Shown here: piece after piece, positions 1 to 12,893 of the stretch
Numbering within the stretch: position 1 is the first letter of the stretch
How the letters are laid out: each line of letters begins with the position of its first letter
Source of the DNA: a virus
Lineage: Duplodnaviria; Heunggongvirae; Uroviricota; Caudoviricetes
IMG/VR virus record: IMGVR_UViG_2617270988_000017
Length of the DNA stretch: 12,893 nucleotides
Reading direction: 5' to 3' (one strand)
The notes under the pieces: model-generated
What the model saw: the letters and a program-made list of their open reading frames with translations, nothing else
Told to the model about the DNA's origin: nothing
Database searches by the model: none
Made by a program: the position numbers and the translations under genes

Positions 1-1461
1 ATGAAAAAATTACTGCATCTTTTTTTCCCGCTCTCGCTGCGGGTACGTTTTCTGTTAGCAACGGCAGCAGTAGTATTGGTGCTTTCGCTTGCCTACGGAA
101 TGGTTGCGCTGATCGGTTATAGCGTCAGTTTCGATAAAACCACGTTTCGGCTGTTACGTGGCGAGAGCAATCTGTTCTATACCCTTGCGAAGTGGGAAAA
201 CAATAAGTTGCATGTCGAGTTACCCGAAAATATCGACAAGCAAAGCCCCACCATGACGCTAATTTATGATGAGAACGGGCAGCTTTTATGGGCGCAACGT
301 GACGTGCCCTGGCTGATGAAGATGATCCAGCCTGACTGGCTGAAATCGAATGGTTTTCATGAAATTGAAGCGGATGTTAACGATACCAGCCTCTTGCTGA
401 GTGGAGATCATTCTATACAGCAACAGTTGCAGGAAGTGCGGGAAGATGATGACGACGCGGAGATGACCCACTCGGTGGCGGTAAACGTCTACCCGGCAAC
501 ATCGCGGATGCCAAAGTTAACCATTGTGGTGGTGGATACCATTCCGGTGGAGCTAAAAAGTTCCTATATGGTCTGGAGCTGGTTTATCTATGTGCTCTCA
601 GCCAATCTGCTGTTAGTGATCCCGCTGCTGTGGGTCGCCGCCTGGTGGAGTTTACGCCCCATCGAAGCCCTGGCAAAAGAAGTCCGCGAACTGGAAGAAC
701 ATAACCGCGAATTGCTCAATCCAGCCACAACGCGAGAACTGACCAGTCTGGTACGAAACCTGAACCGACTGTTAAAAAGTGAACGCGAACGTTACGACAA
801 ATATCGTACGACGCTCACCGACCTGACCCATAGTCTGAAAACGCCACTGGCGGTGCTGCAAAGTACGCTGCGTTCTCTGCGTAGTGAGAAGATGAGCGTC
901 AGTGATGCTGAGCCGGTAATGCTGGAGCAAATCAGCCGCATTTCACAGCAAATTGGCTACTACCTGCATCGTGCCAGTATGCGCGGCGGGACATTGCTTA
1001 GCCGCGAGCTGCATCCGGTCGCCCCACTGCTGGACAATCTCACCTCGGCGCTGAACAAAGTGTATCAACGCAAAGGGGTCAATATCTCTCTCGATATTTC
1101 GCCAGAGATCAGCTTTGTCGGTGAGCAGAACGATTTTGTCGAGGTGATGGGCAACGTGCTGGATAATGCCTGTAAATATTGCCTCGAGTTTGTCGAAATA
1201 TCTGCAAGGCAAACAGACGAGCATCTCTATATTGTGGTCGAGGATGATGGCCCCGGTATTCCCTTAAGCAAGCGAGAGGTCATTTTCGACCGTGGTCAAC
1301 GGGTTGATACTTTACGCCCTGGGCAAGGTGTAGGGCTGGCGGTAGCCCGCGAAATCACCGAGCAGTATGAGGGTAAAATCGTCGCCGGAGAGAGCATGCT
1401 GGGCGGTGCGCGGATGGAGGTGATTTTTGGTCGCCAGCATTCTGCGCCGAAAGATGAATAA
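1..1461 (+). CDS. phoQ: Sensor histidine kinase PhoQ of the PhoPQ two-component system, complete
   Basis: The 486-aa translation reads as E. coli PhoQ essentially end to end from memory (MKKLL...[15 protein letters not shown]; periplasmic acidic patch EDDDDAEM; H-box [12 protein letters not shown]; C-terminal [12 protein letters not shown]). ATG at 1, TAA at 1459-1461. Confidence 0.97.
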
Positions 1462-1971
1462 ATATGTCCTTTTATCACCACAGCAAGGCAACCAATTGAT
1501 TTAATTAAACAACTCACACTGCAAAAAGTGCTAAAAACAGCAAATTGACTACACCATTAACTACACCGTTCGGTGCACTGTATGAAACAACGTTGAACAA
1601 ATAGACACAAGAAATATACAGGCGGGTAATCTTTCCAGGGGGAAGCGCACCAATTCATGAGGGGCGTTAATGTCGATATGGGGATCCCCATAACGGGGCT
1701 ACCAGATTTTTTTTCCGGTTAACTGTTAATCAGGCTGGTGGGCTTTACCTGTTCGGTAGGTGTTATGATTATCGTAATACCTTTCCCCCAATGGGGTAAA
1801 AGCTCCAACCGTAACGATGTTCGTTATGGTTGCCTTGATGGTCTGAGTGGTCATTTTGACCATTCAGCCAATGACCTTAATCAGAATTTTTCGCTAAAAA
1901 ATGACGTTGGCCACGTCATCCGGAAAGCACAAAATCACGTCGATTTTTAATGAACGGTTAAACCGTCTTTT

Positions 1972-2008
1972 TGTCACGGTGTGTCACTGGTTGTCACTCT
2001 CCGTCACG
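1972..2008. repeat. Four GTCAC pentamers in perfect 10-bp phasing (putative protein-binding array)
   Basis: GTCAC occurs at 1973-1977, 1983-1987, 1993-1997 and 2003-2007, so all copies sit on one helical face. A palindrome ACGGTT-A-AACCGT lies just upstream at 1953-1965. Function is inferred. Confidence 0.4.
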
Positions 2009-2096
2009 ATTGAGGTGGTGGACATTCTGCCCGACCGCGCATTTTTGCGCTATCGGGAATATCAAACAGTTACCGCGCCGACTTCCTCAAATTGAG

Positions 2097-2237
2097 GTTT
2101 CCGAAAATATCAGCGGGTTAGCGATTAAGCTGACGAGTAATTAAACTGCGAAAATTTCGTAGTTTGTGACTATCTGAAAGATAGTCGGTTGTTCCGGCCT
2201 CAGCCGTTGGCTGTTTCCGAAAATATCAGTAGGTTAG
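2097..2237. repeat. Pair of about 25-bp direct repeats (GTTTCCGAAAATATCAG + GGTTAG) 116 bp apart, flanking an 8-bp-stem palindrome
   Basis: Copy 1 is at 2097-2121 and copy 2 at 2213-2237, with a 17-bp identical core. Between them, 2168-2186 is GACTATCT-gaa-AGATAGTC. Possible arm or recombination-accessory sites near the element's left end; function not established. Confidence 0.4.
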
Positions 2238-2238
2238 G

Positions 2239-2262
2239 CCAAAGCTCAAAAATGAGCTTTGG
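2239..2262 (-). terminator. Hairpin 16 nt downstream of the 93-aa ORF, possible terminator or RNA-stabilising stem
   Basis: Perfect 10-bp stem CCAAAGCTCA / TGAGCTTTGG with a 4-nt loop. There is no clean U-tract after the stem on the minus strand, so it is a weak terminator call. Confidence 0.35.
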
Positions 2263-2277
2263 AACAATATCAACAAG

Positions 2278-2559
2278 TTACCGCCGTAACCGCTCCGGCT
2301 TCTTCCAGTGGTACGTAATTTTCTCCGTTTCCCGATACAGTGCCACGCGGCGATTGTAGGCCAGCATTTCAAGAACGCGGATCCGTATGTTGCGCATATC
2401 CACATCATTAAGCTGGATACCATCACGGCGCATCACCTCAGCAACAACACGCGCATAATTTTCGGCTGTCACGCTGTCCGGCTGCGTGGCCTGTTCGTCA
2501 GTCTGCTGGCTGATTCCACCAGCACGGCGGATTAATCCCAGTATTTCGGCTTCTGTCAT
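2278..2559 (-). CDS. Hypothetical protein, 93 aa
   Basis: ORF with ATG at 2559-2557 and TAA at 2280-2278. It lies just outside cos-L and reads away from it. No family recognised by eye. Confidence 0.55.
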   Translation of the reverse strand: MTEAEILGLIRRAGGISQQTDEQATQPDSVTAENYARVVAEVMRRDGIQLNDVDMRNIRIRVLEMLAYNRRVALYRETEKITYHWKKPERLRR

Positions 2560-2592
2560 TGTGCACCCATCGTTCTGATTGTCTGGTGTCGT

Positions 2593-2705
2593 CGGGTCCT
2601 TCCTGGAATTATGGACCCGTTACGGGGCGGCGACCTCGCGGTTTTTATCTGTTTATGAAAATTTTCCGGCAAAAGTCAGATCCGTTCTTCTTCTCTGTAA
2701 CAGAC
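2593..2705 (+). other. Lambda-type cos site, left copy (cos-L): cosQ-like, cosN, lambda-like cosB
   Basis: 2593-2636 reads CGGGTCCTTCCTGGAATTATGGACCCGTTACG followed by GGGCGGCGACCT, then CGCGGTTTTTATCTGTTTATGAAAATTTTCCGG...CCGTTCTTCTTC. This closely matches the lambda right-end/left-end junction as I remember it (...CGGGTCCTTTCCGGTGATCCGACAGGTTACG | GGGCGGCGACCTCGCGGGTTTTCGCTATTTATGAAAATTTTCCGG...CCGTTCTTCTTCG). The cosN 12-mer is at 2625-2636. Its packaging direction points into the 3' end of terS. Confidence 0.75.
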
Positions 2706-2723
2706 TGTTTAACAATGAAAATA

Positions 2724-2797
2724 TTAAAAAAAGAAAGGATCTGACACGAGGCATTTTAGCCAGAAAATGCCATTATCAGATCCTTTCTCATTTTTGT
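2724..2797. terminator. Bidirectional Rho-independent terminator downstream of terS
   Basis: Compound hairpin with outer stem AAAGGATCTGA (2734-2744) / TCAGATCCTTT (2776-2786) and inner stem GGCATTTT (2750-2757) / AAAATGCC (2764-2771). An A7 run at 2726-2732 gives a U-tract on the minus strand, and TTTTT at 2791-2795 gives one on the plus strand. Confidence 0.7.
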
Positions 2798-2815
2798 TCA
2801 ATAATTGCGCGTCTG

Positions 2816-3358
2816 TTACTCGCCTTTCTTCTGTAGCAACTTTTCCGGTACGTTTCCGGTTGTTTCTTTCAAGTAATCAGTCAGTATCTGTGGGAGGTTG
2901 TCGGCAACTCTGGCACTGGCATTACAGGCTTTAACCACTTCCCTTTTAAGCCTATCCAGCATGGCGGGGGTAATCTGTGGGAAGCTCCTTTGCATAGTAA
3001 GCGGGAGGCTGTCCATGATTGATGAAATCTGACTCGCCAGCTTTGAAAGCGCGTACAGGCAAAACTCAGTATCAATCACGTCACCGCGATCGCGCTCGTT
3101 TTTAAGTTCCTGCGCCTCCGCCTGTGCTGTCAGTAATCTGATCCTGACTCGTAAGAGTTCATCATCATCAATATCGCCTTTGTCGTTTGTAAGCTGGCTA
3201 ATTGCATTGTTAACCCTATTGTCTATCACGCTGGCAACATCATAAAACGCCTCACGGCCTTTACGTTCAACGGGAGTCACTCCCCACTTGTCGAACGCTG
3301 TCGCACTTACACGGCAGCTTTTCGCCATGTTTTTTTTGTTCATCAGGTGCGATTTCAT
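2816..3358 (-). CDS. Terminase small subunit, lambda Nu1 family
   Basis: The 180-aa product aligns along its length with lambda Nu1 recalled from memory: N-terminal winged-HTH region (NKKNMAKSCRVSATAFDKW vs NKKQLADIFGASIRTIQNW) and C-terminal region (LTAQAEAQELKNERDRGDVIDTEFCLYALSKLASQISSIMDSLPLTMQRSFP vs LTRAQADAQELKNARDSAEVVETAFCTFVLSRIAGEIASILDGLPLSVQRRFP). ATG at 3358-3356. Confidence 0.9.
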   Translation of the reverse strand: MKSHLMNKKNMAKSCRVSATAFDKWGVTPVERKGREAFYDVASVIDNRVNNAISQLTNDKGDIDDDELLRVRIRLLTAQAEAQELKNERDRGDVIDTEFCLYALSKLASQISSIMDSLPLTMQRSFPQITPAMLDRLKREVVKACNASARVADNLPQILTDYLKETTGNVPEKLLQKKGE

Positions 3359-3360
3359 TA

Positions 3361-3534
3361 ATACACCAACTTAATTACTGCTTCAGGTTGGTGTATTGTT
3401 TGCATCTTTCCCTTTTTATTCATAAAGATAGATCAAACAACGAAACCACCACCACCCCCCTGAAAAGGCTCATAAATAGCGAAAAACCGCTAGGTCGCCG
3501 CCCCGTAACGGGCCATAATTCCAGGAAGGACCCG
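3361..3534 (-). other. Lambda-type cos site, right copy (cos-R): cosQ-like, cosN, divergent cosB, directly upstream of terS
   Basis: 3493-3534 is the near-perfect reverse complement of 2593-2635 (42 of 43 positions, one 1-nt indel), with the cosN 12-mer AGGTCGCCGCCC at 3492-3503. On the minus strand it continues CGGTTTTTCGCTATTTATGA (lambda-like), then diverges (CAGGGGGGTGGTGGTGG) and ends in the 10-bp inverted repeat ATACACCAAC (3361-3370) / GTTGGTGTAT (3387-3396) beside the terS ATG. The cosN-cosB-terS order and orientation match lambda. Confidence 0.75.
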
Positions 3535-3535
3535 T

Positions 3536-3558
3536 AAAAAAGCCGGATTTCTCCGGCC
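3536..3558 (-). terminator. Rho-independent terminator ending the capsid operon
   Basis: Minus-strand stem GCCGGA-gaaa-TCCGGC followed by T6 (plus-strand A-run 3536-3540), 6 nt after the stop of the 137-aa ORF. Confidence 0.75.
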
Positions 3559-3563
3559 TTGTC

Positions 3564-3977
3564 TCAGATGGTTTTCAGTATGCGATCGATGTCGCCGTCA
3601 TCGCCCTGGTTTCTGCCATCGTATGCCATGCCAGCTGATACGGCTTGCGGGCTGTGCATGTCCATAAAGTTTTCAAAGGCTGCGGTAAGTTCCGGCGCAA
3701 CCTTCGGACGTTCCTGCTCTATGGTCATGCTAAGGATGCTTTTAGCCGTACCAACATCGATACAAGGCACGTTTGCCATTGCACGCAACAGCGGCTGATA
3801 GTCTTTATGCTCATGAAGCGCCATAATCGCATCAGCGCGCGGCTTGTCCTGCTCTTCCAGTTTGTTTAGTTGATATACGGCCTCATAGGTTGATAAACCT
3901 CTGTCAGCCATTGCCCGCGCTTCGACTTTAAATTTACTCGCCAGCGGTAGCGTCATGATGCTTTCATTCGTTGCCAT
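3564..3977 (-). CDS. Hypothetical protein, 137 aa, last gene of capsid operon
   Basis: ATG at 3977-3975 is preceded by a strong SD (AGGGGGAA) and follows the decoration-gene stop with a short gap. No family recognised. Inferred to be capsid-associated from context only. Confidence 0.65.
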   Translation of the reverse strand: MATNESIMTLPLASKFKVEARAMADRGLSTYEAVYQLNKLEEQDKPRADAIMALHEHKDYQPLLRAMANVPCIDVGTAKSILSMTIEQERPKVAPELTAAFENFMDMHSPQAVSAGMAYDGRNQGDDGDIDRILKTI

Positions 3978-3989
3978 CGTTCCCCCTGC

Positions 3990-4325
3990 TTATCGGGCCA
4001 GCGGCTGAACGGATACGCCGGAACCCGCAAAGGCGGCGCATTTTTTCGCATCGGTGTCGACGCTCTCAGGCCAGTTAACGGCGGCAATATTGAATATCCC
4101 CGTCTTGTAACACTGTGCTGATTTCTGCTTTGACGTGCCCACAGGGTACGAGGTCAGATAAACAGCCTTGCCAGATTCCTGACCATCCCACGGCTTAAAC
4201 TCGCCATTGTCTGCCAGCATCAGCGGGGTAAATTCCTGAATAACGCCAGCATCAGCGGCAAAATGTACCAACGTCGTGGATACCTGCTGACTGCCTGCAA
4301 ATAACTCAATGTATGGAGTGTCCAT
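3990..4325 (-). CDS. Head decoration protein, lambda gpD family
   Basis: The 111-aa product matches lambda gpD from memory ([23 protein letters not shown] vs [59 protein letters not shown] vs [36 protein letters not shown]). SD GGGGGGA upstream of the ATG at 4325. Confidence 0.85.
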   Translation of the reverse strand: [111 protein letters not shown]

Positions 4326-4337
4326 AGAATCCCCCCG

Positions 4338-5393
4338 TTAACCAATTTTGACGGTAACAAATTTGCGAATATCTGCCGGTACCGGCTGCGGTGCACTGTG
4401 TGTCTGCACGTACTCAATCGCCGGATCGCCGTCCTCAATCCAGTTTTTCGGGTAAAACATGTTTTGTGTTGCGCCCGTTCTTACCGCTTCCTGATCCATT
4501 ATCGCACCATAGGCCACCAGCCCTTTATTGTTGGTGTTACCCAGGACCAGCAAATCAGGCTCAAGGAAATATTTTTCGGTACCATCGCTGTCAGTGTATT
4601 TGCCGGAATAGACGATAAGGGCCAGATCACCAAGATAGCCTTTAAAGCTCACCACTTCGCCCAGGTTTTTACAGGCCAGTTCGGCGGCGGATTCTGAACC
4701 ACGGGAAAGATCGTACAGCTCACGGAATTTTTTAAAGCTGCCTAATGTGCGCCATACCTCAGCGCCCATAATCATGACGTTTGCGGGGCAACCAGCCTGA
4801 TCAGCATAAAGCTCGATGTCATAGATTGGGTCGTGCATGTCTTTATCCTGCTCGGACCATTTTTTACCCTTGGCCTGCTCTATGATGCAGTTTTCCGGTA
4901 TTTTCCAGTCGATTTCATAGCGTTCTATGCCTTCGCCCTCAATGATGTTTTTTCCGGTCGTTACCGCATTCACCGCCAGCCATTCCACGCGTGCCTTAAT
5001 GGCGTTTATCTGGCGGCGCATGTTGCCAGTAATCAGGCGCATACGGCGATAGGTAGGGTCGTTAAGCTGTGCCGGATCTTCTCCAGCCATGCGCATGATG
5101 GTTTTCGTTGGATCGATTTCGTGCTTTGGCTTCATGTAGCCAGGTTTGATTGTGCTGGTTTCGTACCCTTTATCGCGCTGAACCTGGCTACCCACCATAG
5201 GCGAACAAAACGCCGACATGGTGACTTCTTCAATGTCCAGGGTATCCAGCATGATGTTTTGCGTGCTGAATGTCGCCACGTTCGGGAAAAACAGCGTGGT
5301 AAACAGAGGGCTGAATTTAAAATCCGCAATATCCCCGCGATTCAGGTACATGAAAAGCTGGTTAGTGTTAAGTGCCGTTGCTTTGCCTGCCAT
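4338..5393 (-). CDS. Major capsid protein, lambda gpE family (HK97 fold)
   Basis: The 351-aa product aligns with lambda gpE over its full length by eye, at moderate identity (for example KPGYMKPKHEIDP vs TPGYVKPKHEVNP; DPTYRRMRLITGNMR vs DPAYRRRRIIMQNMR; LVLGNTNNKGLVAYGAI vs MVLGNTQARGLRTYGCI; YPKNWIEDGDPA vs YPKNWVTTGDPA). SD GGGGGTGA. The E-then-D gene order is the reverse of lambda. Confidence 0.92.
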   Translation of the reverse strand: MAGKATALNTNQLFMYLNRGDIADFKFSPLFTTLFFPNVATFSTQNIMLDTLDIEEVTMSAFCSPMVGSQVQRDKGYETSTIKPGYMKPKHEIDPTKTIMRMAGEDPAQLNDPTYRRMRLITGNMRRQINAIKARVEWLAVNAVTTGKNIIEGEGIERYEIDWKIPENCIIEQAKGKKWSEQDKDMHDPIYDIELYADQAGCPANVMIMGAEVWRTLGSFKKFRELYDLSRGSESAAELACKNLGEVVSFKGYLGDLALIVYSGKYTDSDGTEKYFLEPDLLVLGNTNNKGLVAYGAIMDQEAVRTGATQNMFYPKNWIEDGDPAIEYVQTHSAPQPVPADIRKFVTVKIG

Positions 5394-5599
5394 TATTCAC
5401 CCCCATAATTTTTATGCATCCCAAGCGCCGCAAGTAAATAAGAGCGTACAAGTGAACCTATCGACGGCTCCGGCGTCATCAGCGGATCCAGTCCAGCCGC
5501 AACGCCAGCTTCATAGTTTTTTTTGTGGCGCTGCTTGAGCACCTCCACGATTTCGGGGCTTATGTACACCGAAACACCGCCTTTTTTCTCTTCAGCCAT
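5393..5599 (-). CDS. Hypothetical protein, 68 aa, first gene of capsid operon
   Basis: In-frame ATG at 5599 (MAEEKKGG...) preceded by GAGG. Its stop overlaps the capsid-gene start (TAATG), implying translational coupling. The track's longer start at 5632 has no SD. Confidence 0.5.
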   Translation of the reverse strand: MAEEKKGGVSVYISPEIVEVLKQRHKKNYEAGVAAGLDPLMTPEPSIGSLVRSYLLAALGMHKNYGGE

Positions 5600-5649
5600 A
5601 GTAAGAAATTCCTCTTCGACTAAAAAAATCATAACTGGATGTTTATCCA

Positions 5650-5684
5650 GTCCTGATTATAATCAGAATTGCATTTTATGCAAT
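5650..5684 (-). promoter_or_regulatory. Candidate sigma70 promoter for the capsid operon, embedded in two palindromes
   Basis: Minus strand reads TTGCAT (5683-5678), a 16-nt spacer, then TATAAT (5661-5656). The -10 lies inside the perfect 14-bp palindrome CTGATTATAATCAG (5653-5666) and the -35 inside TTGCAT-ttt-ATGCAA (5669-5683). The first ORF starts about 55 nt downstream. Confidence 0.5.
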
Positions 5685-5764
5685 GATATTGAGTTATGTT
5701 GCAAATTATGAAATGATTATCCCGATCACGAACGCCAGTGCATCCAAAAACCTCATATGCAAAA

Positions 5765-5802
5765 GCCCGATAAGAACCCTCTGACCTTATCGGGCTTTTT
5801 TT
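5765..5802 (+). terminator. Rho-independent terminator, plus-strand orientation, probably bidirectional
   Basis: Stem GCCCGATAAG (5765-5774) / CTTATCGGGC (5786-5795) with a 11-nt loop, followed by T7 (5796-5802). There are four U on the minus-strand side. Confidence 0.6.
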
Positions 5803-5808
5803 GGGCGC

Positions 5809-5830
5809 AAAAAAGCCGGATTGCTCCGGC
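5809..5830 (-). terminator. Rho-independent terminator downstream of the 74-aa cassette ORF
   Basis: Minus-strand GCCGGA-gcaa-TCCGGC followed by T6. Same stem sequence as the terminators at 3536-3558 and 6172-6194. Confidence 0.7.
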
Positions 5831-5850
5831 TATGTGTGCTGTGTGCTGGC

Positions 5851-6075
5851 TCAGTCTCTGATCTCTTTCAGAAATTCTATCAATGCATCTATCTGTTCAG
5901 GATTTACCGCCAGCATTTCACCGGATAGAGCACATCTCACAAAACCATGCTGATCCTTTTCAATCAGTGCGCCCGTCTCCAGGAATGCGCGGTAATCATT
6001 GATGCTCATCGTCTCCATGTTGTCAGCATGGTATTTATCACGCTGTTTTAATATCTCATCAAATTTCATCGGCAT
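5851..6075 (-). CDS. Hypothetical protein, 74 aa, terminator-insulated single-gene cassette (moron-like)
   Basis: ATG at 6075 with SD AGAGGAA about 10 nt upstream. Intrinsic terminators lie both upstream (6172-6194) and downstream (5809-5830, 5765-5802). No family recognised. Confidence 0.6.
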   Translation of the reverse strand: MPMKFDEILKQRDKYHADNMETMSINDYRAFLETGALIEKDQHGFVRCALSGEMLAVNPEQIDALIEFLKEIRD

Positions 6076-6171
6076 TGTTTTTTTCCTCTGTTGTGTCTGT
6101 TTGTTTCAGATAGTAACTATGCCTGACCGTGACGAAAACCCGGTAATGCGCCATACCGTTTCAACTGGTGC

Positions 6172-6194
6172 AAAAAAAGCCGGATTTCTCCGGC
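6172..6194 (-). terminator. Rho-independent terminator ending the replication/regulatory operon
   Basis: Minus-strand GCCGGA-gaaa-TCCGGC followed by T7 (plus-strand A-run 6172-6178), 8 nt after the perC-like stop. Confidence 0.75.
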
Positions 6195-6201
6195 TGTTTG
6201 A

Positions 6202-6474
6202 TTAGCTGTCCTGGTAATTGCGCCATATTTCATCACCAGCACCATCTATACCCATTTCGGCATAAGTGCGATCGACTGCCTTTTTCAGGTCTCCGAAATT
6301 ATCCGGCGGCTCCGGTGCCCTCTGTGCCTTCCTTGAACATTCCAGCCGTCGCATCGTGATGTGATGCCGTTCCTTGTCTGTCTCCACCAGCTGCATGACT
6401 TCACCCCATCGCGCCGCCGCCCTCCGGTAAAAGCCTTTCGCCTCCAGTTCCTCCGCTATGCGGTCATGTACCAT
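6202..6474 (-). CDS. PerC-family transcriptional activator-like protein, 90 aa
   Basis: Start MVHDRIAEELEAKGFYRRAAARWGEVM carries the PerC/Pch-type N-terminal motif as I recall it. ATG at 6474 has a strong SD (GAGGGGGTGA). The track's longer version overlaps ssb and is rejected. Confidence 0.65.
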   Translation of the reverse strand: MVHDRIAEELEAKGFYRRAAARWGEVMQLVETDKERHHITMRRLECSRKAQRAPEPPDNFGDLKKAVDRTYAEMGIDGAGDEIWRNYQDS

Positions 6475-6484
6475 CGTCACCCCC

Positions 6485-6895
6485 TCAGAACGAAATATCA
6501 TCACCGTAAGAGTCATCGCCTCCCGCTGGTGGCTGATTACCCTGTGTGCCTGTGGTTTTGCGTCTGTTCCCGCCTGGACGTGCCGCGCGGGCACTGATTA
6601 CGCTGTCTGCGATAACCTGCCAGCCCTGCCGCGTTTCTCCGTTCTGTCCGGTCCACTGGCTTACCTGCATCGTGCCGGATACGCTGGCAACATCGCCTTT
6701 TTGATGTTTAGCCAGGAAGTCGGCCTGTTTGCCAAATGCGATGACCGATAACCATAACGTCGCCTGTCCGTCCTGTGCCTGGCTGCATGGCAAAGATACC
6801 GCCATACGCGCCAGCGTCATCGGTGTGCCCTTGCTGGTCTGTTTTACCTGCGGGTCGTCCACCAGCCGCCCGTAAGCGGCTATCTGTGCCGTCAT
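6485..6895 (-). CDS. ssb: Single-stranded DNA-binding protein
   Basis: 136 aa with an OB-fold-like N-terminal region, a Gly/Pro/Gln-rich linker (GTQGNQPPAGGDDSYG) and an acidic C-terminal tip DDISF resembling the SSB DDDIPF tail. The start overlaps the upstream stop (ATGA). Confidence 0.85.
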   Translation of the reverse strand: MTAQIAAYGRLVDDPQVKQTSKGTPMTLARMAVSLPCSQAQDGQATLWLSVIAFGKQADFLAKHQKGDVASVSGTMQVSQWTGQNGETRQGWQVIADSVISARAARPGGNRRKTTGTQGNQPPAGGDDSYGDDISF

Positions 6896-7143
6896 AATTC
6901 CACCTCTCCGGTTTTAACGTTGATGGTTGTTACCTGTTCCGCTTCGGCAATCTCCCGTTCTGTCAGCGTGGCAAAGTTTGCCGCCGCCGTGGTCATGAAT
7001 GCGCTTATCAGGTCGGGATGTTCCTTCGCGTATCCTTCCCGCGTGTGGCGGTCTATCGTTCTGATTGCCACCTTTAAGGTGTGCTCAGTCATGTCTAACG
7101 CTTTATATTTTGGCTCTGTTCTGTCTCTGCGTTTTTGGGTCAT
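6892..7143 (-). CDS. Hypothetical protein, 83 aa, translationally coupled to ssb
   Basis: In-frame ATG at 7143 (MTQKRRDR...) with SD GAGAGG. The track start at 7173 is GTG and sits in the iteron array. The stop overlaps the ssb start. Confidence 0.5.
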   Translation of the reverse strand: MTQKRRDRTEPKYKALDMTEHTLKVAIRTIDRHTREGYAKEHPDLISAFMTTAAANFATLTEREIAEAEQVTTINVKTGEVEL

Positions 7144-7152
7144 TTCTCGCAA

Positions 7153-7348
7153 CCTCTCACTTTTTCGCCTCACTTTTTCAAGCGTCTCACTTCGTCGCAG
7201 TTGGGATTTTCGGTTTTTCTATGTGTGTGTTTCATAAGTATTTTTTTACCCCTCACTTTTGAGGATGTATACAGGTCGAAAAGTGAGGGAGAGCGGGCTA
7301 ATTTTGGCCCTCTTTCTATCCCCCTCGCTTTTGCTCCTCACTTTTATA
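7153..7348. repeat. Iteron array, putative origin of replication of the element
   Basis: CTCACTTTT-type repeats at 7156-7165, 7169-7178, 7186-7192, 7252-7260, 7278-7289 (inverted), 7323-7333 (variant CTCGCTTTT) and 7336-7347, plus an AT-rich stretch at 7230-7248. It lies immediately 3' of the rep gene, as is typical of satellite and plasmid origins. Confidence 0.55.
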
Positions 7349-8743
7349 GCGGCGCTACATCATCCCCATCGATACGAATAACCCCATCTTTTTCCAGCTT
7401 GTACAGCCAGCGCCGGAAGTTTTTCATTTCATACCCCAGCTTTTTCATGTCATCACGTAACAGCGGGATCGTGCACTTGTCGCCGTTCTGTGTGCGTGAA
7501 CGGATGCACCCCCATAGCGCGGTATGGTTTTCCGTCTTGTTCCCTGCCTCCTCGATGCGCTCCAGTTCAACAGGAGGGCGCGGATCATCCACCACCACCA
7601 GCGACGTGATTAATTCACCGTCAGCGTCGGTAAAAAGCTCCACCACGCGTAAGTCATATGCGGCTTCTTTGAGTTCCTCCGCGTCCTTCATTTTGGTGCA
7701 TGAGATAACCAGCGCTTCGCTTCCTGCGTCCTCCCTGCGTATCCGGTATTCAGCATCCAGCGAAGCACGAAATGCACTGGAACCGCGCGCGCCTTTCGTC
7801 TCATCCTTGCCGGAATGGTGAACCACCAGCACCGTGGCCCCTGTGCGTCGTTTCAGTTCGTCACAACCACGGATAAACGCCCCATATCACGGGAATCATT
7901 TTCATCATTCCCACCAAAGCAACGCGCCAGCGTATCCAGAATAATCATGCGTACAGGTTTACCCGTTTCCCGCTCCACCTGACGGGCAGCGATAACCATT
8001 TCATCAACATCAAGCGGGGCAGCCGGAAAGATGGGGCGGTTTACCAGATACAGATTTTTCACCTGCTCATCGTGCACAACCTCCCAGGCTTTTACACGAC
8101 GCGGAACACCTATACCGCCTTCACCAACCACATAGAGAACCGCACCATGTGCAACCCTGCGGCCTCCCCACTGGCGACCAGTGGCAACATGGCACGCCCA
8201 CGATCCGGCAAGGAATGATTTATAGGACCCGCTAGCCCCGTATATGCTGCATAGCGATACCGCCGGAATAATCCCCTTAACCACGTAATCCAGTTGCGTG
8301 TCGTATCCGGTAGATCCAACGCTCATCGGTAGCGTGGTTTTTCGCTGGTGGTTTTTTTCTTCCGCCGGCTCTTTCCCGCGCACCCGTTCCAGGTATTCGC
8401 GCCAGTTCTCCCGCATATGGCTGTGCATCCCTTCGGGGTAATAATTCGCATCAGTTACACCCGCCGCCGCCAGCTTGTGCGCAATGGCATTAATATTTGA
8501 TGGCCTGATGTGGCCTGCCTTGTACAGCCGGACACAATAGCGCCCCTCGTCGATGATTCTCAGGTCTGCCAGTTCATCCAGTTGATCATCAGCCAGCACA
8601 ACGGGAGGCACATTATCGCCAGCCAGTCGCCCGTCCTGTTCCTGCCACTGTTTCGCATGTGCCCAGGCATCACTACCCGCAAAAATAATGACTTCGGTCA
8701 TCTTGTCGTAAGGCTGTTTTTTTAAGTTCGGTGCGCTTTTCAT
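7344..8743 (-). pseudogene. Replication protein (primase/helicase-like, RepA-type P-loop ATPase with C-terminal winged-helix-like tail); reading frame interrupted near 7880
   Basis: The N-terminal ORF (8743..7853) has a Walker-A-like GASGSYKS and ILDTLARCFGG. The C-terminal ORF (7832..7344) continues in another frame with VVHHSGKDETKGARGSSAFRASLD, typical of RepA/AAA_25-like ATPases. The total span is 1400 nt, not a multiple of 3. The frames join if the G4 run (plus-strand CCCC 7880-7883) is G5, giving ...DSRDMGAFIRGCDELKRRTGATVLVVHH... Confidence 0.7.
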
Positions 8744-9039
8744 TTCTTGCCCCTGAATCCGTTAACCATGGTTTTCAGCTTCTGGATGTTTGCCCGTGCC
8801 CTGGCGTTGCTGGTGGGCACGTTATGCGGCGCGGTCTGTACCAGAGAAAAATCACGCCGGAACTGATAAACAGGCATCACGCAATCATATTCGTAACCTT
8901 CACGGCGGTAAGTTACGCACCGTCCCGCCACGCCCTTAATCATTACCGTGCCGCCGTACTGGTCGCGGTAAATATCACCGCGCGTAAATTTAGGGTGAGT
9001 GTTGCCACTGGCAGTTAAGCCAGAATATTTAAGTTTCAT
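8740..9039 (-). CDS. Hypothetical basic protein, 99 aa
   Basis: ATG at 9039 with GGAG upstream. The stop overlaps the rep start (ATGA). No family recognised. Confidence 0.55.
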   Translation of the reverse strand: MKLKYSGLTASGNTHPKFTRGDIYRDQYGGTVMIKGVAGRCVTYRREGYEYDCVMPVYQFRRDFSLVQTAPHNVPTSNARARANIQKLKTMVNGFRGKK

Positions 9040-9044
9040 TATTT

Positions 9045-9278
9045 TTATTCTCCGGTGTGCTGTTCGTTATATCTGTCGTGCAATGTCTCTATTTCCTGCA
9101 ACTCATTTATTACAGGCTCAAGAAGCGTTATTAATGCCGTGACAATTCTTGATTTTTGTTTGTCGCGTTCATTGTCGCCAAGTGTTTCAAGCCATATGCG
9201 CAATATTTCGTACATACCTTCAGCGTAAGCAAGGGCACTAAATGCGCGGTCTATTGTTTCGTGGTAAATATCACGCAT
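9045..9278 (-). CDS. Hypothetical small acidic protein, 77 aa
   Basis: ATG at 9278 with SD GGGGA. Net acidic and helical-looking. Tightly packed with neighbours (1-5 nt gaps). Confidence 0.55.
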   Translation of the reverse strand: MRDIYHETIDRAFSALAYAEGMYEILRIWLETLGDNERDKQKSRIVTALITLLEPVINELQEIETLHDRYNEQHTGE

Positions 9279-9279
9279 A

Positions 9280-9501
9280 TTAATCCCCGTCCGTTGTTTT
9301 TCTTAAAACAGCTTCTGTCACGAAATCAGCATAGTTAGCGGCAATATCAAGAATATTTAGCCCTGTATCTCTGTGCTCATCAGTGCAAAGAAAGAAAAAA
9401 GCCACCCGCATAATTTCAGATATTGACGAAAGCGCATCAGCCGCATCATCAGGAACGCCGGAAAATTCTTGTTTCAGGGAATTAAAACGATCATCACGCA
9501 T
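9280..9501 (-). CDS. Hypothetical small acidic protein, 73 aa
   Basis: ATG at 9501-9499 (MRDDRFNSLKQEFSGVPDDAADAL...). The track's longer N-terminus is rejected. It shares a PD-AADAL motif with the upstream 73-aa ORF. Confidence 0.55.
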   Translation of the reverse strand: MRDDRFNSLKQEFSGVPDDAADALSSISEIMRVAFFFLCTDEHRDTGLNILDIAANYADFVTEAVLRKTTDGD

Positions 9502-9715
9502 AACCCCCCCCATTTTCACAATCAGCAACAAGAATATTTTTAGCGTCATTCAGCGACCGCGTTGCGATGTATCGGATACATTCCAGGGCGAACTGTGTCC
9601 GGTCTTTCTGTTCTTCTCCCTGCGCAAGCTCTGCAGTGCATTCAATATCGATAAGCGCGTGCATCAGCGTAGTGAGCGCGTCGGCTGCTGCGTCCGGTGT
9701 GGTTTTATTGCACAT
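9494..9715 (-). CDS. Hypothetical small acidic protein, 73 aa
   Basis: ATG at 9715-9713 (MCNKTTPDAAADAL...) preceded by a strong SD (AGGAGGTG). It ends in NGGGYA encoded by a G8 run and overlaps the next start. Confidence 0.6.
   Translation of the reverse strand: MCNKTTPDAAADALTTLMHALIDIECTAELAQGEEQKDRTQFALECIRYIATRSLNDAKNILVADCENGGGYA
9504..9511. repeat. C8/G8 homopolymer at a gene junction
   Basis: Eight consecutive C on the plus strand (G on the coding strand). It encodes the GGG tail of the upstream ORF and lies 2 nt before the ATG of the downstream ORF. Confidence 0.9.
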
Positions 9716-9896
9716 GGCACACCTCCTGACGAATACGGGCGGCGAATACAGCAACACAACCGGACGGGCAACGGCTACGCGCTTCGCGTTCCGTCCAGGC
9801 GGTTACGTGGATGATTTGATGTTCTGACGCGCCAAAGATGATAAAGCGCCAGAGAAAGGCGGTTTGAGAATGTACAAGGGTAGGGATAGTAGCCAT
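9705..9896 (-). CDS. Small protein, 63 aa; possibly Icd-like (host cell division inhibitor family), tentative
   Basis: ATG at 9896 with SD GAGGAGG 8 nt upstream, TAA at 9707-9705. The WRF and FAARIRQ motifs resemble what I recall of Icd-like small proteins from P4-like islands, but this is unverified. A diverged tandem copy lies 369 bp upstream. Confidence 0.5.
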   Translation of the reverse strand: MATIPTLVHSQTAFLWRFIIFGASEHQIIHVTAWTEREARSRCPSGCVAVFAARIRQEVCHVQ

Positions 9897-10056
9897 GTTG
9901 GCAGCCTCCTCAGTGTGGTTAAGATAACCGCCACCGGAAACGCCAATTTCGCTGGTGGCGGACTGTACAGGGTTGGCGTAACCGGACACTGAAGAAACCG
10001 GCGCGGATTGCTCCGCCCCCGTACAGCCCACCATTGATAAGGTGTGACTATGCGGC

Positions 10057-10082
10057 ACAAAAAAACACGCGGGGCGCGTGTT
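10057..10082 (-). terminator. Strong Rho-independent terminator signature inside the upstream tandem copy
   Basis: Minus strand reads AACACGCG-CCC-CGCGTGTT followed by TTTTTTT (plus-strand A7 at 10059-10065). It is GC-rich with an uninterrupted U-tract. Confidence 0.65.
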
Positions 10083-10265
10083 ATGCGCTTCAGTTTTGCC
10101 CAGGACGCCAATCCCGGCACCCGTTTTATGAGGTGCGCGGGAATCATAGCTATTTTCGACACTGGCGATCAACTGGTTTTTTTCTCCGATATTCAGGGCC
10201 AGAAAACGCCACACAAAGGCCGTTTGTGTGTGTACAAGGTGTGGTATATGATTTACGGCAACCAT
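10083..10265 (-). pseudogene. Degenerate tandem paralogue of the 63-aa ORF (or translated leader); no in-frame stop before the terminator
   Basis: ATG at 10265 with SD AGGAG. The first 30 or so codons are homologous to the downstream ORF (PHLVHTQTAFVWRFLAL vs PTLVHSQTAFLWRFIIF) with synonymous and conservative changes. The frame then runs through the terminator without a stop, and a C-terminal-like motif (RVFLCRI vs AVFAARI) appears only in another frame. Confidence 0.35.
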
Positions 10266-10293
10266 AACGGCTCCTAGTTTACGTTGTTGGTTA

Positions 10294-10328
10294 GACGCCC
10301 CGTATGTGTTCCCAGCACTGCGGGGCGT
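10294..10328. promoter_or_regulatory. 8-bp inverted repeat ACGCCCCG / CGGGGCGT with a 19-bp spacer in the divergent control region
   Basis: Arms at 10294-10301 and 10321-10328, in the 5' leader of the minus-strand small-ORF operon and upstream of the RHH promoter. Confidence 0.4.
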
Positions 10329-10353
10329 TGATTTTTGTGTAATGGCAAGTACA

Positions 10354-10395
10354 ATGGTAATTACCATGTAGGTATAGTAATGAAGGGTAATTACC
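10354..10395. promoter_or_regulatory. Two GGTAATTACC operator-like palindromes at the RHH gene promoter
   Basis: Perfect 14-bp palindrome ATGGTAATTACCAT at 10354-10367 and GGTAATTACC at 10386-10395, centres 30 bp apart. The second abuts the RHH ATG. A TATAGT -10-like hexamer is at 10373-10378. Confidence 0.6.
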
Positions 10396-10569
10396 ATGTC
10401 AACACCATTAGAAAAACGTTCGCCTCCATACCAAATGCGATTACCGGAAGACTTCAGAGCGCAGCTAGAAGAAGCAGCTAAGGCCGATGGCGACACATCT
10501 TTAGCCACTTGGATTAAACGCGTTCTCCGCAAAGAATTACAGCAACGCGGCATAGAACCCAAAGGATAA
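10396..10569 (+). CDS. Ribbon-helix-helix (Arc/CopG-like) DNA-binding protein, 57 aa
   Basis: ATG at 10396, TAA at 10567-10569. The product MSTPLEKRSPPYQMRLPEDFRAQLEEAAKADGDTSLATWIKRVLRKEL has the typical RHH pattern (beta-strand YQMRLP, then two helices). It is absent from the ORF track because it is under 60 aa. Confidence 0.7.
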   Translation: MSTPLEKRSPPYQMRLPEDFRAQLEEAAKADGDTSLATWIKRVLRKELQQRGIEPKG

Positions 10570-10611
10570 AAACTATCAGCGCCGTGGTGTGAGGTATTAC
10601 GGCGCATTGCT

Positions 10612-10800
10612 ATGCAGGACAACACAATGACCGATAAAGAATTGACCAAAACATTATCACCGGCACGGAAAAGACGGCGCAGAAAGATAGAGCATGAATC
10701 AGAAAGATTCGCGCCATGTGCTTTTGCCCTTGAGCAATTCCTTAAAGAGTACAGGGAAAAGCGCTCATTGCAGGTATGGCAACGAACTGAACCAGACTGA
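10612..10800 (+). CDS. Hypothetical small basic protein, 62 aa, downstream of the RHH gene
   Basis: ATG at 10612 (alternative ATG at 10627 with AGGA upstream). It contains an ARKRRRRK basic patch. The coding call is weak. Confidence 0.4.
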   Translation: MQDNTMTDKELTKTLSPARKRRRRKIEHESERFAPCAFALEQFLKEYREKRSLQVWQRTEPD

Positions 10801-10894
10801 TTGCATTGCCCACCAGCCTGATAGCGGCTATCATCCCCGTGCTTATGTTTGGGATCACATACACATAAGGCGCAGCGGGTTAATTGTTCAGAAA

Positions 10895-10922
10895 GGCGGC
10901 TCCATATCGGGGCCGCTTTTTT
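10895..10922 (+). terminator. Rho-independent terminator between convergent alpA and the RHH operon
   Basis: Stem GGCGGCTCC (10895-10903) / GGGGCCGC (10909-10916) followed by T6 (10917-10922). Confidence 0.65.
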
Positions 10923-10948
10923 CGTGTTTGTCATATCTGTGATACCCG

Positions 10949-11155
10949 TTAAGCAGCCGTTCCGCGTGCTTCCTCTTCGCGTTCTTTCTGCCAGGACAAC
11001 ACATCATCCTCATACCATCCGCGACGGCGTAAACCAACGCGAAAACCCTGCGGAAATTCTCCGGCGTTGATCATGCTTTGCAGCGTGCTGTCTGCCTTGA
11101 TGTGGATAATTTTTTTTACTTCCTGGCGAAAGATAATTTTTCTGATTGCTTCCAT
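10949..11155 (-). CDS. alpA: AlpA-family phage transcriptional regulator / excisionase-like protein
   Basis: The 68-aa product matches the AlpA pattern (IIHIKADSTLQSMINAGEFPQGFRVGLRRRGWYEDDVLSWQ vs CP4-57 AlpA ...TGMARATIYDWLNPKSPRYDATFPKKRMLGVKSVGWIEAEIDEWL). ATG at 11155. Confidence 0.8.
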   Translation of the reverse strand: MEAIRKIIFRQEVKKIIHIKADSTLQSMINAGEFPQGFRVGLRRRGWYEDDVLSWQKEREEEARGTAA

Positions 11156-11288
11156 CGTGATTTACCTTGTGAATCCGGTGTATTCCGGTGACAAATACGG
11201 TAAATCATCGGATATGGGTAAAAACAGTTCCCACCGTTTTTAAACGGTATACACCGTTTTTTATATTGATGATTTGAAATGGAATTAT

Positions 11289-11311
11289 AAAAAAAGCGGC
11301 ATTTCTGCCGC
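11289..11311 (-). terminator. Rho-independent terminator after the int-proximal small ORF
   Basis: Minus-strand stem GCGGCA-gaaa-TGCCGC followed by T7 (plus-strand A-run 11289-11295). Confidence 0.7.
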
Positions 11312-11322
11312 TTCCAGGATTG

Positions 11323-11574
11323 TTACCGCCATTTTTTGGGCCTGCCTCCGATCTTCATAGATGCCGGACGTACGACCTTATCAATACTTACCGCCAGATT
11401 TCTGGAAGCGCCACGGGATACCAGAAAATCTACTACCTGTTTTTTTGATGGGGCCGTCGTTCTGTCCTCCGGATCGTAGGTTGACCAAAATTCATGCTGA
11501 ACCATCAGGGCCAGTTGCAGCCCGTCGCAATTGCATCTGATATTTTTTTGCATCTTAACGGTTTCATGTTTCAC
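11323..11574 (-). CDS. Hypothetical small basic protein adjacent to integrase, start uncertain
   Basis: The track start at 11574 is GTG. The first in-frame ATG is at 11553 and lacks a clear SD. The basic C-terminus reads IGGRPKKWR. No family recognised. Confidence 0.45.
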   Translation of the reverse strand: MKHETVKMQKNIRCNCDGLQLALMVQHEFWSTYDPEDRTTAPSKKQVVDFLVSRGASRNLAVSIDKVVRPASMKIGGRPKKWR

Positions 11575-11651
11575 GGCCTTGTCGTTAAATTTGATGCAAT
11601 TATACGACGGTTTTACATGGTTTTCGTAGTTTTTACTGGTTTTCTGTACAG

Positions 11652-12893
11652 CTACACGGCTCGGATACCCCTTTTACCACTGGCGAGGGTTACGCCCGTC
11701 GCCGCAGCCTCGACAAATTCGCCCCACCAGCGCATCAGCACGATGCGTTTTTCTATGTAGTTGCTCCGGTTGTATGCCCGTCTAACTTCGTTGGTGTCGA
11801 CGTGGGCAAGTGCCGCCTCTATTACGTCCGGCTCGAATCCTTCCTCGTTCGCTGCTGTGCTGAATATGGCGCGTAATCCATGAGACACCAGCACGCCAGC
11901 GAATCCCATACGCCGCAATGCTGCGTTAGCTGTCTGGCTGTTCATCGGCTGCTGTGGGTCTTTCAGACTTGGGAAAACGTAATTGCGGTGGTGGCTGATT
12001 GGTTTCATGGCCTCCAGCACCGCCATAGCCTGACCGGAAAGCGGGATAACGTGATCCCTGCGCATCTTCATGCGTCCGGCAGGTATCGTCCATTGCTTCG
12101 CGTCCAGGTTGATTTCATCCCACCGCGTTGATGACGCTTCGGCGGGACGGGTTACGGTCAGTAACTGCCATTCAATCAGTAATCTGGTCTGCCGTTCTGT
12201 TGCCGATACTGATAAAGCCTGCATAAGCTCGGGCAGCTGTTCGGGGCGGATTGTTGGCATATGTTTTTTTACAGGTGAGGGAAACGCCTTACGCACATTC
12301 ATAGCCGGATTGGCATCAATCAGCCCACTGTTGGCGGCGTAATCCATTACCTCATTAACGCGCTGTAAAACCCGCTTGAGTGTTTCCAGGTTGCCGCGCT
12401 CCTTGATGGGGGTAAGCACTTCAACGAACCTTCGGGCGGTGAGGGTATCTATTGGCGTGTTGCCGATGAACGGGAATACATATTTATCCAGCGAACGCCA
12501 GATGTCTTTAATCGTGTTGGGGGCCAGATTCTGGCTGATTTTCACCTGGTACCATGCCGCCGCCACATTTTCGAACGTGTTCCCTTGTCTTCGGGCCTCT
12601 GTCTCTCTTTTTTGCCTCTCGTGGTCCTGCGGGTCAGTTCCGGCACTGATTAACGTCCTGTACTCGCTACGGCGTTTTCTGGCATCAGCCAGGGAAACAT
12701 CTTCAAGCGATCCAAAACTCAGCAATATTCTTTTTTTGTCCGATGGTCGGTAGTAGGAAAATCTCCAGAGTTTTGATCCAGACGGTTTGACCAGGAGAAA
12801 AAGCCCTCCGCCGTCCTGCAGGGTGTACTCCTTTTGCGCTGGTCTGGCTGCTTTGATCTGCACTGTGGTTAATGGGTGTGTTTTTCTCGCCAT
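11652..12893 (-). CDS. int: Site-specific tyrosine integrase, P4 family
   Basis: 413 aa with an N-terminal arm-binding-type region (KEYTLQDGGGLFLLVKPSGSKLWRFSYY) and a C-terminal catalytic domain (HGLRAIFST...RAYNRSNY). The ATG is at the last three bases of the window, so the upstream region and att site are outside it. Confidence 0.95.
   Translation of the reverse strand: MARKTHPLTTVQIKAARPAQKEYTLQDGGGLFLLVKPSGSKLWRFSYYRPSDKKRILLSFGSLEDVSLADARKRRSEYRTLISAGTDPQDHERQKRETEARRQGNTFENVAAAWYQVKISQNLAPNTIKDIWRSLDKYVFPFIGNTPIDTLTARRFVEVLTPIKERGNLETLKRVLQRVNEVMDYAANSGLIDANPAMNVRKAFPSPVKKHMPTIRPEQLPELMQALSVSATERQTRLLIEWQLLTVTRPAEASSTRWDEINLDAKQWTIPAGRMKMRRDHVIPLSGQAMAVLEAMKPISHHRNYVFPSLKDPQQPMNSQTANAALRRMGFAGVLVSHGLRAIFSTAANEEGFEPDVIEAALAHVDTNEVRRAYNRSNYIEKRIVLMRWWGEFVEAAATGVTLASGKRGIRAV

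Follow-up and report, generated by a model that had tools for sequence, protein, structure and literature searches.

What kind of element lies beside phoQ in the window (the whole stretch of DNA analyzed, 12,893 nucleotides), and how could it be packaged? We conclude that it is an E. coli phage satellite of an already known kind and not a new intermediate class. Very probably it belongs to the classical Gram-negative cos-type PICIs, as a member of the EcCICFT073/O-island 51 family in a variant that carries its own small terminase (TerS), an explanation that builds on published work (PMC6092414, PMC6739421, PMC10085698, PMC10111431, PMC3378721).

Genes were called with Pfam and PHROGs profiles, and RNAs were called by the Rfam gathering score. 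The gene content listed in the original prediction is real by Pfam and PHROGs, though the AlpA call is weak, and the site does lie beside phoQ. No ORF on either strand matched a portal, protease, TerL, tail, or lysis family in Pfam or PHROGs, as had been predicted. With cos present and those genes missing, the element is, as proposed, a cos-type satellite unable to form a virion by itself, and the absence of its own copies supports the claim that portal, protease, TerL, and tails must come from a lambdoid helper. Moreover, a search for portal, TerL, and tail genes beside the orthologous elements in the closed genomes of O157 and CFT073 found none, and roxA directly adjoins the end of orthologous elements in complete genomes. 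The original prediction also placed the element in a new grade between classical and capsid-forming PICIs. That claim is not supported, as the combination of cos, a capsid homologue, and TerS (or Rpp) has been published as the core layout of classical Proteobacterial PICIs (PMC10085698), and 21 of 29 reference Gram-negative PICIs carry a capsid gene (PMC10111431). The prototype EcCICFT073 itself, integrated at the same roxA|phoQ locus with matching gene order, carries a capsid, decoration, and p137 module that is 96 to 97% identical. The main difference from EcCICFT073 is a full-length Nu1-family TerS in place of RppA between two cos sites, and the resulting cos-terS-cos cassette is present in 479 of 5,426 complete E. 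coli genomes. The packaging region contains the following features.

2278 to 2559 (-), 93-aa conserved protein (p93; phrog_1561, 1e-55; c1504 of EcCICFT073 by position)
2593 to 2800 (+), first cos site, lambda-type layout: cosN at 2625 to 2636, then three R-box-like repeats
2676 to 2698 (R3), 2728 to 2751 (R2, inverted), and 2774 to 2797 (R1), R-box-like repeats by alignment with lambda and CFT073 helper phage 4
2816 to 3358 (-), small terminase, Nu1 family, 180 aa (Pfam Phage_Nu1, 2.4e-23)
3459 to 3534 (-), second cos site, in the opposite orientation to the first: cosN at 3492 to 3503

How packaging specificity is encoded can be read from this cassette. An exact copy of lambda cosN (GGGCGGCGACCT) occurs twice, at 2625 to 2636 (+) and 3492 to 3503 (-), in a search for which about one match at ≤2 mismatches is expected by chance. 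The second cos site pairs with 2593 to 2669 as an inverted repeat of about 77 bp, and the paired inverted arrangement likewise flanks rppA in CFT073, where both EcCICFT073 cos sites were shown to be functional (PMC6092414). Why there are two inverted sites is an acknowledged open question (PMC6739421). The alignment suggests that the three cosB repeats are R boxes; R2 and R1 form an inverted repeat, and the core is CAGATCC versus CGTTTCC in lambda. Thus, the cosB next to terS keeps the lambda layout with altered R boxes. Counting against the proposed explanation, the cos with the R boxes is found 3' of the terS coding end and is directed into terS, the opposite of the lambda arrangement. The claim that the element carries its own packaging-specificity gene is borne out by the TerS, which aligns over about 90% of its length with N15 gp1 (46% identity) and lambda Nu1 (35% identity), has a dN/dS of 0.12 to 0.28, and sits where rppA (c1503) stands in EcCICFT073. 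It has no detectable similarity to RppA or RppC. Also counting against the explanation, the two TerS-encoding E. coli PICIs examined for transfer, those of IHE3034 and 18098, yielded ≤110 transductants/ml, although helpers for them are yet to be identified (PMC6092414).

Whether the element makes its own shell depends on a module of three shell-related genes and a fourth gene at the head of their operon.

3564 to 3977 (-), 137-aa protein (p137) with a Nu3-like scaffold domain (phrog_53)
3990 to 4325 (-), gpD-like head decoration protein, c1500 orthologue (Pfam HDPD, 6e-17)
4338 to 5393 (-), gpE-like major capsid protein, c1499 orthologue (Pfam Phage_cap_E, 2e-49, full length)
5393 to 5599 (-), 68-aa conserved protein (p68; phrog_3255; annotated in O157 and CFT073)

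The capsid protein is 96% identical to c1499 and 43% identical to lambda E, and the decoration protein is 97% identical to c1500 and 34% identical to lambda D. Among 50,697 phage records, the best capsid match was 47.5% identical (47.0% if restricted to single-piece, near-full-length matches). As the capsid gene is full length, under purifying selection (dN/dS of about 0.13), and at most 47.5% identical to phage capsid genes, it appears to be an old, maintained PICI lineage. The gene at 3564 to 3977 was overlooked in the original prediction. Its product, labeled "head-tail preconnector/connector protein" in public sources, is 97% identical to the CFT073 copy and matches phrog_53 (head maturation protease) at profile positions 496 to 567 of 583 (6e-9), and residues 49 to 131 are 38.6% identical to the extreme C terminus of the C/Nu3 gene of the lambdoid phage PhiR12. 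Because gene numbering is consecutive, p137 is probably c1501 of EcCICFT073. Purifying selection has conserved all three shell-related genes (gpE-like, gpD-like, and Nu3-like), and none of the three has a published phenotype.

The module might build a PICI shell from its own gpE-, gpD-, and Nu3-like proteins on a helper portal, perhaps a small capsid with room for one or two 11-kb units, and the element would then be a functional intermediate between classical and capsid-forming PICIs. The newly recognized scaffold-domain homologue and the maintained, divergent capsid gene favor such a role. EcCICFT073, however, with its nearly identical module, packaged phage-sized DNA with no PICI monomer band; deletion of c1499 or c1500 affected neither interference nor transfer; and with phage 80, transfer of a c1499::cat island reached as much as 10^6 per ml (PMC6092414). 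The marked islands in those transfer tests were c1499::cat or c1501::tetA (PMC6092414), and thus the capsid module was probably not intact in the published EcCICFT073 experiments. Nevertheless, we consider a self-made shell unlikely, and the results on the prototype do not support the earlier inference of a small capsid. Nor is a small capsid needed, because the unit, 10,977 to 11,416 bp, fits the lambda head as a tetramer: four units (about 44 to 46 kb) equal 90 to 94% of the lambda genome.

Homology to lambda E, D, Nu3, and Nu1 could also mean that the element is a degraded lambdoid cryptic prophage whose capsid and terS genes are functionless leftovers, and O-island 51/CP-933C was historically annotated as a 14.93-kb cryptic prophage (PMC3378721). 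Hundreds of genomes, however, have the same compact layout, at several att sites; purifying selection is evident; the order E-D-Nu3-like-cos-terS-cos differs from that of lambda; and Pfam and PHROGs searches turned up no lambdoid genes for immunity, replication, lysis, or tails. Moreover, orthologous EcCICFT073 was induced by a helper and transferred, experiments that already contradict this reading (PMC6092414), and we regard it as highly improbable.

Between the capsid module and the integrase lie the following features.

5851 to 6075 (-), 74-aa protein, followed by an intrinsic terminator at 5814 to 5831
6202 to 6474 (-), PerC-family regulator (Pfam PerC, 1e-42), followed by a terminator at 6178 to 6195
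6485 to 6895 (-), SSB (Pfam, PHROGs), 97% identical to the CFT073 copy
7134 to 7345, candidate replication origin directly 3' of the helicase gene: 17-bp iterons (TTTTnCnCCTCACTTTT), three copies at intervals of about 84 bp
7344 to 8743 (-), RepA-family helicase (AAA_25), frameshifted
8740 to 9039 (-), RgdR, 99 aa, RGD motif intact (Pfam DUF4222, 2e-23)
9045 to 9896 (-), small conserved ORFs (77 and 89 aa) and an Icd-like gene at 9705 to 9896 (RefSeq annotation of identical O26 sequence)
9951 to 10136 (-), C4-type antisense RNA (9951 to 10038) and isrK-like RNA (10060 to 10136), upstream of the Icd-like gene
10949 to 11155 (-), AlpA-like HTH regulator or excisionase

RgdR, 97% identical to the O157 copy, is ECs1581/c1493, which regulates the LEE type III secretion system (PMC3378721). 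The C4-type and isrK-like RNAs scored 77.6 and 66 bits, both over the Rfam gathering score, and the AlpA-like call is weak (Pfam, 0.0028; PHROG excisionase/regulator, 2.5e-6). The iteron region is probably the replication origin, and its position agrees with the PICI rule that the origin lies 3' of the replication gene (PMC6092414). Deletion of pri-rep cut EcCICFT073 transfer about 100-fold.

How the element would be mobilized can be proposed from these parts; the steps from induction to replication were shown in the literature for EcCICFT073 and are carried over by orthology. An induced lambdoid helper would switch on alpA, and AlpA would drive the single-direction PICI operon. Excision would follow, and then replication from the iteron origin would generate concatemers. 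Judging from the sequence, the element's own TerS may bind the PICI-specific R boxes beside the lambda-identical cosN and recruit the helper large terminase, and about four 11-kb units would be packaged as a concatemer into full-size helper heads.

Whether the window copy could follow this cycle is doubtful, and its ends and helicase are the reason.

1 to 1461 (+), phoQ
1548 to 1568, att core of the roxA/phoQ site (ACTACACCATTAACTACACCG), the phoQ-side true end of the element
1569 to 2277, noncoding end region, whose ORFs have no PHROG match
11652 to 12893 (-), P4-type tyrosine integrase, tRNA-Pro(proL) specificity

The element starts at the att core and not, as originally placed, at 2278. The O157 element has the 21-mer core on both sides, at a distance of 10,977 bp; the CFT073 and L004 elements are flanked by it too, and it is present as a single copy in the window. 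The end region carries a 210-bp insertion (1868 to 2077) relative to O157 and a 25-bp direct repeat (2097 to 2121 and 2213 to 2237). The element had been called integrase bounded, and a P4-type integrase is indeed present; that it bounds this copy is doubtful, because its att specificity is a different one. It shares 24% identity with the 409-aa integrase that matches the roxA/phoQ site, is 100% identical in DNA to the integrase gene of tRNA-Pro(proL) PICIs, and is not expected to act on the phoQ-side att. Extension past 12893, proposed for finding the att site, does reach an att boundary where the source contig ends, 208 bp past int, but of the proL and not the roxA/phoQ type. In addition, a 1-bp deletion in a C5 run near 7875 to 7879 splits the helicase into 296 and 162 aa, although it is intact (466 aa) in O157, O26, and many other genomes. 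With a frameshifted helicase and an integrase end that mismatches the site, the window copy is probably crippled or misassembled.

Somewhat favored, then, is that this copy is an immobile, decaying remnant or that its integrase end is not part of the element, the latter as an assembly chimera in which the phoQ-side PICI was joined to a proL-type PICI of the same genome via a shared replication module. Positions 7000 to 8910 are essentially those of phoQ-type elements (no differences from L004; only the frameshift base and a SNP at 8564 from O157), 8418 to 12893 is near identical to an O26 proL element with two further single-base differences, and the switch falls within a 144-bp stretch, 8767 to 8910, identical in both types. 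L004 carries the same frameshifted element with the matching integrase beside roxA, the assembly of a sister (L003) is interrupted by an N at 8765, and a draft contig (L015) has the reciprocal junction roxA-int409...capsid307-narP, which, if real, implies that about 1.1 Mb was deleted. None of 5,426 complete genomes contains the whole window uninterrupted, and the frameshift recurs in nine independent contigs. Module shuffling among PICIs is, however, genuinely common, and a closed O6:K2:H1 genome has a proL element with the same integrase and the same capsid/TerS module. The window's terS and p93 are nearest to that element, while its capsid genes are nearest to O157. Finally, such a junction would arise within a tandem array if an incoming circular PICI integrated by a single crossover.

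Comparison with known satellites shows both shared and distinct features. SaPIbov5 is a cos satellite that likewise encodes a capsid homologue, Ccm, related to its helper's major capsid protein. Ccm steers assembly toward small capsids and blocks its helper, whereas deletions in the E. coli module had no such effect (PMC6092414), and the two capsid proteins are unrelated in sequence. Satellite P4 resembles the element in its P4-type integrase, its AlpA-like regulator, its size of about 11 kb, the presence of an icd-like gene with a C4/CI-type antisense RNA, and the use of helper terminase for cos packaging. P4, however, uses P2-type cos rather than lambda-type and lacks a capsid protein and TerS, and Pfam and PHROGs found no homologues of its Sid, Psu, Delta, Epsilon, or alpha-primase in the window. 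Capsid-forming PICIs (prototype EcCIEDL933) have the int-alpA-rgdR-RepA-SSB-PerC half in common with the window, both kinds carry capsid-related genes, and the window's exact RgdR protein adjoins full head and packaging modules of that class in other genomes. They make their own small capsids with an HK97-type capsid protein, S78 protease, portal, head-tail connectors, HNH, TerS, and TerL; of this set, the window has only a capsid homologue (gpE type) and TerS (Nu1 type), both of other families.

The O157:H7 member of the EcCICFT073 family goes by O-island 51, CP-933C, or Sp7. Bounded by phoQ and roxA, it has 97.8% DNA identity over window positions 1 to 10922, a stretch spanning phoQ, the TerS cassette, the capsid module, rgdR, and perC, and a single residue separates each of its capsid, decoration, and p137 proteins from that of the window. 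Unlike the window, it has an intact helicase and the matching integrase beside roxA, lacks the 210-bp insertion, and differs in the alpA-icd regulatory segment. EcCICFT073 from E. coli CFT073 (Fillol-Salom 2018, 2019), the prototype Gram-negative PICI, shares orthologues of RgdR, SSB, PerC, p68, capsid, decoration, p137, and p93, with identities of 96 to 97% for capsid, decoration, p137, and SSB and from 68% (p68) to 91% (p93) for the others. In both, two inverted lambda-type cosN sites flank a packaging-specificity gene in a unit of about 11 kb. The two differ in integrase specificity, in the replication gene (RepA-type helicase versus a 584-aa primase), and in the C4 and isrK RNAs of the window, for which CFT073 and O157 gave no hit at the Rfam gathering score. 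They differ as well in cosB (CAGATCC boxes versus CCGGACAT-like repeats in the equivalent CFT073 cos) and in the gene between the cos sites, where EcCICFT073 has the 144-aa RppA. EcCICFT073 recruits the large terminase with Rpp and helper TerS, whereas the window element would reach the same end with a TerS of its own.

The element beside phoQ belongs to a known, experimentally studied satellite family. The family's prototype is EcCICFT073, the Gram-negative PICI at the roxA|phoQ site of E. coli CFT073, for which helper-induced excision, replication, high-frequency transfer, and interference have been shown (PMC6092414, PMC6739421). The phoQ-adjacent element of O157:H7 is 97.8% identical to window positions 1-10922, and in a closed O157 genome it sits alone between phoQ and roxA. 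CFT073 carries EcCICFT073 at that same phoQ/roxA site with matching flanks, the orthologues are bounded directly by roxA and phoQ, and a shared locus together with such orthology is a mark of PICI membership. Protein identity to EcCICFT073 is 96.3% for the capsid protein (c1499), 97.3% for the decoration protein (c1500), 97.1% for both p137 and SSB, 91.4% for p93, and 89.9% for RgdR. The literature describes the O157 element as O-island 51 (OI-51), CP-933C, or Sp7, located between ycfD (roxA) and phoQ (PMC3378721), and not as SpLE2. EcCIEDL933 was also rejected as its name, being another island, the prototype of the capsid-forming PICIs (cf-PICIs).

Every gene of the element lies on the minus strand as one array, and phoQ alone is on the plus strand. 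ORF listing and Pfam/PHROG scans recovered each gene family that the original prediction had named, and portal, protease, large terminase, tail, and lysis families gave no match in any ORF on either strand. Thus, the predicted gene list was correct, and the predicted absence of portal, protease, TerL, and tail genes was borne out for the ORFs of the window.

Features of the window (ORF listing and Pfam/PHROG scans)
1-1461, plus strand, phoQ
2278-2559, minus strand, p93, function unknown
2816-3358, minus strand, Nu1-family TerS
3564-3977, minus strand, p137
3990-4325, minus strand, gpD-like decoration protein
4338-5393, minus strand, gpE-like major capsid protein
5393-5599, minus strand, p68
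5851-6075, minus strand, p74
6202-6474, minus strand, PerC
6485-6895, minus strand, SSB
6892-7143, minus strand, p83
7344-8743, minus strand, RepA-type helicase, split in two
8740-9039, minus strand, DUF4222 protein (RgdR)
9045-9549, minus strand, small ORFs
9705-9896, minus strand, Icd-like gene
10949-11155, minus strand, AlpA-like HTH (Pfam 0.0028, below the curated cut-off; PHROG 2.5e-6)
11652-12893, minus strand, P4-type integrase

Three near-identical minus-strand hairpin and T-run terminators (GCCGGAGAAATCCGGC TTTTTT) at 3533-3562, 5806-5835, and 6170-6199 follow p137, p74, and PerC, respectively, and split what looks like a single-direction operon into separate units. Promoter-like sites in the window were no more numerous than in shuffled sequence, and we therefore claim no promoter. 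A tRNA scan of the window found no tRNA.

The packaging module, downstream of rep, consists of the capsid homologue, TerS, and helper-type cos, as is characteristic of PICIs. The lambda cosN dodecamer occurs twice in exact form, at 2625-2636 on the plus strand and at 3492-3503 on the minus strand, and each copy is contained in one arm of an inverted repeat of ~77 bp that brackets terS. Alignment with lambda and the CFT073 helper prophage revealed cosN-proximal sequence common to both sites, and the left cos continues within 2670-2800 in a lambda-like cosB layout, in the order R3-I1-R2-R1. Three elements there are candidate R boxes, as judged from the alignment.

Box-like elements of the left cos (alignment)
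2676-2698, R3-box-like element
2728-2751, R2-box-like element, inverted
2774-2797, R1-box-like element

The core of these elements is CAGATCC rather than the CGTTTCC of lambda, and, unlike in lambda, the left cosB points at the 3' end of terS. In CFT073, the corresponding cos site has CCGGACAT-like repeats where the window has CAGATCC boxes. EcCICFT073 resembles the window element in having two inverted cosN around the equivalent gene but differs in what that gene encodes. In EcCICFT073 it is RppA (c1503), which binds the helper TerS and steers it towards the PICI cosB; the same study raised the question of why certain PICIs carry two cos sites (PMC6739421). In the window, no Rpp protein (RppA, RppB, or RppC) lies between the cos sites, and the gene there instead encodes a 180-aa full-length Nu1 homologue that shares 46% identity with N15 gp1 and, across residues 6-166, 35% with lambda Nu1. 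TerS had no similarity to RppA by blastp or to RppC chains in PDB. Moreover, PDB sequence searches gave only chance-level matches for p93, p137, and TerS and therefore lent no support to an Rpp-like identity for any of them. The cos-terS-cos cassette is common: a search of 5426 complete E. coli genomes found it in 479 at a coverage of at least 80%. We note that the packaging half is a mosaic: terS and p93 (2278-3358) are nearly identical to their counterparts in the O6:K2:H1 proL element, with 2 differences each, and the capsid, decoration, p137, and p68 genes (3564-5599) are one base each apart from the O157 copy.

The capsid module is conserved. Among 50,697 phage records, none exceeds 47.5% identity to the capsid gene, and dN/dS values of ~0.13 for capsid, 0.06 to 0.30 for decoration, and 0.12 to 0.28 for terS indicate purifying selection. 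We conclude that the capsid gene represents an old, maintained lineage and that the capsid, decoration, and terS genes are not decaying remnants. The 137-aa protein p137, which some databases call "head-tail preconnector protein", aligns with the C-terminal end of phrog_53, the protease-scaffold family (6e-9, positions 496-567 of a 583-position profile). The lambdoid phage PhiR12 has a C/Nu3 gene whose final ~80 residues share 38.6% identity with p137 residues 49-131. A blastp comparison of p137 with lambda C/Nu3 found nothing, such that the evidence for a Nu3 relationship comes from the PHROG profile and from lambdoid phages other than lambda. By these matches p137 has a Nu3-like scaffold domain at its C-terminus, and the capsid module thus comprises gpE-like, gpD-like, and Nu3-like proteins. 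A scaffold-domain gene in this module appears to have gone unrecognized until now.

The prototype encodes the capsid homologue c1499 and the decoration homologue c1500 and has two functional cos sites; deletion of either c1499 or c1500 had no phenotype, transfer needed the helper's TerS, and packaged DNA was phage-sized only (PMC6092414). The same study noted that some E. coli PICIs encode TerS and that two of these, the IHE3034 and 18098 islands, were barely transferred (PMC6092414). The consecutive numbering from c1493 (RgdR) through c1499 (capsid) and c1500 (decoration) makes p137 c1501, and the islands tested in 2018 were marked c1501::tetA or c1499::cat (PMC6092414). Therefore, we infer that the published "no small capsid" result may never have come from an intact module. 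We speculate that the gpE-like, gpD-like, and Nu3-like proteins are a working shell kit that, with the right natural helper, builds PICI procapsids, perhaps small ones, on the helper portal, and that this was missed since every marked EcCICFT073 island tested had a c1499 or c1501 lesion, but we consider the idea quite unlikely. Were it true, TerS-type islands would supply both shell and packaging specificity and be a true functional step towards cf-PICIs.

The replication gene is a RepA-type helicase in the window element and a primase in CFT073. A 1-bp deletion in a C5 run (7875-7879) splits the helicase gene into 296-aa and 162-aa ORFs. Nine independent contigs from different sources share the identical frameshift allele, which marks it as a lineage-inherited change rather than a sequencing error. 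Directly 3' of the helicase gene, within 7134-7345, are three 17-bp iterons (TTTTnCnCCTCACTTTT) spaced by ~84 bp that likely constitute the replication origin. The AlpA-like HTH gene adjoins int among the minus-strand genes, the regulator arrangement of a PICI, albeit with a weak AlpA match. Rfam models above gathering score placed a C4 antisense RNA at 9951-10038 (77.6 bits) and an isrK-like RNA at 10060-10136 (66 bits), both on the minus strand. In the CFT073 and O157 elements neither RNA was detected at the Rfam gathering score, and the C4/isrK module belongs specifically to the regulatory segment of proL type. The two RNAs lie just upstream of the Icd-like gene and resemble a P1/P4-type antisense-RNA immunity module in a PICI; a 409-aa ORF spanning 9705-10934 reads through this region and is spurious.

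The DUF4222 gene product is RgdR (ECs1581, c1493; PMC3378721), a 99-aa protein that regulates motility and LEE type III secretion; its RGD motif is kept in the window. The window's exact RgdR allele also occurs, at three different att sites, beside full cf-PICI modules and in PICIs with Terminase_2 and HK97-like capsid genes. Because the allele is so widespread across PICI and cf-PICI contexts, it is not diagnostic, and we dropped it as a means of telling a recombinant window from a chimeric one.

The att core ACTACACCATTAACTACACCG flanks the elements of O157, CFT073, and L004, a compared sequence, and genomes holding both ends give att-to-att units of 10,977 bp (O157), 11,219 bp (CFT073), and 11,416 bp (L004), inside the size range of ~10-20 kb expected of such PICIs. 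In the window the core occurs once, at 1548. The integrase is identical to that of elements at tRNA-Pro(proL) and only 24% identical to int409, the 409-aa integrase matching the roxA/phoQ site. Draft contig JNRU01000025.1 (GCA_000704845.1) contains the window with 100% identity and ends 208 bp past int, at the proL att boundary, ~10 bp before the start of tRNA-Pro in O26. The description of the element as integrase-bounded is therefore doubtful for this copy: the phoQ side has its att core, but at the other end the integrase is of the proL type and the contig stops at the boundary of a different site.

Over 7000-8910 the window and the phoQ-type elements are essentially identical, with no differences in L004 and only the frameshift base and a SNP at 8564 in O157. 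From 8418 to 12893, the right-hand third with the regulatory region, alpA, and int, the window is near-identical to the tRNA-Pro(proL) PICI of O26:H11 rather than to the phoQ/roxA element, with exceptions at 8766 and two further single bases. The switch between phoQ-type and proL-type sequence therefore falls within 8767-8910. L004 has the same frameshifted element with int409 adjoining roxA, and the sister assembly L003 breaks at window position 8765 with an N. An assembly chimera of two coresident PICIs seems somewhat more likely than a true recombinant of phoQ-type and proL-type PICIs. The preference is slight, because real module shuffling is common among EcCICFT073-family PICIs. The window copy of the element is probably defective or misassembled.

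The draft contig L015, found during the RgdR allele look-up, has a reciprocal junction (roxA-int409...narP) that would imply a deletion of ~1.1 Mb if real, and we consider it implausible. L003 is 99.99% identical over window positions 1-8765, and its single N joins the e14 pinE region at a hix/gix-like site (TTCTCCCAAACCAACGTTTATGAAAA; L003 9880-10010). The window has a weak palindrome at 8752-8785, and either an artefact of scaffolding or an inversion by Pin might explain the L003 join. At the phoQ end, a noncoding region has a 210-bp insertion (1868-2077) relative to the O157 element and a 25-bp direct repeat (starting GTTTCCGAAAATATCAG) with copies 116 bp apart (2097-2237), and the O26 proL element shares parts of this region at its own far end.

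An intact copy would be expected to follow the steps shown for the orthologous EcCICFT073: a helper activates alpA, the element excises in an int-dependent manner and is amplified through its replication gene, and cos-dependent packaging with the helper terminase delivers multimeric DNA into full-size heads. For the window element we would add that the iterons at 7161-7345 may form the origin, that the 180-aa TerS may read the CAGATCC boxes and recruit helper TerL, and that tetramers of ~44-46 kb could satisfy lambda packaging limits.

The finding rediscovers a satellite family that had already been described, and the gain lies chiefly in proper annotation, since such elements still appear as cryptic prophage or hypothetical proteins in many genomes. 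Among the element's genes are rgdR and perC, both linked to the regulation of type III secretion, and the mobility of the element therefore bears on the spread of virulence genes in EHEC and EPEC.

Comparison with other satellites and prophages places the element among the cos-type PICIs. No ORF matched the portal, maturation protease, head-tail adaptor/connector, HNH, or TerL of cf-PICIs, whereas true cf-PICI modules were seen in the compared sequences L016-L020. Lambdoid prophage traits (CI/Cro, O/P, Q, lysis, terminase A, portal, and tail) were all absent from the window. Sid, Psu, Delta, Epsilon, and the alpha primase-helicase of P4 had no Pfam/PHROG match in the window, which has in common with P4 only its type of integrase, an AlpA-like gene, and a C4/icd-like region. 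The original prediction was thus right in reading a satellite, a cos-type PICI without portal, TerL, or tail genes. Its further claim, that own capsid and TerS genes make a grade between classical PICIs and cf-PICIs, was not upheld. Integrase, regulator, primase-replicase, capsid-morphogenesis gene, and TerS are the five core PICI components (PMC10085698), and a capsid gene, dispensable for transfer, is found in 21 of 29 reference Gram-negative PICIs (PMC10111431). The seemingly intermediate architecture is therefore the standard PICI one.

Follow-up and report, generated by a model that had tools for sequence, protein, structure and literature searches.

An EcCICFT073-family island with two inverted cos sites

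The window (the whole 12,893-nt stretch of DNA analysed here) contains phoQ (positions 1-1461) followed by an ~11-kb phage-inducible chromosomal island (PICI) of the EcCICFT073 family, all genes of which are encoded on the minus strand. The island order starts with a 93-aa ORF, a Nu1-like gene, a 137-aa ORF and homologues of lambda gpD and gpE, and continues with PerC, SSB, a RepA/AAA_25 protein, DUF4222, Ash, AlpA and a tyrosine integrase (Table 1). The att core GGACATATTT was described at ycfD-phoQ for EcCICFT073 and EcCIRM12579 (Table S1 of PMC6092414), and its reverse complement marks the left island end in the window. A close O157:H7 relative of the island sits between phoQ and roxA/ycfD. 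Since the att core, the ycfD-phoQ locus and the gene order match, the element can be identified as an EcCICFT073-family, cos-type Gram-negative PICI integrated at phoQ/ycfD. Its content is that of this family: int, alpA, replication genes, perC and capsid homologues within ~11 kb, a specific att, and no tail or lysis genes. Gene and profile annotation of the window detected no terL in the island, so TerL would have to come from a helper.

Table 1. Features of the island ends and of the cos-terS-cos region (positions in the window).
Feature	Position	Strand	Basis or remarks
att core AAATATGTCC (reverse complement of GGACATATTT)	1460..1469	.	overlaps the phoQ stop codon; left island end
Terminal gene, 93 aa, conserved, phrog_1561	2278..2559	-	backbone flank of cos-L; also in EcCICFT073 and all panel islands
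cos-L cosQ-like segment and spacer (CGGGTCCTTCC...CCCGTTACG)	2593..2624	+	aligns with lambda-like phage cosQ and EcCICFT073 cos2
cos-L cosN GGGCGGCGACCT	2625..2636	+	exact 12-mer match
cos-L cosB, complete phage-type	2637..2800	+	R3 2674-2689, A/T-rich spacer, inverted R2 2732-2747, R1 2774-2789
terS, Nu1-family TerS, 180 aa	2816..3358	-	N15-type wHTH, coiled-coil middle, lambda/PhiR5_1-like C-terminal TerL-binding half, 14-aa tail
cos-R cosB, putatively cognate to island terS	3359..3491	-	panel comparison, short motifs
cos-R cosN GGGCGGCGACCT	3492..3503	-	exact 12-mer match
cos-R cosQ-like segment and spacer	3504..3534	-	arm alignment
Intrinsic-terminator-like hairpin and U6 after the 137-aa ORF	3535..3560	-	folding; directly upstream (minus sense) of cos-R
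Tyrosine integrase	11652-12893	-	only recombinase found in the island

The initial annotation had described two lambda-type cos sites in inverted orientation around a Nu1-like terS gene, and this arrangement was confirmed. The cosN 12-mer GGGCGGCGACCT is present exactly twice in the window, on opposite strands, and a cosQ-like segment precedes each copy; two or more matches were found in none of 200 dinucleotide-preserving shuffles. The copies are spaced 855 bp apart, and the interval contains the 180-aa Nu1-family ORF. The core arms (2593-2636 and 3492-3534) are identical at 43 of 44 positions, with a single 1-nt indel, and the weaker similarity that had been noticed beyond this near-perfect repeat reaches 2669/3459 (68 identical positions over 77/76 nt). 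The sites are here named cos-L (distal, cos2 slot) and cos-R (proximal, cos1 slot).

At least 80% of the region is present in ~490 of 5,426 complete E. coli genomes. The sequence covering cos-L and the terS 3' end was found in 497 complete E. coli genomes, ~380 of them at 95% identity or more (95-99% for the cos-L segment). An assembly artefact, in which the second cos would be a collapsed or duplicated repeat, had been raised as a concern, and it has practically no likelihood: the same structure recurs in hundreds of independent complete genomes, as well as in the experimentally dissected EcCICFT073.

EcCICFT073 has the same locus and gene order, with a 144-aa gene (the size of rppA) in the place of terS and two exact cosN 12-mers, inverted, around it. 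Its cos1 and cos2 were published as both functional, as shown by plasmid transduction; cos1 is essential and is recognised by an RppA-TerS heterocomplex, and deletion of cos2 led to higher lambda-mediated transfer (Fillol-Salom et al. 2018 ISME J, PMC6092414; 2019 Mol Cell, PMC6739421). In that island, cos1 is the copy directly upstream of rppA, and cos2 is the distal copy reading into the rppA 3' end (Fig. S5 of PMC6092414). By comparison of both loci, cos1 is taken as equivalent to cos-R, and cos2 to cos-L. The inverted orientation of the pair is unmentioned in the texts and supplements of these two papers (PMC6092414; PMC6739421), and the Feiss-lab review covers only the rpp-proximal cos. 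The earlier remark that convergent cos sites are unexpected is outdated in view of the two functional sites published for EcCICFT073. The satellite family and its two cos sites are already known, and the arrangement is not new in kind. What appears to be new is the replacement of Rpp by a TerS with a cognate N15/Monarch-like cos, the occupation of the distal slot by bona fide phage cosB modules of several classes, and the natural occurrence of a flipped cassette.

Both islands share the integration site, att core, gene order, backbone genes and an inverted cosQ-cosN pair bracketing a packaging-specificity gene, with an island-specific cosB at the proximal cos and a different cosB at the distal one. 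They differ in the specificity gene, which encodes a 144-aa Rpp in EcCICFT073 and, in the window, a 180-aa Nu1-family TerS with a TerL-binding C-terminus; the predicted mechanism is thus TerS replacement and not redirection of the helper TerS. The proximal cosB is also different (ACCACCACC there, (GGT)n here), and the distal cosB of the window is recognisable as SerU-class, whereas the authors could not identify a phage cosB in EcCICFT073.

The two cosB segments and the small terminase between them

The GGGTCCTTCC... stretch of cos-L aligns with the cosQ of lambda-like phages and with EcCICFT073 cos2, and it lies at a lambda-like distance. A lambda-like cosB had been proposed for this oppositely oriented site, which agrees with the positions of its R elements: counted from the first cosN base, R3 begins at bp 50, the inverted R2 at bp 108 and R1 at bp 150, and the corresponding positions in lambda are bp 49, 109 and 151. 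The lambda-type assignment of this cosB was made on its R3-spacer-inverted R2-R1 spacing, which is within 1 bp of that of lambda. Like the lambda cos-Nu1 region, cos-L contains an identical cosN, a cosQ-like segment, and R3, R2 and R1 at corresponding positions with R2 inverted. However, its R elements carry AGATCC (core AGATCC(G/T)TTCT) and those of lambda CGTTTCC, and no Nu1 gene follows; instead, cos-L abuts the 3' end of the convergent terS, with the terS stop codon at bp 192 of cos-L and the lambda Nu1 start codon at bp 191.

The R cores of cos-L are those of SerU-LTIIb/M8-type prophages, where a lambda-class Nu1 gene and terL come next. These prophages are rare (38 of 5,426 genomes). Since SerU/M8 phages use a cosN that differs from that of cos-L, this site is itself, as judged from its alignments, a mosaic of a lambda-type cosQ/cosN and a SerU-type cosB. 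On the minus strand, R2 and R1 of cos-L form a hairpin followed by U7 (folding -33.7 kcal/mol, z -6.45), which could plausibly act as a terminator for terS. The terminator scan did not pick up hairpins that are supported by folding, and the promoter scan gave no more hits than in shuffles and revealed no terS promoter.

At cos-R the order on the minus strand is cosQ-cosN-cosB-terS, with cosB directly upstream of terS as in lambda-type sites, so that its description as canonical stands. The cosB segment includes a G/T-rich R3-like (GGT)n tract at 3445-3459 (bp 45-59 from cosN). An inverted R2-like ACACCAACC, strictly conserved, lies at 3386-3397, and a third, degenerate element that is R1-like is located at 3361-3371, just ahead of terS. 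The exact R3 cannot be placed with certainty, given length differences of up to 6 bp in the (GGT)n tract. A blastn comparison of this cosB with phages gave no match, and in megablast extension Monarch/N15-type cosB sequences aligned with it over roughly 110 bp. N15 has a single critical R3 (GAGGTTGTTGTTT) at bp 48-59/60 (Feiss et al. 2015, PMC4669245). The N15/Monarch cos-gene 1 module (PMC4669245) resembles cos-R in its G/T-rich R3 at about bp 48-60 from cosN, and Monarch shares with it an inverted R2-like element as well. It differs in that the R core of cos-R is GGTGGTGGT/GGTTGGTGT and not GGTTGTTGT, and in that the island terS is followed by a second inverted cos and not by terL. Short motifs, position and the megablast extension suggest that the cos-R cosB is related to the N15/Monarch R3 GGTTGTTGT.

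The protein encoded between the sites matched Pfam Phage_Nu1 (PF07471, 83 bits with a cutoff of 30), the PHROG terminase small subunit phrog_57 (5e-53) and N15 gp1 (46% identity over the full length, E = 1e-53). Its residues 1-50, covering the wHTH, share 62% identity with N15 gp1 and 32-42% with lambda-class Nu1 proteins, and the DNA-binding domain has the motif AFDKWGV.PVE..GRE.F.DV.SV.DNR in common with N15. Residues 96-180, a region that in lambda is the TerL-binding half, share 57% identity with PhiR5_1 Nu1 and ~40% with N15 and lambda. The alignments to N15, lambda and PhiR5_1 Nu1 are full-length and include the last ~40 residues, while the 14-aa C-terminal tail is island-specific. Both the wHTH and the C-terminal TerL-binding region are recognisable in these comparisons, placing the protein in the Nu1 family, although no terL partner adjoins terS. 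In contrast to N15, the C-terminal half of the island TerS resembles PhiR5_1/lambda-class Nu1, and the protein can be described as a mosaic of an N15-like DNA-binding domain and a lambda-like C-terminal half.

Assignment of this gene to the Rpp proteins (RppA/B/C, 139-154 aa and devoid of a TerL-binding tail) was rejected, given its length of 180 aa, its Nu1-like C-terminus and the lack of significant similarity to RppA by BLASTP (E = 1.4). Protein Data Bank sequences, a set that should include the published RppC structures, gave nothing at E <= 0.01, and a single-protein scan of genome contigs found no relatives.

Variation of the distal slot and inversion of the cassette

The region was compared in a panel of 16 islands: ten with terS (window included), five with rpp, plus L014 (Table 2). 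A (GGT)n...ACACCAACC cosB was found directly upstream of terS in all ten terS islands, and ACCACCACC upstream of rpp in all five rpp islands. The cos2 slot contains at least four different cosB types across the islands, or is deleted. According to these patterns, the proximal cosB travels with the specificity gene, and the distal slot varies independently.

Table 2. Specificity gene and cosB types in the island panel.
Islands	Specificity gene	Proximal cosB	Distal slot
Window, L001, L019	terS	(GGT)n	SerU type
IHE3034, L018	terS	(GGT)n	phage 21/phi4 type
L008	terS	(GGT)n	divergent cos
L006, L007	terS	(GGT)n	remnant: cosQ and 8 nt of cosN fused to the terS stop
L009, L010	terS	(GGT)n	empty
CFT073, L012	rpp	ACCACCACC	CATGTCCGG repeats
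L013, L020, L021	rpp	ACCACCACC	N15/Monarch type, complete R3-R2-R1
L014	no intact specificity gene	–	two phage-type cosBs facing each other across rpp remnants

The IHE3034 island shares the terS and the cos-R type of the window and also has a second, inverted cos, but its distal cosB is of the phage 21/phi4 type and not of the SerU type. The islands of IHE3034 and 18098 had been published as encoding TerS and showed little transfer after resident prophage induction; neither their cos sites nor their helpers are given in that paper (PMC6092414). A profile scan supplied 41 Nu1-family loci of other species, most of them prophages, as a control: none had an inverted downstream cos, and they contained at most one cosN, located upstream and co-oriented. 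Both the number of cos copies and the orientation of the terS segment, which had been proposed as properties to compare in homologous elements, vary among the islands, since the distal cos is deleted or absent in some and the cassette is flipped in five genomes.

The flipped forms were detected by constructing the flip junction between the arms and searching for it in all complete E. coli genomes. The junction was contiguous in five genomes (100% coverage, single piece, ~90% identity). L019 is the exact flipped form of the window cassette on the same backbone, and in L018 a terS cassette whose distal cosB is of the phage 21 type is flipped. Variants in the cosQ-side spacer remain with the backbone, while polymorphisms from ~10 bp past cosN move with cosB, which maps the crossover to ~30 bp around cosN. 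Together with the swapping of the distal cosB among phage classes, the flipped cassettes support the proposal that inversion, or recombination with the cos regions of helpers, has left its footprint here.

Both orientations of an identical cassette on the same backbone (L019 and the window), together with a crossover confined to ~30 bp around cosN, could be expected if the inverted arms formed a regulated phase-variation switch through which terS expression or the direction of packaging alternates within a population. Such a switch is nevertheless very improbable. Five flipped genomes were found against ~490 unflipped ones, and the flipped copies are ~10% diverged, which fits rare old events; no invertase gene of the Hin/Gin/Fim type was found near 2278-3977; and the flip is symmetric and would change little for packaging from concatemers. 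Because the flipped forms are rare and diverged, flipping looks like occasional recombination rather than a switch.

Candidate packaging routes and the role of cos-L

The packaging module is homologous to cos1-rppA-cos2 and probably used through two routes, being composed of two complete facing cos sites with near-identical cosQ-cosN and different cosB around an island TerS. The two sites most likely act as independent packaging entry points with different specificities. According to the comparisons, cos-R and terS would belong together as a cognate pair that descends from the N15/Monarch type: with its N15-type winged helix-turn-helix, the island TerS would bind the G/T-rich R elements in cos-R, and its lambda-like C-terminal half would recruit the helper TerL, leading to cosN cutting and leftward packaging. 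This route would be independent of the helper TerS, unlike that of Rpp islands. The other site, cos-L, would be a helper-type cos, at which a lambdoid helper terminase of the SerU/M8-like cosB class could start directly and package rightward; across islands, this slot would be both exchangeable and dispensable.

In lambda, termination requires cosQ and cosN in the correct orientation, and cosB is required only for initiation. If two sites 0.86 kb apart were co-oriented, a terminase started at one would cut at the other; two entry sites at this distance could exist side by side only in inverted orientation, in which a terminase that moves in from one site does not recognise the other. Both routes, operating on concatemers, would yield whole island units. 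The generation of two kinds of packaging ends, one of the roles offered in the initial annotation, is the most likely functional reading we infer. The inverted arms also let the whole cassette flip and be swapped by recombination, as the comparison showed. The cost of cos2 with lambda is consistent with the two entry points competing if the helper is mismatched.

Packaging of flanking host DNA in situ, in a manner similar to lateral transduction, was also considered and set aside, since cos systems need a downstream cos to terminate.

Several observations count against two routes. The candidate SerU/M8-class helpers are rare, as noted above, and differ in cosN, and the TerS-bearing IHE3034 and 18098 islands transferred poorly after prophage induction. 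The distal cos is reduced to cosQ and half of cosN in L006/L007 and absent from L009/L010, and removal of cos2 raised the lambda-mediated transfer of EcCICFT073, so that, for some helpers, a distal cos can be costly. The last two observations would also be expected if cos-L were a non-functional relic of island-phage cos recombination or of an inverted duplication, kept at low cost or as the terS terminator, a function for which the R2/R1 hairpin with U7 is plausible. This explanation is considered unlikely, since the cosN of cos-L is exact, its cosQ intact and its R3/R2/R1 spacing within 1 bp of lambda, and the cos-L segment is 95-99% conserved in ~380 genomes. Moreover, the slot contains at least four different cosB sets, each of them internally complete and phage-type, which argues for repeated acquisition of intact sites and not for decay, and EcCICFT073 cos2 supports plasmid transduction.

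A decoy function, which the initial annotation had also offered, with cos-L drawing helper terminase or causing unproductive cleavage and so lowering helper yield, seems quite improbable. The cosB of cos-L is of phage and not of island type, PICIs commonly interfere with helper packaging (PMC6739421), and an island without Rpp might need another route of interference. However, cosB alone would be sufficient for this purpose, yet cosQ and cosN are also intact; initiation by a helper terminase at cos-L would lead to productive packaging of island DNA; and the distal cos is dispensable in several lineages.

Virulence regulators, among them PerC and RgdR, are mobilised by E. coli cos-type PICIs, and how far these islands spread is decided by their helper range. 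The published model is built on a single island (EcCICFT073, with Rpp and cos1) and left the role of cos2 open. The window and the panel suggest a more general design, consisting of a specificity gene with its own cosB and an inverted phage-type cos of varying cosB class. If correct, the reading would explain the need for inverted sites, predict the phages able to mobilise the O157/O55-type island, which ~9% of complete E. coli genomes carry, and provide a testable TerS-based, Rpp-independent hijack of lambda-like terminases.

A more speculative extension, to which we give a low probability, regards the cos-bounded cassette as exchangeable and invertible. The distal slot would be a plug-in adaptor, swapped to match the cosB class of the local helpers, and the proximal cos and specificity gene would provide helper-independent recognition. 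Flipping could then be terminase-driven: cutting at both cosN would free a 0.87-kb fragment; both of its cohesive ends would be left-type and identical, and it could re-anneal to the backbone in either orientation. If true, a packaging enzyme would rearrange DNA in a new way.

Other hosts also contain satellites that have more than one cos or encode a TerS themselves. SaPIbov4 was reported to have two putative cos sites. In SaPI TerS systems, the satellite's own TerS redirects the helper TerL. These elements are unrelated in sequence to the island described here, reside in Gram-positive hosts and use HNH-cos or pac systems.

Assortment of cos elements and TerS domains

Prophages of the SerU/M8 type (L005 and the E. 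coli M8 prophage L102, 2425-2530) carry the same cosB R elements as cos-L, together with a divergent cosN region (..CACCGGGGGTCTGGGGACGCGC..), and a further, different cosN (GGGCGTCAGGCG) was found in L009 and L010, the terS islands without a distal cos. Therefore, the cohesive-end sequence and the cosB class mix freely. In EcCICFT073, the cos2 repeats resemble, with one base different, the R elements CATGTCGG / CCGACATG of phi4, a helper prophage resident in CFT073; the original papers on this island reported that no phage cosB was found in it (PMC6092414, PMC6739421).

The island TerS proteins have in common a C-terminal tail of 12-14 residues (ETTGNVPEKLLQKKGE; 2816-2860 in the window), which phage Nu1 proteins lack. 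L011 (3154-3756) encodes a lambda-class DNA-binding domain joined to the same C-terminal half as the island TerS; the half that binds TerL therefore assorts independently of the domain that binds DNA.

L014 (NZ_CP080260.1; 2783-3443), an island without an intact specificity gene, contains a Monarch-type cosB facing a cosB of the CFT073 cos2 type, both of them phage-type; the two are separated by short fragments of the rpp 3' end, which are oppositely oriented. The island is a product of rearrangement, and recombination of a flipped with an unflipped cassette would fit it.

Island genes and repeats

Upstream of cos-R, the 137-aa ORF aligns with the last ~70 residues of phrog_53, a head maturation protease family (6e-9). 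It may encode a Nu3-like scaffold, a point that bears on possible remodelling of helper capsids by the island, jointly with its gpE and gpD homologues.

Each of the three copies of a hairpin followed by U6-7 is located 3' of an ORF that belongs to the capsid/PerC region and is read from the minus strand, with folding predictions of -13 to -16 kcal/mol (z -3.1 to -4.3). They look like intrinsic terminators repeated within the late operon, suggesting antitermination or segmented expression. The TTTTNCNCCTCACTTTT copies immediately 3' of the RepA/AAA_25 gene are probably iterons of the island replication origin, and a 25-nt direct repeat lies in the non-coding DNA that separates the att core from the 93-aa ORF.

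Repeats and ORFs of the window and of CFT073
Feature	Coordinates	Strand	Remarks
Hairpin GCCGGAG(A/C)AAUCCGGC	3535-3560, 5808-5833, 6172-6197	-	three copies
93-aa terminal ORF	2278-2559	-	phrog_1561; also L015, L016, L017
137-aa ORF	3564-3977	-	
TTTTNCNCCTCACTTTT x3	7134-7345		spacing 83-85 bp
25-nt direct repeat	2097-2121, 2213-2237		92% identity, 116 bp apart
EcCICFT073 cos2 repeats CATGTCCGG / CCGGACATG	L002 (CFT073) 3150-3290, compared with 39790-39930 for the phi4 R elements		

Related satellites

The phrog_1561 ORF is also the final gene in at least two further satellite architectures (L015, L016, L017), one carrying a ClpP-protease/capsid fusion gene and the other cf-PICI-like, with HNH, P27-type TerS and TerL genes. 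The related islands L010 (NZ_CM187527.1) and L016 (NZ_CP176678.1) sit within prophage late genes, like published helper-embedded satellites, and the genes that they interrupt, for the major capsid protein and gpA, are truncated.

Follow-up and report, generated by a model that had tools for sequence, protein, structure and literature searches.

The cos site preceding terS (cos-R) in the 12,893-nucleotide stretch of DNA analysed here (the window) is likely the packaging initiation site of a cos PICI of the EcCICFT073 family, in which the specificity protein is a full-length TerS instead of Rpp. In the mechanism we propose, a TerS dimer would bind R3' (bp 48-68, counted from the cohesive end with bp 1 at 3503) and the inverted R2' (bp 107-117) through its putative N15-type winged-HTH, while the A/T-rich spacer between these two sites would be bent, possibly with the help of IHF, and R1' (bp 134-144) would act as an accessory site for TerS. 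The lambdoid C-terminal domain of TerS would then deliver the helper TerL to cosN, which is identical to that of lambda, so that nicking and packaging can follow. We infer DNA binding, TerL recruitment and the packaging use of cos-R from sequence; the island DNA is probably packed via its own recognition protein and the cutting enzyme of the helper phage.

The island itself is identifiable, from gene content and alignment, as an E. coli phage satellite, a cos PICI of the EcCICFT073 family with a full-length Nu1-type TerS replacing Rpp. It displays the int, alpA and rep genes, the unidirectional gene arrangement, the att site of its own that is not used by phages, and the capsid and decoration homologues by which Gram-negative PICIs are recognised (Table 1). 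Its minus strand encodes in order the capsid, decoration and Nu3-like proteins, cos-R, terS, the inverted second cos site (cos-L) and a 93-aa protein, and additionally a RepA-type helicase, SSB and PerC. E. coli CFT073 carries EcCICFT073, the model satellite, at the same ycfD-phoQ locus and with the same att core (Fillol-Salom 2018, 2019; Murialdo & Feiss 2022). The two islands are ~94% identical on both sides of the interval 2670-3462 but unrelated within it, CFT073 having cosB1, rppA and cosB2 where the window has cosB, terS and cosB. Both have two inverted cos sites around a specificity gene, a lambda-identical cosQ and cosN, and a non-phage cosB beside that gene, so that the PICI-specific cosB adjoining the specificity gene and the additional inverted cos are features which the window shares with Rpp-type systems. 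However, the cosB of EcCICFT073 comprises a single R3, whereas that of cos-R is tripartite, and Rpp is a protein of 135-153 aa, while TerS has 180 aa and ends in a domain that is homologous to the part of lambdoid TerS proteins that binds TerL. No protein of the Rpp kind (135-153 aa, no TerL-binding tail, forming a heterodimer with the helper TerS) is encoded here: BLASTP, hhalign and tblastn of the whole window against RppA recovered no Rpp homologue anywhere in it. Likewise, neither the open reading frames nor a Pfam search of the window yielded a TerL gene. A terminator-like hairpin separates the capsid operon and scaffold gene from the cosQ side of cos-R, and a promoter/terminator scan found no promoter for terS and neither a promoter nor a terminator within the cosB of cos-R. 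The repA of the window copy is frameshifted by a 1-nt deletion in a G-run relative to a 99.8% identical O157 gene, which could be a sequencing error.

Table 1. Features of the window in order of position; bp numbers refer to cos-R.
Feature	Position	Strand	Sequence or remark
phoQ	1-1461		
att core	1460-1469		GGACATATTT, as reverse complement
93-aa protein gene	2278-2559	minus	
cos-L, cosQ flank and cosN	2593-2636 (cosN 2625-2636)	plus	exact GGGCGGCGACCT; inverted relative to cos-R
cosB of cos-L	2637-2794	plus	R core TCAGATCC(G/T)TTCT; R sites recovered as repeats D4, I3, I4
R3 of cos-L	2675-2692	plus	lambda layout
IHF-like site of cos-L	2698-2710	plus	lambda layout
R2 of cos-L	2728-2745	plus	lambda layout
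R1 of cos-L	2776-2794	plus	lambda layout
Specificity cassette (cosB of cos-R, terS, cosB of cos-L)	2670-3462	minus	bounded by two inverted cos cores
terS, 180-aa Nu1-family small terminase	2816-3358	minus	Pfam PF07471
R1' (bp 134-144), right repeat arm	3360-3370	minus	GTTGGTGTATT; perfect complement of R2'
R2' (bp 107-117), left repeat arm	3387-3397	minus	AATACACCAAC; orientation opposite to R3'; aligns with lambda R2
A/T-rich spacer with weak IHF-like core (bp 74-86)	3418-3430	minus	I1 position; IHF consensus scan
R3' (bp 48-68), proposed main TerS binding site	3436-3456	minus	GGTGGTGGTGGTTTCGTTGTT; same position as lambda R3 and N15 R3
Lambda-like segment, I2 region (bp 13-46)	3458-3491	minus	common to phages and EcCICFT073
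cosN of cos-R, 12-nt cohesive end	3492-3503	minus	GGGCGGCGACCT, exact; equals lambda bp 1-12
cosQ-side flank of cos-R	3504-3534	minus	CGGGTCCTTCCTGGAATTATGGCCCGTTACG; aligns with phage cos sites and EcCICFT073 cos1
137-aa protein resembling Nu3/scaffold end of head proteases	3564-3977	minus	
Decoration protein, gpD-like	3990-4325	minus	
Major capsid protein, lambda gpE-like	4338-5393	minus	
P4-type integrase gene, far end of island	11652-12893		

As at other lambda-like cos sites, the lambda cohesive end of cos-R is flanked by cosQ and I2 segments. Next to cos-L, 2593-2617 is complementary to the cosQ flank at 96%. Identity to phage cos is ~80% between the cosQ side and bp 46, and 20 of the 22 positions at bp 13-34 equal those of lambda. 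BLAST homology to phage cos ends at ~bp 46 (window 3458), beyond which no match was obtained in 50,697 phage records, and the homology to CFT073 (94%) ends at 3463; bp 42-58 read CAGGGGGGTGGTGGTGG. A lambda-like start beside cosN followed by divergent sequence is thus as it was given in the preliminary description, which took the remainder for a cosB diverged from lambda; it belongs instead to the class of N15 and the Monarch prophages, and the DNA-binding domain of TerS is N15-like too.

The order of elements in this remainder is that of lambda cosB (R3-I1-R2-R1); complex cos sites of the lambda-like kind have R3 at ~48-65 bp from the cohesive end, together with R2, R1 and an IHF site. The IHF core is weak in the window copy: the IHF consensus at bp 74, on the same strand, has 0-2 mismatches in lambda, cos-L, the lambdoid prophage L024 and the Enterobacter and Citrobacter satellites, which supports an I1-like site in the relatives, as opposed to 3 here. 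R3 and R2 lie within 1-2 bp of their lambda positions and R2 and R1 are inverted in both, but the R-site sequences are unrelated to those of lambda, and cosN lies 145 bp from the start codon here but 190 bp from it in lambda. The closer counterparts of these sequences are found in N15, whose single R3 occupies bp 48-59, GAGGTTGTTGTT (Feiss et al. 2015, PMC4669245), and in the Monarch group, N15-like prophages with the N15 recognition helix and a complex cosB of R3, IHF site, R2 and R1 (PMC4669245). Bp 51-60 of cos-R (GGTGGTGGTT) match N15 bp 50-59 (GGTTGTTGTT) at 8 of 10 positions. Our IMG/VR scan recovered at least seven true phages in which cos is followed by terS and then by terL (L028, L038, L058, L066, L072, L081, L083). 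The Monarch-like phages combine the helix SVQAFDKW with an R3 of the form GGTGGTGGTTGTTGTTTT, an R2 of the form A(A/T)ACAACAACC and an R1 of the form GGTTGTTGTATT. Their R2 and R1 form an inverted repeat, and its arm, ACAACAACC, is one symmetric base apart from that of the window, ACACCAACC; R2' and R1' each differ by this one base from the R2 and R1 of these phages. Within cos-R, the resemblance between R3' and R2' is no more than moderate, at 7-8 of 11 positions.

Taken together, the cosB of cos-R has the layout of the N15/Monarch specificity class and is no decayed lambda cosB. It has the same R3 distance from cosN, related GTT/GGT triplets and the complex layout that is also seen in two of the IMG/VR phages (L028, L038). 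Within this class it is best described as a related but distinct variant of the specificity, since the window copy has neither the N15-identical helix nor the GGTTGTTGTT R sites by which the class is strictly defined. Where the N15/Monarch helix has VQ, TerS has AT, a difference of two residues; where N15/Monarch R3 has GTTGTT, R3' has GGTGGT; and R2'/R1' have ACACCAAC in place of ACAACAAC. The variant ACACCAAC / GGTGGT, one step from the N15/Monarch ACAACAAC / GGTTGTT, would constitute a private address. In the IMG/VR pattern scan (at least 120 loci) it occurs only in satellites among the matches listed, which does not prove the absence of a phage with the window R variant. N15 DNA is packaged by neither the lambda nor the 21 terminase (PMC4669245), and the cos-R site should therefore be private to the satellite.

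The 10-bp inverted repeat that had been noticed abutting the terS start is in fact perfect over 11 of 11 positions (AATACACCAAC / GTTGGTGTATT), with a 16-nt spacer, and stops 1 nt short of the ATG at 3358. Shuffling the 148-bp region from cosN to the ATG gives a perfect 10-bp inverted repeat in 0.2% of cases, the chance expectation over the whole 12.9-kb window being ~0.6. The repeat would be the R2'/R1' pair of a complex cosB and not a hairpin signal: inverted R2 and R1 sites are also present in lambda, cos-L and the Monarch-like phages, and what was first considered peculiar to the satellite thus looks like the ordinary R2/R1 arrangement in a satellite-specific variant. Moreover, it is the left arm alone that is conserved. 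In 15 distinct E. coli-type sequences R2' is near-invariant, only its third base, T, being variable, and it starts at bp 108 in every lineage carrying it, with diverged flanking sequence. R1', on the other hand, has degenerated in most relatives and is missing from other genera, where a ribosome-binding site stands instead; two of the 15 sequences keep the full 11-bp stem, and only one E. coli lineage has the perfect repeat. R3' is near-invariant among the E. coli relatives; it begins at bp 50 in most of the Enterobacter and Citrobacter satellites and at bp 53 in one Enterobacter-type subgroup. Both R3' and R2' thus retain sequence and place across E. coli, Enterobacter and Citrobacter. The sequence of the spacer from R3' to R2' has diverged freely among the satellites; the distance between the centres of the two sites is ~57 bp, as against ~56 bp between lambda R3 and R2.

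This pattern of conservation bears on two other readings of the repeat. It might form an RNA hairpin in the terS leader that hides the ribosome-binding site and thereby controls TerS translation, which we judge to be quite improbable. The 91-nt leader does fold at -19.9 kcal/mol (z = -4.1), a value equalled by no shuffle, and the right arm, R1', includes the GGTG that probably serves as ribosome-binding site, 5 nt from the ATG. However, seven of the 11 stem pairs are broken among the 15 distinct E. coli-type sequences and not one has a compensating change, the right arm drifts against a near-constant left arm, and satellites of other genera have the left arm without the right. Since R1' drifts with no compensating change in any pair, an RNA hairpin does not appear to be under selection. 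There is even less to commend the repeat as an operator through which a transcription factor of the satellite or helper would control terS, and which would not be a terminase site. Such a role would accord with a perfect, palindrome-like element directly 5' of a gene, and in many relatives an AlpA-like helix-turn-helix gene lies directly upstream of cos. But the upstream gene varies, being a Nu3-like scaffold gene in the window and CFT073 and AlpA-like elsewhere, while R2' is the same in both settings; R2' is missing from the Rpp-type cos1; a promoter-like site is absent; and in the Monarch-like phages the arms track the recognition helix of TerS.

With respect to the protein, the preliminary description had proposed a Nu1-like but non-identical N-terminal HTH. 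Membership of the Nu1 family holds, with a score of 83 bits against PF07471 (cutoff 30) and a probability of 99.9% in hhalign against lambda Nu1 over residues 6-166. A lambda-like HTH does not, for the PF07471 match spans only residues 33-148, so that at the Pfam level the N-terminal HTH is not lambda-like, and the DNA-binding domain resembles that of N15. The start at 3358 is backed by the N-terminus MxxHL(L/M)NKKN, which is conserved in relatives. The closest phage relative of TerS is N15 gp1 (46% overall identity), and the recognition helix reads SATAFDKWGV in the window and SVQAFDKWGV in N15. Over the DNA-binding domain (residues 1-55), which can be aligned with those of both lambda and N15, identity is 55% to N15, 51% to the Monarch-like proteins, 24-27% to lambda-type Nu1 (27% to lambda itself), and 25% each to phage PhiR5_1 and a sister PICI. 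Over the C-terminal half (residues 99-167) the corresponding values are 41% for N15, 36% for the Monarch-like proteins, 39% for lambda, 55% for PhiR5_1 and 74% for the sister PICI. On these identities TerS is a mosaic, N15-type in its DNA-binding domain and lambdoid in the C-terminal half. It differs from the N15/Monarch proteins both in the latter half, which is of another lambdoid type, and in having no TerL gene after it; the phage-type gene order, with TerL directly after the small terminase, is not found in the window, and this marks it as a satellite TerS.

Across the TerS family the DNA-binding domain is almost invariant, while the last ~45 residues are the most variable. The latter correspond to the TerL-binding part in lambda. 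Hence the supposedly conserved TerL-binding C-terminal region turns out to be the least conserved part of this family, a combination of fixed DNA-binding domain and variable C-terminus that fits a fixed DNA address with changing TerL partners. An AlphaFold2 model from a 17-sequence alignment had a pLDDT of 61 and the secondary structure strand-helix-helix-strand-strand-helix; a Foldseek search of the PDB with this low-confidence model returned FAT-domain-like helical bundles only. In a PDB sequence search, neither the Nu1 DNA-binding domain nor RppC was matched. Rpp is without a TerL-binding tail and depends on the helper TerS (PMC6739421, PMC9026076). Unlike Rpp, the satellite TerS has a C-terminal domain of the TerL-binding type, and for this reason it should not need the helper TerS; we predict that it is independent of it. 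An engineered lambda-N15 hybrid TerS is functional with lambda TerL (PMC4669245).

The cosB upstream of terS looks like the cognate site of the satellite TerS, a conclusion we draw from the co-occurrence of this cosB with the AFDKWG-type TerS, a module swap in the sister PICI and the identity of the cos-L sites with those of the lambdoid prophage L024; in this respect the proposal that the satellite TerS recognises its own cosB gains support from comparison. First, among IMG/VR sequences at least 117 cos loci with the (TGG)3 block are followed by an AFDKWG-type TerS wherever the downstream gene is readable. Among the matches listed, a PICI capsid gene is present at 106 of 120 of the cos loci, and TerL directly follows TerS in the Monarch-like subgroup only. 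Second, in the sister PICI (L023, L011), whose TerS is closest to ours in its C-half and has a DNA-binding domain of the lambda/PhiR5_1 type, the upstream cosB has PhiR5_1-like R sites (CATGTCGGT), whereas the downstream inverted cos keeps TCAGATCC sites like those of cos-L. Third, prophage L024, with cos, Nu1 and TerL in that order, has R-site cores (~13 bp each) identical to the ones of cos-L, and its Nu1 is only 24% identical to the satellite TerS in the DNA-binding domain and 29% in the C-half. What Rpp-TerS recognises in CFT073 is the cosB of cos1 (PMC6739421).

That cos-L keeps a lambda-like cosB, as previously noted, is borne out by its lambda layout with three R sites. It shares the inverted repeats I1 and I2 with cos-R, has the layout of EcCICFT073 cos2, and in its cosB region is 78% identical to the cos of phage PhiR5_1. 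Because of its three clear R sites and its adjacency to the 3' end of terS, one might suppose that the satellite TerS recognises this lambda-like cosB and not the upstream one. We give this the very slightest chance, given that the cos-L R sites are those of a prophage with so distant a lambda-type Nu1 DNA-binding domain, that the sister PICI with a different DNA-binding domain has the same cos-L-type sites downstream and a different cosB upstream, and that many TerS-type relatives lack cos-L. Rather, cos-L would be a helper-type cos for a different phage, which would let the own terminase of an L024-type resident prophage package the island. The relatives of 85% identity that were inspected lack cos-L or have it degenerate or cut at mid-cosN, whereas their cos-R is intact as a rule; cos-L appears on this comparison to be the dispensable part.

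Of 5,426 complete E. coli genomes, 763 have the terS-cosB cassette at 85-99% identity, among them O157:H7, O55:H7 and Nissle 1917, and 97 have the RppA cassette. A search of E. coli genomes for other Rpp-type cos1 sites returned mostly generic cos matches. Satellites of Enterobacter and Citrobacter have TerS homologues that are 57-59% identical, and some of these satellites sit within a lambdoid prophage, in its capsid gene; a true lambda Nu1 is encoded by the prophages in which some relatives lie. Two catalogued islands are among the closest known counterparts. EcCIRM12579 (Fillol-Salom 2018) is listed at the same ycfD-phoQ site in an O55:H7 strain, and the cassette is found at 97% identity in further genomes of O55:H7 and O157:H7. 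As for EcCIIHE3034 (Fillol-Salom 2018), its island is tabled next to that of UM146, and both UM146 and Nissle 1917 have a terS-cosB cassette of 99% identity. In the searchable literature we found both islands only catalogued, with no analysis of their cos sites or TerS specificity.

The breadth of this distribution has to be weighed against the notion that cos-R and terS are unused relics of the captured left end of a phage, and that the island moves, if at all, via cos-L and the helper terminase. We regard this as unlikely, even though the repA of the window copy is frameshifted and cosN is degenerate in several relatives, observations from which many copies may be decaying. Similarly, in one published test the TerS-encoding islands IHE3034 and 18098 showed little or no transfer with resident prophages. 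Against relics speak the very number of E. coli genomes with the cassette, the conservation of the satellite-specific R sites and the DNA-binding domain across genera, and the loss, truncation or degeneration of cos-L in relatives in which cos-R is usually intact. Further, it is cos1, not cos2, that matters for the transfer of CFT073 (PMC6092414).

EcCICFT073 with Rpp already provides the precedent of a cos PICI that has a private cosB adjoining the specificity gene as well as another, inverted cos (PMC6739421, PMC6092414), and TerS-encoding E. coli PICIs have already been listed (PMC6092414). In the searchable literature, however, we found no paper on TerS-type cos PICIs, nor any description of the N15/Monarch-class identity of the cos-R cosB and its TerS, the tripartite R-site map and satellite-only R variant, the cassette bounded by inverted cos cores, or the greater frequency of the TerS type over the RppA type. 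Rpp, which needs the helper TerS, is the only cos-PICI packaging mechanism worked out so far, and with 763 TerS-type against 97 RppA-type genomes the common type is the unstudied one. The system lends itself to testing, in a natural setting, the Murialdo-Feiss idea that the delivery of TerL is all that TerS is needed for, in that a tail of its own should make the helper TerS dispensable. The satellite TerS is also a natural counterpart of the engineered lambda-N15 hybrid terminases, and adds to the N15/Monarch class a third, satellite-only variant that helps to map residues to the bases they read. In practical terms, the site map shows which sites to retain or exchange in PICI-based delivery vehicles. 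SaPIs offer a more distant parallel, in which an own TerS likewise gives a private packaging address with the helper TerL (summarised in PMC6092414); but theirs is a headful (pac) system of Gram-positive bacteria, with a TerS of an unrelated fold family and a separate inhibitor, Ppi, whereas that of the window is of the cos type.

Finally, we tentatively suggest that the inverted cos cores may frame a plug-in cassette that is swapped between PICIs by recombination and holds Rpp, an N15-type TerS or a lambda-type TerS. The TerS version would be independent of the helper TerS and private to the satellite, with cos-L adding a second helper. Rpp and TerS may also read related sites in opposite orientation, each with the TerL-binding partner on the cosN side. 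The Rpp-type R3, of which bp 55-63 are conserved (PMC9026076), has as its core the same (CCA)n/(TGG)n 12-mer as R3', flipped as the reverse complement.

The window and the EcCICFT073 locus of E. coli CFT073 (L002) each carry a cassette framed by two inverted cos cores, and comparison of their sequences shows these cassettes (window 2670-3462 vs L002 2599-3264) to be non-homologous: that of the window comprises cosB, terS and cosB, whereas that of EcCICFT073 comprises cosB, the Rpp-type specificity gene rppA and cosB. Since the flanks on either side are 94% identical between the two, their comparison suggests that the cassettes are exchanged through recombination in the conserved cos cores.

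The specificity sites within these cassettes are also comparable. Reverse-complementing the (TGG)3TGT block in the proposed TerS site R3' of the Enterobacter-type loci yields exactly ACACCACCACCA, the R3 core proposed for the Rpp-type PICIs; the R3' block of the window differs from the Enterobacter-type block by one base. Because, in addition, the Rpp-type core and the TerS-type block lie at nearly the same distance from cosN, we infer that they are one motif, flipped; the flipped R3 motif also shows a likeness to R2', another proposed TerS site.

Related satellites display further variations. In the relatives L005 and L006 (~1345-1390), the inverted cos-L ends in the middle of cosN, with GGGGCGGCGG directly abutting the terS stop codon, and its cosB is entirely gone; either a terminase-made end or a deletion could have left this scar. 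In the Enterobacter-type loci (L012-L017), a lambdoid prophage has its major capsid gene interrupted by satellites that share the capsid, decoration, HTH, cos and terS module. These satellites are helper-embedded, like those described in bioRxiv 10.1101/2022.07.18.500453. A near-identical lambda Nu1 is encoded by the surrounding prophage in L145 and L062. Another PICI variant (L023 and L011) encodes a 200-aa TerS combining a lambda/PhiR5_1-type DNA-binding domain with a window-type C-terminal half, along with a DUF1441 protein near it; both of its cosN sequences deviate from that of lambda.

Immediately upstream of cos-R, the scaffold-like protein of the window is replaced by a 127-aa AlpA-like HTH protein in the E. 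coli relatives of 85% identity and in the Enterobacter/Citrobacter satellites. The hairpin GCCGGAGAAATCCGGC, also carried by CFT073, looks like an intrinsic terminator together with the T-run that follows it, and raises the question of the route by which terS is transcribed; it was absent from the output of a terminator scan. The perfect inverted repeat AAAAGCCCGATAAG is probably a terminator as well.

Features of the window
Feature	Coordinates	Strand	Remarks
R3' block	3443-3454 (bp 50-61)		compared with L002 2611-2622 (CFT073 cos1 bp 53-64)
Hairpin, then TTTTTT	3535-3557	minus	between scaffold-like gene and cosQ
137-aa protein	3564-3977	minus	matches head maturation proteases (phrog_53) over their C-terminal, Nu3/scaffold-like part
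14-bp inverted repeat	5761-5800		11-nt loop; intergenic
C4 antisense RNA	9951-10038	minus	Rfam, 77.6 bits
IsrK sRNA	10060-10136	minus	Rfam, 66 bits

Relative to the O157:H7 gene, which is intact and 99.8% identical, the RepA-family helicase gene (within 7344-8743, minus strand) lacks 1 nt in a G-run (~7879-7883), which splits it into two ORFs of 296 and 162 aa. The window copy may be replication-defective; alternatively, the deletion may be a sequencing error. Finally, given the Rfam matches to C4 and IsrK, it is unlikely that the 409-aa ORF listed at 9705-10934 represents a genuine gene; these matches fall in a region with an Icd-like annotation in O157.

Follow-up and report, generated by a model that had tools for sequence, protein, structure and literature searches.

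The closest described counterpart of the locus considered here is the PICI EcCICFT073, whose genes c1498-c1501 occupy the same phoQ-side site, in the same order and with the same lengths (68, 351, 111 and 137 amino acids), as four genes of our window (PMC6092414), the window being the whole 12,893-nucleotide stretch of DNA that we analysed. Helper-dependent induction and high-frequency transfer have been demonstrated experimentally for EcCICFT073 itself only. Transfer of that island remains intact with c1501::tetA, with Δc1499, with Δc1500 and with a replacement of c1498-c1501, and its DNA, when packaged by lambda, is phage-sized. A size-neutral marker gives better transfer than an insertion, as would be expected of multimers in full-sized heads; by our own arithmetic, a lambda-sized head has room for a tetramer of an island of approximately 11 kb. 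When the post-ori genes were expressed singly, a set that we assume to include c1498-c1501 although the paper does not list them, lambda and phi80 were blocked by c1503 (RppA) and by no other. Plaques are restored by Δc1503, and interference with lambda is not relieved by Δc1499 or Δc1500. The marked islands of the 2018 study (c1501::tetA and c1499::cat) carry their marker within the capsid module (PMC6092414). Capsid genes are reported to be the commonest phage late genes of Gram-negative PICIs (21 of 29 reference islands), yet they are dispensable.

In SaPI1, CpmB competes for the capsid protein through a scaffold-like C-terminal region. The 137 amino acid protein of our window (ORF137) resembles CpmB as a small, predicted helical satellite protein with a C-terminal region in common with the internal scaffold of the helper. 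The likeness is one of principle, with no sequence relationship detected; unlike SaPI1, our island has no CpmA counterpart and brings its own capsid protein, and small capsids have not been reported for the orthologous EcCICFT073. SaPIbov5 (Ccm) and PmCI172 likewise have a satellite HK97-fold capsid protein that is distant kin of the helper's. Ccm is needed for small capsids and interference, whereas deletion of c1499 is without reported phenotype. The cf-PICIs of the EcCIEDL933 type share with our island the int-alpA-rep backbone and a satellite-encoded capsid protein, but they also encode portal, protease, head-tail connectors, HNH and both TerS and TerL; we found no portal, protease, connectors or TerL among the ORFs and domains of the window. 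P4, a phage satellite of E. coli, likewise encodes a scaffold and a decoration function (Sid and Psu), but Sid is an external scaffold, and the architecture of our island is PICI-like, not P4-like.

The island and its capsid operon

The window is an EcCICFT073-type Gram-negative PICI inserted between phoQ and roxA. ORFs and domain searches place a Phage_Nu1 gene, cos, the capsid module, PerC, SSB, an AAA_25 replicase, alpA, int and phoQ all within it, and CFT073 and another E. coli genome have an identical locus and gene order. One end carries a tyrosine integrase (Pfam integrase domains, 5.7e-29) followed by alpA, and the genes are unidirectional. The AlpA match of the window copy (E = 0.0028) lies under the Pfam cut-off; a near-identical island with annotated integrase and AlpA stands between phoQ and roxA, which are approximately 11–12 kb apart. 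Of 5426 complete E. coli genomes, 492 carry 80% or more of region 2200-5700, which was used as the query. The element type is already known, and what is useful here is the re-annotation of ORF137 as a truncated Nu3-type scaffold; for the window, this means that the annotation is corrected and that relevant experiments can be found in print.

The window copy differs from EcCICFT073 in three respects: a divergent ORF68 allele, a frameshift in the AAA_25 replicase (at approximately 7835-7850), and a Nu1-type TerS where EcCICFT073 has RppA, between the cosN sites. This TerS is 35% identical to lambda Nu1 over 179 amino acids (E = 1e-34) and shows no similarity to RppA. The inverted cos pair (Table 1) has a match in CFT073, where the two sites have been described in print as functional and named cos1 and cos2; we rejected the pair as a novelty on that account. 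Identity to the CFT073 genes is 97% for ORF137, 97% for the gpD-like protein, 96% for the capsid protein and 68% for ORF68.

Table 1. Features in and around the capsid operon (window positions)
Feature	Position	Strand	Basis or remark
cosN, second arm of inverted cos pair	2625-2636	+	
Nu1-type small terminase homologue, full-length	2816-3358	-	Pfam Phage_Nu1, 2e-23
cosN, lambda-type (GGGCGGCGACCT)	3492-3503	-	just downstream of capsid operon
Operon-ending intrinsic terminator	3533-3562	-	
ORF137 (c1501 orthologue), truncated Nu3/gpC C-terminal scaffold homologue	3564-3977	-	PHROG, BLASTP, hhalign
Head decoration protein, lambda gpD family (c1500 orthologue)	3990-4325	-	Pfam HDPD, 6e-17
Major capsid protein, lambda gpE family (c1499 orthologue)	4338-5393	-	Pfam Phage_cap_E, 2e-49
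ORF68 (c1498 orthologue)	5393-5599	-	ATG 5599, stop TAA 5395-5393; PICI-associated, coupled to capsid gene
Leader hairpin GACTGGAT-aaac-ATCCAGT, then T-run	5652-5633	-	hairpin listing
Promoter elements TTGCAT-16 nt-TATAAT	5683-5656	-	sequence reading
Promoter and leader of capsid operon	5633-5720	-	conserved among PICIs
Upstream intrinsic terminator	5806-5835	-	sets operon apart from 74-aa ORF and PerC genes

Four close-packed minus-strand genes (5599-3564) encode, in this order, a 68 amino acid protein (ORF68), a gpE-like protein, a gpD-like protein and ORF137. The stop codon of ORF68 and the gpE-like ATG (5393) have one base in common (TAATG), and two gaps of 12 nucleotides, containing GGGGGG and GGGGGA, separate the gpE-like from the gpD-like gene and the gpD-like gene from ORF137. 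The terminators on either side are copies of one hairpin, AGCCGGA-N4-TCCGGCT plus a T-run, of a repeat family. In the CFT073 transcriptome paper, c1498-c1501 rise jointly at 37 °C, in cultures without phage-inducing treatment. With their coupling, the bounding terminators, a conserved promoter and this joint induction, the four genes are one transcription unit. A reading made earlier from the letters and ORFs of the window (the sequence-only reading) had described a tightly coupled four-gene operon, probably co-expressed, in which E precedes D; the layout is borne out, the order is the reverse of that in lambda, and the shared promoter, the terminators and the transcriptome support co-expression.

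The gpE-like protein is 43% identical to lambda gpE and 45% identical to gpE of the CFT073 helper prophage, and it belongs to a PICI-specific clade with N-arm insertions of its own. It matches PDB entry 3BQW, a crystal structure (E = 9e-231); a scan of the genome collection with the capsid protein gave no match, because it used exact-word patterns only. The gpD-like protein matches lambda gpD (BLASTP, 3e-12) and has the PDB relatives 1TD0 and 1C5E.

The window contains 105 ORFs of at least 40 amino acids, and ORFs of such size are common by chance. We nevertheless consider ORF68 and ORF137 to be real genes because of their PHROG matches (ORF68: 1.6e-54, for a 79 amino acid reading; ORF137: 4e-67, to phrog_1999), the conservation of frame and length across E. 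coli PICIs (for ORF68 in Salmonella as well), and their dN/dS values. The dN/dS is 0.10–0.43 for ORF68, 0.26–0.28 for ORF137 (at 16% divergence), 0.11–0.14 for the gpE-like gene and 0.14–0.25 for the gpD-like gene; purifying selection acts on all four genes, with dN/dS between 0.1 and 0.4. The module is found in PICIs at differing integration sites and in Salmonella, and one PICI embedded in its helper, a lambda-like prophage, carries the same module. A search of NCBIfam with six late-region proteins gave no match.

ORF137 and the C-termini of Nu3 and gpC

Profile and pairwise comparisons show ORF137 to be a free-standing and truncated relative of the lambda-type scaffolding protein Nu3, homologous to its C-terminal part, with which the protease gpC also ends. 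ORF137 matches positions 496-567 of the 583-position profile phrog_53 (head maturation protease) at 6e-9. In a BLASTP search, residues 49-131 align with residues 416-493 of gpC from the CFT073 helper prophage, the closest match among Nu3/gpC proteins (37% identity, 3e-10). Using hhalign, residues 45-119 align with the C-termini of Nu3 and gpC proteins, lambda Nu3 included, over the last repeat and the tail (probability 96.7%, E = 4e-10). BLASTP of ORF137 against lambda Nu3 alone finds no match, and the kinship is visible only through the helper-prophage gpC and profiles. In the reciprocal test, a phage Nu3-like protein matches phrog_1999, the ORF137 family profile, at 1e-41; the same protein also matches families named “head scaffolding” and “capsid assembly.” The only phage matches of ORF137 are annotated as Nu3. 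The family is very narrow: an exhaustive HMMER search with the ORF137 profile against 1.84 billion representatives gave only 13 matches, and apart from phage Nu3-like proteins it includes no outsiders.

What remains in ORF137 is the last “IMAL...LA..P.M/I.V..A..IL” repeat together with the “FENFMxxHSPxAV” tail (FxxFMxxHSP); the protease domain and most of the scaffold repeats are missing. A possible degenerate second repeat is marginal, since 103 of 2000 shuffles reached an equal score (p about 0.05). The two ends set ORF137 apart from Nu3 and gpC. Nothing in Nu3/gpC corresponds to its first 44 residues or to the conserved IDRILKTI at its C-terminus (helper gpC ends in DVKMLMAMP), and a comparison of the N-terminal 47 residues with Nu3 profiles was not significant. 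The genetic setting differs as well. Lambda Nu3 (201 amino acids) is nested in frame in the protease gene upstream of D, whereas ORF137 has a gene to itself, downstream of D, in a window without an S49 protease, and neither lies within nor forms the end of a protease gene. The AF2 model of ORF137 is all-helical, with a pLDDT of 52, too poor for a fold search; a helical model of low confidence would fit a flexible scaffold. PDB sequence searches with ORF137 and ORF68 gave chance matches only.

In the Salmonella PICIs, ORF68, E and D are retained and an ORF of 77–79 amino acids stands in place of ORF137, with no detectable relation to ORF137 or Nu3. The module can therefore exist without ORF137.

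The sequence-only reading had considered both small ORFs unassigned, with possible roles like those of Sid or CpmAB but no likeness in sequence, and had found portal, protease and scaffold absent. Portal and protease are indeed missing from the window, but a scaffold homologue is present: ORF137 can be assigned by sequence, to Nu3/gpC. The suggestion that both ORFs may be capsid-assembly factors gains from this kinship for ORF137 and finds no capsid-protein link for ORF68; the remote-homology search that it called for, now run on both, is significant for ORF137 and below threshold for ORF68. Apart from the gpC/Nu3 match, Pfam and PHROG link neither protein to named capsid-size or decoration families.

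ORF68 and the operon promoter

The conserved start of ORF68 is the ATG at 5599, which gives 68 amino acids, and not the upstream ATG at 5632. The family is small and was seen only in Enterobacterales and, where neighbourhoods were examined, only in PICIs. Its predicted secondary-structure pattern is an extended strand followed by two helices. Members of the family recurrently match ribbon-helix-helix families, always below threshold: RHH_1 is matched in 4 of 28 members (best E = 0.064, under the cut-off), and BrnA_antitoxin in one member (0.017, also under the cut-off). An hhalign comparison of the family with approximate RHH sequences is not significant (E = 0.088, probability 0.65%), with the register as expected, and a PDB profile search with the family came back empty. 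A ribbon-helix-helix fold for ORF68 is thus a weak lead. Pfam, PHROG and profile searches found no capsid-related similarity, and in all likelihood ORF68 does not set capsid size.

The region upstream of ORF68 contains the palindromes ATTGCAT-AAA-ATGCAAT (ATTGC-N7-GCAAT) and TGATTATAATCA, which recur among PICIs and are candidate operators. By alignment, the promoter and leader region is kept in CFT073, in another E. coli PICI and in two Salmonella PICIs. The leader hairpin is not universal, as it is missing in one PICI lineage (L008). We considered this hairpin as a Q-type antitermination target or an attenuator and dropped the idea: its T-run is offset by 4 nucleotides, and one lineage is without it.

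Possible roles of the capsid module

The explanation that we favor, with a probability of about 0.55 for the whole of it, is that the operon is a PICI capsid module with ORF137 as a mini-scaffold and an ORF68 that is not a size factor, and that the module does not redirect capsid size. From its homology, ORF137 would help the island's own capsid protein to assemble, either as a small scaffold inside the shell or as a chaperone; alternatively, it might compete with the helper's Nu3/gpC for binding to the capsid protein. It counts against a scaffold role that transfer stays intact when c1501 is disrupted or the whole module is replaced. The island would then carry a partial “shell kit” of capsid protein, decoration protein and mini-scaffold, here together with cos and a Nu1-type TerS, while portal, protease, TerL, connectors and tail would still have to come from the helper. 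As a weak lead, ORF68 may bind the promoter palindromes as a small dimer of the RHH type and in this way regulate the operon. For the helpers used in published experiments, the module would leave capsid size unchanged and be dispensable for transfer; its value may be specific to certain helpers or conditions.

A truncated Nu3-type scaffold after D, together with selection on all four genes, replaces the label of a capsid homologue with no clear use by a concrete and testable picture, in which the island keeps a matched capsid-decoration-scaffold set under its own conserved promoter. Should this set assemble shells with some helpers, it would link the classical to the capsid-forming PICIs and represent a new form of capsid piracy. 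If it builds no shells, one would have to explain why a module that seems dispensable is so strongly conserved.

It is doubtful, but conceivable, that the intact module, cos and the Nu1-type TerS form a working minimal shell kit (regulator or partner protein, PICI-lineage capsid protein, decoration protein and mini-Nu3 scaffold) that builds PICI-specific or hybrid capsids, possibly smaller ones, on the helper portal. This would require a suitable lambdoid helper or certain host conditions, 37 °C for example, and it could have been missed because the 2018 islands were marked inside c1499 or c1501; with the module intact, it may therefore act with particular helpers. The sequence-only reading had suggested that the two ORFs may set the shell size or mediate assembly with helper components. 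That ORF68 and/or ORF137 redirect the capsid size of the helper or mediate PICI capsid assembly on its portal, ORF137 in the manner of CpmB, is unlikely. ORF137 does have a C-terminal scaffold region in common with gpC/Nu3 of its natural helper, as in the CpmB principle, and small capsids are made by a related PICI, PmCI172, which has a capsid homologue of its own. A T=3-sized shell would, by our arithmetic, accommodate an island of approximately 11 kb; purifying selection acts on the module, and in the marked islands of 2018 it was disrupted. However, the EcCICFT073 DNA in lambda particles is phage-sized, the islands with a deleted, interrupted or replaced module all transfer, and transfer improves with a size-neutral marker, as it should for multimers in full-sized heads. 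Moreover, the singly expressed post-ori genes other than c1503, unnamed in the paper, are harmless to lambda and phi80, and ORF68 is without capsid-related similarity. Intact transfer and phage-sized packaged DNA, in print for the orthologues, thus largely contradict size redirection.

We think it similarly improbable that the module is an anti-phage device which mis-scaffolds the heads of competing lambdoid phages, with ORF137 as a dominant-negative Nu3 fragment. A truncated scaffold that keeps the C-terminal-homologous region, with its presumed binding role, would be a plausible competitive inhibitor, the genes rise at 37 °C without phage-inducing treatment, and interference functions are common in PICIs; against this, lambda interference persists in Δc1499 and Δc1500, and of the genes expressed singly it was c1503 alone that blocked lambda and phi80, its deletion restoring plaques. 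Least probable of all is that the genes are captured late genes of a helper, kept as spare parts or decaying as relics and without a function of their own. A backup capsid copy for helper-embedded PICIs, which interrupt head genes of the prophage, has been proposed in the literature on such islands, where capsid genes are counted in 21 of 29 reference PICIs and are dispensable; the module does occur in a PICI within a lambda-like prophage, and published work finds no phenotype. But a capsid protein only 43–45% identical to helper gpE, in its own clade with specific insertions, argues against recent capture, and decay is difficult to reconcile with a dN/dS of 0.11–0.14 for E and 0.1–0.4 for the others, with frames held from E. 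coli to Salmonella, or with the conserved gene order and promoter. Of a different kind is the possibility, tentative but not negligible, that ORF68 is no regulator but a partner of the capsid protein (such as a chaperone, a minor shell component or an assembly factor) whose synthesis the TAATG coupling ties to that of the capsid protein. ORF68 is adjacent to and coupled with the capsid gene in every PICI examined, and none of its matches to DNA-binding families is significant. Its predicted strand-helix-helix pattern speaks for a regulator instead, as do the RHH families being the only ones matched recurrently, if below threshold, and the conserved palindromes at the operon promoter; a small gene at the head of an operon is, in addition, the typical place for an autoregulator.

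Gene content and the capsid module

Beyond phoQ, the whole of the window is a mobile island that reads on the minus strand (see table). Other E. coli genomes, CFT073 included, have the same arrangement between phoQ and roxA, and this identifies the element, as far as sequence can, as a Gram-negative phage-inducible chromosomal island (PICI) of the EcCICFT073 type. Of 5426 complete E. coli genomes, 492 have a single place that covers at least 80% of the region 2200-5700. Portal, protease, connector and TerL genes, which capsid-forming PICIs carry, are all missing from the window, and the island is therefore not of that class.

Features of the island and of its capsid module
Feature	Coordinates	Strand	Remarks
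phoQ, end part	1-1461	+	opens the window
Integrase	12893-11652	-	
AlpA-like gene	11155-10949	-	
DUF4222 gene		-	listed between AlpA-like gene and replicase
AAA_25 replicase	8743-7344	-	
SSB	6895-6485	-	
PerC homologue	6202-6474	-	ORF callable to 6594; Pfam 1e-42
Terminator hairpin	6199-6170	-	after PerC
74-aa ORF		-	listed between PerC homologue and four-gene module
Terminator hairpin	5835-5806	-	after 74-aa ORF
Module leader/promoter	5633-5720	-	TTGCAT-16 nt-TATAAT; TATAAT is a perfect -10; contains 17-bp palindrome ATTGCAT-AAA-ATGCAAT and 12-bp palindrome TGATTATAATCA
Leader hairpin	5652-5633	-	T-run after; missing in one lineage (L008)
ORF68	5599-5393	-	68 aa; dN/dS 0.10-0.43
gpE-like capsid gene	5393-4338	-	351 aa; Pfam Phage_cap_E 2e-49; dN/dS 0.11-0.14
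gpD-like decoration gene	4325-3990	-	111 aa; Pfam HDPD 6e-17; dN/dS 0.14-0.25
ORF137	3977-3564	-	137 aa; dN/dS 0.26-0.28
Terminator hairpin	3562-3533	-	after ORF137
Lambda-type cos site		-	listed after four-gene module
Nu1-like gene	3358-2816	-	
93-aa ORF		-	last in list, after Nu1-like gene

The four-gene capsid operon described in the sequence-only reading is confirmed, with exact gene coordinates. The gpE and gpD assignments hold (see table; 43% identity to lambda gpE, BLASTP 3e-12 for gpD), and we agree that the E-then-D order is reversed relative to lambda. The ORF68 TAA stop and the capsid-gene ATG overlap by one base, while the decoration gene and ORF137 are each preceded by a 12-nt gap with a G-rich Shine-Dalgarno sequence. 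A near-identical terminator hairpin (AGCCGGA-N4-TCCGGCT plus a T-run) occurs three times and punctuates the island into modules, two of its copies bracketing the four genes. About 100 nt upstream of ORF68 are conserved in PICIs as divergent as those of E. coli and Salmonella. In a CFT073 transcriptome study the orthologous genes c1498-c1501 rise jointly when the temperature goes from 23 to 37 C; with the conserved promoter and the bracketing terminators, this makes the proposal of co-expression sound.

The window holds 105 ORFs of at least 40 amino acids, so small ORFs are frequent by chance. Judged by their conservation, ORF68 and ORF137 are nonetheless real genes, because they match PHROG families (1.6e-54 and 4e-67, respectively), keep their frame and length across lineages, and are both under purifying selection. 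For the first gene, it is the start of the 68-aa product that is conserved, not an upstream ATG. The operon is thus compact, conserved and under selection.

Three further observations concern the rest of the island. The replicase gene is frameshifted at a junction at about 7835-7850, giving pieces of 296 and 162 amino acids; intact homologues (468-471 amino acids) align over the junction in two frames, and with its replicase gene split the present copy is probably defective for replication. The gene for the PerC-family regulator and the end of the SSB gene overlap; other work has reportedly tied PerC-like PICI genes to regulation of the LEE virulence island. The minus-strand frame 9705-10934 is unusual in composition, and small ORFs lie opposite it on the plus strand (10396-10569 and 10612-10800); a related island has small plus-strand genes annotated at the matching position, and the minus-strand frame is probably not a gene.

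ORF137 and the Nu3-type scaffolds

ORF137 has no Pfam or NCBIfam match. Its sequence marks it as a truncated, stand-alone homologue of the Nu3-type scaffold, a Nu3-derived mini-scaffold. Residues 47-119 match C-terminal positions 496-567 (of 583) of the PHROG “head maturation protease” family, the family of lambda gpC. By BLASTP, residues 49-131 match positions 416-493 (of 501) of gpC from the lambdoid helper prophage that adjoins the island in CFT073 (37% identity, E 3e-10). Among 50,697 phage genomes, the only matching genes are annotated Nu3. When 1.84 billion representatives were searched exhaustively with HMMER, only 13 proteins came back: the ORF137 family and a handful of phage fragments, Nu3-like or from the gpC C-terminus. 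One of these, a phage protein of 195 amino acids, matches the ORF137 family profile at 1e-41 and also the “head scaffolding protein” and “capsid assembly protein” families. Aligned with lambda Nu3, these phage proteins have in common with it repeats of the type IMxL..EA.GRE.LA..LA..PGMTV..A..IL and then the tail F-E/D-x-F-M-x-x-H-S-P-x-x-V, and hhalign of the ORF137 family against this alignment gives a probability of 96.7% (E 4e-10, residues 45-119). BLASTP against lambda Nu3 alone finds nothing, which probably explains the “hypothetical” label that ORF137 still has in RefSeq. AF2 predicts helices throughout, at low confidence (pLDDT 52); such a model agrees with a flexible scaffold, but by itself it is no evidence for one. 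Variants of 93 amino acids occur naturally (P0028, P0030, P0031) and lack residues 21-64 in frame, exactly between two “RAMA” motifs, which suggests recombination between internal repeats; there are hints of a degenerate second repeat, with marginal statistics.

A scaffold had been thought absent from the island. Instead, the scaffold-like ORF137 is encoded separately from any protease, and downstream of D rather than upstream. Not being nested in a protease gene, it lacks one defining feature of Nu3. Like CpmB of the SaPIs, it is a satellite protein with a helper scaffold C-terminal region; however, it does not belong to that family, and the small capsids that define CpmB are not seen for ORF137. 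The scaffold assignment was not found in the PICI literature searched, and we regard it as a modest addition.

The gpE of the module belongs to a PICI-specific clade with N-arm insertions of its own, and the decoration gene is by sequence a gpD homologue. Between E. coli- and Salmonella-type PICIs, the capsid protein is least conserved over its first 30 residues (37% vs 50-87% elsewhere). The Salmonella-type islands retain E, D and an ORF68 homologue, and have an unrelated ORF of 77-79 amino acids in place of ORF137 (L004 9764-9997; L006 9719-9958). With an acidic stretch and a hydrophobic tail at the C-terminus, this ORF superficially resembles a scaffold tail, with no significant homology to scaffolds. 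These two lineages, the only ones compared, fit a capsid N-arm and scaffold that form a matched pair. We infer that ORF137 would bind the capsid protein as Nu3 does, and would either chaperone the island capsid protein or compete with helper Nu3/gpC; portal, protease, TerL and tail would come from the helper.

Proposed size redirection and the possible role of ORF68

The element and its genes are already known. Fillol-Salom et al. (2018; PMC6092414) list c1498 (68 amino acids) and c1501 (137 amino acids) in a supplementary table; ORF68 and ORF137 are 68% and 97% identical to them, respectively. PDB 3BQW (“putative capsid protein of prophage,” 351 amino acids; E 9e-231) has almost the same sequence as the module's capsid protein, so this PICI protein already has a crystal structure.

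The proposal that ORF68 and ORF137 redirect capsid size is unlikely. The standard marked island of the 2018 study, c1501::tetA, has the ORF137 orthologue disrupted and still transfers; Δc1499 and Δc1500 leave transfer and lambda interference unchanged, c1499::cat, in which island size is kept, transfers even better, no c1499 phenotype was found, and the EcCICFT073 DNA packaged by lambda is phage-sized (PMC6092414). When post-ori genes were expressed singly, c1503 (RppA) was the only one to block lambda and phi80, and transducing lysates were still obtained with a melA cassette replacing c1498-c1501. A review and the helper-embedded-PICI paper describe the capsid genes as common yet dispensable. 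By arithmetic, a lambda-sized head would hold four copies of an island of about 11 kb, in agreement with the marker-size effect. Transfer thus survives deletion or disruption, in essence the refuting result that the sequence-only reading had set for itself, and the published data contradict size redirection, with the caveat that in the marked islands described the marker interrupts the module itself; no report on the intact module, especially with its native helper, whose gpC resembles ORF137, was found in the literature searched. Of the assembly-factor reading, the part that stands is ORF137; ORF68 is probably not an assembly factor.

ORF68 is the first gene of the operon, and its family is seen only in Enterobacterales (E. 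coli, Salmonella, Pluralibacter, Edwardsiella). Its AF2 model (pLDDT 74) has an extended GVSVYIS followed by two helices, a pattern that offers a lead, and only a lead, toward a ribbon-helix-helix (RHH) monomer. Pfam matches recur below threshold (RHH_1 in 4 of 28 members, best E 0.064; BrnA_antitoxin, E 0.017), and nothing significant for RHH came from Foldseek, from a profile search of the PDB or from hhalign against RHH sequences. A small autoregulator would fit the first-gene position and the conserved palindromes (ATTGC-N7-GCAAT and TGATTATAATCA) that overlap the module promoter. The main alternative is a protein partner of the capsid protein; in all five PICI loci examined, ORF68 immediately precedes the PICI capsid gene. 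We favor a protein that would control or accompany expression of the operon.

Neighboring cos sites, terminase and a helper-embedded locus

An inverted pair of lambda-type cosN sites (GGGCGGCGACCT; 2625-2636 on the plus strand, 3492-3503 on the minus strand) lies in an inverted repeat of ~77 nt (arms 2593-2669 and 3459-3534) flanking the Nu1-like gene; in CFT073 the same two sites have already been described as functional, under the names cos1 and cos2. The Nu1-like gene encodes a full-length small terminase of the lambda Nu1 type (180 amino acids, 35% identity to Nu1 over 179), with no similarity to RppA. In EcCICFT073, by contrast, RppA (144 amino acids) holds this spot, which suggests that the island may direct its own packaging by TerS instead of Rpp. 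At another locus (L009), the four-gene module (5379-7414) lies in a PICI adjoining a lambda-like prophage at a GpA_nuclease-domain ORF that seems to be a shortened terminase gene A. W, portal, protease, D and E of that prophage then follow the PICI (8918-14410), a gene order that marks the locus as a helper-embedded PICI configuration.

Follow-up and report, generated by a model that had tools for sequence, protein, structure and literature searches.

The capsid cassette and its probable promoter

The window, by which we mean the whole 12,893-nucleotide stretch that we analyzed, is an EcCICFT073-type phage-inducible chromosomal island (PICI). It is a phage satellite of E. coli that adjoins phoQ and has its island genes on the minus strand. 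Of 5,426 complete E. coli genomes, about 600 share the conserved region. Four of the genes form a capsid cassette that is insulated by terminators: a 68-amino-acid (68-aa) open reading frame is followed by a lambda E-like capsid protein, a D-like decoration protein, and a scaffold-like protein (Table 1). Terminator 1, which lies 3' of a 74-aa gene, ends the early/replication transcript and is the last sequence that the window has in common with the EDL933 cf-PICI ahead of their divergent late cassettes. Terminator 2 forms the left edge of the conserved late cassette, and its stem is invariant in relatives. These two terminators would shield the capsid cassette from the AlpA-driven early transcript, and a third would close the cassette.

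We also looked for this cassette more widely. A scan of species-representative genomes for the major capsid protein (MCP) found no relative, and the 68-aa protein had no tblastn match in 50,697 phage genomes. Searching the species-representative genomes for the promoter pattern returned only 12 chance matches, in unrelated AT-rich taxa.

Table 1. Positions in the window of the capsid cassette, its putative promoter, and the adjoining elements.
Feature	Positions	Strand	Remarks
Cassette-closing terminator, GGCCGGAGAAATCCGGC + T6	3530..3557	-	3' of the fourth gene
137-aa protein, last cassette gene	3564..3977	-	Resembles the C-terminal (scaffold) part of head maturation proteases; phrog_53, 6e-9
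Head decoration protein homolog, lambda D-type	3990..4325	-	PF02924, 6e-17
Major capsid protein homolog, lambda E-type	4338..5393	-	PF03864, 2e-49
First cassette gene, 68-aa protein, PHROG 3255	5393..5599	-	ATG at 5599; candidate small DNA-binding protein
5' UTR with U-run and Shine-Dalgarno sequence AAGAGGA (5616..5610)	5600..5646	-	Nucleotide diversity (pi) of 0.063
Candidate operator of LexA/SOS-box type, GACTGGATAAACATCCAGTT	5633..5652		CTG-N10-CAG; contains the 7-4-7 dyad at 5634-5651
Predicted transcription start	5647..5649	-	7-9 nt after the -10; placed from the position of TATAAT
14-bp perfect palindrome CTGATTATAATCAG	5653..5666		Core TGATTATAATCA contains the -10 and is kept in relatives
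-10 hexamer TATAAT	5656..5661	-	6/6 to consensus; invariant in 74/74 unique relatives
Proximal dyad ATTGCAT-aaa-ATGCAAT, 7-3-7	5668..5684		Overlaps the -35 hexamer and the upstream spacer
-35 hexamer TTGCAT	5678..5683	-	3/6 to TTGACA, TTG kept; spacer to the -10 of 16 nt
Distal site ATTTCA-taatt-TGCAAC	5698..5714	-	One-mismatch copy of the -35 dyad unit TTGCA-N5-TGCAA
Bidirectional terminator 2, AAAAAAAGCCCGATAAGG...CTTATCGGGCTTTT	5765..5803		-20 to -22 kcal/mol on either strand
Intrinsic terminator 1, AGCCGGAGCAATCCGGC + T6	5806..5831	-	-12.5 kcal/mol, z -4.3; conserved

The putative promoter of the cassette is on the same strand as the operon and precedes a Shine-Dalgarno sequence and ATG by 49 nt, with the two terminators directly upstream of it. 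Among 74 unique relatives, nucleotide diversity in the region is 0.06-0.12, versus 0.222 for the third codon positions in the adjoining gene. In other words, conservation of the non-coding region is 2-4 times that of synonymous sites, and this holds across E. coli, Salmonella, and Lelliottia. The -35 hexamer does vary among the relatives (TTGCAC, TTGCGC, TTGCGA, and TTGCTC all occur), while the 12-bp core around the -10 (TGATTATAATCA) was present in 79 of the 80 loci that we found via the capsid protein (MCP-anchored). An earlier note on this DNA had assigned this promoter to the capsid operon, and the strand, the downstream translation signals, the upstream terminators, and the conservation all agree with that assignment. 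We consider it most plausible that 5656-5683 (minus strand) is the sigma70 promoter of the four-gene capsid cassette, with the start predicted as in Table 1.

The same note described the promoter as near-consensus. This is true of the -10 only, because the -35 has just three of six matches, the spacer is 16 nt rather than 17, a consensus promoter scan of the window does not list the TTGCAT/TATAAT site, and the promoter ranks 7th among all sites in the window by a rough position weight matrix (PWM) of our own construction. (The consensus scan omits the site because its -35 has fewer than 4 of 6 matches.) It had also been argued that a constitutive late promoter would be too costly to be plausible. 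A sister island, EcCIEDL933, weakens this premise: a mapped transcription start upstream of its capsid gene, which has a different sequence and lies in a late zone that is not homologous to the window's, was active in 7 of 8 uninduced conditions (Cappable-seq of EDL933, the only map of transcription starts that we found in a search that also covered Sakai and Nissle).

Dyads at the promoter and a LexA-type site

Two palindromes had been reported at this promoter, and both are located exactly where they were reported: CTGATTATAATCAG at 5653-5666 and TTGCATTTTATGCAA at 5669-5683. The latter extends to a longer dyad, ATTGCAT-ttt-ATGCAAT (5668-5684), and as had been claimed, the -35 hexamer (5683..5678) is one half of TTGCAT-ttt-ATGCAA. 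TATAAT does lie within the 14-bp palindrome, which is perfect, but not at its center, as it is offset by 1.5 bp. Because the palindrome is symmetric, TATAAT can also be read on the plus strand (5658-5663). Within 3 mismatches, there is no second copy of the 14-mer in the window. The only further copy of the -35 dyad in the window is the adjacent distal site, which is 30 bp upstream of the -35 dyad, with its center at about -57; no other element of the region is as conserved (nucleotide diversity of 0.015 versus 0.222). In Edwardsiella, the -35 dyad unit is present in full twice, about 32 bp apart.

Dyads with arms of at least 7 and loops of at most 4 occur 17 times in the window, as compared to 3.8 +/- 1.9 times in 300 dinucleotide-preserving shuffles. 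A third dyad that is adjacent to the two palindromes had been missed earlier: ACTGGAT-gttt-ATCCAGT (7-4-7, 5634-5651). Together the three span 51 bp, and none of the 300 shuffles contained a cluster of three non-overlapping dyads in 55 bp or less.

Relatives retain the symmetry of the two listed palindromes only in part. The core of the proximal dyad (TTGC..GCAA) is kept in 70-74 of the 74 unique relatives, and its inner positions are asymmetric in most of them; TTGCAT, which makes the dyad perfect, is present in only 22 of 74, with no compensating change. At the outer C..G pair of the 14-mer, all four combinations occur among the relatives (the association between the two positions has p = 7e-4 by Fisher's test, for sequences that are not independent). 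So, the symmetry that had been read as the signature of an operator does not appear to be specifically maintained. These two palindromes are the promoter core itself, and the -35 dyad, together with its conserved distal copy, may be a site for a second factor. Readings of the palindromes as sites for Fur, sigma54, IHF, or MarA, or as an extended -10, were dropped by eye due to poor fit.

The third dyad lies within a candidate LexA operator, GACTGGATAAACATCCAGTT (5652..5633), which begins 4 bp after the -10 and would span about -4 to +16 relative to the predicted start. This site is a 20-bp imperfect palindrome with the CTG-N10-CAG frame of the LexA box (the consensus is TACTGTATATATATACAGTA; we verified the consensus and reference boxes in Table 4 of PMC3009722). 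Its arms are identical to those of the ruvA box, CGCTGGATATCTATCCAGCA. It has G/C in place of T/A at positions 6 and 15 (CTGG..CCAG), as do the ruvA and cho boxes. To score it we used a heterology index (HI) from our own matrix of 19 box sequences, 16 of which were verified in that table. The candidate has an HI of 5.61, and the 19 known E. coli boxes range from 0.75 to 12.6 (leave-one-out). It is the best LexA-type site in the window, and the probability of a best site with HI of 5.61 or below was 0.001 (2000 shuffles). A second LexA-type box lies next to int (11634-11653, HI = 7.03), and no shuffle had two such sites. We also considered LexA for the 14-mer, but its CTG-N8-CAG has the wrong spacing, the CTG and CAG are not conserved, and its HI is 31.5.

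The box is kept in 73 of the 74 unique relatives, with HI of 4.3-8.5. Salmonella scores 6.76, and EcCICFT073, where the region equivalent to 5600-5730 is NC_004431.1 1385330-1385460, scores 6.11. Lelliottia has the canonical CACTGTTTTTTCATACAGTT in the same position (HI = 5.49). One variant, ATCCAG to ATACAG, breaks the palindrome and shifts the site towards the LexA consensus (HI = 4.56). No LexA-type site was found in the L190 clade, in Edwardsiella, in the cassettes that we call type B, or in the EDL933 cf-PICI (best HI above 12), so LexA control would not be universal.

We propose that the window contains a LexA-repressed, SOS-inducible sigma70 promoter of a self-contained capsid cassette, analogous to operon I of the staphylococcal islands (SaPIs), and we think that this is probably correct. 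The sequence elements, their non-random clustering, their conservation, and the quantitative fit to the LexA box are observations, and the transcription start, the binding of LexA, and the inducibility by SOS are predicted. If the proposal holds, then a dimer of LexA would sit on the 20-bp box (5633-5652), cover the start site, and hold the promoter off. DNA damage leads to RecA-stimulated self-cleavage of LexA, and the same signal induces lambdoid helper prophages. Since damage would both remove the block by LexA and induce the helper, the capsid operon would be turned on together with the helper and independently of AlpA. In published work, the induction of alpA depends on the helper and not on SOS, so SOS alone would not mobilize the island. 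LexA accounts for neither the -35 dyad and its distal copy nor the flanks of the -10. The earlier idea of a dimeric repressor at this promoter seems plausible to us, but the best candidate for its operator is the third dyad (5633-5652), which is LexA-type, and not either of the listed palindromes. The binders that had been suggested (a ribbon-helix-helix (RHH) protein, a PerC-like protein, or a helper factor) did not include LexA.

Other explanations for the conserved elements

The first gene of the operon might instead regulate its own promoter. As an RHH-like dimer or tetramer, the 68-aa protein would bind the -35 dyad, the distal copy (at about -57), and TGATT-N2-AATCA over the -10. The consequences would be negative feedback and, upon replication of the island, expression that depends on dosage; such autoregulation could coexist with control by LexA. 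We view autoregulation as possible, although clearly less probable than LexA control. The gene always accompanies this type of promoter, the half-sites of the dyad are one helical turn apart, and the second copy, 30-32 bp upstream, is both the most conserved element and a full duplicate in Edwardsiella. Furthermore, type B cassettes, which lack the 68-aa gene, also lack both inverted dyads, and carry direct TTGC-N6 repeats and an AlpA-like gene. However, the co-occurrence of the gene and the promoter may simply reflect common descent, and the symmetry is not kept at the inner positions of the -35 dyad or at the outer pair of the -10 palindrome.

The pattern of RHH motifs is established knowledge of that fold, and by direct reading, two parts of the 68-aa protein fit it (GGVSVYISP-EIVEVL and PSIGSLVRSYL). 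An AF2 model predicts an extended N-terminus and two helices, which is compatible with this. On the other hand, the protein has no match in Pfam, in NCBIfam, or among PDB sequences, even at permissive E-values, and a profile search of 1.8 billion proteins recovered just 18 clusters, which are its own small family, with no link to RHH families. The RHH label that the protein had been given is unsupported by any of these profile or fold searches. As for PerC, it can be excluded as a required binder, because there are islands with the same promoter but without perC (L007, L008, L011, L189, and L012).

We are more doubtful that a factor from the helper or the host reads phased TTGCA motifs and activates or represses the late promoter upon helper infection. 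In the window, these motifs are at -55 and -34, and the inverted copy is at -24; type B cassettes carry three or four of them as direct repeats at 10-bp intervals. TTGCA(Y) motifs are found upstream of the capsid gene in every type of cassette, including those without the 68-aa gene, and the distal site is extremely conserved. The type B motifs, TTGC-N6-TTGC-N6-(A/T)(T/C)GC, are spaced like the lambda CII box, and CII is a product of lambdoid helpers. But a CII-activated promoter has a TTGC-N6-TTGC direct repeat that straddles a poor -35, and a weak -10, while the window has TTGC-N5-ATGC, inverted, and a perfect -10. The resemblance to half-sites for CytR also fails. The CytR operator is defined as TGCAA-N2-3-TTGCA or octamer repeats, with flanking CRP sites within 5 nt; in the window the order of the half-sites is reversed (TTGCA-N5-TGCAA), and there is no CRP-like site in 5600-5800. 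The alpA promoter region carries unrelated repeats. The earlier note had suggested searching helper and host regulons for the same palindromes. Similar DNA is absent from phages as far as we searched: blastn of 5590-5760 against 50,697 phage genomes gave no match.

A plain constitutive promoter is unlikely. In this case, the palindromes would be by-products of the partial self-complementarity of TATAAT, an AT-rich context, and the recent expansion of one cassette. Conservation extends over the whole interval from -85 to +50 and is thus not specific to the symmetric positions, several of which vary freely, and the use of the sister island's capsid start in 7 of 8 uninduced conditions fits as well. 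This explanation is at odds with the three adjacent dyads (0 of 300 shuffles), with the rarity of a LexA-grade site (0.1% of shuffles), and with a non-coding region that is 2-4 times more conserved than synonymous sites in E. coli, Salmonella, and Lelliottia.

Two other possibilities are unlikely as well, and we give them still less credence. First, as TATAAT is readable on both strands, the promoter could be bidirectional, with the copy at 5658-5663 giving a plus-strand RNA of about 135 nt that would end at the terminator at 5765-5803. That terminator has the better T-run on the plus strand, and the plus-strand candidate ranks 16th by our rough PWM, but its -35 is poor (TGGATG or CTGGAT, 2-3 of 6 matches), there is no gene on the plus strand, and conservation is lowest in the middle of the putative RNA (5726-5764). 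Nor is there an Rfam family for it: a scan of the region found nothing at the gathering threshold, and the sub-threshold matches, on the plus strand only, are terminator-like (AsxR and AgvB).

Second, and least probable of all, the dyad at 5634-5651 could act in the RNA, as a 5' hairpin (GACUGGAUAAACAUCCAGUU) followed by U7. This would be an attenuator or terminator, possibly with a Q-like antiterminator, or else a stem that stabilizes the mRNA. The hairpin has a predicted energy of -9.4 kcal/mol (z -4.3) and was flagged by a terminator scan. The precedent of lambdoid late promoters, which PMC7547250 describes as constitutive and terminator-controlled, favors this reading. But the stem begins just 4 nt after TATAAT, so a normal start at 5647-5649 would remove 3-4 nt of its 5' arm, and the U-run is 3 nt away from the stem. 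An intrinsic terminator or attenuator has its stem inside the transcript and the U-tract directly after it, and the hairpin at 5633-5652 has neither arrangement. There are no compensatory changes in the stem, the common variant ATACAG breaks a G-C pair, and the hairpin is absent from the L190 and Edwardsiella clades, where the U-run is kept.

Returning to LexA control, a broader and rather speculative reading combines it with some of the other ideas: the late zones of Gram-negative PICIs could be interchangeable, self-contained cassettes, each with AlpA-independent control. We would not expect all of this to be correct. In type A (the window and EcCICFT073), a LexA SOS box at +1 would be joined by a 68-aa autoregulator at the inverted TTGCA dyads. 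Type B would use the direct TTGC-N6 repeats and a second, cassette-encoded AlpA-like protein. The capsid genes would then answer to the DNA-damage signal of the host, not to the helper, and the second SOS box, by int, would tie the integration module to the same signal.

Comparison with known systems

The papers on Gram-negative PICIs that we read cover only AlpA and the early genes, state that alpA is unresponsive to SOS, and do not describe how the late genes are switched on. If the capsid operon is controlled by LexA, then the satellite heeds the same DNA-damage signal that induces lambdoid helpers. The candidate LexA box lies over the predicted start of the capsid operon in an island family that is present in about 1/9 of complete E. 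coli genomes and includes the model EcCICFT073. This is relevant to engineered PICI "drones" and to Nissle-type strains, whether probiotic or engineered, in which SOS-inducing drugs would be predicted to turn the capsid genes on. The advance is modest, and the mechanism would not be new in kind.

Like the lambdoid PR', which is constitutive and is controlled by Q antitermination at a downstream terminator, the window has a strong-looking late promoter that is followed by a hairpin and a U-run. Unlike PR', it has no recognizable Q-binding element or well-placed terminator, and its hairpin is not kept in all clades and would be cut short by the predicted start.

The repressors of P22 immI (Arc and Mnt) and the plasmid CopG-type RHH autorepressors have operators inside their own promoters. 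The window resembles these in that the product of the first gene is small and the half-sites lie about one helical turn apart over the -35 and -10; this likeness fits the -35 dyad, the distal copy, and the -10 dyad. But the symmetry in the window is only partly conserved, a distal site 30 bp away is unusual for RHH arrays, and the RHH fold of the 68-aa protein is putative.

The closest matches to the box itself are those of ruvAB and cho (CGCTGGATATCTATCCAGCA and CACTGGATAGATAACCAGCA), which have CTGGAT...ATCCAG arms and the same 16-bp CTG-N10-CAG frame, and the HI of the window's box is within the range of functional E. coli boxes. In its placement it is more like the colicin promoters, in which a LexA box lies just downstream of the -10; the window's box abuts the -10 and covers the predicted start. 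Colicin promoters carry two overlapping LexA boxes, whereas the site at the capsid promoter is a single box. Unlike the ruvAB, cho, and colicin boxes, this candidate is on a mobile satellite, upstream of structural capsid genes.

The nearest parallel in regulation is operon I of the SaPIs of Staphylococcus aureus, which encodes packaging and capsid morphogenesis functions and is repressed by LexA (Ubeda et al. 2007, Mol Microbiol 65:41, as cited in PMC6092414). In both cases, a late, packaging-related operon of a satellite has its own promoter with a site for the host's LexA, which in the window is a candidate site. LexA control was demonstrated experimentally in SaPI, and it is predicted from the sequence in the window. 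SaPIs are from Gram-positive bacteria, with another LexA motif and different genes (terS, cpm, and ppi), and their master switch is a repressor, Stl, while the Gram-negative island has an activator, AlpA. By analogy with operon I, a promoter of its own with a LexA site would let SOS turn the capsid operon on in step with the helper prophage and separately from the master regulator. If so, this would be a convergent parallel to the control of SaPI operon I by LexA in staphylococci.

The predicted promoter of the capsid cassette

The earlier note had described a near-consensus sigma70 promoter for the capsid operon, built from two palindromes: CTGATTATAATCAG over the -10 element and TTGCAT-ttt-ATGCAA over the -35 element. 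Both palindromes are there, and the second extends to a 7-3-7 dyad. A third dyad that was absent from that note, ACTGGAT-gttt-ATCCAGT, abuts the 14-bp palindrome. Dyads of such quality are 4-5 times commoner in the window than in shuffled sequence (17 vs. 3.8 ± 1.9), and three in a row arose in 0 of 300 shuffles, so the palindromes are not random. The promoter is a reasonable but unproven call. Its -10 element (TATAAT) is perfect, but its -35 element (TTGCAT) matches the consensus at only 3/6 positions and the 16-nt spacer is one below the optimum, which is why a consensus promoter scan did not list it. With a rough PWM, it ranked 7th in the window. The first ORF starts 57 nt past the -10 element.

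Because there are two intrinsic terminators upstream and one terminator after the fourth gene, this promoter heads an insulated cassette of four genes (the 68-aa ORF, capsid, decoration, and a scaffold-like protein). Among relatives, the cassette moves as a unit from the bidirectional terminator on, and the genes upstream vary (PerC, SSB, or others). The product of the fourth gene is a 137-aa "hypothetical" protein. Its match to head maturation proteases (phrog_53, 6e-9) is to their C-terminal part and points to a Nu3-like scaffold. Counting it together with the E-like and D-like proteins, the island carries genes for part of a lambda-type head set. Deletions of c1499/c1500 had no phenotype (PMC6092414). 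Two inverted repeats of ~80 bp, each with a lambda-like cos core (CCCGTTACGGGGCGGCGACCT...), flank the Nu1/Rpp-like gene. In the related locus L189, this gene and the capsid gene lie on opposite strands, a hint that the cos-flanked segment may be invertible.

Features of the window
Feature	Coordinates	Strand	Remark
phoQ	1-1461	plus	one flank of window
cos-core inverted repeats	2593-2669; 3459-3534
Nu1/Rpp-like gene	2816-3358
Terminator	3557..3530	minus	after fourth gene; then cos
137-aa protein	3564-3977	minus
LexA-type box	5652..5633		CTG-N10-CAG at 5635-5650
Third dyad	5634-5651
14-bp palindrome	5653-5666
-10 element	5661..5656	minus
-35 element	5683..5678	minus
-35 dyad	5669-5683		7-3-7 form, 5668-5684
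Terminator 2	5803..5765	bidirectional	upstream of promoter on operon strand
Terminator 1	5831..5806	minus	upstream of promoter
RepA-type helicase ORFs	7344-7832; 7853-8743	minus
409-aa ORF	9705-10934		overlaps C4/isrK
C4 RNA	9951-10038	minus	Rfam, 77.6 bits
isrK RNA	10060-10136	minus	Rfam, 66 bits
alpA-type gene	10949-11155
Candidate AlpA sites	within 11200-11290	minus	upstream of alpA-type gene
Terminator	11315..11292		with 83-aa ORF
83-aa ORF	11323-11574		unannotated
Second LexA-type box	11634-11653	minus	directly after int stop codon
Tyrosine integrase (int)	11652-12893	minus	other flank of window

To compare this region across relatives, we drew on a diverse set of complete E. coli genomes, on contigs with a gene for a homologue of the 68-aa protein, on 81 contigs from a viral database that matched a promoter pattern, and on 80 loci reached independently via the capsid protein; together these gave 74 unique sequences. 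Nucleotide diversity (pi) was 0.063 in the 5' UTR, 0.094 in the core promoter, 0.115 from -37 to -77, 0.015 in a distal site (5698-5714), and 0.222 at the third positions of the neighbouring gene's codons. As constraint spans the whole region, conservation alone says nothing about whether the symmetry matters. The T that completes the perfect -35 dyad is present in only 22 of the 74 (most have TTGCAC), and the dyad's other arm is broken in four. At the outer pair of the 14-mer, C..G, A..T, A..G, and C..T all occur. Almost no variation is seen in the cores, TTGC..GCAA and TGATTATAATCA. In L014 (280-310), a related locus whose 68-aa gene is frameshifted, the 14-mer has lost one T (CCTGATATAATCAG). 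The loss destroys the palindrome and at the same time generates a canonical extended -10 (TGnTATAAT). This contig is only 1.2 kb, so a sequencing error is possible.

A LexA-type box over the predicted start

The idea that a repressor binds this promoter was right in spirit, but it picked neither the right dyads nor the right protein. A search for CTG-N10-CAG hit the third dyad, where the 20-mer GACTGGATAAACATCCAGTT has the frame of an enterobacterial SOS box and the same arms as the ruvA box (CGCTGGATATCTATCCAGCA). We scored it with a heterology index (HI; lower is closer to consensus) built from 19 E. coli boxes, 16 of which were confirmed in Table 4 of PMC3009722. Its HI is 5.61, as compared to 0.75-12.6 for known boxes (leave-one-out). 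It outranks every other site in the window, and an equally good one was found in just 0.1% of 2000 shuffles.

A box with HI of 4.3-8.5 is kept in 73 of the 74 relatives, and the changes are at positions that LexA tolerates. Only one recurrent change, ATCCAG to ATACAG, disrupts the palindrome, and it shifts the box towards consensus (HI 4.56). The homologous position in Lelliottia has the textbook CACTGTTTTTTCATACAGTT (HI 5.49). Neither a generic palindrome nor an RNA stem fits this pattern of variation as well as a LexA site does. Two more distant lineages, the Edwardsiella clade and the 63%-identity E. coli clade, have no LexA box, although both of the other dyads are retained there.

The box begins 4 bp past the -10 element and covers the predicted start, so LexA, if bound, would block initiation. 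We infer that in a resting cell, LexA would hold this otherwise strong promoter off. DNA damage triggers self-cleavage of LexA and is also the inducing signal for lambdoid helper prophages, so the capsid cassette would be derepressed in step with the helper. This SOS induction would not depend on AlpA. In EcCICFT073, alpA expression is helper-dependent and not SOS-dependent (published work).

A second LexA-type box (AGCTGTACAGAAAACCAGTA, HI 7.03) is located ~30 nt ahead of a TATAAT, beyond which come the 83-aa ORF and a terminator. At least 20 related loci retain this box. Two sites this good occurred together in no shuffle.

The other dyads and their possible binders

The 14-bp palindrome consists mostly of the -10 hexamer and conserved TGAT/ATCA flanks; the flanks are not accounted for by known contacts of the polymerase. 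The -35 dyad is the likelier of the two to be a genuine site: its unit, TTGCA-N5-TGCAA, has a one-mismatch copy 30 bp upstream, the distal site, that is the region's most conserved element, and Edwardsiella has two full copies ~32 bp apart. Related cassettes that lack the 68-aa gene (type B; L276-L355 and L191/L192) have neither inverted dyad. Instead, three or four direct TTGC-N6 repeats (as TTGC-N6-TTGC-N6-(A/T)(T/C)GC) lie upstream of an extended -10, and a second AlpA-like protein (114-127 aa) is encoded right after the decoration gene. Whether the repeats are direct or inverted goes with the kind of small putative DNA-binding gene in the cassette. This is compatible with a cassette-encoded regulator, the 68-aa protein, but shared ancestry could also explain the co-occurrence. 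The earlier note had proposed an RHH protein as one candidate binder; the 68-aa sequence pattern does resemble ribbon-helix-helix proteins, but no profile or fold search confirms that fold. PerC, another of its candidates, is not required: this promoter is also present in several islands without PerC. We also examined CytR, CII, attenuator, and bidirectional-promoter readings, and these are weak.

The island and known satellites

Between phoQ and the integrase lies an ~11-kb island with every gene on the minus strand: an AlpA-type regulator and C4/isrK immunity-RNA zone, then RepA-type helicase, SSB, and PerC, and then a late zone with lambda E-like capsid, D-like decoration, the scaffold-like protein, a lambda-type cos site, and a Nu1/Rpp-like protein. 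The layout is that of a Gram-negative phage-inducible chromosomal island (PICI). The adjacent C4 antisense RNA and isrK Hfq-binding RNA form a P1/P7-type immunity-RNA module in the early zone, and the 409-aa ORF that overlaps them is probably spurious. Two ORFs make up the helicase gene here, where the O157:H7 relative L001 has one intact 1401-nt gene; a frameshift or pseudogene is likely, so this copy may not replicate. AACGGTgtatACCGTT and the repeated AAAACGGTG are candidate AlpA sites and are not related to the late-promoter motifs.

The model island EcCICFT073 has the same chromosomal site, late zone, and promoter. In contrast, EDL933 carries a different island, the capsid-forming EcCIEDL933, at this roxA-phoQ site (L195, NZ_CP008957.1 1679000-1698000; locus 8800-9140). 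The early genes are common to both, and the sequences are identical as far as terminator 1, the 74-aa gene included; past that point, EcCIEDL933 has a non-homologous, HK97-type late cassette. Its capsid upstream region has no LexA-type site, and in 7 of 8 uninduced conditions, published Cappable-seq places a TSS at 1687918, which is 206 nt upstream of the capsid gene.

We consider the predicted LexA box over the capsid-operon start, in a widespread family of E. coli satellites, to be our strongest and most testable result. Our literature search found no statement of LexA control over the late genes of Gram-negative PICIs. In staphylococcal satellites, operon I of the SaPIs, which is their packaging operon, is reported to be LexA-controlled in the same way (Ubeda 2007, as cited in PMC6092414), so a LexA box on the capsid operon would be a fresh case of an already known regulatory design.

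Follow-up and report, generated by a model that had tools for sequence, protein, structure and literature searches.

Gene content and setting of the locus

We analyzed a 12,893-nt stretch of DNA (the window), which its gene annotation identifies as a PICI satellite of E. coli lying between phoQ and roxA. In Sakai and EDL933, this site is occupied by Sp7/CP-933C/OI-51 (PMC3378721; PMC1890555), and the window island is allelic to Sp7/CP-933C. The two differ in their packaging genes: Sp7/CP-933C/OI-51 is the cf-PICI EcCIEDL933, with an HK97-type capsid/protease/portal/terminase module, whereas the window has lambda-type genes for capsid, decoration, and scaffold-like proteins. The order of genes in the window runs from a RepA helicase, ori, ssb, and perC through a cassette with a 74-aa ORF to the packaging operon (Table 1). 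The perC-family gene is the last of an operon that terminator A is predicted to close, and 5'RACE of the Sakai-type operon placed pchE on a constitutive polycistronic RNA starting upstream of ECs1586 (PMC7369912). On the other side of the cassette, the promoter region of the packaging operon is conserved in related PICIs.

As the initial annotation had described, a single small gene with its own RBS lies between the replication/regulation and capsid genes; it is on the minus strand. Its 74-aa product is identical to ECs_1589 at 73 residues. In Sakai and EDL933, the gene (ECs1589 and EDL933_1785; sequence of the latter in the PMC4765031 supplement) follows pchE, with leader and both terminators as in the window. 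In that island and in the window alike, it is an unstudied “hypothetical protein”. The island also encodes the regulators PchE and RgdR. The ORF is not RgdR, which in the window island is a 99-aa DUF4222 protein (8740-9039) with an RGD at residues 20-22. Nor is it “hypothetical gene 1792” of the cf-PICI paper, since it corresponds to EDL933_1785.

The position of the cassette matches a published location. He et al. 2024 (PMC11364771) described a mid-PICI accessory region adjacent to pri that is able to carry immune genes (Tai). The cassette likewise lies mid-island, adjoining a replication gene on its downstream side and preceding the packaging genes, with content that varies among related islands, and its gene shares with the genes of that region that it is unrecognized by PADLOC or DefenseFinder. 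We read the cassette as an optional accessory unit of this mid-PICI accessory region.

Table 1. Features of the cassette and its flanks (window coordinates)
Feature	Coordinates	Strand	Description
Capsid/decoration/scaffold operon promoter region	5633..5760	-	Downstream flank; palindrome-rich; TTGCAT, 16-nt spacer, TATAAT; 11.8 bits
Long hairpin upstream of packaging-operon promoter	5761..5802	both	14-15 bp stem; 7 U on plus strand, UUUUG on minus strand
Terminator B (predicted)	5809..5831	-	Ends cassette; AGCCGGAGCAATCCGGCT then U-run
74-aa ORF (Sakai ECs1589, EDL933_1785)	5851..6075	-	phrog_1957; acidic
Leader, terminator A to start codon	6076..6171	-	~95 nt
Conserved proximal leader	6085..6138	-	54 nt; promoter candidate, CA-rich untranslated stretch, Shine-Dalgarno AGAGG (6085-6089)
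Terminator A (predicted)	6172..6195	-	Upstream bound of cassette, ends ssb-perC transcript; AGCCGGAGAAATCCGGCT then 7 U
perC-family gene (PchE-like)	6202..6474	-	Upstream flank; Pfam PerC, E 1.2e-42; annotation
Third terminator copy	3537..3558	-	Directly 3' of scaffold-like gene; repeat search

Terminators, repeat, and leader

Terminators A and B are both predicted, from their sequences, to be intrinsic (Rho-independent), each combining a G+C-rich hairpin with a directly following U-run. Terminator A begins 7 nt past the perC stop and consists of a 7-bp stem (6178-6195, 5 G-C pairs), a 4-nt loop, and seven U (6172-6177 plus a shared A). None of 200 shuffles folded equally well (Delta-G -12.6 kcal/mol, z -3.9), and this terminator was kept in all cassette-bearing loci. 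Terminator B begins 19 nt past the ORF stop, with its stem at 5814-5831 and its U-run at 5809-5813 (-12.5 kcal/mol, z -2.9); it was conserved in 6/6 aligned cassettes and is the copy left in islands without the cassette. Taken overall, the terminator scan found 28 candidates vs. 14.6 +/- 3.9 in the shuffled background, an excess of about twofold only, and our confidence in the two terminators therefore comes from fold energies and from hairpin conservation in related islands.

The initial claim of intrinsic terminators on both sides is borne out by A and B, with a refinement for the hairpin that had been read as a further downstream terminator at 5765-5802. This long hairpin, which lies outside the cassette, is better read as bidirectional (an insulator) or as a plus-strand terminator. 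Its arms (5761-5774 and 5786-5799) fold at -20 to -21.7 kcal/mol, with z of -4.6 on both strands, and it is present without the cassette in EcCICFT073 and other lambda-type-capsid PICIs. Because EcCICFT073 has the hairpin and no cassette, we assigned it to the upstream region of the packaging module. A separate annotated ORF overlaps the cassette terminator and is probably spurious.

Terminators A and B are copies of one sequence, forming a 28-nt direct repeat with 89% identity and a spacing of 364 bp (partner 5809-5836). The 22-nt core of this repeat occurs in three copies in the window vs. 0.00 expected. The same terminator sequence was found 3' of ssb in strain SF-166 and 3' of the scaffold-like gene in CFT073, and it is reused at several operon ends in this PICI lineage, standing after ssb, perC, the 74-aa ORF, and the scaffold-like gene.

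The leader is close to the ~100 bp of upstream region that had been proposed, and it contains a ribosome-binding GAGG (6085-6088) 9 nt ahead of the ATG. Among six diverged cassettes, only 1 of 54 columns in the proximal leader was variable. Third codon positions were less constrained, with 17 variable among 74 (Fisher p=5e-4), as was the distal leader, with 8 among 33 columns (p=0.0015). A search for an RNA element in the leader gave no Rfam match and an unremarkable fold (z -1.17). We also tested whether the leader is a relic of the perC 3' end and whether it shares motifs with packaging promoters, and neither idea held.

Presence, absence, and exchange of the unit

In EcCICFT073 and some cf-PICIs, perC is followed by one terminator copy and no cassette. 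The sharpest comparison was between two cf-PICIs, one with the unit, like the window and Sakai (L004), and one without it (L003). These differ by an exact 363-bp indel made up of the ORF, its leader, and one terminator copy, which is exactly one repeat period. The 27-bp terminator was used by both flank alignments, and the flanks were 97.4% and 93.7% identical. Comparing the window with EcCICFT073 gave the same presence/absence picture, the upstream edge being less sharp. We observed three states in the interval from ssb to the capsid promoter (nothing, perC, or perC plus the cassette), and the unit is variably present in islands of two packaging types. Across 840 genomes, similarity broke off at about 5801/5810 and 6174. 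Breakpoints also occurred near the third terminator copy, but not exactly on it, so this copy is only approximately a mosaic boundary.

Because the unit sits directly after the perC terminator, its ORF lies between two copies of that terminator. We infer both the direction of the event, insertion vs. deletion, and its mechanism: recombination inside the 22-28-nt terminator repeat may have added or removed the unit, either through homologous exchange between islands or through short-homology exchange by helper-phage recombinases. This resembles the conserved boundary or linker sequences of lambdoid-phage module junctions in the Susskind-Botstein modular theory, in that a short conserved sequence recurs at the ends of gene modules and at the breakpoints between islands. 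Unlike those linkers, the one in PICIs looks like a functional intrinsic terminator in its own right, and recombination would occur at it.

The cassette interior was detected in 541 of 5426 complete E. coli genomes (~10%), with at least 80% of it covered in 539 of these, and perC-type sequence was detected in 963 genomes. Carriers included O157:H7, O145, O26, O103, and O55:H7 strains and the model cf-PICI EcCIEDL933. EcCICFT073, which lacks the cassette, is induced, replicates, and transfers at high frequency (PMC6092414; PMC6739421). The composition of the cassette also differs from its surroundings, with a GC content of 43.4% vs. 54.9% in perC, 58.4% in ssb, and 49.7% in the capsid gene, and a GC3 of 0.47 vs. 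0.57-0.62 in the neighbors.

Promoter and transcription

A consensus promoter scan returned no site for the cassette. The best weight-matrix sigma-70 candidate (TTTTCG at 6133-6138, a 17-nt spacer, and TACTAT at 6110-6115) scored 8.1 bits, a value matched by 21% of random 140-nt stretches of the window. The stretch that holds this candidate is nevertheless nearly invariant (the proximal leader with its single variable column). As far as the sequence can tell, the cassette has no convincing or demonstrable sigma-70 promoter, so that independent transcription is at most putative.

Transcripts do exist, at least for the Sakai allele. In published RNA-seq of O157, ECs1589 had log2FC values of -2.31 and -2.44 (p about 0; a ~5-fold fall) after 12 h in SOS-inducing SMX-TM. 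This significant fall indicates that transcripts are present in untreated cells, and it was observed in the 99%-identical Sakai allele rather than in this exact island. Because the published table gives fold changes, not abundances, transcription from an own promoter and read-through are not separable in it. The resident prophages include no proper helper for the island of ECs1589, which therefore was probably not induced under these conditions. The gene is likely transcribed in the integrated island as well, either from a weak or atypical promoter in the 54-nt proximal leader or by read-through of the short perC terminator.

These results bear on two points of the initial annotation. It had held that a complete absence of transcripts would count against a functional cassette, and the ECs1589 transcripts in untreated O157 cells speak to the contrary. 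It had also described the cassette as autonomous, with its own expression; the downstream terminator and the uninduced transcripts fit this description, and for the promoter there is a candidate only, whose score about a fifth of the background reaches.

A small acidic protein family of satellites and island-like contexts

The ORF is under purifying selection, as judged from its sequence, with dN/dS of 0.06-0.19 and runs of synonymous codon replacements. The gene is thus conserved in related elements, and the possibility raised at the outset that it might not be can be set aside. The protein (~8.6 kDa, net charge -6, pI 4.8) matches the 82-position profile of phrog_1957 along its full length (residues 1-74; E 2.3e-42). 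The same family, which carries no annotated function, is matched by all 18 aligned members, 17 of which have a net charge of -2 to -9. Homologues are rare: at E<=0.001, HMMER found only 21 representatives among 1.84 billion proteins. The named ones are all from Enterobacterales, and full-length homologues in other genera share 31-48% identity. A 1383-aa repeat protein (P0033) among the HMMER matches was an apparent compositional or repeat artefact and was left out. A single-protein search of the genome collection returned Shigella alone, and tblastn of 50,697 phage records returned no relative.

Known profiles and folds offered little. Neither Pfam nor NCBIfam gave anything above threshold for the protein, and no family of defence profiles in PADLOC-DB 2.0 matched at E<=1. 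Weak matches to DUF7189 and DUF7002 were under the cut-off and inconsistent across family members. Structure prediction and remote homology, the check that had been proposed, yielded a usable alignment-based AlphaFold model (pLDDT 82.9, compared to a poor 52.9 for the single-sequence model) and one weak signal, but no match to a known fold or to a protein of known function. This only remote signal was a family-profile match to residues 82-121 of the N.BspD6I recognition domain (motif fvD..G.lr.t.sGe.lA), a wing-like motif of a DNA-recognition domain, with a whole-sequence E of 2.3e-4 and an i-E of 0.12 for the best stretch. Neither a helix-turn-helix plus wing fold nor a basic DNA-binding surface was found. 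The product would be a small acidic cytoplasmic alpha/beta protein. Judging solely from its charge, its size, and the lack of enzyme or DNA-binding signatures, it probably acts by binding another protein rather than by binding DNA or by catalysis.

All of the loci that we examined for the family were satellites or had island-like contexts, and none was a phage. Wherever enough sequence was available, the context included capsid genes of its own. Distant satellites usually have the homologue as the final gene of their replication module. In cf-PICIs and ClpP-capsid-fusion satellites, it follows the replicase and an ori gap and precedes the capsid module. In the cf-PICI of E. coli SB0258h1 (L018), the start of the homologue overlaps the perC stop, so that the two are translationally coupled with no terminator between them. 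In Arsenophonus, the homologue comes after terL. Overall, the family was found with four replicase types and four capsid types. Recognizable defence genes in the related cf-PICI loci that we examined lie at the opposite end of the island, after terL. Other neighbors in the distant satellites, reverse-oriented genes of 168-170 and 253 aa, had no Pfam or PADLOC match and few or no phage relatives, those being hypothetical or unannotated. The fixed position by the replication module in distant satellites, together with the perC coupling in one cf-PICI, makes the family look like an old satellite resident rather than a freshly imported host-fitness gene. These two features suit a gene of the satellite life cycle no less than they suit cargo.

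What kind of unit is it?

Phage morons, a concept that goes back to Juhala and Hendrix, are exemplified by lambda bor and lom and by the HK97 gp15 region. The initial annotation had called the cassette moron-like, and part of this description stands. Like a moron, it adds a gene where related genomes have two features side by side (L004 vs. L003; EcCICFT073), it has its own predicted downstream intrinsic terminator (5809-5831), its base composition is below that of its neighbors, and transcripts of the Sakai allele exist in the non-induced state. It departs from phage morons in being a 74-aa gene of a satellite (a PICI) rather than a phage, in having a promoter candidate only, in being bounded on both sides by copies of one terminator, in having homologues that in other elements are ordinary members of an operon, with one case of translational coupling to perC, and in belonging to a family absent from 50,697 phage records.

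The explanation that we favor, with a probability of about 0.5, is that the locus represents accessory DNA of an E. coli PICI, an optional gene cassette placed mid-island between the replication/regulation genes and the packaging operon. Its target would not be a specific replicase or capsid, because the family is associated with several types of each and because EcCICFT073 is mobile without the gene. The target may instead be common to Enterobacterales hosts or their phages. A role in host fitness, exclusion, or anti-phage activity is a guess.

A possible, if tentative, alternative is that the gene serves the satellite life cycle as the tail of an early/replication unit, made mainly after helper induction through read-through of the perC terminator and acting on the helper, e.g., binding one of its proteins so as to bias replication, packaging, or interference. 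This would suit a family seen, in the loci examined, only in satellites and island-like contexts and not in phages, with capsid genes of their own in all sufficiently sequenced contexts; a constant place between the replicase with its ori gap and the capsid module in cf-PICIs and ClpP-capsid-fusion satellites; the translational coupling to perC in L018; and the lack of a convincing own promoter. There is also a parallel in the SaPI proteins Ppi, PtiA/M, and CpmA/B, which are small satellite proteins encoded between ori and the packaging genes and which act by binding another protein, as the 74-aa protein may do by analogy. However, the 74-aa protein has no sequence or fold similarity to these, and its gene is dispensable for a related mobile PICI, with EcCICFT073 and some cf-PICIs lacking it and EcCICFT073 fully mobile. 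The unrelated replicases and capsids leave no fixed satellite partner, and the Arsenophonus homologue follows terL. Moreover, uninduced cells contain ECs1589 transcripts, and an SOS-inducing antibiotic lowers their level instead of raising it, although the island was probably not induced there.

We consider it unlikely that the product serves as an effector of anti-phage, superinfection-exclusion, or anti-defence type while the island is quiescent, the functional class that the initial annotation had put forward. Many inhibitors encoded by phages and satellites are small acidic proteins, and this reading would also agree with the optional nature of the unit and the uninduced expression of ECs1589. 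The position fits the mid-PICI accessory region that carries Tai immune genes, but the protein, at ~8.6 kDa, is much smaller than the 26 kDa TaiEcA, and tblastn found no phage relative, whereas Tai homologues are reportedly mostly phage-borne (PMC11364771). Homology to Tai or to the prophage-borne Ati (e.g., phi80 orf63/orf64) was not found, as judged by the phage-record search and protein size rather than by direct comparison, and unlike the Tai/Ati system, the gene has no AtiEcA-like relative in the phage collection. There was no PADLOC match, single 74-aa defence proteins are rare, and the recognizable defence genes of related cf-PICIs are located after terL. Still less probable is a small winged-helix-like transcription factor that cross-talks with host or island promoters, as do PchE (of the PerC family) and RgdR. 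The adjoining perC, the coupling to perC in L018, the presence of RgdR and PchE on the same island, and the whole-sequence match to N.BspD6I residues 82-121 (E 2.3e-4) would fit such a factor, yet the best matched stretch alone reached an i-E of only 0.12, and the family is acidic, would-be recognition helix included. Finally, the shortness of the ORF could suggest that it is non-functional, a frame open by chance where a spacer separates duplicated terminators. This is effectively refuted by the dN/dS values, with their synonymous replacements, and by full-length homologues in other genera; the good RBS and the ECs1589 transcripts also argue against it.

An extension of the accessory-cassette reading, which we regard as doubtful, is that phrog_1957 forms a new class of small acidic effectors with an unassigned fold, limited to satellites. 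Produced while the island is quiescent, they would act on a conserved host or phage protein, e.g., to block incoming phages or host defences, and the 22-28-nt terminator found at several operon ends would double as a recombination joint. If this were true, such a joint would let islands with different packaging machineries swap terminator-bounded gene units.

Implications for PICI biology

The 74-aa gene is present in ~10% of complete E. coli genomes and in the model cf-PICI EcCIEDL933, yet there has been no study of it to date. It lies beside the genes for PchE and RgdR, regulators known to alter virulence, motility, and adhesion, and its region of the island was recently found to host anti-phage genes. 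Even without a phenotype, an ordinary accessory cassette would be on record, along with a probably spurious annotated ORF over its terminator. The terminator repeat offers a simple possible route for accessory-gene swaps among PICIs, and a clear phenotype, if found, would give satellite biology a new small effector family.

Results

The window holds an E. coli chromosomal island lying between phoQ and roxA/pepT, with its genes on the minus strand (see table) and arranged as in EcCICFT073 and other Gram-negative PICIs (PMC6092414). The phoQ-roxA site of Sakai and EDL933 is occupied by Sp7/CP-933C/OI-51 (PMC3378721; PMC1890555), which is the cf-PICI EcCIEDL933 (bioRxiv 2022.09.08.507074). The 137-aa product of the scaffold gene falls in phrog_1999 and is read as Nu3-like because of a second match, to the C-terminal end of phrog_53, a head-maturation-protease family; with the lambda-type capsid and decoration genes, it makes this a "classical" PICI with its own head-shell proteins. 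One short segment is 89.5% identical to the cos/terminase-binding region found in phage 21 and its relatives, which suggests that the island has a packaging site mimicking the one in 21-type helpers. The DUF4222 protein is homologous to RgdR (ECs1581), a published regulator of LEE and motility. Identity to O157:H7 PV15-279 and many other strains is 100% over window positions 5600-6400 and 98.0% over 3150-3950, where strain 2014C-3097 is the best match (99.3%); given this difference, the island is mosaic relative to its closest genomes.

Features of the island and of comparison loci (window positions unless a locus is named)
Feature	Position	Strand	Remark
phoQ	1-1461		island flank
integrase	9705-10934	minus	first in island gene order
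small HTH regulator and Icd-like genes		minus	after integrase
DUF4222 protein gene	8740-9039	minus	99 aa, RGD at residues 20-22
RepA-type helicase		minus	after DUF4222 gene
83-aa ORF		minus	between helicase and ssb
ssb	6485-6895	minus	
perC	6202-6474	minus	
42-aa ORF	6117-6245	minus	probably spurious
terminator A	6172-6195	minus	after perC
74-aa ORF	5851-6075	minus	
terminator B	5809-5831	minus	after 74-aa ORF
third hairpin	5761-5802		
packaging-operon upstream region	5633-5760	minus	
small ORF	5393-5632	minus	after 74-aa ORF
major capsid, lambda-type	4338-5393	minus	
decoration gene	3990-4325	minus	
Nu3-like scaffold gene	3564-3977	minus	
third terminator copy	3537-3558	minus	after scaffold gene
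TerS-like gene	2816-3358	minus	
cos-like segment	2619-2674		
further terminator copies	L027 ~2890-2912; L002 937-959		same sequence
divergent 86-aa homologue	L018 2453-2961		E. coli SB0258h1
reverse-oriented genes, 168-170 and 253 aa	L007 2988-4305; L022/L023 7294-7806		Citrobacter-/Klebsiella-type, directly after homologue
PD-T4-7-like/PD-T7-4-like defence genes; flanking terminase gene fragments (L010/L011)	L010/L011 (Klebsiella) 1-1000 and 14867-16252; L005 14610-15296		after terL

The ORF, its RBS (GAGG, 9 nt before the ATG) and the three hairpins listed in the initial annotation are all present. Terminators A and B have 7-bp G+C-rich stems, 4-nt loops and U runs on the minus strand, with fold energies of -12.6 (z -3.9) and -12.5 kcal/mol (z -2.9), respectively. 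The third hairpin, proposed as another downstream terminator, folds far more strongly (-20 to -21.7 kcal/mol); it has a long U-run on the plus strand and just UUUUG on the minus strand. What had been missed is that A and B duplicate each other as a 28-nt direct repeat with 89% identity and 364-bp spacing, and that a third copy follows the scaffold gene (3 matches vs. 0.00 expected), as it does in CFT073. This sequence, GCCGGAG[A/C]AATCCGGC followed by a T-run, recurs at other operon ends of this PICI lineage. Around the third copy, the similarity breakpoints fall nearby without coinciding with it exactly.

Searching 5426 complete E. coli genomes with 801 bp around the ORF matched 840, in classes whose edges (window ~5801/5810, ~5840-5849 and 6174) are at the hairpins. 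EcCICFT073 and one cf-PICI (L003) carry perC, a single terminator and then their own packaging regions; in the window, in Sakai and in a second cf-PICI (L004), the ORF stands between two terminator copies. The two cf-PICIs differ by 363 bp, with flank identities of 97.4% and 93.7% and a 27-bp terminator common to both flank alignments. The cassette is thus present or absent in two packaging backgrounds, one with lambda-type capsid/decoration and one with HK97-type capsid/protease/portal genes. In strain SF-166, perC is absent too and the terminator directly follows ssb; with the other island states, the interval from ssb to the packaging promoter therefore has at least three states. Of the 5426 genomes, 541 contain the cassette interior (539 covering ≥80% of it) and 963 contain perC-type sequence. 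GC content is 43.4% in the cassette, 54.9% in perC, 58.4% in ssb and 49.7% in the capsid gene. These comparisons establish both the anatomy of the cassette and its polymorphism.

Among six cassettes diverging up to dS 0.31, dN/dS is 0.06-0.19, and the alignment includes four consecutive codons with synonymous changes. The 74-aa ORF is a real gene; a non-gene reading was excluded. The proximal leader (6085-6138, the 54 nt running up to and through the Shine-Dalgarno) has 1 variable column, compared with 17/74 third codon positions (P = 5e-4) and 8/33 distal leader columns (P = 0.0015). A consensus promoter scan found no site, and the sole candidate, TTTTCG-17-TACTAT within the proximal leader, has a score reached by 21% of background windows; an own promoter is possible but unproven. 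The 42-aa ORF, labeled "hypothetical protein" or even "trigger factor" in RefSeq, begins within the perC 3' end and runs across terminator A; it is probably spurious because, where the perC alleles diverge, its N-terminal part is not preserved. The packaging-operon upstream region, kept in EcCICFT073-type islands, has dense palindromes (TGATTATAATCA, TTGCATTTTATGCAA, AACTGGAT....ATCCAGTT) and the best nearby sigma-70-like site (TTGCAT-16-TATAAT, 11.8 bits), and looks like an operator-controlled late promoter.

The Sakai counterpart, ECs_1589, is identical at 73/74 residues and shares the leader and the two terminators; in EDL933, the identical protein is EDL933_1785. According to the RNA-seq supplement for PA20, ECs1589 responded to 12 h of SOS-inducing SMX-TM with log2 changes of -2.31 and -2.44 (P about 0); the values were -1.46 and -1.05 for the PerC-family gene pchE and -2.69 and -2.32 for the capsid gene. 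Since the ECs1589 fall is significant, transcripts were present in untreated cells. Its P-value, far smaller than that of pchE in a table without abundances, hints at more reads than for the upstream gene, which would favor an own promoter. By 5'RACE in the same strain, pchE transcription starts upstream of ECs1586, giving a polycistronic RNA over ECs1586, ssb and pchE, which terminator A would end.

Along its entire length the protein matches phrog_1957; Pfam, NCBIfam and PADLOC gave no match, and no relatives were found in 50,697 phage records. Exhaustive HMMER over 1.84 billion representatives returned 21 proteins at E ≤ 0.001 and a profile search 41 clusters; named members come from E. coli, Citrobacter, Klebsiella, Ewingella and Arsenophonus, to which DNA-level searches add Shigella and Salmonella. 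Members are acidic (66-119 aa; net charge -2 to -9 in 17/18) and share Y28, Q61 and the core DHHGF...SGE..A.N.EQ.D.LIE.L. The alignment-based AlphaFold model (pLDDT 82.9; two helices, short strands and a C-terminal helix) matched no solved or viral structure. The gene is annotated hypothetical and its family is uncharacterized.

At the loci examined, the homologue usually comes last in the replication-side module. In cf-PICIs of other hosts, it comes after the primase and a 130-320-bp gap (where PICI origins lie) and before the capsid gene; in some, a terminator follows it. Klebsiella and Citrobacter satellites have it between a DUF927 primase or AAA_25 helicase and a ClpP-capsid fusion gene, sometimes with a reverse-oriented gene interposed; these 168-170- and 253-aa genes gave no hits in Pfam or PADLOC, have at most a few relatives in phages, and may be cargo carried in the mid-island accessory region. 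A 16-kb Arsenophonus element has the homologue after terL. In SB0258h1, it overlaps the perC stop codon, with no terminator between them and one of different sequence afterward, an alternative and perhaps older arrangement. All these contexts are thus satellites or island-like, whatever the type of replicase or capsid.

Discussion

We give a probability of about 0.5 to the reading that this region is an optional accessory cassette that islands acquire and lose through recombination within the reused terminator. Its gene would be transcribed in the integrated island, and the small acidic product may work by binding another protein, a target presumably common to Enterobacterales hosts or their phages. 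The mid-PICI accessory region holding it was described by He et al. 2024. The initial annotation's moron-like reading is supported in part: the cassette agrees with phage morons on four of five criteria; for the fifth, the promoter, the candidate has only an ordinary score.

In the main rival reading, distinctly less probable, the gene would serve the satellite life cycle, being expressed together with the early genes and acting on the helper. Its conserved position and coupling to perC would fit such a role, yet EcCICFT073 does without the cassette and the partner modules vary. A defence or anti-defence role seems unlikely: the recognizable defence genes of related cf-PICIs (PD-T4-7 and PD-T7-4 type) come after terL, the protein is not recognizable as a Tai relative, and the phage collection gave no match indicative of an AtiEcA-like one. 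Two of these cf-PICIs, L010 and L011, have terminase gene fragments on their flanks, like published helper-embedded PICIs. Least probable is a winged-helix regulator; the sole remote signal, a wing-like motif also present in the recognition domain of N.BspD6I (E 2.3e-4 for the whole sequence, i-E 0.12 for the best stretch), is a lead only.

The optional-cassette reading concerns an island already known and a familiar kind of feature. The gene family is uncharacterized, and for the terminator-repeat boundaries we found no earlier description in the literature as far as we looked; the reused terminator may serve as a shared module linker.

Follow-up and report, generated by a model that had tools for sequence, protein, structure and literature searches.

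The closest described relatives of the element analysed here are phage-inducible chromosomal islands (PICIs) of Escherichia coli that occupy the site between roxA and phoQ. In O157:H7 strains the island at this locus was described as O-island 51, CP-933C or Sp7 by Flockhart et al. (PMC3378721). Sp7 of strain Sakai, the same island, is the capsid-forming PICI (cf-PICI) EcCIEDL933, whose layout is given in 10.1101/2022.09.08.507074. The corresponding site of strain CFT073 is occupied by EcCICFT073, a PICI that carries homologues of a capsid protein (c1499) and a decoration protein (c1500) (Fillol-Salom 2018, PMC6092414). PerC alleles are already catalogued as accessory genes of E. coli PICIs (PMC6092414, PMC11773190).

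The PerC-family proteins of enterohaemorrhagic E. coli fall into groups with different properties. [quoted passage not shown] LEE1 is activated by group 1 proteins through relief of H-NS silencing (PMC4764244), whereas PchE-type proteins do not activate it (PMC6265319, PMC11773190). PchA has no homology to DNA-binding proteins, and it activates LEE1 only where the promoter is silenced by H-NS/StpA/Hha/YdgT (PMC4764244). The phenotypes of PchE, reported for the Sakai-type allele only, concern surface structures. When expressed from a plasmid, pchE decreases csgD expression, curli, biofilm and stpA expression and increases flhDC and fliC expression and motility (PMC6265319, PMC7369912); these effects come mainly from plasmid overexpression, and those of the deletion are small (PMC7369912). 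The gene is transcribed in uninduced O157:H7 cells and its expression falls 6-7-fold on SOS induction (PMC6265319).

The window, by which we mean the whole stretch of 12,893 nucleotides that was analysed, begins in phoQ on the plus strand, and all genes of the island are on the minus strand (Table 1). The element is a PICI of the EcCICFT073/O-island-51 type inserted between roxA and phoQ. Gene by gene, it has the layout of EcCICFT073-type elements (int-alpA-...-rgdR-rep-ori-accessory/packaging, about 11 kb, roxA/phoQ site), and annotated relatives of the island are found between roxA (ycfD) and phoQ in O157:H7 strain 493/89, Sakai and CFT073. The initial annotation had placed the gene studied here inside a phage satellite adjoining phoPQ, and the phoQ gene at the edge of the window together with the relatives at the same site bear this out. 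The proximity to phoPQ reflects just the attachment site used by this PICI family.

Table 1. Features of the island and its chromosomal flank, in order along the window.
Feature	Position	Strand	Remarks
phoQ	1..1461	+	chromosomal flank of the attachment site
Packaging module, whole	2816..5632	-	gene order as c1499/c1500 of EcCICFT073 (PMC6092414)
Nu1-like small terminase	2816..3358	-	
phrog_1999 protein	3564..3977	-	
D-type head decoration protein	3990..4325	-	
Lambda-E-type major capsid protein	4338..5393	-	
orf79	5393..5632	-	
Promoter-like cluster upstream of the packaging operon	5656..5712	-	36% GC segment
Terminator T2	5808..5831	-	AGCCGGA-GCAA-TCCGGCT + T-run; near-identical to T1; end of the cassette common to Sakai Sp7
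orf74 (= ECs_1589, phrog_1957)	5851..6075	-	single gene between T1 and T2
Intrinsic terminator T1	6171..6195	-	AGCCGGA-GAAA-TCCGGCT + T7; terminator scan; identical in Sakai Sp7
pchE-type PerC-family gene	6202..6474	-	90 aa + stop; Pfam PF06069 full length
Shine-Dalgarno-like GGGGGTGA	6477..6484	-	adjoins the ssb stop codon (6485-6487); 2 nt before the pchE ATG
ssb (single-strand DNA-binding protein)	6485..6895	-	Pfam SSB, E 1.7e-16; phrog_44
Small ORF, phrog_1231	6892..7173	-	overlaps the ssb start by 4 nt; 252 nt in annotated relatives
Iteron-rich intergenic region, repeated AAAGTGAGG	7150..7345	.	between rep and the orf84-ssb-pchE block; read from the sequence
RepA-type helicase replication gene (rep)	7344..8743	-	Pfam AAA_25; phrog_2850 matched in two pieces
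rgdR (DUF4222, RGD motif)	8740..9039	-	Pfam DUF4222, E 2.1e-23
AlpA-like regulator	10949..11155	-	weak AlpA match, 17.9 bits
Integrase	11652..12893	-	Pfam integrase domains; far end of the island

The rgdR gene is a homologue of ECs1581, a prophage gene already known to regulate type III secretion (PMC3378721). An Ash/Icd-like region sits between it and the AlpA-like gene. An intact replication initiator is expected of a functional EcCICFT073-type PICI, and in the window rep is frameshifted: alignment with intact 1401-nt copies reveals a 1-nt deletion in a run of five G near position 7884, and this may be an error of sequencing or a genuine defect. The iteron-rich region that follows is the probable replication origin; the origin was placed 3' of the rep gene by Fillol-Salom 2018 (PMC6092414). 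No portal or TerL open reading frame is present within the window, where the packaging genes with recognizable products are the E-type capsid, the D-type decoration protein, the phrog_1999 protein and the Nu1-like TerS. The full cf-PICI set, consisting of capsid, protease, portal, head-tail connectors, HNH, TerS and TerL, is thus not contained in the window. An assignment of the element as the cf-PICI EcCIEDL933 was considered and rejected, the packaging module being of the CFT073 type.

The gene at the centre of this study is a pchE allele, pchE being the PerC homologue that is known as 'group 3' in enterohaemorrhagic E. coli. It runs on the minus strand from an ATG at 6474 to a stop codon at 6204-6202, and its 90 codons encode the protein MVHDRIAEELEAKGFYRRAAARWGEVMQLVETDKERHHITMRRLECSRKAQRAPEPPDNFGDLKKAVDRTYAEMGIDGAGDEIWRNYQDS. 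Its residues 1-89 align to positions 1-89 of the 90-position Pfam PerC profile (PF06069) with an E-value of 3.9e-43 and a score of 146.1 bits, compared to a gathering cut-off of 22.6 bits. The initial annotation had assigned the gene to this family from an N-terminal motif; the full-length match vindicates that motif, and the assignment is correct far beyond chance. The protein also matches phrog_994 (E 3.2e-47). The gene is labelled PerC family regulator in the RefSeq records of many E. coli genomes. Among 74 members on which residue conservation was measured, L10, G14, R17, R18 and A19 are invariant, and all five are kept in the window protein, as are the near-invariant A7, E11, R22, W23, C46, T70, M74, G75 and R85. 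A longer, 130-aa reading with a GTG start at 6594 is over-extended, because its PerC match begins only at residue 41, the one encoded by the ATG at 6474; the extension overlaps ssb. Two plus-strand open reading frames on the same DNA (6168-6359 and 6361-6597) were set aside, the region being explained by the minus-strand PerC match.

The closest named relative is PchE of Sakai (ECs_1588, called pchE in the RefSeq record of that strain), which is also 90 aa long and is identical at 81 of 90 residues (90%). The likeness extends to the neighbouring genes: in both islands orf84 and ssb are upstream, a terminator and the ECs_1589 homologue are downstream, and the insertion site is roxA/phoQ. The group 3 assignment is based on this identity, on the common orf84-ssb-pchE-T1-ECs1589-T2 cassette and on the site. 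The two proteins differ by nine substitutions, and the surrounding islands are different. In Sp7 the replication gene encodes a primase, and the HK97-type capsid is accompanied by protease, portal and TerS/TerL, whereas the window contains the RepA-type helicase and a lambda E/D/Nu1-type module.

EcCICFT073 shares with the window the position of its PerC gene after ssb, the c1499/c1500 type of packaging and the attachment site (PMC6092414). Its PerC homologue (WP_000233305.1) is 83% identical to the window protein over 78 residues. However, it is 82 aa long, its gene runs directly into a T2-type terminator, orf74 is missing, and the replication gene is a primase instead of a RepA helicase. PerC of EPEC and the group 1 proteins PchA/B/C of O157:H7 are more distant. 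They belong to the same Pfam family, have the core AE.LE..G.[YW]RRA..RW...C, are small and helical and are borne on mobile elements, but their identity to the window PchE is only about 37-42%. A 102-aa cluster to which the window protein is about 37% identical is probably the PchABC group. EcCIMP1_025, another PerC-family protein encoded by a Gram-negative PICI, was described by its authors as an accessory regulator with ANR resemblance, and the resemblance between PerC and ANR proteins was thus already noticed by Pick et al. (PMC11773190). The identity stated in that paper is about 40%; it represses LEE1 in Citrobacter rodentium, and EcCIMP1 has no capsid genes (PMC11773190). The gene has therefore already been named and studied, and there are published reports of its carriage on PICIs, of its inactivity on LEE1 and of the changes that it causes in curli and flagella. 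As a discovery the finding is ordinary, since both the gene and the family of E. coli phage satellites that carries it are well known.

Because only 10 nt separate it from ssb, its Shine-Dalgarno-like sequence directly adjoins the stop codon of ssb and its own stop is followed by a strong terminator, pchE is the last gene of an origin-proximal orf84-ssb-pchE block. The ssb stop codon is TGA at 6487-6485, and its arrangement with the Shine-Dalgarno-like sequence suggests that pchE is translationally coupled to ssb. T1 begins 6 nt past the pchE stop and has a hairpin with a calculated free energy of -12.6 kcal/mol. A third hairpin was found downstream of T2. A terminator directly after the PerC stop codon is a property of the E. 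coli islands and is absent from the distant homologues.

The terminator scan found no minus-strand terminator between rep and pchE. In the same interval a relaxed sigma-70 scan gave no convincing promoter dedicated to pchE, but only weak candidates with 7-8 of 12 matches, so that the sequence does not explain the published basal transcription of pchE. Co-transcription of pchE with ssb and the replication gene, as the initial annotation had proposed, is plausible from this arrangement and agrees with the transcription in one direction reported for PICIs of Gram-negative bacteria (PMC6092414). The gene context stated in that annotation is correct: ssb is the next gene upstream, the replication gene, of RepA type, is further upstream, and capsid genes are downstream. 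Co-transcription with rep sits uneasily with the basal, SOS-lowered expression of pchE (PMC6265319).

The family is small and confined in its host range. When 1.84 billion cluster representatives were searched exhaustively with phmmer, only 105 matched at E <= 0.001, and the named hits and loci are from Enterobacterales in every case. A primase gene, with or without ssb, is located immediately upstream and on the same strand in at least 17 of 55 loci of PerC relatives in other Enterobacterales. This order is found in more than 10 enterobacterial genera, for instance in E. albertii, E. ruysiae, Atlantibacter, Kluyvera, Shimwellia, Enterobacter, Chimaeribacter, Pantoea, Erwinia, Lonsdalea, Leclercia and Lelliottia, as well as in three different types of E. 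coli PICI. The window and Sakai alleles of pchE differ at 19 nucleotides and 9 amino acids, which corresponds to a dN/dS of about 0.23, and pchE is therefore under purifying selection. Of the neighbouring genes, ssb has a value of 0.07, orf74 of 0.12 and orf84 of 0.32. By this measure pchE is constrained, although less tightly than ssb.

An AlphaFold model computed with the 74-member family as input (mean pLDDT 85.6) has helices at residues 5-13, 16-27, 33-50 and 60-74. PchE is thus predicted to be a small all-helical protein, the first 50 residues of which form a TPR-like array of helical hairpins, with a linker rich in proline and a conserved fourth helix behind it. The model shows neither a helix-turn-helix nor any other recognisable DNA-binding fold. 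A Foldseek comparison of the model with the Protein Data Bank gave nothing below E = 1, and a sequence search of the same database gave no homologue, only chance matches to PACSIN helices.

The only NCBIfam model matched by PchE is ANR_neg_reg (20.4 bits, E 3.3e-4), and the score is below the curated cut-off of 32 bits. The same model is matched at E <= 0.01 by 57 of the 74 PerC members, with a best value of 1.5e-8, and the PerC and ANR families are therefore related. The ANR (AraC negative regulator) family (NF033650) includes Aar of EAEC and Rnr of EPEC and Citrobacter, and the first 50 residues of PchE align to its 54-position profile. The signature residues of ANR proteins are A10, E14, A22, W26, A29, W43, R47 and C51 (PMC4983702). 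Six of the eight are present in PchE, where A10, E14, A22, W26, R47 and C51 correspond to A7, E11, A19, W23, R42 and C46, positions that are 91-100% conserved in the PerC family. The other two are replaced, A29 by V26 and W43 by H38; tryptophan occupies the latter position in 24 of the 74 members. The two families also share a predicted three-helix hairpin and pleiotropic effects on virulence, adhesion and H-NS-controlled genes (PMC4983702, PMC10148876). ANR proteins are under 10 kDa and consist of three helices only, whereas PchE, at 90 aa, has four predicted helices and an extra C-terminal part of 40 residues that contains the conserved T70, M74, G75 and R85. ANR proteins act by binding to other proteins, namely to regulators of the AraC type, to H-NS and to Ler (PMC4983702, PMC10148876). 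No gene for an AraC-family partner is found next to pchE.

The explanation that we favour, with a probability of roughly 0.6 for the whole, is that pchE is a host-directed accessory regulator carried by a PICI of the EcCICFT073/O-island-51 type, with a mechanism that we infer. PchE would act in trans on the host and not as a sequence-specific activator of the capsid promoter of the satellite. By analogy with PchA and the ANR proteins, it may be a small adaptor that contacts regulatory proteins or H-NS-type nucleoprotein complexes. Its action would re-tune the regulons of surface structures, with curli/csgD and stpA turned down and flhDC and flagella turned up, and the gene would thus be an accessory regulator of the lysogenic-conversion type. 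Its transcript would end at T1. Such an adaptor would explain the pleiotropic and allele-specific effects of PchE. The phenotypes are those of the literature, and the molecular partner and mode of action are deduced from the analogy.

The predicted TPR-like fold and the ANR-related core support a mechanism of protein contact or of nucleoprotein remodelling for the PerC family. Co-precipitation of PchA with H-NS and with Ler was negative (unpublished data of the authors of PMC4764244), and the ChIP signals of PchA on DNA were independent of H-NS (PMC4764244). Direct DNA binding of low specificity through the conserved R17, R18, R22, R36 and R42 is therefore possible. The initial annotation had suggested cross-talk to host virulence regulons as a possibility. 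Cross-talk with host regulons is documented for the 90%-identical PchE, in the effects on csgD/curli, stpA and flagellar genes and in an increase of ler of about 2-fold (PMC6265319, PMC7369912).

The conserved place of PerC genes after primase/ssb, seen outside E. coli PICIs in 17 loci or more, speaks to some extent against the favoured reading, as it hints that PerC is more than cargo and has a role in the life cycle of the satellite. PerC might be an anti-silencer or anti-regulator belonging to the replication module, which relieves H-NS-type silencing or neutralises a host or helper regulator on induction, the effects on host virulence being side-effects. PchA is an H-NS anti-silencer (PMC4764244), the dN/dS of pchE means that the gene is maintained by selection, and the island has promoter-containing segments of low GC content, the lowest being 5600-5799 (0.36) and 11100-11299 (0.345). 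The island as a whole, however, is about 50% GC and is therefore not a typical H-NS target, and pchE expression is lowered by SOS induction (PMC6265319). Furthermore, the presence of PerC is variable among EcCIMP1-like elements (PMC11773190), and only 'some' E. coli PICIs carry it (Fillol-Salom 2018, PMC6092414). We regard this role as unlikely, although it is the strongest of the alternatives.

A broader form of the same idea is equally tentative. PerC-type proteins may be a conserved part of the primase/ssb replication module in PICI-like satellites across Enterobacterales, where they would serve as minimal TPR-like, ANR-linked adaptors directed against H-NS-type silencing or against a regulator of the host or the helper, which they would neutralise. 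If PerC is such an adaptor of the satellite cycle, the effects on LEE, curli and flagella are by-products. Only two points may be worth following up by experiment, namely that primase, ssb and PerC are linked in a conserved way and that the predicted fold is TPR-like and related to ANR.

The preferred reading, that of a host-directed regulator, has also to be weighed against the proposal of the initial annotation that the protein is an internal late activator of the capsid promoter. In this reading PchE would be made from the early or replication transcript after induction and would turn on the capsid/packaging promoter. The gene is indeed at the end of the early block, with two terminators between it and the packaging operon. 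The operon has a promoter-like region of its own in an AT-rich segment that could be regulated: it contains a perfect -10 TATAAT at 5661-5656 and the palindromes TTGCATAAAATGCAA and TGATTATAATCA. The literature yielded no published work that tests what PerC homologues do in the life cycle of PICIs. The perfect -10, however, fits repression better than a need for activation, and from its sequence the packaging promoter looks more repressible than activator-dependent.

Comparison of the islands is more telling. The ssb-pchE-T1-orf74-T2 cassette is common to the window and Sakai Sp7, with about 93-99% nucleotide identity per gene, and orf84 is shared as well. In the alignment the homology ends abruptly just past T2, and the same cassette precedes two unrelated packaging modules, in Sp7 an HK97-type one. 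The upstream regions of the two module types have no shared word of 9 nt or longer. The promoter-like cluster is mostly kept in EcCICFT073, where the -10 and TGATTATAATCA are retained and TTGCAT is changed to TTGCTC, and it is absent from Sakai Sp7; it therefore moves with the CFT073-type packaging module and not with pchE. The orf84-ssb-pchE-terminator cassette, for its part, moves as a unit between satellites that differ in their replication and packaging modules, which argues against a dedicated role of pchE at the capsid promoter. It follows that pchE belongs with the replication module, independent of the packaged content.

The distant homologues agree with this. In the primase-linked loci of other Enterobacterales, at least 17 of 55, no homologue of either capsid type is found downstream of PerC. 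What comes next varies: it may be a gene for a tape-measure-like protein, one for a PRiA4_ORF3 protein, or simply the island's end. The homologues of Enterobacter, Kluyvera, Pantoea, Erwinia, Lonsdalea and others follow primase/ssb in this manner, and EcCIMP1 has a PerC gene in the absence of structural genes (PMC11773190). Nor is expression of pchE confined to induction, the gene being on in uninduced cells and going down when the SOS response is triggered (PMC6265319). Activation of the capsid promoter by PchE is for these reasons improbable.

Still less can be said for PchE as a classical activator of LEE1 (ler) that aids type III secretion in the manner of PerC and PchABC. The protein belongs to the same Pfam family, ler was raised 2.1-fold on overexpression of pchE (PMC7369912), and some PerC homologues encoded by PICIs activate LEE according to Fillol-Salom 2018 (PMC6092414). 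In the account of Porter 2005 given in PMC11773190, however, the PerC-like genes of EcCIEDL933 and EcCICFT073 were without effect on LEE1-lacZ, and the homologue of EcCIMP1 is a repressor of LEE1 (PMC11773190). The group 3 proteins are dispensable for ler and espA in the work of Iyoda and Watanabe 2004 cited above, and the similarity of the window protein to the probable PchABC cluster is low. The reduced type III secretion of an O-island 51 deletion was due to RgdR and not to PchE (PMC3378721). Activity on ler-type promoters, as put forward in the initial annotation, is thus largely refuted by the literature already, and we consider it very improbable.

That pchE is a decaying, non-functional remnant of a defective island is just as hard to believe: rep of this copy is frameshifted and the CFT073 allele is truncated to 82 aa, but the pchE reading frame is intact with all family-invariant residues, its dN/dS is low, it has a good Shine-Dalgarno sequence and a terminator, other strains encode an identical protein, and transcription and phenotypes are documented for the 90%-identical allele (PMC6265319).

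A protein 100% identical to the window PchE is annotated in another E. coli record. Of 5426 complete E. coli genomes, 1695 contain similar DNA. The best coverage of the window by a single piece in the complete genomes is 79%, at 97.8% identity, and the integrase end is the part that differs.

Comparison of the window with the islands of Sakai (Sp7, L002) and CFT073 (EcCICFT073, L003) shows that the island is a mosaic. It shares its type of ssb-pchE-orf74 cassette with Sp7 and its type of packaging module with CFT073, except at the position of the small terminase. Here the window encodes a Nu1-like protein, whereas CFT073 has an unrelated protein of 144 amino acids, and direct comparison of the two detected no similarity. 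The replication genes also differ, encoding a RepA helicase in the window but primases in Sp7 and CFT073.

Features of the island and their positions in the window
Feature	Position	Strand	Remarks
Nu1-like small terminase	2816-3358	minus	
Promoter-like cluster	5656-5712	minus	AT-rich (36% GC); upstream of the packaging operon
Terminator T2	5808-5831		intrinsic; loop GCAA; near-identical to T1
42-aa ORF	6117-6245	minus	overlaps T1 and the 3'-terminal part of the PerC gene
Terminator T1	6171-6195		intrinsic; loop GAAA
RepA-type replication gene	7344-8743		two ORFs
rgdR homologue (DUF4222)	8740-9039		RGD motif at residues 20-22
409-aa ORF	9705-10934	minus	Ash-family domain; Icd-like motif (..HxQTAFxWRF..) present twice

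Orf74 (ECs_1589, phrog_1957) is a single gene flanked on both sides by the near-identical terminators T1 and T2. EcCICFT073 is devoid of orf74, and its shortened PerC gene (82 amino acids) continues directly into a T2-type hairpin (L003 8208-8260), so that the absence of orf74 looks like a deletion through recombination between the two terminators.

The -10 element of the promoter-like cluster is a perfect TATAAT, and the cluster also includes the palindromes TTGCATAAAATGCAA and TGATTATAATCA. Most of the cluster is retained in EcCICFT073, where the first palindrome reads TTGCTCAAAATGCAA, and sequence comparison did not find it in Sakai Sp7. The cluster is a possible operator for some regulator.

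The replication gene is interrupted by a one-nucleotide deletion in a GGGGG run near position 7884, relative to the intact 1401-nt copies of two other strains. The split is due either to a sequencing error in this homopolymer or to a real deletion, in which case the island is replication-defective. The start of this gene overlaps the stop of rgdR by 4 nt. RgdR has been published as the regulator through which O-island 51 activates type III secretion (PMC3378721).

The 42-aa ORF, a hypothetical protein in RefSeq annotations of relatives (WP_001301569.1), is probably a spurious call. The 409-aa ORF is a tentative gene model. Annotations of its region differ among relatives, some giving a single long 'Icd-like' CDS and others a number of short CDSs. 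Two plus-strand ORFs of 57 and 62 residues (10396-10800) overlap it, and the GC skew is reversed across the stretch of overlap.

A 171-kb record labeled 'plasmid pSTEC1024_3' (CP061267.1) contains this island together with roxA and phoPQ, all of it chromosomal DNA. The replicon was probably misassigned or misassembled.

Downstream of the primase-PerC block, Enterobacter, Chimaeribacter and Lonsdalea (L012, L018 and L023; about 6300-11000) carry a small lipoprotein-like ORF, an ORF of 106-108 residues and a protein of 600-1100 residues that has a weak tape-measure match. This arrangement may represent a different, undescribed type of satellite-like element.

Follow-up and report, generated by a model that had tools for sequence, protein, structure and literature searches.

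A probable Rep-bound replication origin beside a frameshifted rep gene in an Escherichia coli satellite island

Positions 7153-7345 of the window, the whole 12,893-nt stretch of DNA analysed here, are in our assessment highly likely to be the vegetative replication origin of a Gram-negative phage-inducible chromosomal island (PICI) of the EcCIRM12579/EcCIRM13514 type, bound by Rep, which would load itself in the manner proposed below. The repeats, their anatomy, their conservation, their covariation with Rep and the winged-helix fold of the Rep C terminus were observed directly, and position and architecture, by analogy with published origins, point to a role as ori. The original prediction placed here an origin bound by its own initiator. 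It draws support from the anatomy of the region, the identity of the element as a PICI, the recurrence of the repeats in 59 of 72 related loci, their covariation with Rep and the precedent in PMC6092414. The kind of feature, and very probably the exact island type, has already been described, and the additions made here are modest: a one-residue/one-base covariation, a TA-rich centre between opposed iterons and a frameshifted rep. The known picture of PICI replication is unchanged. The gain for annotation is that a 200-bp ‘intergenic’ stretch can be assigned as the probable origin of a PerC-carrying satellite island, in a copy flagged as having a broken initiator.

At one end of the window lies the 3′ end of phoQ (1-1461), at the other an integrase gene truncated at 12893. 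Complete E. coli genomes contain the same or nearly the same sequence as an 11-kb island between phoQ and roxA (ycfD), with the gene order int, AlpA-type HTH, Icd-like genes, DUF4222, ‘helicase RepA family protein’, a 200-bp gap, an 83-aa ORF, SSB, PerC, major capsid, decoration protein and small terminase. At the right-hand boundary of the island, the att core GGACATATTT (1460-1469) shares bases with the phoQ stop codon; its other copy must fall past the integrase gene, off the end of the window. In Fillol-Salom et al. 2018 (PMC6092414), EcCICFT073 and EcCIRM12579 (the latter in Table S1) are assigned to the ycfD-phoQ site with the same att core, and the EcCIRM13514 Pri-Rep is one of four alleles compared. 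The rep-ori stretch of the window is that of O145:H28 RM12761 except for one indel, the RM12761 Rep is the EcCIRM12579 Rep (WP_000833618.1), and strain RM13514 is among the genomes matching the rep-ori stretch at 100%. The att site and core, the gene order and the shared Rep thus identify the element as an EcCIRM12579/EcCIRM13514-like Gram-negative PICI. Related islands occupy a median of 2 and up to 12 places per E. coli genome, and pathogenic E. coli (O55:H7, O145:H28, O157:H7) commonly harbour the PerC-carrying island. Its PerC-family regulator gene lies at 6202-6594 on the minus strand (Pfam, E = 1e-42); PMC6092414 reports that LEE expression in pathogenic E. coli is modulated by PICI-borne PerC homologues.

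An iteron cluster between rep and the next gene

Seven iterons of the AAAAGTGAG type, five of them exact 9-mers, span 7153-7345, six in the sense of rep and one inverted. The exact 9-mer CTCACTTTT occurs five times in the whole 12.9-kb window, every time within 7156-7345, starting at 7156, 7169, 7252 and 7337 on the plus strand and occupying 7279-7287 on the minus strand; the variant cores CTCGCTTTT at 7324 and CTCACTTCG at 7186 complete the count of seven. With up to one mismatch allowed, the window holds 11 matches to CTCACTTTT compared with 2.83 ± 1.62 after dinucleotide shuffling of the window, and 0 of 200 shuffles reached 11. Five one-mismatch copies lie outside the region, scattered and at chance level. 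Read on the rep-sense (minus) strand, the repeat unit is a 12-mer of the form AAAAGTGAGGnn. Tandem Repeats Finder (TRF) detected no head-to-tail array in the region, so the repeats are dispersed iterons. The region contains no DnaA box (TTWTNCACA), and the window no second iteron cluster of the P4 crr kind, the exact copies being confined to one 190-bp cluster.

The iterons fall into two sets on either side of an AT-rich patch, at offsets from the rep stop of +1, +14, +56 (inverted) and +86, then, past the patch, +152, +169 and +182. The rep-proximal set (iterons 1-4, 7249-7345) begins with iteron 1 (AAAAGTGAGGAG in rep sense, 7334-7345, minus strand), which overlaps the stop of the rep frame at 7344-7346, and continues with iteron 2 (AAAAGCGAGGGG, 7321-7332, minus strand), whose core carries one mismatch, iteron 3 (AAAAGTGAGGGA, 7279-7290, plus strand), the only clear inverted copy, and iteron 4 (AAAAGTGAGGGG, 7249-7260, minus strand). 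The distal set (iterons 5-7, 7153-7194), all on the minus strand, comprises the degenerate iteron 5 (CGAAGTGAGACG, 7183-7194), iteron 6 (AAAAGTGAGGCG, 7166-7177) and iteron 7 (AAAAGTGAGAGG, 7153-7164). A candidate degenerate inverted iteron, AGTTGGGA, lies at 7199-7206 on the plus strand; it is weak, and Xenorhabdus relatives carry a clear inverted iteron at the same place (+137). The patch between the sets (7207-7248) has 65-75% AT in 20-nt windows and is the presumed DNA-unwinding region. Iterons 3 and 4 stand head to head and form a perfect 11-bp inverted pair with arms 18 nt apart, and a perfect palindrome, TGTATACA (7266-7273), sits midway between them. As an intrinsic terminator, the 11-bp inverted pair at 7250-7289 was ruled out because a T-run is absent after it on both strands; a terminator scan returned one terminator-like hairpin, which lies on the non-coding strand and is expected at that rate by chance.

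The first gene downstream of the origin is orf83, encoding an 83-aa hypothetical protein (6892-7143, minus strand) with its ATG at 7141-7143, and the SSB gene (6485-6895) follows it, two genes downstream of the origin. Iteron 7 ends 10 nt before this ATG, so its purine run probably doubles as the orf83 ribosome-binding site, a contact between the last iteron and the next gene that the original prediction had overlooked. Its description of the region is otherwise borne out: at least six repeats in both orientations had been claimed and seven were counted, the AT-rich patch it noted lies between the two iteron sets, and the placement between the rep stop and the next gene agrees with the coordinates given above. 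The long plus-strand ORFs drawn across the region had been dismissed as artefacts, and the RefSeq annotation of the identical sequence has no plus-strand gene there.

Conservation of the repeats and their covariation with Rep

Related rep loci were surveyed in one genome per species across the Enterobacterales, yielding 80 loci with Rep homologues of 50-72% identity, 72 of them usable. Loose matches to the iteron motif were counted in the 227 nt after the rep stop and in 2,509 control windows from the same loci. At least four iterons were found in 59/72 related loci and in 0/2,509 controls; the mean was 5.3 matches after the rep stop (72 loci) versus 0.25 in controls, in which the maximum was 3. 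Absence of the repeats from related elements with the same rep had been named as evidence against an origin; this check was run, and iterons at the same offsets were found in those 59 loci. Positions kept in relatives are about +2/+14, an inverted copy at +55 (+54 to +58), +84, the AT patch at +95 to +135, and +142/+168/+180. The AT peak is also kept, with a mean of 64-74% at +100 to +130 (66 related loci) versus 45-58% in the flanks. At the place of the palindrome, a strict match to YGTATAYA occurs in 28/74 related origins versus 29/9,885 background windows, and a TA-rich centre (YGTATAYA or TATA-type) is, judged by these comparisons, conserved whatever the iteron class.

A search for Rep in plasmids found no bona fide plasmid replicon, the matches being chromosome-like records, integrated islands and one 17-kb circular Klebsiella satellite record; in phages, Rep matches covered the helicase core only. 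The Klebsiella record (CP018459.1, Klebsiella pneumoniae pKp_Goe_795-4; locus L091) is a satellite-like circle of 16,971 bp deposited as a plasmid. It encodes an integrase, a DNA-binding regulator, a member of this Rep family (RK-S-F), capsid, head-tail adaptor, terminases and tape-measure, has GTGCGGC iterons in the same layout, and may be an excised, replicating island captured by the assembly.

The variable base of the iteron tracks, one-to-one across >80 loci, the residue that precedes a conserved F-x-R-W-L-x-K-L helix near the Rep C terminus. Reps with K-N-F at this place accompany GTGAGG iterons and those with K-N-M accompany GTGAG; K-H-F is paired with GTGGGGA, K-K-F with GTGGGGG and K-H-L with GTGGG; and RK-S-F and RK-G-F are paired with GTGCGGC and GTGCGC, respectively, the former including the Klebsiella satellite Rep. 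Pairing of Asn with adenine and of His or Lys with guanine agrees with common base-contact preferences. The clearest single comparison is between two Reps, P0047 and P0004, whose last 80 aa are identical except for N442H: the P0047 origin carries AAAAGTGAGG (A-type) iterons and the P0004 origin AAAAGTGGGG (G-type) iterons, at the same offsets.

Mosaic loci separate the repeats from the bulk of rep. Between L035 and the GCGG-class locus L029 the helicase core is 94% identical and the winged helix 56%, and the L035 iterons go with its winged helix; between L046 and L034 the core is 96% and the C-terminal part 57% identical, and the iterons differ. A larger exchange is seen against EcCICFT073 (L082): the two are homologous across perC-ssb as far as 7071 and again from 8597, with a gap at about 7072-8596. 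The exchanged block comprises the helicase and winged-helix part of rep, the iteron region and the first codons of the next ORF, and its EcCICFT073 counterpart encodes a P4-type primase-helicase (Pri-Rep) and carries unrelated GGTAGACAG-type iterons. As the block is swapped whole, initiator and repeats move as one unit. The first 50-130 Rep residues and the upstream DUF4222 gene are common to islands with RepA-type and P4-type helicases, so the N-terminal domain is a shared module fused to interchangeable helicase-ori cassettes.

In these sequence comparisons the covariation is partly confounded by phylogeny, but the N442H pair and the mosaics argue that phylogeny alone does not explain it. 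We lean slightly towards the view that origin specificity in RepA-type PICIs is set largely by the N-cap residue of the winged helix, in which N442 would read A, H or K would read G, and S or G would read C at the N of AAGTG-N-GG; that a single N-to-H change with the matching A-to-G change in all 8-11 iterons made separate replicon groups among near-identical islands; and that the orphan origin of the window could be fired in trans by any co-resident K-N-F Rep. A search of the accessible literature found no description of such a one-residue/one-base code. The comparison across the family provides a clean natural example of protein-DNA co-evolution in which one amino acid is matched to one base, repeated across all iterons, and could be used to predict cross-replication or exclusion among co-resident satellites and to design orthogonal PICI-based delivery vectors.

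Covariation and exchange also bear on other functions that such repeats could serve. They might be operator or activator sites of a promoter for the orf83-ssb-perC-capsid genes, bound by AlpA, PerC or a helper-phage factor and not by Rep: the region lies directly upstream of this gene block, its last iteron abuts the orf83 start, and repeats in both orientations are typical of operators too. However, no sigma-70-like promoter was found in a scan of 6900-7600, and GN-PICIs are described in PMC6092414 as transcribed in one direction, from the alpA promoter. Moreover, the sequence of the repeats follows a single Rep winged-helix residue and no other gene, and the repeats swap with the helicase and winged-helix parts of rep while the downstream genes and DUF4222 stay homologous. 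We judge an operator role improbable; Rep binding at the repeats may have a secondary regulatory effect. Still less credible, and in our view barely so at all, is a packaging (pac/cos) or recombination site recognized by the small terminase or by an integrase at arm-type sites. Sites of this kind are found in satellites, and the island has terS, but the att core is at the island end and terS 4 kb off, the repeats co-vary and travel with Rep whereas capsid and terS modules differ independently, and islands whose packaging genes are quite different have the same layout next to a Rep of this family. An origin recognized by Rep remains the preferred reading.

The Rep initiator and its frameshift

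Rep belongs to PF13481 (AAA_25; E = 5.9e-31), its sole family match. A PDB sequence search with Rep returned only RSF1010 RepA (1g8y, E = 0.005), and the winged helix and N-terminal domain matched nothing in that search. In a fold search with the whole-Rep model (pLDDT 66), the single match below E = 1e-3 was T7 gp4, at a low TM-score, which weakly suggests an SF4-like helicase. The C-terminal residues 401-466 of the intact protein, encoded at 7347-7544 on the minus strand, are modelled by AF2 as H-H-H-beta-beta with pLDDT of about 90, and include the recognition helix (443-452) and the specificity residue N442 of the K-N-F motif. The third helix of the domain starts at 443, which makes residue 442 its N-cap. 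The best fold matches of this segment are LexA, DtxR/IdeR, MarR-type, MCM and ORC winged-helix domains (TM 0.55-0.70, prob > 0.9); their E values exceed 0.01, so that the winged-helix class is supported and the assignment is generic, pointing to no specific homologue. The N-terminal ~130 residues form a separate confident domain common to other Pri-Rep alleles, on the basis of AlphaFold models and comparison. The E. coli allele has no recognizable primase domain, and a DnaG-like Toprim region is present in Xenorhabdus homologues. Xenorhabdus loci (L003-L021 and others) include many copies of these homologous Reps, of ~700 aa with the added Toprim region, and their origins have up to 10 iterons each, of the AAAAGTGAGGA type, with the K-N-F motif as in the E. 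coli island.

In the window, loss of one base from a homopolymer (G5) run disrupts rep: the run reads CCCC at 7880-7883 (minus-strand gene), whereas genomes encoding the full 466-aa Rep have CCCCC. The original prediction had missed this frameshift in the gene next to the repeats. The N-terminal fragment (296 aa, 7853-8743, minus strand) ends prematurely after the N-terminal domain and the Walker A/B part of the RepA-like (AAA_25) helicase, without the last helicase motifs and the winged helix; the latter is encoded in a severed C-terminal fragment of 162 aa that could start at an internal GTG (7344-7832, minus strand). Since several E. coli assemblies have both split proteins on record, the lesion is probably real; it might instead reflect a miscounted homopolymer during sequencing. 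The split leaves the origin without an intact cognate initiator in cis.

The sequence could accordingly be an origin by descent and a dead relic in this genome, its iterons merely uneroded, a reading we regard as possible though less likely than not to hold. The truncated helicase and the recurrence of identical split proteins in several E. coli assemblies speak for it, as do the many truncated members of the Rep cluster. Against it, genomes with an intact rep have exactly the same iteron region, the deletion could be a homopolymer sequencing error, and a same-class K-N-F Rep from a co-resident island could act in trans, given the multiple places that related islands occupy per genome. A relic would differ from the preferred reading in present activity, not in sequence identity, and is compatible with 7153-7345 being the origin of this island type.

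Proposed firing and comparison with described origins

As a mechanism we propose that Rep, built of an N-terminal domain, a RepA/DnaB-like RecA-fold helicase and a C-terminal winged helix, would bind the AAAAGTGAGG iterons through its winged helix after induction, with N442 reading the A of GTG-A-GG. With copies spaced at about 12-13 bp, close to one turn of the helix, protomers would line up on the same face of the DNA, and the two head-to-head iterons (7249-7260 and 7279-7290) would bracket the TA-rich centre. Rep on both iteron sets could then melt the intervening AT-rich patch and its RecA-fold helicase load itself as the replicative helicase, with SSB presumed to cover the single strands as they open. 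For the particular Rep of the window, these steps of binding, melting and self-loading are inferred. As this allele lacks a Toprim primase domain, priming would be left to the host or helper. With the cognate rep frameshifted, the origin could fire only with a same-class (K-N-F) Rep supplied in trans, a plausible situation, given the many genomes in which several related islands coexist.

The nearest described systems are the Gram-negative PICIs themselves. In PMC6092414, the PICI origin is the region directly 3′ of rep, and the GN-PICI ori consists of two iteron sets around an AT-rich region; a ts plasmid is maintained by the rep-ori segment of EcCICFT073, and deletion of rep or ori abolishes or reduces maintenance. 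The window has the corresponding features: a position 3′ of rep, two sets around an AT region, Rep-specific iterons and a C-terminal winged helix. With EcCICFT073 and its relatives it shares the island family, the ycfD-phoQ att site, and an ori 3′ of rep with two iteron sets and an AT region, followed by an orf and ssb. It differs from EcCICFT073, which has a P4-type, SF3-like Pri-Rep with primase_Cterm and GGTAGACAG iterons, in that its Rep is of the RepA/AAA_25 RecA-fold type, is matched to AAAAGTGAGG iterons and is frameshifted.

SaPI Rep helicases recognize iterons via their C-terminal WHD and self-load (PMC9371898). SaPI origins (Ubeda et al., as cited in PMC9371898) have 6-12 short iterons downstream of rep and a central AT region, and are served by a hexameric helicase-initiator with a C-terminal winged helix and no separate loader, a layout that resembles the window. 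However, SaPI Reps belong to the SF3 or MCM-like AAA+ ATPases and have iterons of 5-6 nt, whereas the Rep of the window is RecA-fold (SF4-like by its resemblance to RSF1010 RepA and T7 gp4) with iterons of about 10-12 nt. The two are without sequence homology, so the likeness would be one of working and not of family descent. In SaPIs, opposed iterons are the rule in both flanking sets; in the window, the left-hand set has one clear inverted copy (iteron 3) and the right-hand set just the degenerate candidate described above.

Iteron plasmids (pPS10/F/R6K Rep_3; RSF1010 oriV) similarly titrate their initiator on repeated sites beside an AT-rich unwinding element, and the helicase core of Rep is related to RSF1010 RepA. 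Rep_3 plasmids, however, have a WH1-WH2 initiator, tandem direct iterons of 17-22 bp and DnaA boxes; the window has none of the three, and its iterons are short, dispersed and in both orientations. RSF1010 iterons, for their part, are bound by a separate RepC and not by the helicase. A classical iteron-plasmid (Rep_3) origin was ruled out, as Rep matches AAA_25 only and neither a tandem array nor TTWTNCACA is present in the region.

P4 is likewise an enterobacterial satellite whose helicase initiator has a C-terminal origin-binding domain acting on short repeats (octamers in P4). It needs separated clusters, ori and crr, whereas the window has a single cluster of unrelated iterons, and P4 alpha is a primase-SF3 helicase whereas the Rep of the window is RepA-like. 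An origin of the P4 ori/crr type was ruled out on the single 190-bp cluster and the RepA-like Rep. A further likeness to P4 is that the island carries C4/isrK immunity RNAs and an AlpA/Vis-like regulator. Rfam places this P4-like RNA immunity pair on the minus strand, with the C4 antisense RNA at 9951-10038 (77.6 bits) and isrK at 10060-10136 (66 bits). A 409-aa ORF at 9705-10934 looks artefactual, because RefSeq annotates only short Icd-like genes there.

Follow-up and report, generated by a model that had tools for sequence, protein, structure and literature searches.

Gene content of the island

The window, i.e., the whole 12,893 nt stretch analyzed here, starts with phoQ (positions 1–1461). 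An att core of approximately 10 nt is present at positions 1460–1469, directly after the phoQ stop codon, as determined by comparison with the empty site in E. coli K-12. The phoQ-side part of a satellite island is located at positions 1470–8765 and includes the genes from a Nu1-like small terminase gene to repA. In the window, the island genes all lie on the minus strand. They encode the Nu1-like small terminase, a 137-aa protein, a lambda D-like decoration protein, a lambda E-like major capsid protein, PerC and SSB, followed by a putative origin (ori), a repA pseudogene, and then DUF4222, Icd-like and Ash-like sequences, an alpA-type HTH protein and an integrase. The homologues of lambda E, D and Nu1, together with the 137-aa protein, are at positions 2816–5393 (minus strand). 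For the 137-aa protein, the C-terminal end of a PHROG head-maturation-protease family gives a weak match (E 6e-09). Among the called genes of the island and the ORFs scanned, none is found for a large terminase, a portal or a full-length protease. Assignment to the capsid-forming PICIs (cf-PICIs) was considered and rejected in favor of an EcCICFT073-type element, in that capsid, decoration and small terminase genes are present and these other three are not found. The ORF at positions 9705–10934 (minus strand) is 409 aa in length and consists of an Ash-like region and a C-terminal Icd-like domain; identical DNA in strain E2865 is annotated as two partial pseudogenes.

The features by which a PICI is recognized, i.e., an att site, an integrase gene with an alpA-type regulator at one end and genes oriented in one direction, are all found. 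A metagenome copy (L040) has the integrase gene beside roxA, and the integrase end that is present in the window belongs to another island (see below). Judged from its sequence, the element is a PICI-type satellite with the same roxA/phoQ site and the same gene order as EcCICFT073 from E. coli CFT073, which is the prototype Gram-negative PICI (Fillol-Salom et al. 2018, PMC6092414). Both are integrated between roxA and phoQ. The shared order is int, the alpA-type HTH gene, the Icd-like gene, DUF4222, the replication gene, a small ORF, SSB, PerC, the E-like capsid gene, the D-like decoration gene and the gene for the 137-aa protein. There are differences, however. In the place of a 144-aa protein in CFT073, the window island encodes a Nu1-like small terminase of 180 aa, and its replication gene is frameshifted. 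Deletion of the capsid or decoration gene of EcCICFT073 gave no phenotype (PMC6092414).

The frameshift in repA

Two minus strand ORFs, at positions 7853–8743 (296 aa) and 7344–7832 (162 aa), each represent one half of a "helicase RepA family protein" of 466 aa. The pairing is not due to chance, as a single conserved protein aligns with each half along its full length. The intact gene used as reference, that of WP_000833618.1 from E. coli O103:H2 12009, is 1401 nt, and the corresponding window segment is 1400 nt. A global alignment shows a single difference between the two: GATATGGGGGCG in the reference is GATATGGGGCG in the window, i.e., one G is missing from the coding strand and a run of G5 has become G4. 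The frameshift site is at positions 7880–7883 (minus strand; C4 on the plus strand) in the codons for Met-Gly-Ala (ATG GGG GCG). When one G is put back at the run, the translation is exactly 466 aa. The initial annotation of this DNA, made from the sequence alone, had placed the frameshift at this run and had given a restored protein of this size, and both are exact.

The 5' fragment of the pseudogene (7853–8743) encodes an N-terminal Toprim-like domain, Walker A and Walker B. Its 296-aa product consists of native residues 1–287 and 9 out-of-frame residues (RLSVVVTN, then the stop codon TGA at 7853–7855). By itself it matches Pfam domain AAA_25 with an E value of 5.9e-31, and the match ends at profile position 169 of 195. 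The 3' fragment (7344–7832) begins with GTG at position 7832 and represents native residues 305–466. It carries an HHSGKD motif, the remainder of the RecA-like core and a helix-rich, winged-helix-like C-terminal domain. The GTG is 21 nt past the stop codon of the 5' ORF and has a weak Shine-Dalgarno-like AGGGG 5 nt upstream. Both fragments are otherwise undamaged. Since the 1400 nt otherwise match the intact allele, the mutation is judged to be recent.

Occurrence of the G4 allele

The exact 296-aa truncated product is found on nine contigs by an exact-product look-up. Several projects contributed these contigs, which come from assemblies of NCBI isolates, of an ENA metagenome and of reads in Logan; the evidence for G4 is all at the level of assemblies. 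The truncated product is encoded in GCA_000704845.1 (contig JNRU01000025.1, E. coli 3-073-06_S1_C1), which is 100% identical to the whole window and hence either its source or a twin of it, and also in GCA_001283345.2, in ENA metagenome ERZ15610015 (SPAdes NODE_491) and in the Logan assembly of SRR14872201. The same product is present in NCBI accessions CTR58759, CTX21984, CTX56586 and KDZ47352. A paper search for E. coli strain 3-073-06_S1_C1 revealed no literature. The carriers differ from the window by 0–2 substitutions over up to 8.7 kb, and they share an otherwise intact phoQ-side arm of identical sequence.

The allele is rare. A megablast search with positions 7344–8743 against 5,426 complete E. 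coli genomes shows 371 genomes with at least 99% identity, and the top matches listed all have a span of 1401 nt compared with 1400 nt in the query and are annotated as "helicase RepA family protein". An 80-nt query centered on the run matches 564 complete E. coli genomes, none of which has the G4 allele or reaches 99% identity. In this comparison 436 of the 564 fall in the 95–99% band, where the matches listed show 98.8% identity over an 81-nt span, i.e., a one-base gap. As a control, a like query from another stretch of the intact gene gives 364 exact matches in complete genomes. A pattern that allowed G4 to G6 matched 35 IMG/VR contigs, with G5 in 34, G4 in one (L020) and G6 in none. The exact intact protein is found on at least 1000 contigs. 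A scan of species-representative genomes did not find the site with G4 to G6; presumably the representative E. coli genome is without the island, which would account for this.

An error of sequencing or assembly in a homopolymer, in a strain that truly has G5 and an intact gene, was one of three options offered in the initial annotation. A one-base homopolymer change that is the sole difference in 1400 nt and is in none of the complete genomes has the appearance of such an error. However, the identical truncated protein is on nine contigs from several independent sources, and at least 1000 contigs of the same kinds of data show G5, which signifies that there is no systematic miscall at the site. 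In addition, the carriers have a nearly identical island and flank, as inheritance predicts and unlike random error. The error option is contradicted by these data and is very unlikely. The G4 deletion is real, and the sequence is not to be "corrected" at this site. Most simply, the data reflect a single mutational event, clonally inherited in a rare near-clonal lineage and caught by several independent projects, because the carriers differ from the window by so few substitutions.

The same carriers bear on the possibility that replication loss was favored by selection, e.g., that anti-phage interference is kept at a lower cost of induction. Persistence of the allele in isolates and a metagenome from different projects, and a remaining phoQ-side arm that is intact and identical among carriers, are consistent with a domestication of this type. 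But the allele is very rare, the same lesion does not recur in parallel, and for carriers that are near-clonal, hitch-hiking or drift suffices. Selection for replication loss is therefore considered improbable.

Mosaic structure of the contig

The window is a mosaic. Positions 1–5750 are 95–98% identical to the O103/O26 islands, and positions 5750–8750 are identical to these islands except for the deletion and a single substitution. From approximately 8500–8766 to the window end, the sequence is identical to the tRNA-Pro/yejM island of O26 strain E2865, including the 413-aa integrase, and the source contig ends 11 nt short of the tRNA-Pro gene. A simple inversion cannot produce this hybrid because the phoQ and tRNA-Pro islands are in direct orientation in E2865. 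The hybrid is in no complete E. coli genome. The metagenome copy L040 has the same G4 arm joined to a canonical roxA-side arm and parts from the window at position 8911, and in two other copies (L020 and L039) position 8766 is a scaffold N. These roxA-side joins or breaks at 8766 in other carriers, together with the absence of the hybrid from complete genomes, indicate that the integrase end in the window was probably joined by mis-assembly via a short exact repeat (junction region 8766–8910), and that the contig is probably chimeric. The mis-assembly does not affect the frameshift because the lesion is in the phoQ-linked part.

In L020 and L039 the scaffold leaps from the repA start into the e14 prophage (tail fiber assembly, pin and mcrA genes) across one N. 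A Pin-mediated inversion that joined repA to pin and mcrA was considered for these two and rejected, as the junction is the scaffold N at 8766.

Conservation of the reading frame across the break

Homologues with 58–95% identity are present in E. coli, Salmonella, E. albertii, E. fergusonii, Shigella and Enterobacter as single proteins of 465–472 aa. Both halves of the window gene align end to end with this one protein across these genera, which bears out an earlier impression that they look conserved. Conservation is strong across the break, as seen in the consensus DENDSRDMGAFIxGCDxIKxxTGATVLVVHHSGKDETKGARGSS. The ORF is uninterrupted in 78 of the best 80 IMG/VR loci. The two exceptions, L116 and L114, are broken elsewhere than at the G run. 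L116 (positions 3001–4397) has an apparent frameshift with A7 to A6 at nt 386, and L114 (positions 285–1681) has an apparent frameshift with two one-base insertions near nt 150 (G4 to G5 and one more base). The A7 run at nt 386 was suspected of being a frameshift hot spot from the many 327-aa gene calls that begin at Met140. This was rejected, as 364 complete genomes match the stretch exactly and A6 is found in L116 only.

Comparison of the run in homologues, which the initial annotation had proposed as a check, shows G5 in 70 of 75 and a run interrupted by synonymous changes (GGC GCA, GGA GCG) in the other five. Since these changes break the run yet Met-Gly-Ala-Phe is retained, it is the protein that is conserved and not the tract. 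Nor is the G5 run special, because it is one of 11 runs of 5 nt or more in the gene, two of which are A7. Outside the near-clonal G4 lineage, no polymorphism in run length is found in complete E. coli genomes, IMG/VR contigs or homologues.

These comparisons address two ways in which the G run might be functional. One is a phase-variable switch, in which slippage of the run between 4 and 5 would turn satellite replication on and off. The indel does sit in a G run, and L116 (A7 to A6) and L114 (G4 to G5 and one base) show apparent independent frameshifts at or near short runs. The tract is only 4–5 nt, however, with 10 other runs of at least 5 nt in the gene, two of them A7; G4 is limited to one near-clonal lineage and G6 is not seen; and the synonymous interruptions in five of 75 homologues leave Met-Gly-Ala-Phe intact. 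The hallmark of a contingency locus is a tract that is polymorphic among close relatives, and here G4 is in one near-clonal set only. The slippage switch suggested in the initial annotation is thus extremely unlikely.

The other is a split gene that functions, either by a programmed +1 frameshift or reinitiation that gives an active protein, or by assembly of the fragments into a helicase. The 3' fragment could be translated, given the GTG 21 nt past the stop codon and the AGGGG 5 nt upstream of it, and both fragments are undamaged, although the latter is equally explained by a recent mutation. Programmed frameshifting is characterized by a conserved two-frame arrangement and a shift site. In contrast, no homologue group shows conservation of two ORFs; single ORFs in 78 of the best 80 IMG/VR homologues also dispose of the idea that two ORFs might be the conserved state. 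In addition, the frameshift interrupts the RecA-fold core, past Walker B but before the conserved motif that follows it. A functional split has hardly any probability on these grounds. The data show sporadic, independent apparent frameshifts in a mobile-element gene, and they support neither a programmed frameshift nor a contingency tract.

Domains and motifs of RepA

AAA_25 is the one Pfam domain of the intact protein and spans residues 148–315 (E 2.4e-43). The match covers profile positions 19–194 of 195 and is thus whole-length in the intact allele. Among proteins of solved structure, the RSF1010 RepA hexameric helicase (1G8Y) is the most similar in sequence, with an E value of 0.005. Walker A (GASGSYKS, residues 169–176) is at positions 8216–8239, minus strand, and is invariant in the family. 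The Walker B strand (MIILD, residues 266–270) is at positions 7934–7948, minus strand, and aligns with MVLD of RSF1010 RepA. The HHSGK motif (native residues 309–313) is at positions 7806–7820, minus strand, and aligns with HHASK of RSF1010 RepA. All three motifs, i.e., Walker A, Walker B and the downstream His motif, are present and invariant in the family. In the window they are not on one polypeptide; the shift at 7880–7883 parts Walker A and Walker B from HHSGK, which is now out of frame with them. By its sequence, the window gene is by descent that of a RepA/DnaB-like (SF4) helicase and is now a pseudogene, with unwinding predicted for the intact form. RSF1010 RepA shares the aligned Walker A, Walker B strand and HH(A/S)xK motif with the window protein, with the similarity being weak (E 0.005), and compared with RSF1010 RepA and AAA_25 the window protein has an additional Toprim-like N-domain and a winged-helix-like C-domain.

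An AlphaFold model of the full protein has a moderate pLDDT of 65 and displays an N-terminal alpha/beta domain and a RecA-like core. The C-terminal unit is well predicted and consists of three helices and a hairpin, and it is winged-helix-like. The N-terminal alpha/beta domain (residues 1–125; positions 8369–8743, minus strand) is 62% identical to the N-terminus of EcCICFT073 Pri-Rep. Its fold is closest to the Toprim of DnaG, T7 gp4 and Twinkle, but the scores are modest and Foldseek shows nothing significant for the domain alone. The architecture resembles that of the T7 gp4 and Twinkle primase-helicases, but the window protein is without the zinc-binding domain, Toprim Glu and DxD of these proteins. 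At the end of strand 1 (residues 18–22) an invariant Ala (F21-A22-G23) replaces the canonical Toprim Glu. There is no DxD after strand 3 (residues 70–75), where an invariant A76-G77 is found. No zinc-binding Pfam domain is detected at E values up to 10, and the protein begins 16 residues before the Toprim-like strand 1. A predicted primase activity is doubtful because these three elements are absent. The primase activity of human Twinkle is likewise doubtful. Of the label "primase/helicase" used in the initial annotation, the helicase part stands (AAA_25, E 2.4e-43) and the primase part is only weakly supported. "Helicase/initiator with a degenerate Toprim-like N-domain" is a defensible label.

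Beyond residue 125 the replication proteins of EcCICFT073 and the window island are of different helicase classes. EcCICFT073 Pri-Rep is 584 aa with D5_N, DUF5906 and Pox_D5 domains (SF3), whereas the window protein is a 466-aa AAA_25 protein of the RepA/DnaB type. The Toprim-like N-domain is thus common to two unrelated helicase classes, SF4 in the window and SF3 in EcCICFT073. A speculative reading, independent of the frameshift, is that the N-domain is a new, non-catalytic satellite-replicon adaptor. Another is that the G4 gene is not dead, with low-level reversion of the G run, or reinitiation at GTG 7832 and assembly of the fragments, resulting in throttled replication. The lineage would then keep a phage-interfering satellite that rarely amplifies. 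Both readings are most doubtful.

The putative iteron origin

A putative replication origin is located at positions 7156–7345 and starts at the repA stop codon. Within it, CTCACTTTT is present in six copies, of which five are exact and one is a variant. The variant and four of the exact copies are direct, the fifth exact copy is inverted, and the six form two sets that flank an A+T-rich stretch. The sequence CTCACTTTT is present 11 times in the whole window compared with 2.8 expected, and no shuffle reached 11; six of the 11 copies cluster at 7156–7345. E. coli PICI origins are described as having two iteron sets around an A+T-rich stretch (PMC6092414), and the window shows this layout. A replication gene followed by an iteron origin, a PICI property, is also found, and both EcCICFT073 and the window island have the origin directly 3' of the replication gene.

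A sibling island at tRNA-Pro in O26 strain E2865 (L002, positions 9232–9444) shows the same origin layout but with CCCCACTTTT iterons compared with CCTCACTTTT in the window. The RepA of this sibling diverges from the window RepA mainly in the C-terminal region. Because the iterons differ and the divergence of RepA is mostly C-terminal, this comparison suggests that the C-terminal domain reads the iterons and that initiator and origin specificities may be matched.

Consequence of the deletion

A spontaneous G5 to G4 deletion that inactivated the replication initiator-helicase gene of a PICI-type satellite, recently and with clonal inheritance in one lineage, is with high probability the explanation of the split gene. 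Recent inactivation is also the sole survivor of the three options in the initial annotation. The intact RepA would combine the Toprim-like N-domain, a RecA-fold ATPase of the RepA/DnaB type (AAA_25) and the winged-helix-like C-domain. By analogy with EcCICFT073, it would load at the iteron origin 3' of its gene and drive replication of the island after induction by a helper phage. With the deletion, translation is predicted to end its native reading after residue 287. Walker A and Walker B would be left on the 5' fragment, and HHSGK, the remaining ATPase core (including the invariant R337 and E338) and the C-terminal domain would be shifted to another frame. Judging from what RepA/DnaB-type helicases such as RSF1010 RepA and T7 gp4 require, such a truncation should abolish coupling to NTP hydrolysis and origin recognition. 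With the break located past Walker B and ahead of the HHSGK motif, the truncated helicase should be inactive. The result would be an origin that is intact in cis but is without its cognate initiator.

Work on EcCICFT073 shows that a delta-rep plasmid fails to replicate and that transfer of the delta-pri-rep island is decreased from 8e3 to ~50 transductants per ml, i.e., ~100-fold lower and not abolished (PMC6092414). Induction, replication and packaging of EcCICFT073 are helper-dependent, as shown with lambda, phi80 and a resident prophage (PMC6092414). By analogy, we infer that the window island may still be inducible and packageable but would replicate poorly, with transfer approximately two orders of magnitude lower. 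The 100-fold figure is an analogy only, because the EcCICFT073 protein is of the D5-type SF3 class and shares just the N-terminal 125 aa. The initial annotation had held that the cause of the frameshift determines whether the element is autonomous. This is the wrong frame, as such elements depend on a helper in any case and loss of pri-rep in EcCICFT073 reduces transfer only ~100-fold.

The lesion resembles other frameshift pseudogenes of prophages and islands, which have the same type of single-base homopolymer indel, no further decay, a lineage-restricted distribution and a dominant intact allele. It is ordinary decay of a mobile-element gene, of an already known kind, and is of little significance beyond annotation. 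In this copy of an EcCICFT073-type satellite repA should be annotated as a pseudogene, and this copy probably both replicates and transfers poorly. To a family whose replication module has been tested experimentally in the SF3-type variant only, it adds one documented natural loss-of-function allele.

What the first reader, a model, noticed from the sequence alone, without database searches (positions are those of the whole stretch)
8740..9715. Operon of four tightly packed small ORFs upstream of rep, three of them acidic and apparently paralogous
ORFs 9715-9494, 9501-9280 and 9278-9045 are each 73-77 aa, net negative, helical-looking, and the first two share a PD-AADAL motif. All are chained by overlapping or near-overlapping start/stop codons with the basic 99-aa ORF and rep. 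Clusters of small acidic proteins in early regions are a recurring signature of anti-restriction, DNA-mimic or helper-interference functions. This is the most plausible place in the window for an uncharacterised helper-manipulation or counter-defence module.
Basis: inference. Interest (0 to 1): 0.6.

Follow-up and report, generated by a model that had tools for sequence, protein, structure and literature searches.

The report
Small early genes of E. coli satellite
The four small genes are real and belong to the early operon of a well-known type of E. coli phage satellite (a PICI like EcCICFT073/OI-51): the basic one is the published virulence regulator RgdR, and the three acidic ones are uncharacterised helical proteins that do not form one paralogous family and show no sign of being DNA mimics.

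Summary
Observation confirmed. ORFs 9715-9494, 9501-9280, 9278-9045 and 9039-8740 exist. They are chained by overlapping or near-overlapping stops and starts, and they evolve under purifying selection.

The setting is ordinary. The window is an EcCICFT073/OI-51-type PICI next to phoQ. The 99-aa basic ORF is RgdR (DUF4222), 97% identical to the characterised ECs1581, with its RGD motif intact.

The chain is longer than reported: promoter, isrK, C4 antisense RNA, icd-like leader ORF, ORF1, ORF2, ORF3, rgdR, rep. Rep is frameshifted in this window.

Paralogy is not supported.
- ORF1 and ORF2 share only a 12-residue motif (profile E 0.03).
- ORF3 is unrelated in sequence to either.

The ORFs also behave differently.
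- ORF3 is a confident alpha-hairpin. It keeps its place next to the replication genes in diverged satellites, directly upstream of DUF4222 where that gene is present.
- ORF1 and ORF2 occupy a variable cassette slot. They are joined by a hypermutable G7-G11 tract that fuses or splits them.

No family, fold or charge evidence points to a DNA mimic.

Function is unknown. My best guess is small protein-binding modulators: ORF3 tied to RgdR/Rep, ORF1-ORF2 an accessory helper- or host-directed factor.

Interest is moderate-low.

The parts
10374..10402 (-). sigma-70-like promoter (TTGACA-17-TACTAT) pointing towards isrK/C4/icd; overlaps a divergent + strand promoter-like site at 10328-10355
   Evidence: consensus scan only; 10 of 12 matches
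10060..10136 (-). isrK-type RNA with intrinsic terminator (stem 10064-10082); carries the upstream copy (a1/b1) of the C4 target sequences
   Evidence: Rfam RF01394, 66 bits, E 1.4e-12. Terminator. Strongest C4-loop duplex in the transcript lies at about 10115-10086.
9951..10038 (-). C4 antisense RNA (P1/P7/P4-type immunity RNA)
   Evidence: Rfam RF01695, 77.6 bits against a gathering score of 45, E 3.7e-14, full length
9905..9947 (-). leader holding the downstream C4 targets: ATTGGCGT (9947-9940) and ACACTGAGGAGG (9916-9905), the latter covering the Shine-Dalgarno of the icd-like ORF
   Evidence: RNAduplex of the C4 loop region with the leader gives -39.6 kcal/mol; shuffles give -20.2 +/- 3.4, minimum -31.8. 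Sequence read.
9705..9896 (-). Icd-like leader ORF (63 aa); its stop overlaps the ORF1 start by 11 nt
   Evidence: NCBIfam NF033153 phage_ICD_like, E 1.4e-15. RefSeq annotation of near-identical islands.
9494..9715 (-). ORF1, 73 aa, acidic. Two long helices. Invariant N-terminus (TPDAAAxAL..LMHALIDI) and a fast-evolving centre.
   Evidence: AGGAGG 6 nt before the ATG. phrog_5146 4e-13 and phrog_2512 positions 1-76. 79 homologue clusters. dN/dS 0.52. pN/pS 0.41, 0.69 and 0.28 for N-terminus, centre and C-terminus. AF2 hairpin H9-35/H40-72 at pLDDT 63-74.
9504..9511 (-). poly-G tract (G8 here) at the ORF1 stop / ORF2 start. Its length decides whether ORF1 and ORF2 are fused (G7, G10) or separate (G8, G9, G11). 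It also serves as a G-rich ribosome-binding stretch for ORF2.
9280..9501 (-). ORF2, 73 aa, acidic, predicted helical; second half of the 144-155-aa fused protein found in OI-51 and other islands
   Evidence: phrog_24341 3e-43 and phrog_2512 positions 78-146. 75 homologue clusters. dN/dS 0.26. Fused 154-aa protein in O157:H7.
9045..9278 (-). ORF3, 77 aa, acidic alpha-helical hairpin. Conserved core gene next to the replication genes of this satellite type; directly upstream of DUF4222 where that gene is present.
   Evidence: phrog_2196 7e-39. 519 homologue clusters. AF2 pLDDT 93.8, pTM 0.77, H2-32 and H37-75. Diverged homologues in the same position in other PICIs.
8740..9039 (-). rgdR (DUF4222), 99 aa, pI 10.2, RGD at residues 20-22. 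Translationally coupled to rep (ATGA).
   Evidence: Pfam PF13973 2.1e-23. 97% identical to the O157:H7 OI-51 protein. Literature.
7344..8743 (-). rep (RepA-family helicase, AAA_25), split into 296-aa and 162-aa ORFs by a 1-nt deletion at about 7879/7880
   Evidence: Pfam AAA_25 5.9e-31. phrog_2850 covers both halves. Intact 465-466 aa gene in relatives. Alignment.
10949..11155 (-). alpA-type regulator; activator of the PICI cycle in EcCICFT073
   Evidence: weak Pfam Phage_AlpA (E 0.0028), PHROG excisionase/regulator 2.5e-6. 28.6% identity to P4 ORF88, E 1.8e-6. Role from PMC6092414.
10396..10569 (+). unannotated Arc/ribbon-helix-helix-like ORF (57 aa), divergent from the operon promoter; candidate repressor of the switch region
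   Evidence: phrog_228 Arc-like repressor 1.5e-6. Weak Pfam Arc. Diverged alleles keeping the RHH pattern in 21 loci.

Best explanation
**What is shown**

The four ORFs are the middle of the early operon of an EcCICFT073/OI-51-family phage-inducible chromosomal island (PICI) inserted next to phoQ. The order is:

promoter -> isrK (a1/b1 sites) -> C4 antisense RNA -> icd-like leader ORF -> ORF1 -> ORF2 -> ORF3 -> rgdR -> rep

- Every junction is overlapping or nearly so.
- No terminator-like site was found on this strand between C4 and rep, so the chain is probably one transcription unit.
- The C4 loops are complementary to the icd Shine-Dalgarno, as in phage P1 immI.
- ORF4 is RgdR, a known basic DNA-binding regulator.
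- ORF3 is a confident two-helix hairpin. It sits directly upstream of DUF4222 and rep even in PICIs where it is only 25-30% identical.
- ORF1 and ORF2 fill a slot that other PICIs fill with unrelated small ORFs.
- In about a quarter of alleles ORF1 and ORF2 are one 144-155-aa protein, because a G7-G11 tract at their junction changes length.

**What is inferred**

- In the quiescent island, C4 RNA masks the icd ribosome-binding site. Through translational coupling or polarity this keeps the whole chain low.
- On induction (AlpA is the activator, driven by the helper phage) the chain is made together with Rep.
- The three acidic proteins act as small helical protein-binding modules. Hairpins pair into four-helix bundles. 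They are not enzymes or DNA mimics.
- ORF3 most likely works with its constant neighbours. It may be an acidic partner or modulator of basic RgdR, or of the shared N-terminal domain of the Rep proteins. That would make it part of the island's replication and early-control core.
- ORF1-ORF2 is an exchangeable accessory factor aimed at a helper or host protein. It occupies the position that antirepressors hold in P1 (ant), Gifsy-1 (anrP) and P4 (epsilon).
For: **Element identity**
- int, alpA, rep, SSB, PerC-like, capsid and terS genes are all present.
- The island sits next to phoQ, the same site as OI-51 and EcCICFT073.
- EcCICFT073 carries the same Icd-like/ORF1/ORF2/ORF3/DUF4222 block.

**RNA switch**
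- Rfam C4 77.6 bits and isrK 66 bits.
- The C4-leader duplex is -39.6 kcal/mol against -20.2 +/- 3.4 for shuffles, and it covers the icd Shine-Dalgarno.
- No terminator-like site on the - strand between C4 and rep.
- P1 immI logic is described in PMC8201110. Gifsy-1 isrK-orf45-anrP is described in PMC4825925.

**RgdR**
- Pfam 2.1e-23.
- 97% identity to the OI-51 protein, RGD intact.
- Literature.

**Coding status**
- dN/dS 0.26-0.52.

**ORF3 structure and conservation**
- pLDDT 93.8, two-helix hairpin.
- Homologues directly upstream of DUF4222 in L090 and L091 (E 1.5e-9 and 1.5e-5). One lies two genes upstream of the primase in L088 (E 2e-12). One lies directly upstream of the primase in a cf-PICI-like record.

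**ORF1/ORF2 as one variable unit**
- phrog_2512 spans both.
- There is a 154-aa fusion in O157:H7.
- Among unique loci the tract is G7 in 11, G8 in 18, G9 in 13, G10 in 3 and G11 in 1, with 5 interrupted variants.
- Tract length differs within 6 of 11 groups of loci that have identical 400-nt flanks.
- ORF1-ORF2 is the only pair of genes with allele covariation (r 0.11, p 0.006).
- Unrelated ORFs replace them in L090 and L091. Extra cassettes are inserted in L003 and L005.

**Satellite-specific**
- Essentially absent from 50,697 phage records.
Against: - The antirepressor analogy rests on position only.
  - There is no similarity to P4 epsilon, ORF151 or Cnr.
  - There is no Ant, AntA or KilA-N domain.
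  - In L088 a separate AntA protein sits in the same operon.
- C4/isrK is missing from EcCICFT073, OI-51 and several other islands that carry the same ORFs. RNA gating is therefore not integral to the module.
- No allele covariation between ORF3 and RgdR or Rep. The same ORF alleles occur with four different initiator types.
- The ORF1/ORF2 model was of low confidence (pLDDT 56).
- Some poly-G length differences could be homopolymer sequencing errors.
- ORF2 is truncated in a few islands, so it may be dispensable.
Confidence: 0.4

Rival explanations
1. All three acidic ORFs are ordinary accessory subunits of the island's replicon, together with RgdR. They could be an initiator chaperone or loader, an origin-remodelling factor, or a copy-number control like P4 Cnr. 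Under this reading they have no role against helper, host or defence systems.
For: - The ORFs always lie immediately upstream of the initiator gene and are translationally chained to it.
- ORF3-like genes stay within 0-2 genes of the primase or helicase in diverged satellites.
- Different Rep classes share a conserved N-terminal segment of about 122 aa that could be a common docking surface.
- P4 has a small regulator (Cnr/ORF106) directly upstream of alpha.
- In P1 the lytic replicon kilA-repL follows immI.
Against: - No allele covariation with Rep (r about 0).
- The same alleles occur with RepA-helicase, P4-type primase, DUF5906 and DUF927 initiators.
- ORF1 and ORF2 are replaced by unrelated ORFs or truncated in other islands.
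- No match to any replication-accessory family. No similarity to Cnr.
Confidence: 0.25
2. One reading: the acidic ORFs are counter-defence proteins that protect incoming island DNA. They would be DNA mimics or anti-restriction factors, or RecBCD inhibitors of the Ocr, ArdA, gp5.9 or Gam type.
For: - Acidic (pI 4.3-4.7), small and helical.
- Encoded early, in a variable, mosaic region.
- An SSB gene lies in the same island, as in plasmid leading regions. The plasmid comparison is my own recollection and was not tested here.
Against: - ORF1-3 have no hit below E 0.01 in Pfam, NCBIfam or PADLOC.
- No PDB sequence match.
- ORF3 is a simple hairpin with no significant Foldseek hit in PDB or BFVD. 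The best matches are designed hairpins, not DNA mimics.
- Net charge of -6 to -8 per roughly 75 aa is modest. It is shared with other small proteins of the island, for example the 74-aa ORF with pI 4.76.
[quoted passage not shown] The C4 gating is my inference. That is late for protecting DNA on entry.
- The families are confined to Escherichia and Shigella.
Confidence: 0.1
3. The ORFs are host-directed regulators that act with RgdR and the PerC-like protein. One possibility is antagonism of H-NS-type silencing through coiled-coil interactions, changing expression of LEE, motility or the island itself. Under this reading they are lysogenic-conversion cargo.
For: - RgdR and PICI PerC homologues both act on LEE1.
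- That LEE1 is H-NS-silenced, and that small helical island proteins such as H-NST and Hha bind H-NS, is my own knowledge and was not tested here.
- Constant linkage of ORF3 with rgdR.
- The OI-51 fragment z1835-z1843 that complemented T3S includes them.
Against: - rgdR alone complemented the OI-51 and rgdR deletions.
- No Pfam match to H-NS or Hha families.
- The module is common in commensal and LEE-negative strains such as Nissle 1917 and CFT073.
Confidence: 0.12
4. ORF1 and ORF2 are a decaying gene. The ancestral state is the single roughly 150-aa protein, and the G8 tract in this window is an inactivating frameshift in an island that is already degenerate (rep is also frameshifted).
For: - Rep carries a 1-nt deletion here.
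- The fused form is the state in O157:H7 OI-51.
- ORF2 truncations and frameshift variants exist.
- ORF1 dN/dS is 0.52.
Against: - Split forms (G8, G9, G11) outnumber fused forms (G7, G10) by 32 to 14 among unique loci with an uninterrupted tract.
- The active, transferable EcCICFT073 has G8.
- ORF2 keeps its own ATG and G-rich ribosome-binding stretch in every phase.
- ORF2 dN/dS is 0.26.
- The tracts interrupted by a T or A ('locked') are all in a split phase.
Confidence: 0.08

Closest known systems
EcCICFT073 / O-island 51 (CP-933C, Sp7) family of Gram-negative PICIs (Fillol-Salom et al. 2018, PMC6092414; Flockhart et al. 2012, PMC3378721)
   Same: - Same insertion site next to phoQ.
- Same gene order: int, alpA, Icd-like, small ORFs, DUF4222/RgdR, rep, SSB, PerC-like, capsid and decoration genes.
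- ORF1-3 are present in EcCICFT073 itself. Its ORF1 carries the same RefSeq protein accession as an island whose ORF1 is 99% identical to the window's.
- RgdR is 97% identical to the OI-51 protein.
   Different: - The regulatory region here has isrK + C4 RNAs, which EcCICFT073 and OI-51 lack.
- The initiator is a RepA-type helicase (frameshifted here), against a P4-type primase in CFT073.
- A terS gene sits where CFT073 has a 144-aa ORF, presumably rppA.
- ORF1 and ORF2 are separate here and in CFT073, but fused in OI-51.
Phage P1/P7 immI operon (c4 antisense RNA - icd - ant1/2, followed by kilA-repL)
   Same: - C4 RNA of the same Rfam family.
- Upstream and downstream complementary target sites, the downstream one over the icd ribosome-binding site.
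- An Icd-like leader ORF.
- Downstream genes chained to it, ending in a replication initiator.
   Different: - No Ant or KilA homologue. Three roughly 75-aa helical proteins and RgdR take that place.
- The element is an integrated satellite, not a plasmid prophage.
- No experimental evidence that C4 acts here.
Satellite phage P4 left operon (ORF88/Vis - CI RNA - epsilon - ORF151 - ORF106/Cnr - alpha)
   Same: - AlpA/ORF88 homology (E 1.8e-6).
- An RNA-based immunity element, then a run of small ORFs, then the initiator.
- Sizes run in parallel: 95, 151 and 106 aa in P4, against 77, 144-155 (fused form) and 99 aa here.
   Different: - No sequence similarity between ORF1-3 or RgdR and epsilon (PF25738), ORF151 or Cnr (DUF5375).
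- No psu, delta or sid genes.
Gifsy-1 isrK - orf45 - anrP (antirepressor) locus of Salmonella (Hershko-Shalev et al. 2016, PMC4825925)
   Same: An isrK RNA with a read-through terminator, followed by a short leader ORF whose translation controls the downstream gene.
   Different: The downstream gene there is a predicted antirepressor-like protein that switches on AntQ. Here it is the ORF1-ORF3/rgdR/rep chain. The trans-activating role of short IsrK was not tested here.
Homopolymeric-tract phase-variable (contingency) genes of Neisseria, Haemophilus and similar bacteria (from my own knowledge; not checked against papers here)
   Same: A G7-G11 run inside coding sequence whose length varies between otherwise identical alleles and changes the reading frame.
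   Different: - It does not switch a gene off. All three phases keep ORF1 and an independently startable ORF2, and only fusion or the ORF1 tail changes.
- Switching within a population is not shown.
- Part of the variation could be sequencing error.
Alpha-hairpin proteins that pair into four-helix bundles (designed DHD heterodimers 6DMA/6DMP; type III secretion stalk proteins EscO/YscO; Rop of ColE1 from my own knowledge)

Membership tests
Gram-negative PICI of the EcCICFT073/OI-51 type | Tyrosine integrase at one end, with alpA-type regulator next to it, transcribed in the same direction as the rest of the island | tested here: met
   int 11652-12893 and alpA 10949-11155 on the - strand. RefSeq annotation of relatives.
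Gram-negative PICI of the EcCICFT073/OI-51 type | Own replication initiator (pri-rep) downstream of alpA | tested here: inconclusive
   RepA-family helicase present (AAA_25 5.9e-31), but split by a 1-nt deletion in this window.
Gram-negative PICI of the EcCICFT073/OI-51 type | Characteristic att site and size of about 10-15 kb, without tail and lysis genes | tested here: met
   - The island lies between phoQ (1-1461) and int, spanning about 11.4 kb.
- This is the same site as OI-51 and EcCICFT073.
- Only capsid, decoration and terS genes were seen.
Gram-negative PICI of the EcCICFT073/OI-51 type | Induction, replication and high-frequency transfer by a helper phage | not testable with these tools
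   Shown for EcCICFT073 in PMC6092414, not for this island. The rep frameshift argues it may be defective.
RgdR / DUF4222 | DUF4222 domain above Pfam gathering score | tested here: met
   PF13973, 82.1 bits against a cut-off of 27, E 2.1e-23, full domain 1-53
RgdR / DUF4222 | RGD tripeptide at residues 20-22, required for activity (the R20C variant is inactive) | tested here: met
   The sequence reads ...KFTRGDIYRD. The requirement comes from PMC10877973 and PMC3378721.
RgdR / DUF4222 | Activates LEE1/T3S, represses motility, binds DNA | not testable with these tools
   Shown for ECs1581 and C1493. The window protein differs from the OI-51 protein at 3 of 99 residues.
P1-type immI (C4 antisense RNA) control | C4 RNA matching the Rfam covariance model | tested here: met
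   RF01695, 77.6 bits against a gathering score of 45
P1-type immI (C4 antisense RNA) control | Complementary target sites upstream (a1/b1) and downstream (a2/b2), the latter over the ribosome-binding site of icd | tested here: met
   Best duplexes at about 10115-10086 and 9947-9905. The leader duplex is -39.6 kcal/mol against -20.2 +/- 3.4 for shuffles.
P1-type immI (C4 antisense RNA) control | icd-like leader ORF | tested here: met
   NF033153, E 1.4e-15
P1-type immI (C4 antisense RNA) control | Antirepressor (Ant/AntA/KilA-N/Bro-type) gene downstream of icd | tested here: not met
   No such domain in ORF1-3 or RgdR
DNA-mimic / anti-restriction proteins (Ocr, ArdA, ArdB/KlcA, gp5.9, Gam) | Sequence or profile membership in a known anti-restriction family | tested here: not met
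   No Pfam, NCBIfam, PADLOC or PDB sequence hit of significance
DNA-mimic / anti-restriction proteins (Ocr, ArdA, ArdB/KlcA, gp5.9, Gam) | Fold resembling a known DNA mimic, with a surface array of carboxylates imitating the phosphate backbone | tested here: inconclusive
   - ORF3 is a generic hairpin, and no DNA mimic appears among the top matches.
- The ORF1/ORF2 model is too poor to judge.
- Net charge is -6 to -8.
- Surface charge pattern and oligomer were not modelled.
P4 helper-derepression protein epsilon (PF25738) and P4 Cnr (DUF5375) | Sequence homology | tested here: not met
   BLASTP E >= 0.03 for all pairs. The Pfam families hit only the P4 proteins.
One paralogous family comprising ORF1, ORF2 and ORF3 | Significant pairwise or profile-profile similarity | tested here: not met
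   - ORF1-ORF2: BLASTP E 0.002 over 27 aa. hhalign aligns 12 columns with E 0.031 and probability 1.6%.
- ORF3 against either: no BLASTP alignment and hhalign probability below 1%.
- Family HMMs do not cross-detect.
- A shared two-helix architecture is all that remains.
Homopolymer phase-variable locus | Tract length polymorphism between alleles with identical flanks that changes the reading frame | tested here: met
   6 of 11 groups with identical 400-nt flanks hold two tract lengths. G7 to G11 were observed. CFT073 has G8, O26 11368 has G9 and an O157:H7 genome has G7.
Homopolymer phase-variable locus | Reversible switching within a clonal population at high frequency | not testable with these tools
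   Needs deep amplicon sequencing or reporter fusions

The most novel reading that the evidence does not exclude
The ORF1-ORF2 junction is a true contingency switch in a phage satellite. Slippage of the G7-G11 tract toggles between a single two-hairpin protein and two separate hairpin proteins, or an ORF1 with a different tail. This changes which helper-phage or host protein the module binds, for example different prophage repressors or defence proteins, so a clonal population of islands hedges its bets over helpers. The whole chain would be gated by a P1-type C4 antisense RNA, giving PICIs an RNA-based immunity layer not described in the PICI papers I searched.
Probability: 0.1. Interest if true: 0.75.

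Novelty: new member of a known kind. Interest (0 to 1): 0.35.

Why it matters
The island type is the prototype Gram-negative PICI. It is common: 1,483 of 5,426 complete E. coli genomes match this block, 755 of them over at least 80% of it.

Its genes between alpA and rep have never been assigned a role. The published interference screen covered only genes after the origin.

Three points make the block testable.
- **ORF3 and RgdR.** ORF3 is a conserved partner of RgdR and Rep. That could explain why every E. coli PICI carries the 'virulence regulator' RgdR, whose native job is probably in the island's own life cycle.
- **The poly-G junction.** ORF1-ORF2 is an exchangeable unit with a hypermutable poly-G junction.
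- **RNA control.** Some PICIs, including this one, put the operon under a P1-type C4/isrK RNA switch with a divergent Arc-like gene. This bears on the open question of how Gram-negative PICIs are kept silent.

None of this changes the basic picture of PICIs. The counter-defence idea that made the finding attractive has no positive support.

Tried and rejected
**Family and homology searches**
- Pfam, NCBIfam, PADLOC and PDB sequence searches gave nothing for ORF1-3. PHROGs gave only unknown-function families.
- All three homologous-protein searches returned only E. coli and Shigella 'hypothetical' proteins.
- An exhaustive HMM search of 1.84 billion representative proteins with the ORF3 profile gave 14 hits. 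About four were full-length clusters and none carried an informative domain fusion.
- The genome-contig scan across 185,579 species returned one locus, in Shigella flexneri.

**Paralogy**
- Rejected after BLASTP, hhalign and cross-HMM tests.

**Structure**
- The substitute, P0013 (ORF1 plus two-thirds of ORF2), gave pLDDT 56 and was not used for fold search.
- The afdb50 library was unavailable.

**Other leads**
- Homology to P4 epsilon, ORF151 and Cnr was rejected. A weak RgdR-ORF151 BLASTP alignment (E 0.36) was not backed by Pfam.
- Co-evolution of ORF1-3 with Rep or RgdR was tested with Mantel tests, and none was found.
- C4/isrK as a universal feature of the module was rejected. It is absent from OI-51, EcCICFT073 and several other loci.
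- Literature searches for the locus tags (z1842/z1843/ECs1580-83, c1492) found no functional study.

Full report
**1. What is in the sequence**

The window starts with phoQ (1-1461, + strand). The rest is an island whose genes all lie on the - strand:
- integrase (11652-12893);
- an AlpA-type regulator (10949-11155);
- the region of the finding;
- a RepA-family helicase, an SSB and a PerC-like gene;
- lambda-E/D-like capsid and decoration genes, and a small terminase.

| ORF | Coordinates | Length |
|---|---|---|
| ORF1 | 9494-9715 | 73 aa |
| ORF2 | 9280-9501 | 73 aa |
| ORF3 | 9045-9278 | 77 aa |
| ORF4 | 8740-9039 | 99 aa |

Their junctions are tight:
- ATGCGTGA overlap between ORF1 and ORF2;
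- 1-nt gap between ORF2 and ORF3;
- 5-nt gap between ORF3 and ORF4;
- ATGA overlap between ORF4 and rep.

ORF1-3 have pI 4.4, 4.3 and 4.7 (net charge -6, -8, -8). ORF4 has pI 10.2.

They are genes, not chance ORFs:
- Each matches a PHROG family of unknown function.
- They have 79, 75 and 519 homologue clusters.
- The order ORF1-ORF2-ORF3-ORF4-rep is kept in 80 IMG/VR loci.
- Nei-Gojobori dN/dS is 0.52, 0.26 and 0.27. ORF4, a protein with an experimentally shown function, gives 0.27.

**2. The element is a known one**

The block matches 1,483 of 5,426 complete E. coli genomes, 755 of them over at least 80% of its length. RefSeq annotates it as 'Icd-like protein, hypothetical x3, DUF4222 protein, helicase RepA/primase'.

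The site next to phoQ is that of O-island 51 (CP-933C/Sp7) of O157:H7 and of EcCICFT073, the prototype Gram-negative PICI. EcCICFT073 itself carries Icd-like / 76 aa / ORF1 / ORF2 / ORF3 / DUF4222 / primase. Its ORF1 has the same RefSeq protein accession as an island whose ORF1 is 99% identical to the window's.

ORF4 is RgdR:
- Pfam DUF4222, E 2e-23.
- It differs at 3 of 99 residues from the OI-51 protein, with the functionally required RGD at residues 20-22.
- RgdR activates LEE1 and type III secretion, represses motility and binds DNA without clear specificity.
- Fillol-Salom et al. state that it is encoded by all analysed E. coli PICIs.

**3. The operon is longer and, here, RNA-gated**

An Icd-like ORF (9705-9896; NF033153, E 1.4e-15) ends 11 nt inside ORF1. 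Upstream of it, Rfam finds a full-length C4 antisense RNA (9951-10038, 77.6 bits) and an isrK RNA with its terminator (10060-10136, 66 bits).

The C4 loop region is complementary to two places:
- a stretch inside isrK (about 10115-10086);
- the leader, at ATTGGCGT (9947-9940) and ACACTGAGGAGG (9916-9905). The second covers the Shine-Dalgarno of the icd-like ORF.

The leader duplex is -39.6 kcal/mol, against -20.2 +/- 3.4 for shuffles. This is the a1/b1 - c4 - a2/b2 - icd layout of phage P1 immI. There C4 and Icd control the antirepressor Ant, and the lytic replicon kilA-repL lies just downstream. It also recalls isrK-orf45-anrP of Gifsy-1 and the P4 left operon.

No terminator-like site lies on the - strand between C4 and rep. 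A promoter-like site (10402-10374) overlaps a divergent one that precedes an unannotated Arc-like ORF (10396-10569, + strand). That ORF is conserved with diverged alleles in 21 loci.

The RNA switch is not universal. OI-51, EcCICFT073 and several other islands with the same ORFs lack C4 and isrK.

**4. The three acidic ORFs are not one family**

- ORF1 and ORF2 share TPDAAADAL / VPDDAADAL. BLASTP gives E 0.002 over 27 residues.
- Family profiles align over only 12 columns (E 0.031, probability 1.6%).
- ORF3 aligns with neither.
- The family HMMs do not detect one another's relatives.

What they share is architecture.
- **ORF3.** AlphaFold models it with high confidence (pLDDT 93.8, pTM 0.77) as two antiparallel helices, 2-32 and 37-75.
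- **ORF1.** In a fusion protein, the ORF1 part is a similar hairpin at moderate confidence.
- **ORF2.** The ORF2 part was not modelled reliably.

A hairpin is the simplest helical fold:
- Foldseek finds nothing with E <= 0.001 in PDB or BFVD.
- The best matches are designed heterodimer hairpins.

No DNA-mimic or anti-restriction protein appears among the top matches. ORF1-3 have no significant Pfam, NCBIfam, PADLOC or PDB-sequence hit.

**5. ORF3 and ORF1/ORF2 evolve differently**

ORF3 stays put while diverging:
- In two other E. coli PICIs, the ORF directly upstream of DUF4222 is an ORF3 homologue at 25-30% identity (E 1.5e-9 and 1.5e-5). This holds with a DUF927 initiator in one and a P4-type primase in the other.
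- In those same islands the two ORFs before it are unrelated to ORF1 and ORF2.
- A cf-PICI-like record has an ORF3-like gene directly upstream of its primase.
- A metagenomic satellite has one two genes upstream of its primase. That operon also contains an AntA-domain protein.

ORF3 is therefore a core gene that stays next to the replication genes, beside RgdR where RgdR is present. The family is nonetheless narrow: 14 hits among 1.84 billion representative proteins, and one locus among 185,579 species genomes.

ORF1 and ORF2 behave as an exchangeable unit:
- phrog_2512 spans both.
- OI-51 encodes them as one 154-aa protein.
- Extra cassettes are inserted before or between them in some islands.
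- ORF2 is truncated in a few islands.
- The centre of ORF1 evolves fastest, with pN/pS 0.69 against 0.41 and 0.28 at the ends.

Alleles of all genes are shuffled freely. The only covariation is between ORF1 and ORF2 (r 0.11, p 0.006), and none exists with Rep. The block occurs with four different initiator types.

**6. The poly-G junction**

The ORF1 stop and ORF2 start sit on GAAAATG(n)TTATGCG. The flanks are invariant even between ORF1 alleles that are 50% identical.

| Tract | Unique loci | State |
|---|---|---|
| G7 | 11 | 10 fused; 1 split, part of the interrupted tract GGGGAGGGGGGG |
| G8 | 18 | split (this window and CFT073) |
| G9 | 13 | split, ORF1 extended to 80-86 aa |
| G10 | 3 | fused |
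| G11 | 1 | split |
| GGGGGTGG or GGGGTGGG | 5 | split |

In 6 of 11 groups of loci with identical 400-nt flanks, two tract lengths occur. ORF2 keeps its own ATG in every phase. The tract therefore changes whether ORF1 is fused to ORF2 and which tail it carries. It does not switch a gene off.

Reference genomes differ too: an O157:H7 genome has G7, CFT073 has G8 and O26 11368 has G9. Some of the variation in draft assemblies could still be homopolymer error.

**7. What it most likely does**

*Shown.* The operon anatomy, the identity of RgdR, the coding status of the ORFs, the ORF3 fold, the core-versus-cassette split, and the variable tract.

*Inferred.*
- C4 masks the icd ribosome-binding site and keeps the coupled chain low until induction.
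- The acidic proteins are small protein-binding hairpins.
- ORF3 works with its constant neighbours, basic RgdR and/or the N-terminal segment of about 122 aa that different Rep classes share.
- ORF1-ORF2 is an accessory factor aimed at a helper or host protein. It sits where P1, Gifsy-1 and P4 place antirepressors.

*Confidence and rivals.* I give this composite about 0.4. The rivals are:
- a purely replicative accessory role for all three (0.25);
- host-directed regulation with RgdR and PerC (0.12);
- gene decay (0.08).

*Evidence against helper interference.* Deleting rppA alone restored lambda plating on EcCICFT073 almost to the level without the island. However, the genes before the origin were never tested individually.

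*Evidence against the antirepressor analogy.* There is no homology to P4 epsilon, ORF151 or Cnr.

**8. Verdict**

This is the early operon of a common, published PICI family, with one gene already characterised. The paralogy claim fails, and the counter-defence interpretation has no positive evidence.

The parts that do not appear in the papers I searched are:
- the poly-G fusion/split junction;
- the conserved ORF3-RgdR-Rep core;
- the C4/isrK plus Arc-like switch in a subset of PICIs.

They are modest, testable leads rather than surprises.

Noticed in passing
window 9951-10038 and 10060-10136 (- strand); targets at 9940-9947 and 9905-9916: Full-length C4 antisense RNA and isrK RNA directly upstream of the Icd-like ORF. 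The C4 loops are complementary to the icd Shine-Dalgarno and to a site inside isrK, which is a P1 immI-type switch in a PICI. No paper in the library holds both 'c4 antisense' and 'phage-inducible chromosomal'. The RNAs are present in only some related islands.
   Followed up: yes
window 9504-9511 (- strand G8): Hypermutable poly-G tract at the ORF1/ORF2 junction. Related islands carry G7 to G11, and length differs even between loci with identical flanks. It decides whether ORF1 and ORF2 are one protein or two.
   Followed up: yes
window 10396-10569 (+ strand); promoter-like sites 10328-10355 (+) and 10374-10402 (-): Unannotated 57-aa Arc/ribbon-helix-helix-like ORF, divergent from the operon, with overlapping back-to-back promoter-like sites. 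Diverged alleles are conserved in 21 loci. It could be the repressor that Gram-negative PICIs are said to lack. EcCICFT073 has divergent small genes (YlcI/YnfO family) at the same place.
   Followed up: partly
window about 7879/7880 (rep, 7344-8743, - strand): A 1-nt deletion (ATGGGG-CGTTT against ATGGGGACGTTT) splits the RepA-family helicase into 296-aa and 162-aa ORFs. The island in this window is probably replication-defective, unless this is a sequencing error.
   Followed up: yes
window 9705-10934 (- strand): A 409-aa open frame runs through isrK, C4 and the Icd-like ORF and is almost certainly not a gene. RefSeq pseudogene calls 'ash family protein' and 'Icd-like, incomplete' in near-identical islands overlie the C4/isrK RNA genes and the Arc-like ORF. 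They look like annotation artefacts of conserved RNA sequence.
   Followed up: partly
window 7853-8743 (Rep residues 1-122) and loci L017, L026-L031 and others: Initiators of different catalytic classes (RepA helicase, P4-type primase, DUF5906, DUF927) share a conserved N-terminal segment of about 122 aa at 62-64% identity. It may be a common docking or regulatory domain next to RgdR.
   Followed up: no
window 9276-9278/9499-9501 start regions: ORF2 and ORF3 both start with ATGCGTGAT (MRD) after a G-rich stretch. Gene boundaries in this block coincide with recombination break points, since alleles of adjacent genes are uncorrelated.
   Followed up: partly
window 4338-5393, 3990-4325, 2816-3358 (- strand): The satellite carries a 351-aa major capsid protein, a 111-aa head-decoration protein and a 180-aa small terminase. 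The resemblance of the first two to lambda gpE and gpD is my recollection and was not tested. EcCICFT073 has the same capsid and decoration pair, but a 144-aa ORF (presumably RppA) in place of terS.
   Followed up: no
window 6202-6594 and 6485-6895 (- strand): A PerC-like ORF (Pch-type LEE regulator family) and an SSB lie downstream of rep, as in OI-51 and EcCICFT073. A PerC homologue of another PICI represses LEE.
   Followed up: no
L003 13009-13221; L005 3109-3339 and 3528-3911; L088 4260-4529: Further small cassette ORFs are inserted in the same chain in other islands. One is a 70-aa / 127-aa family (MxNLSxxDLNxIQF...). Another is a 63-76-aa acidic family (…EITLxxAAERAHQ…). One 89-aa mosaic has an RgdR-like N-terminus. 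All are of unknown function.
   Followed up: partly
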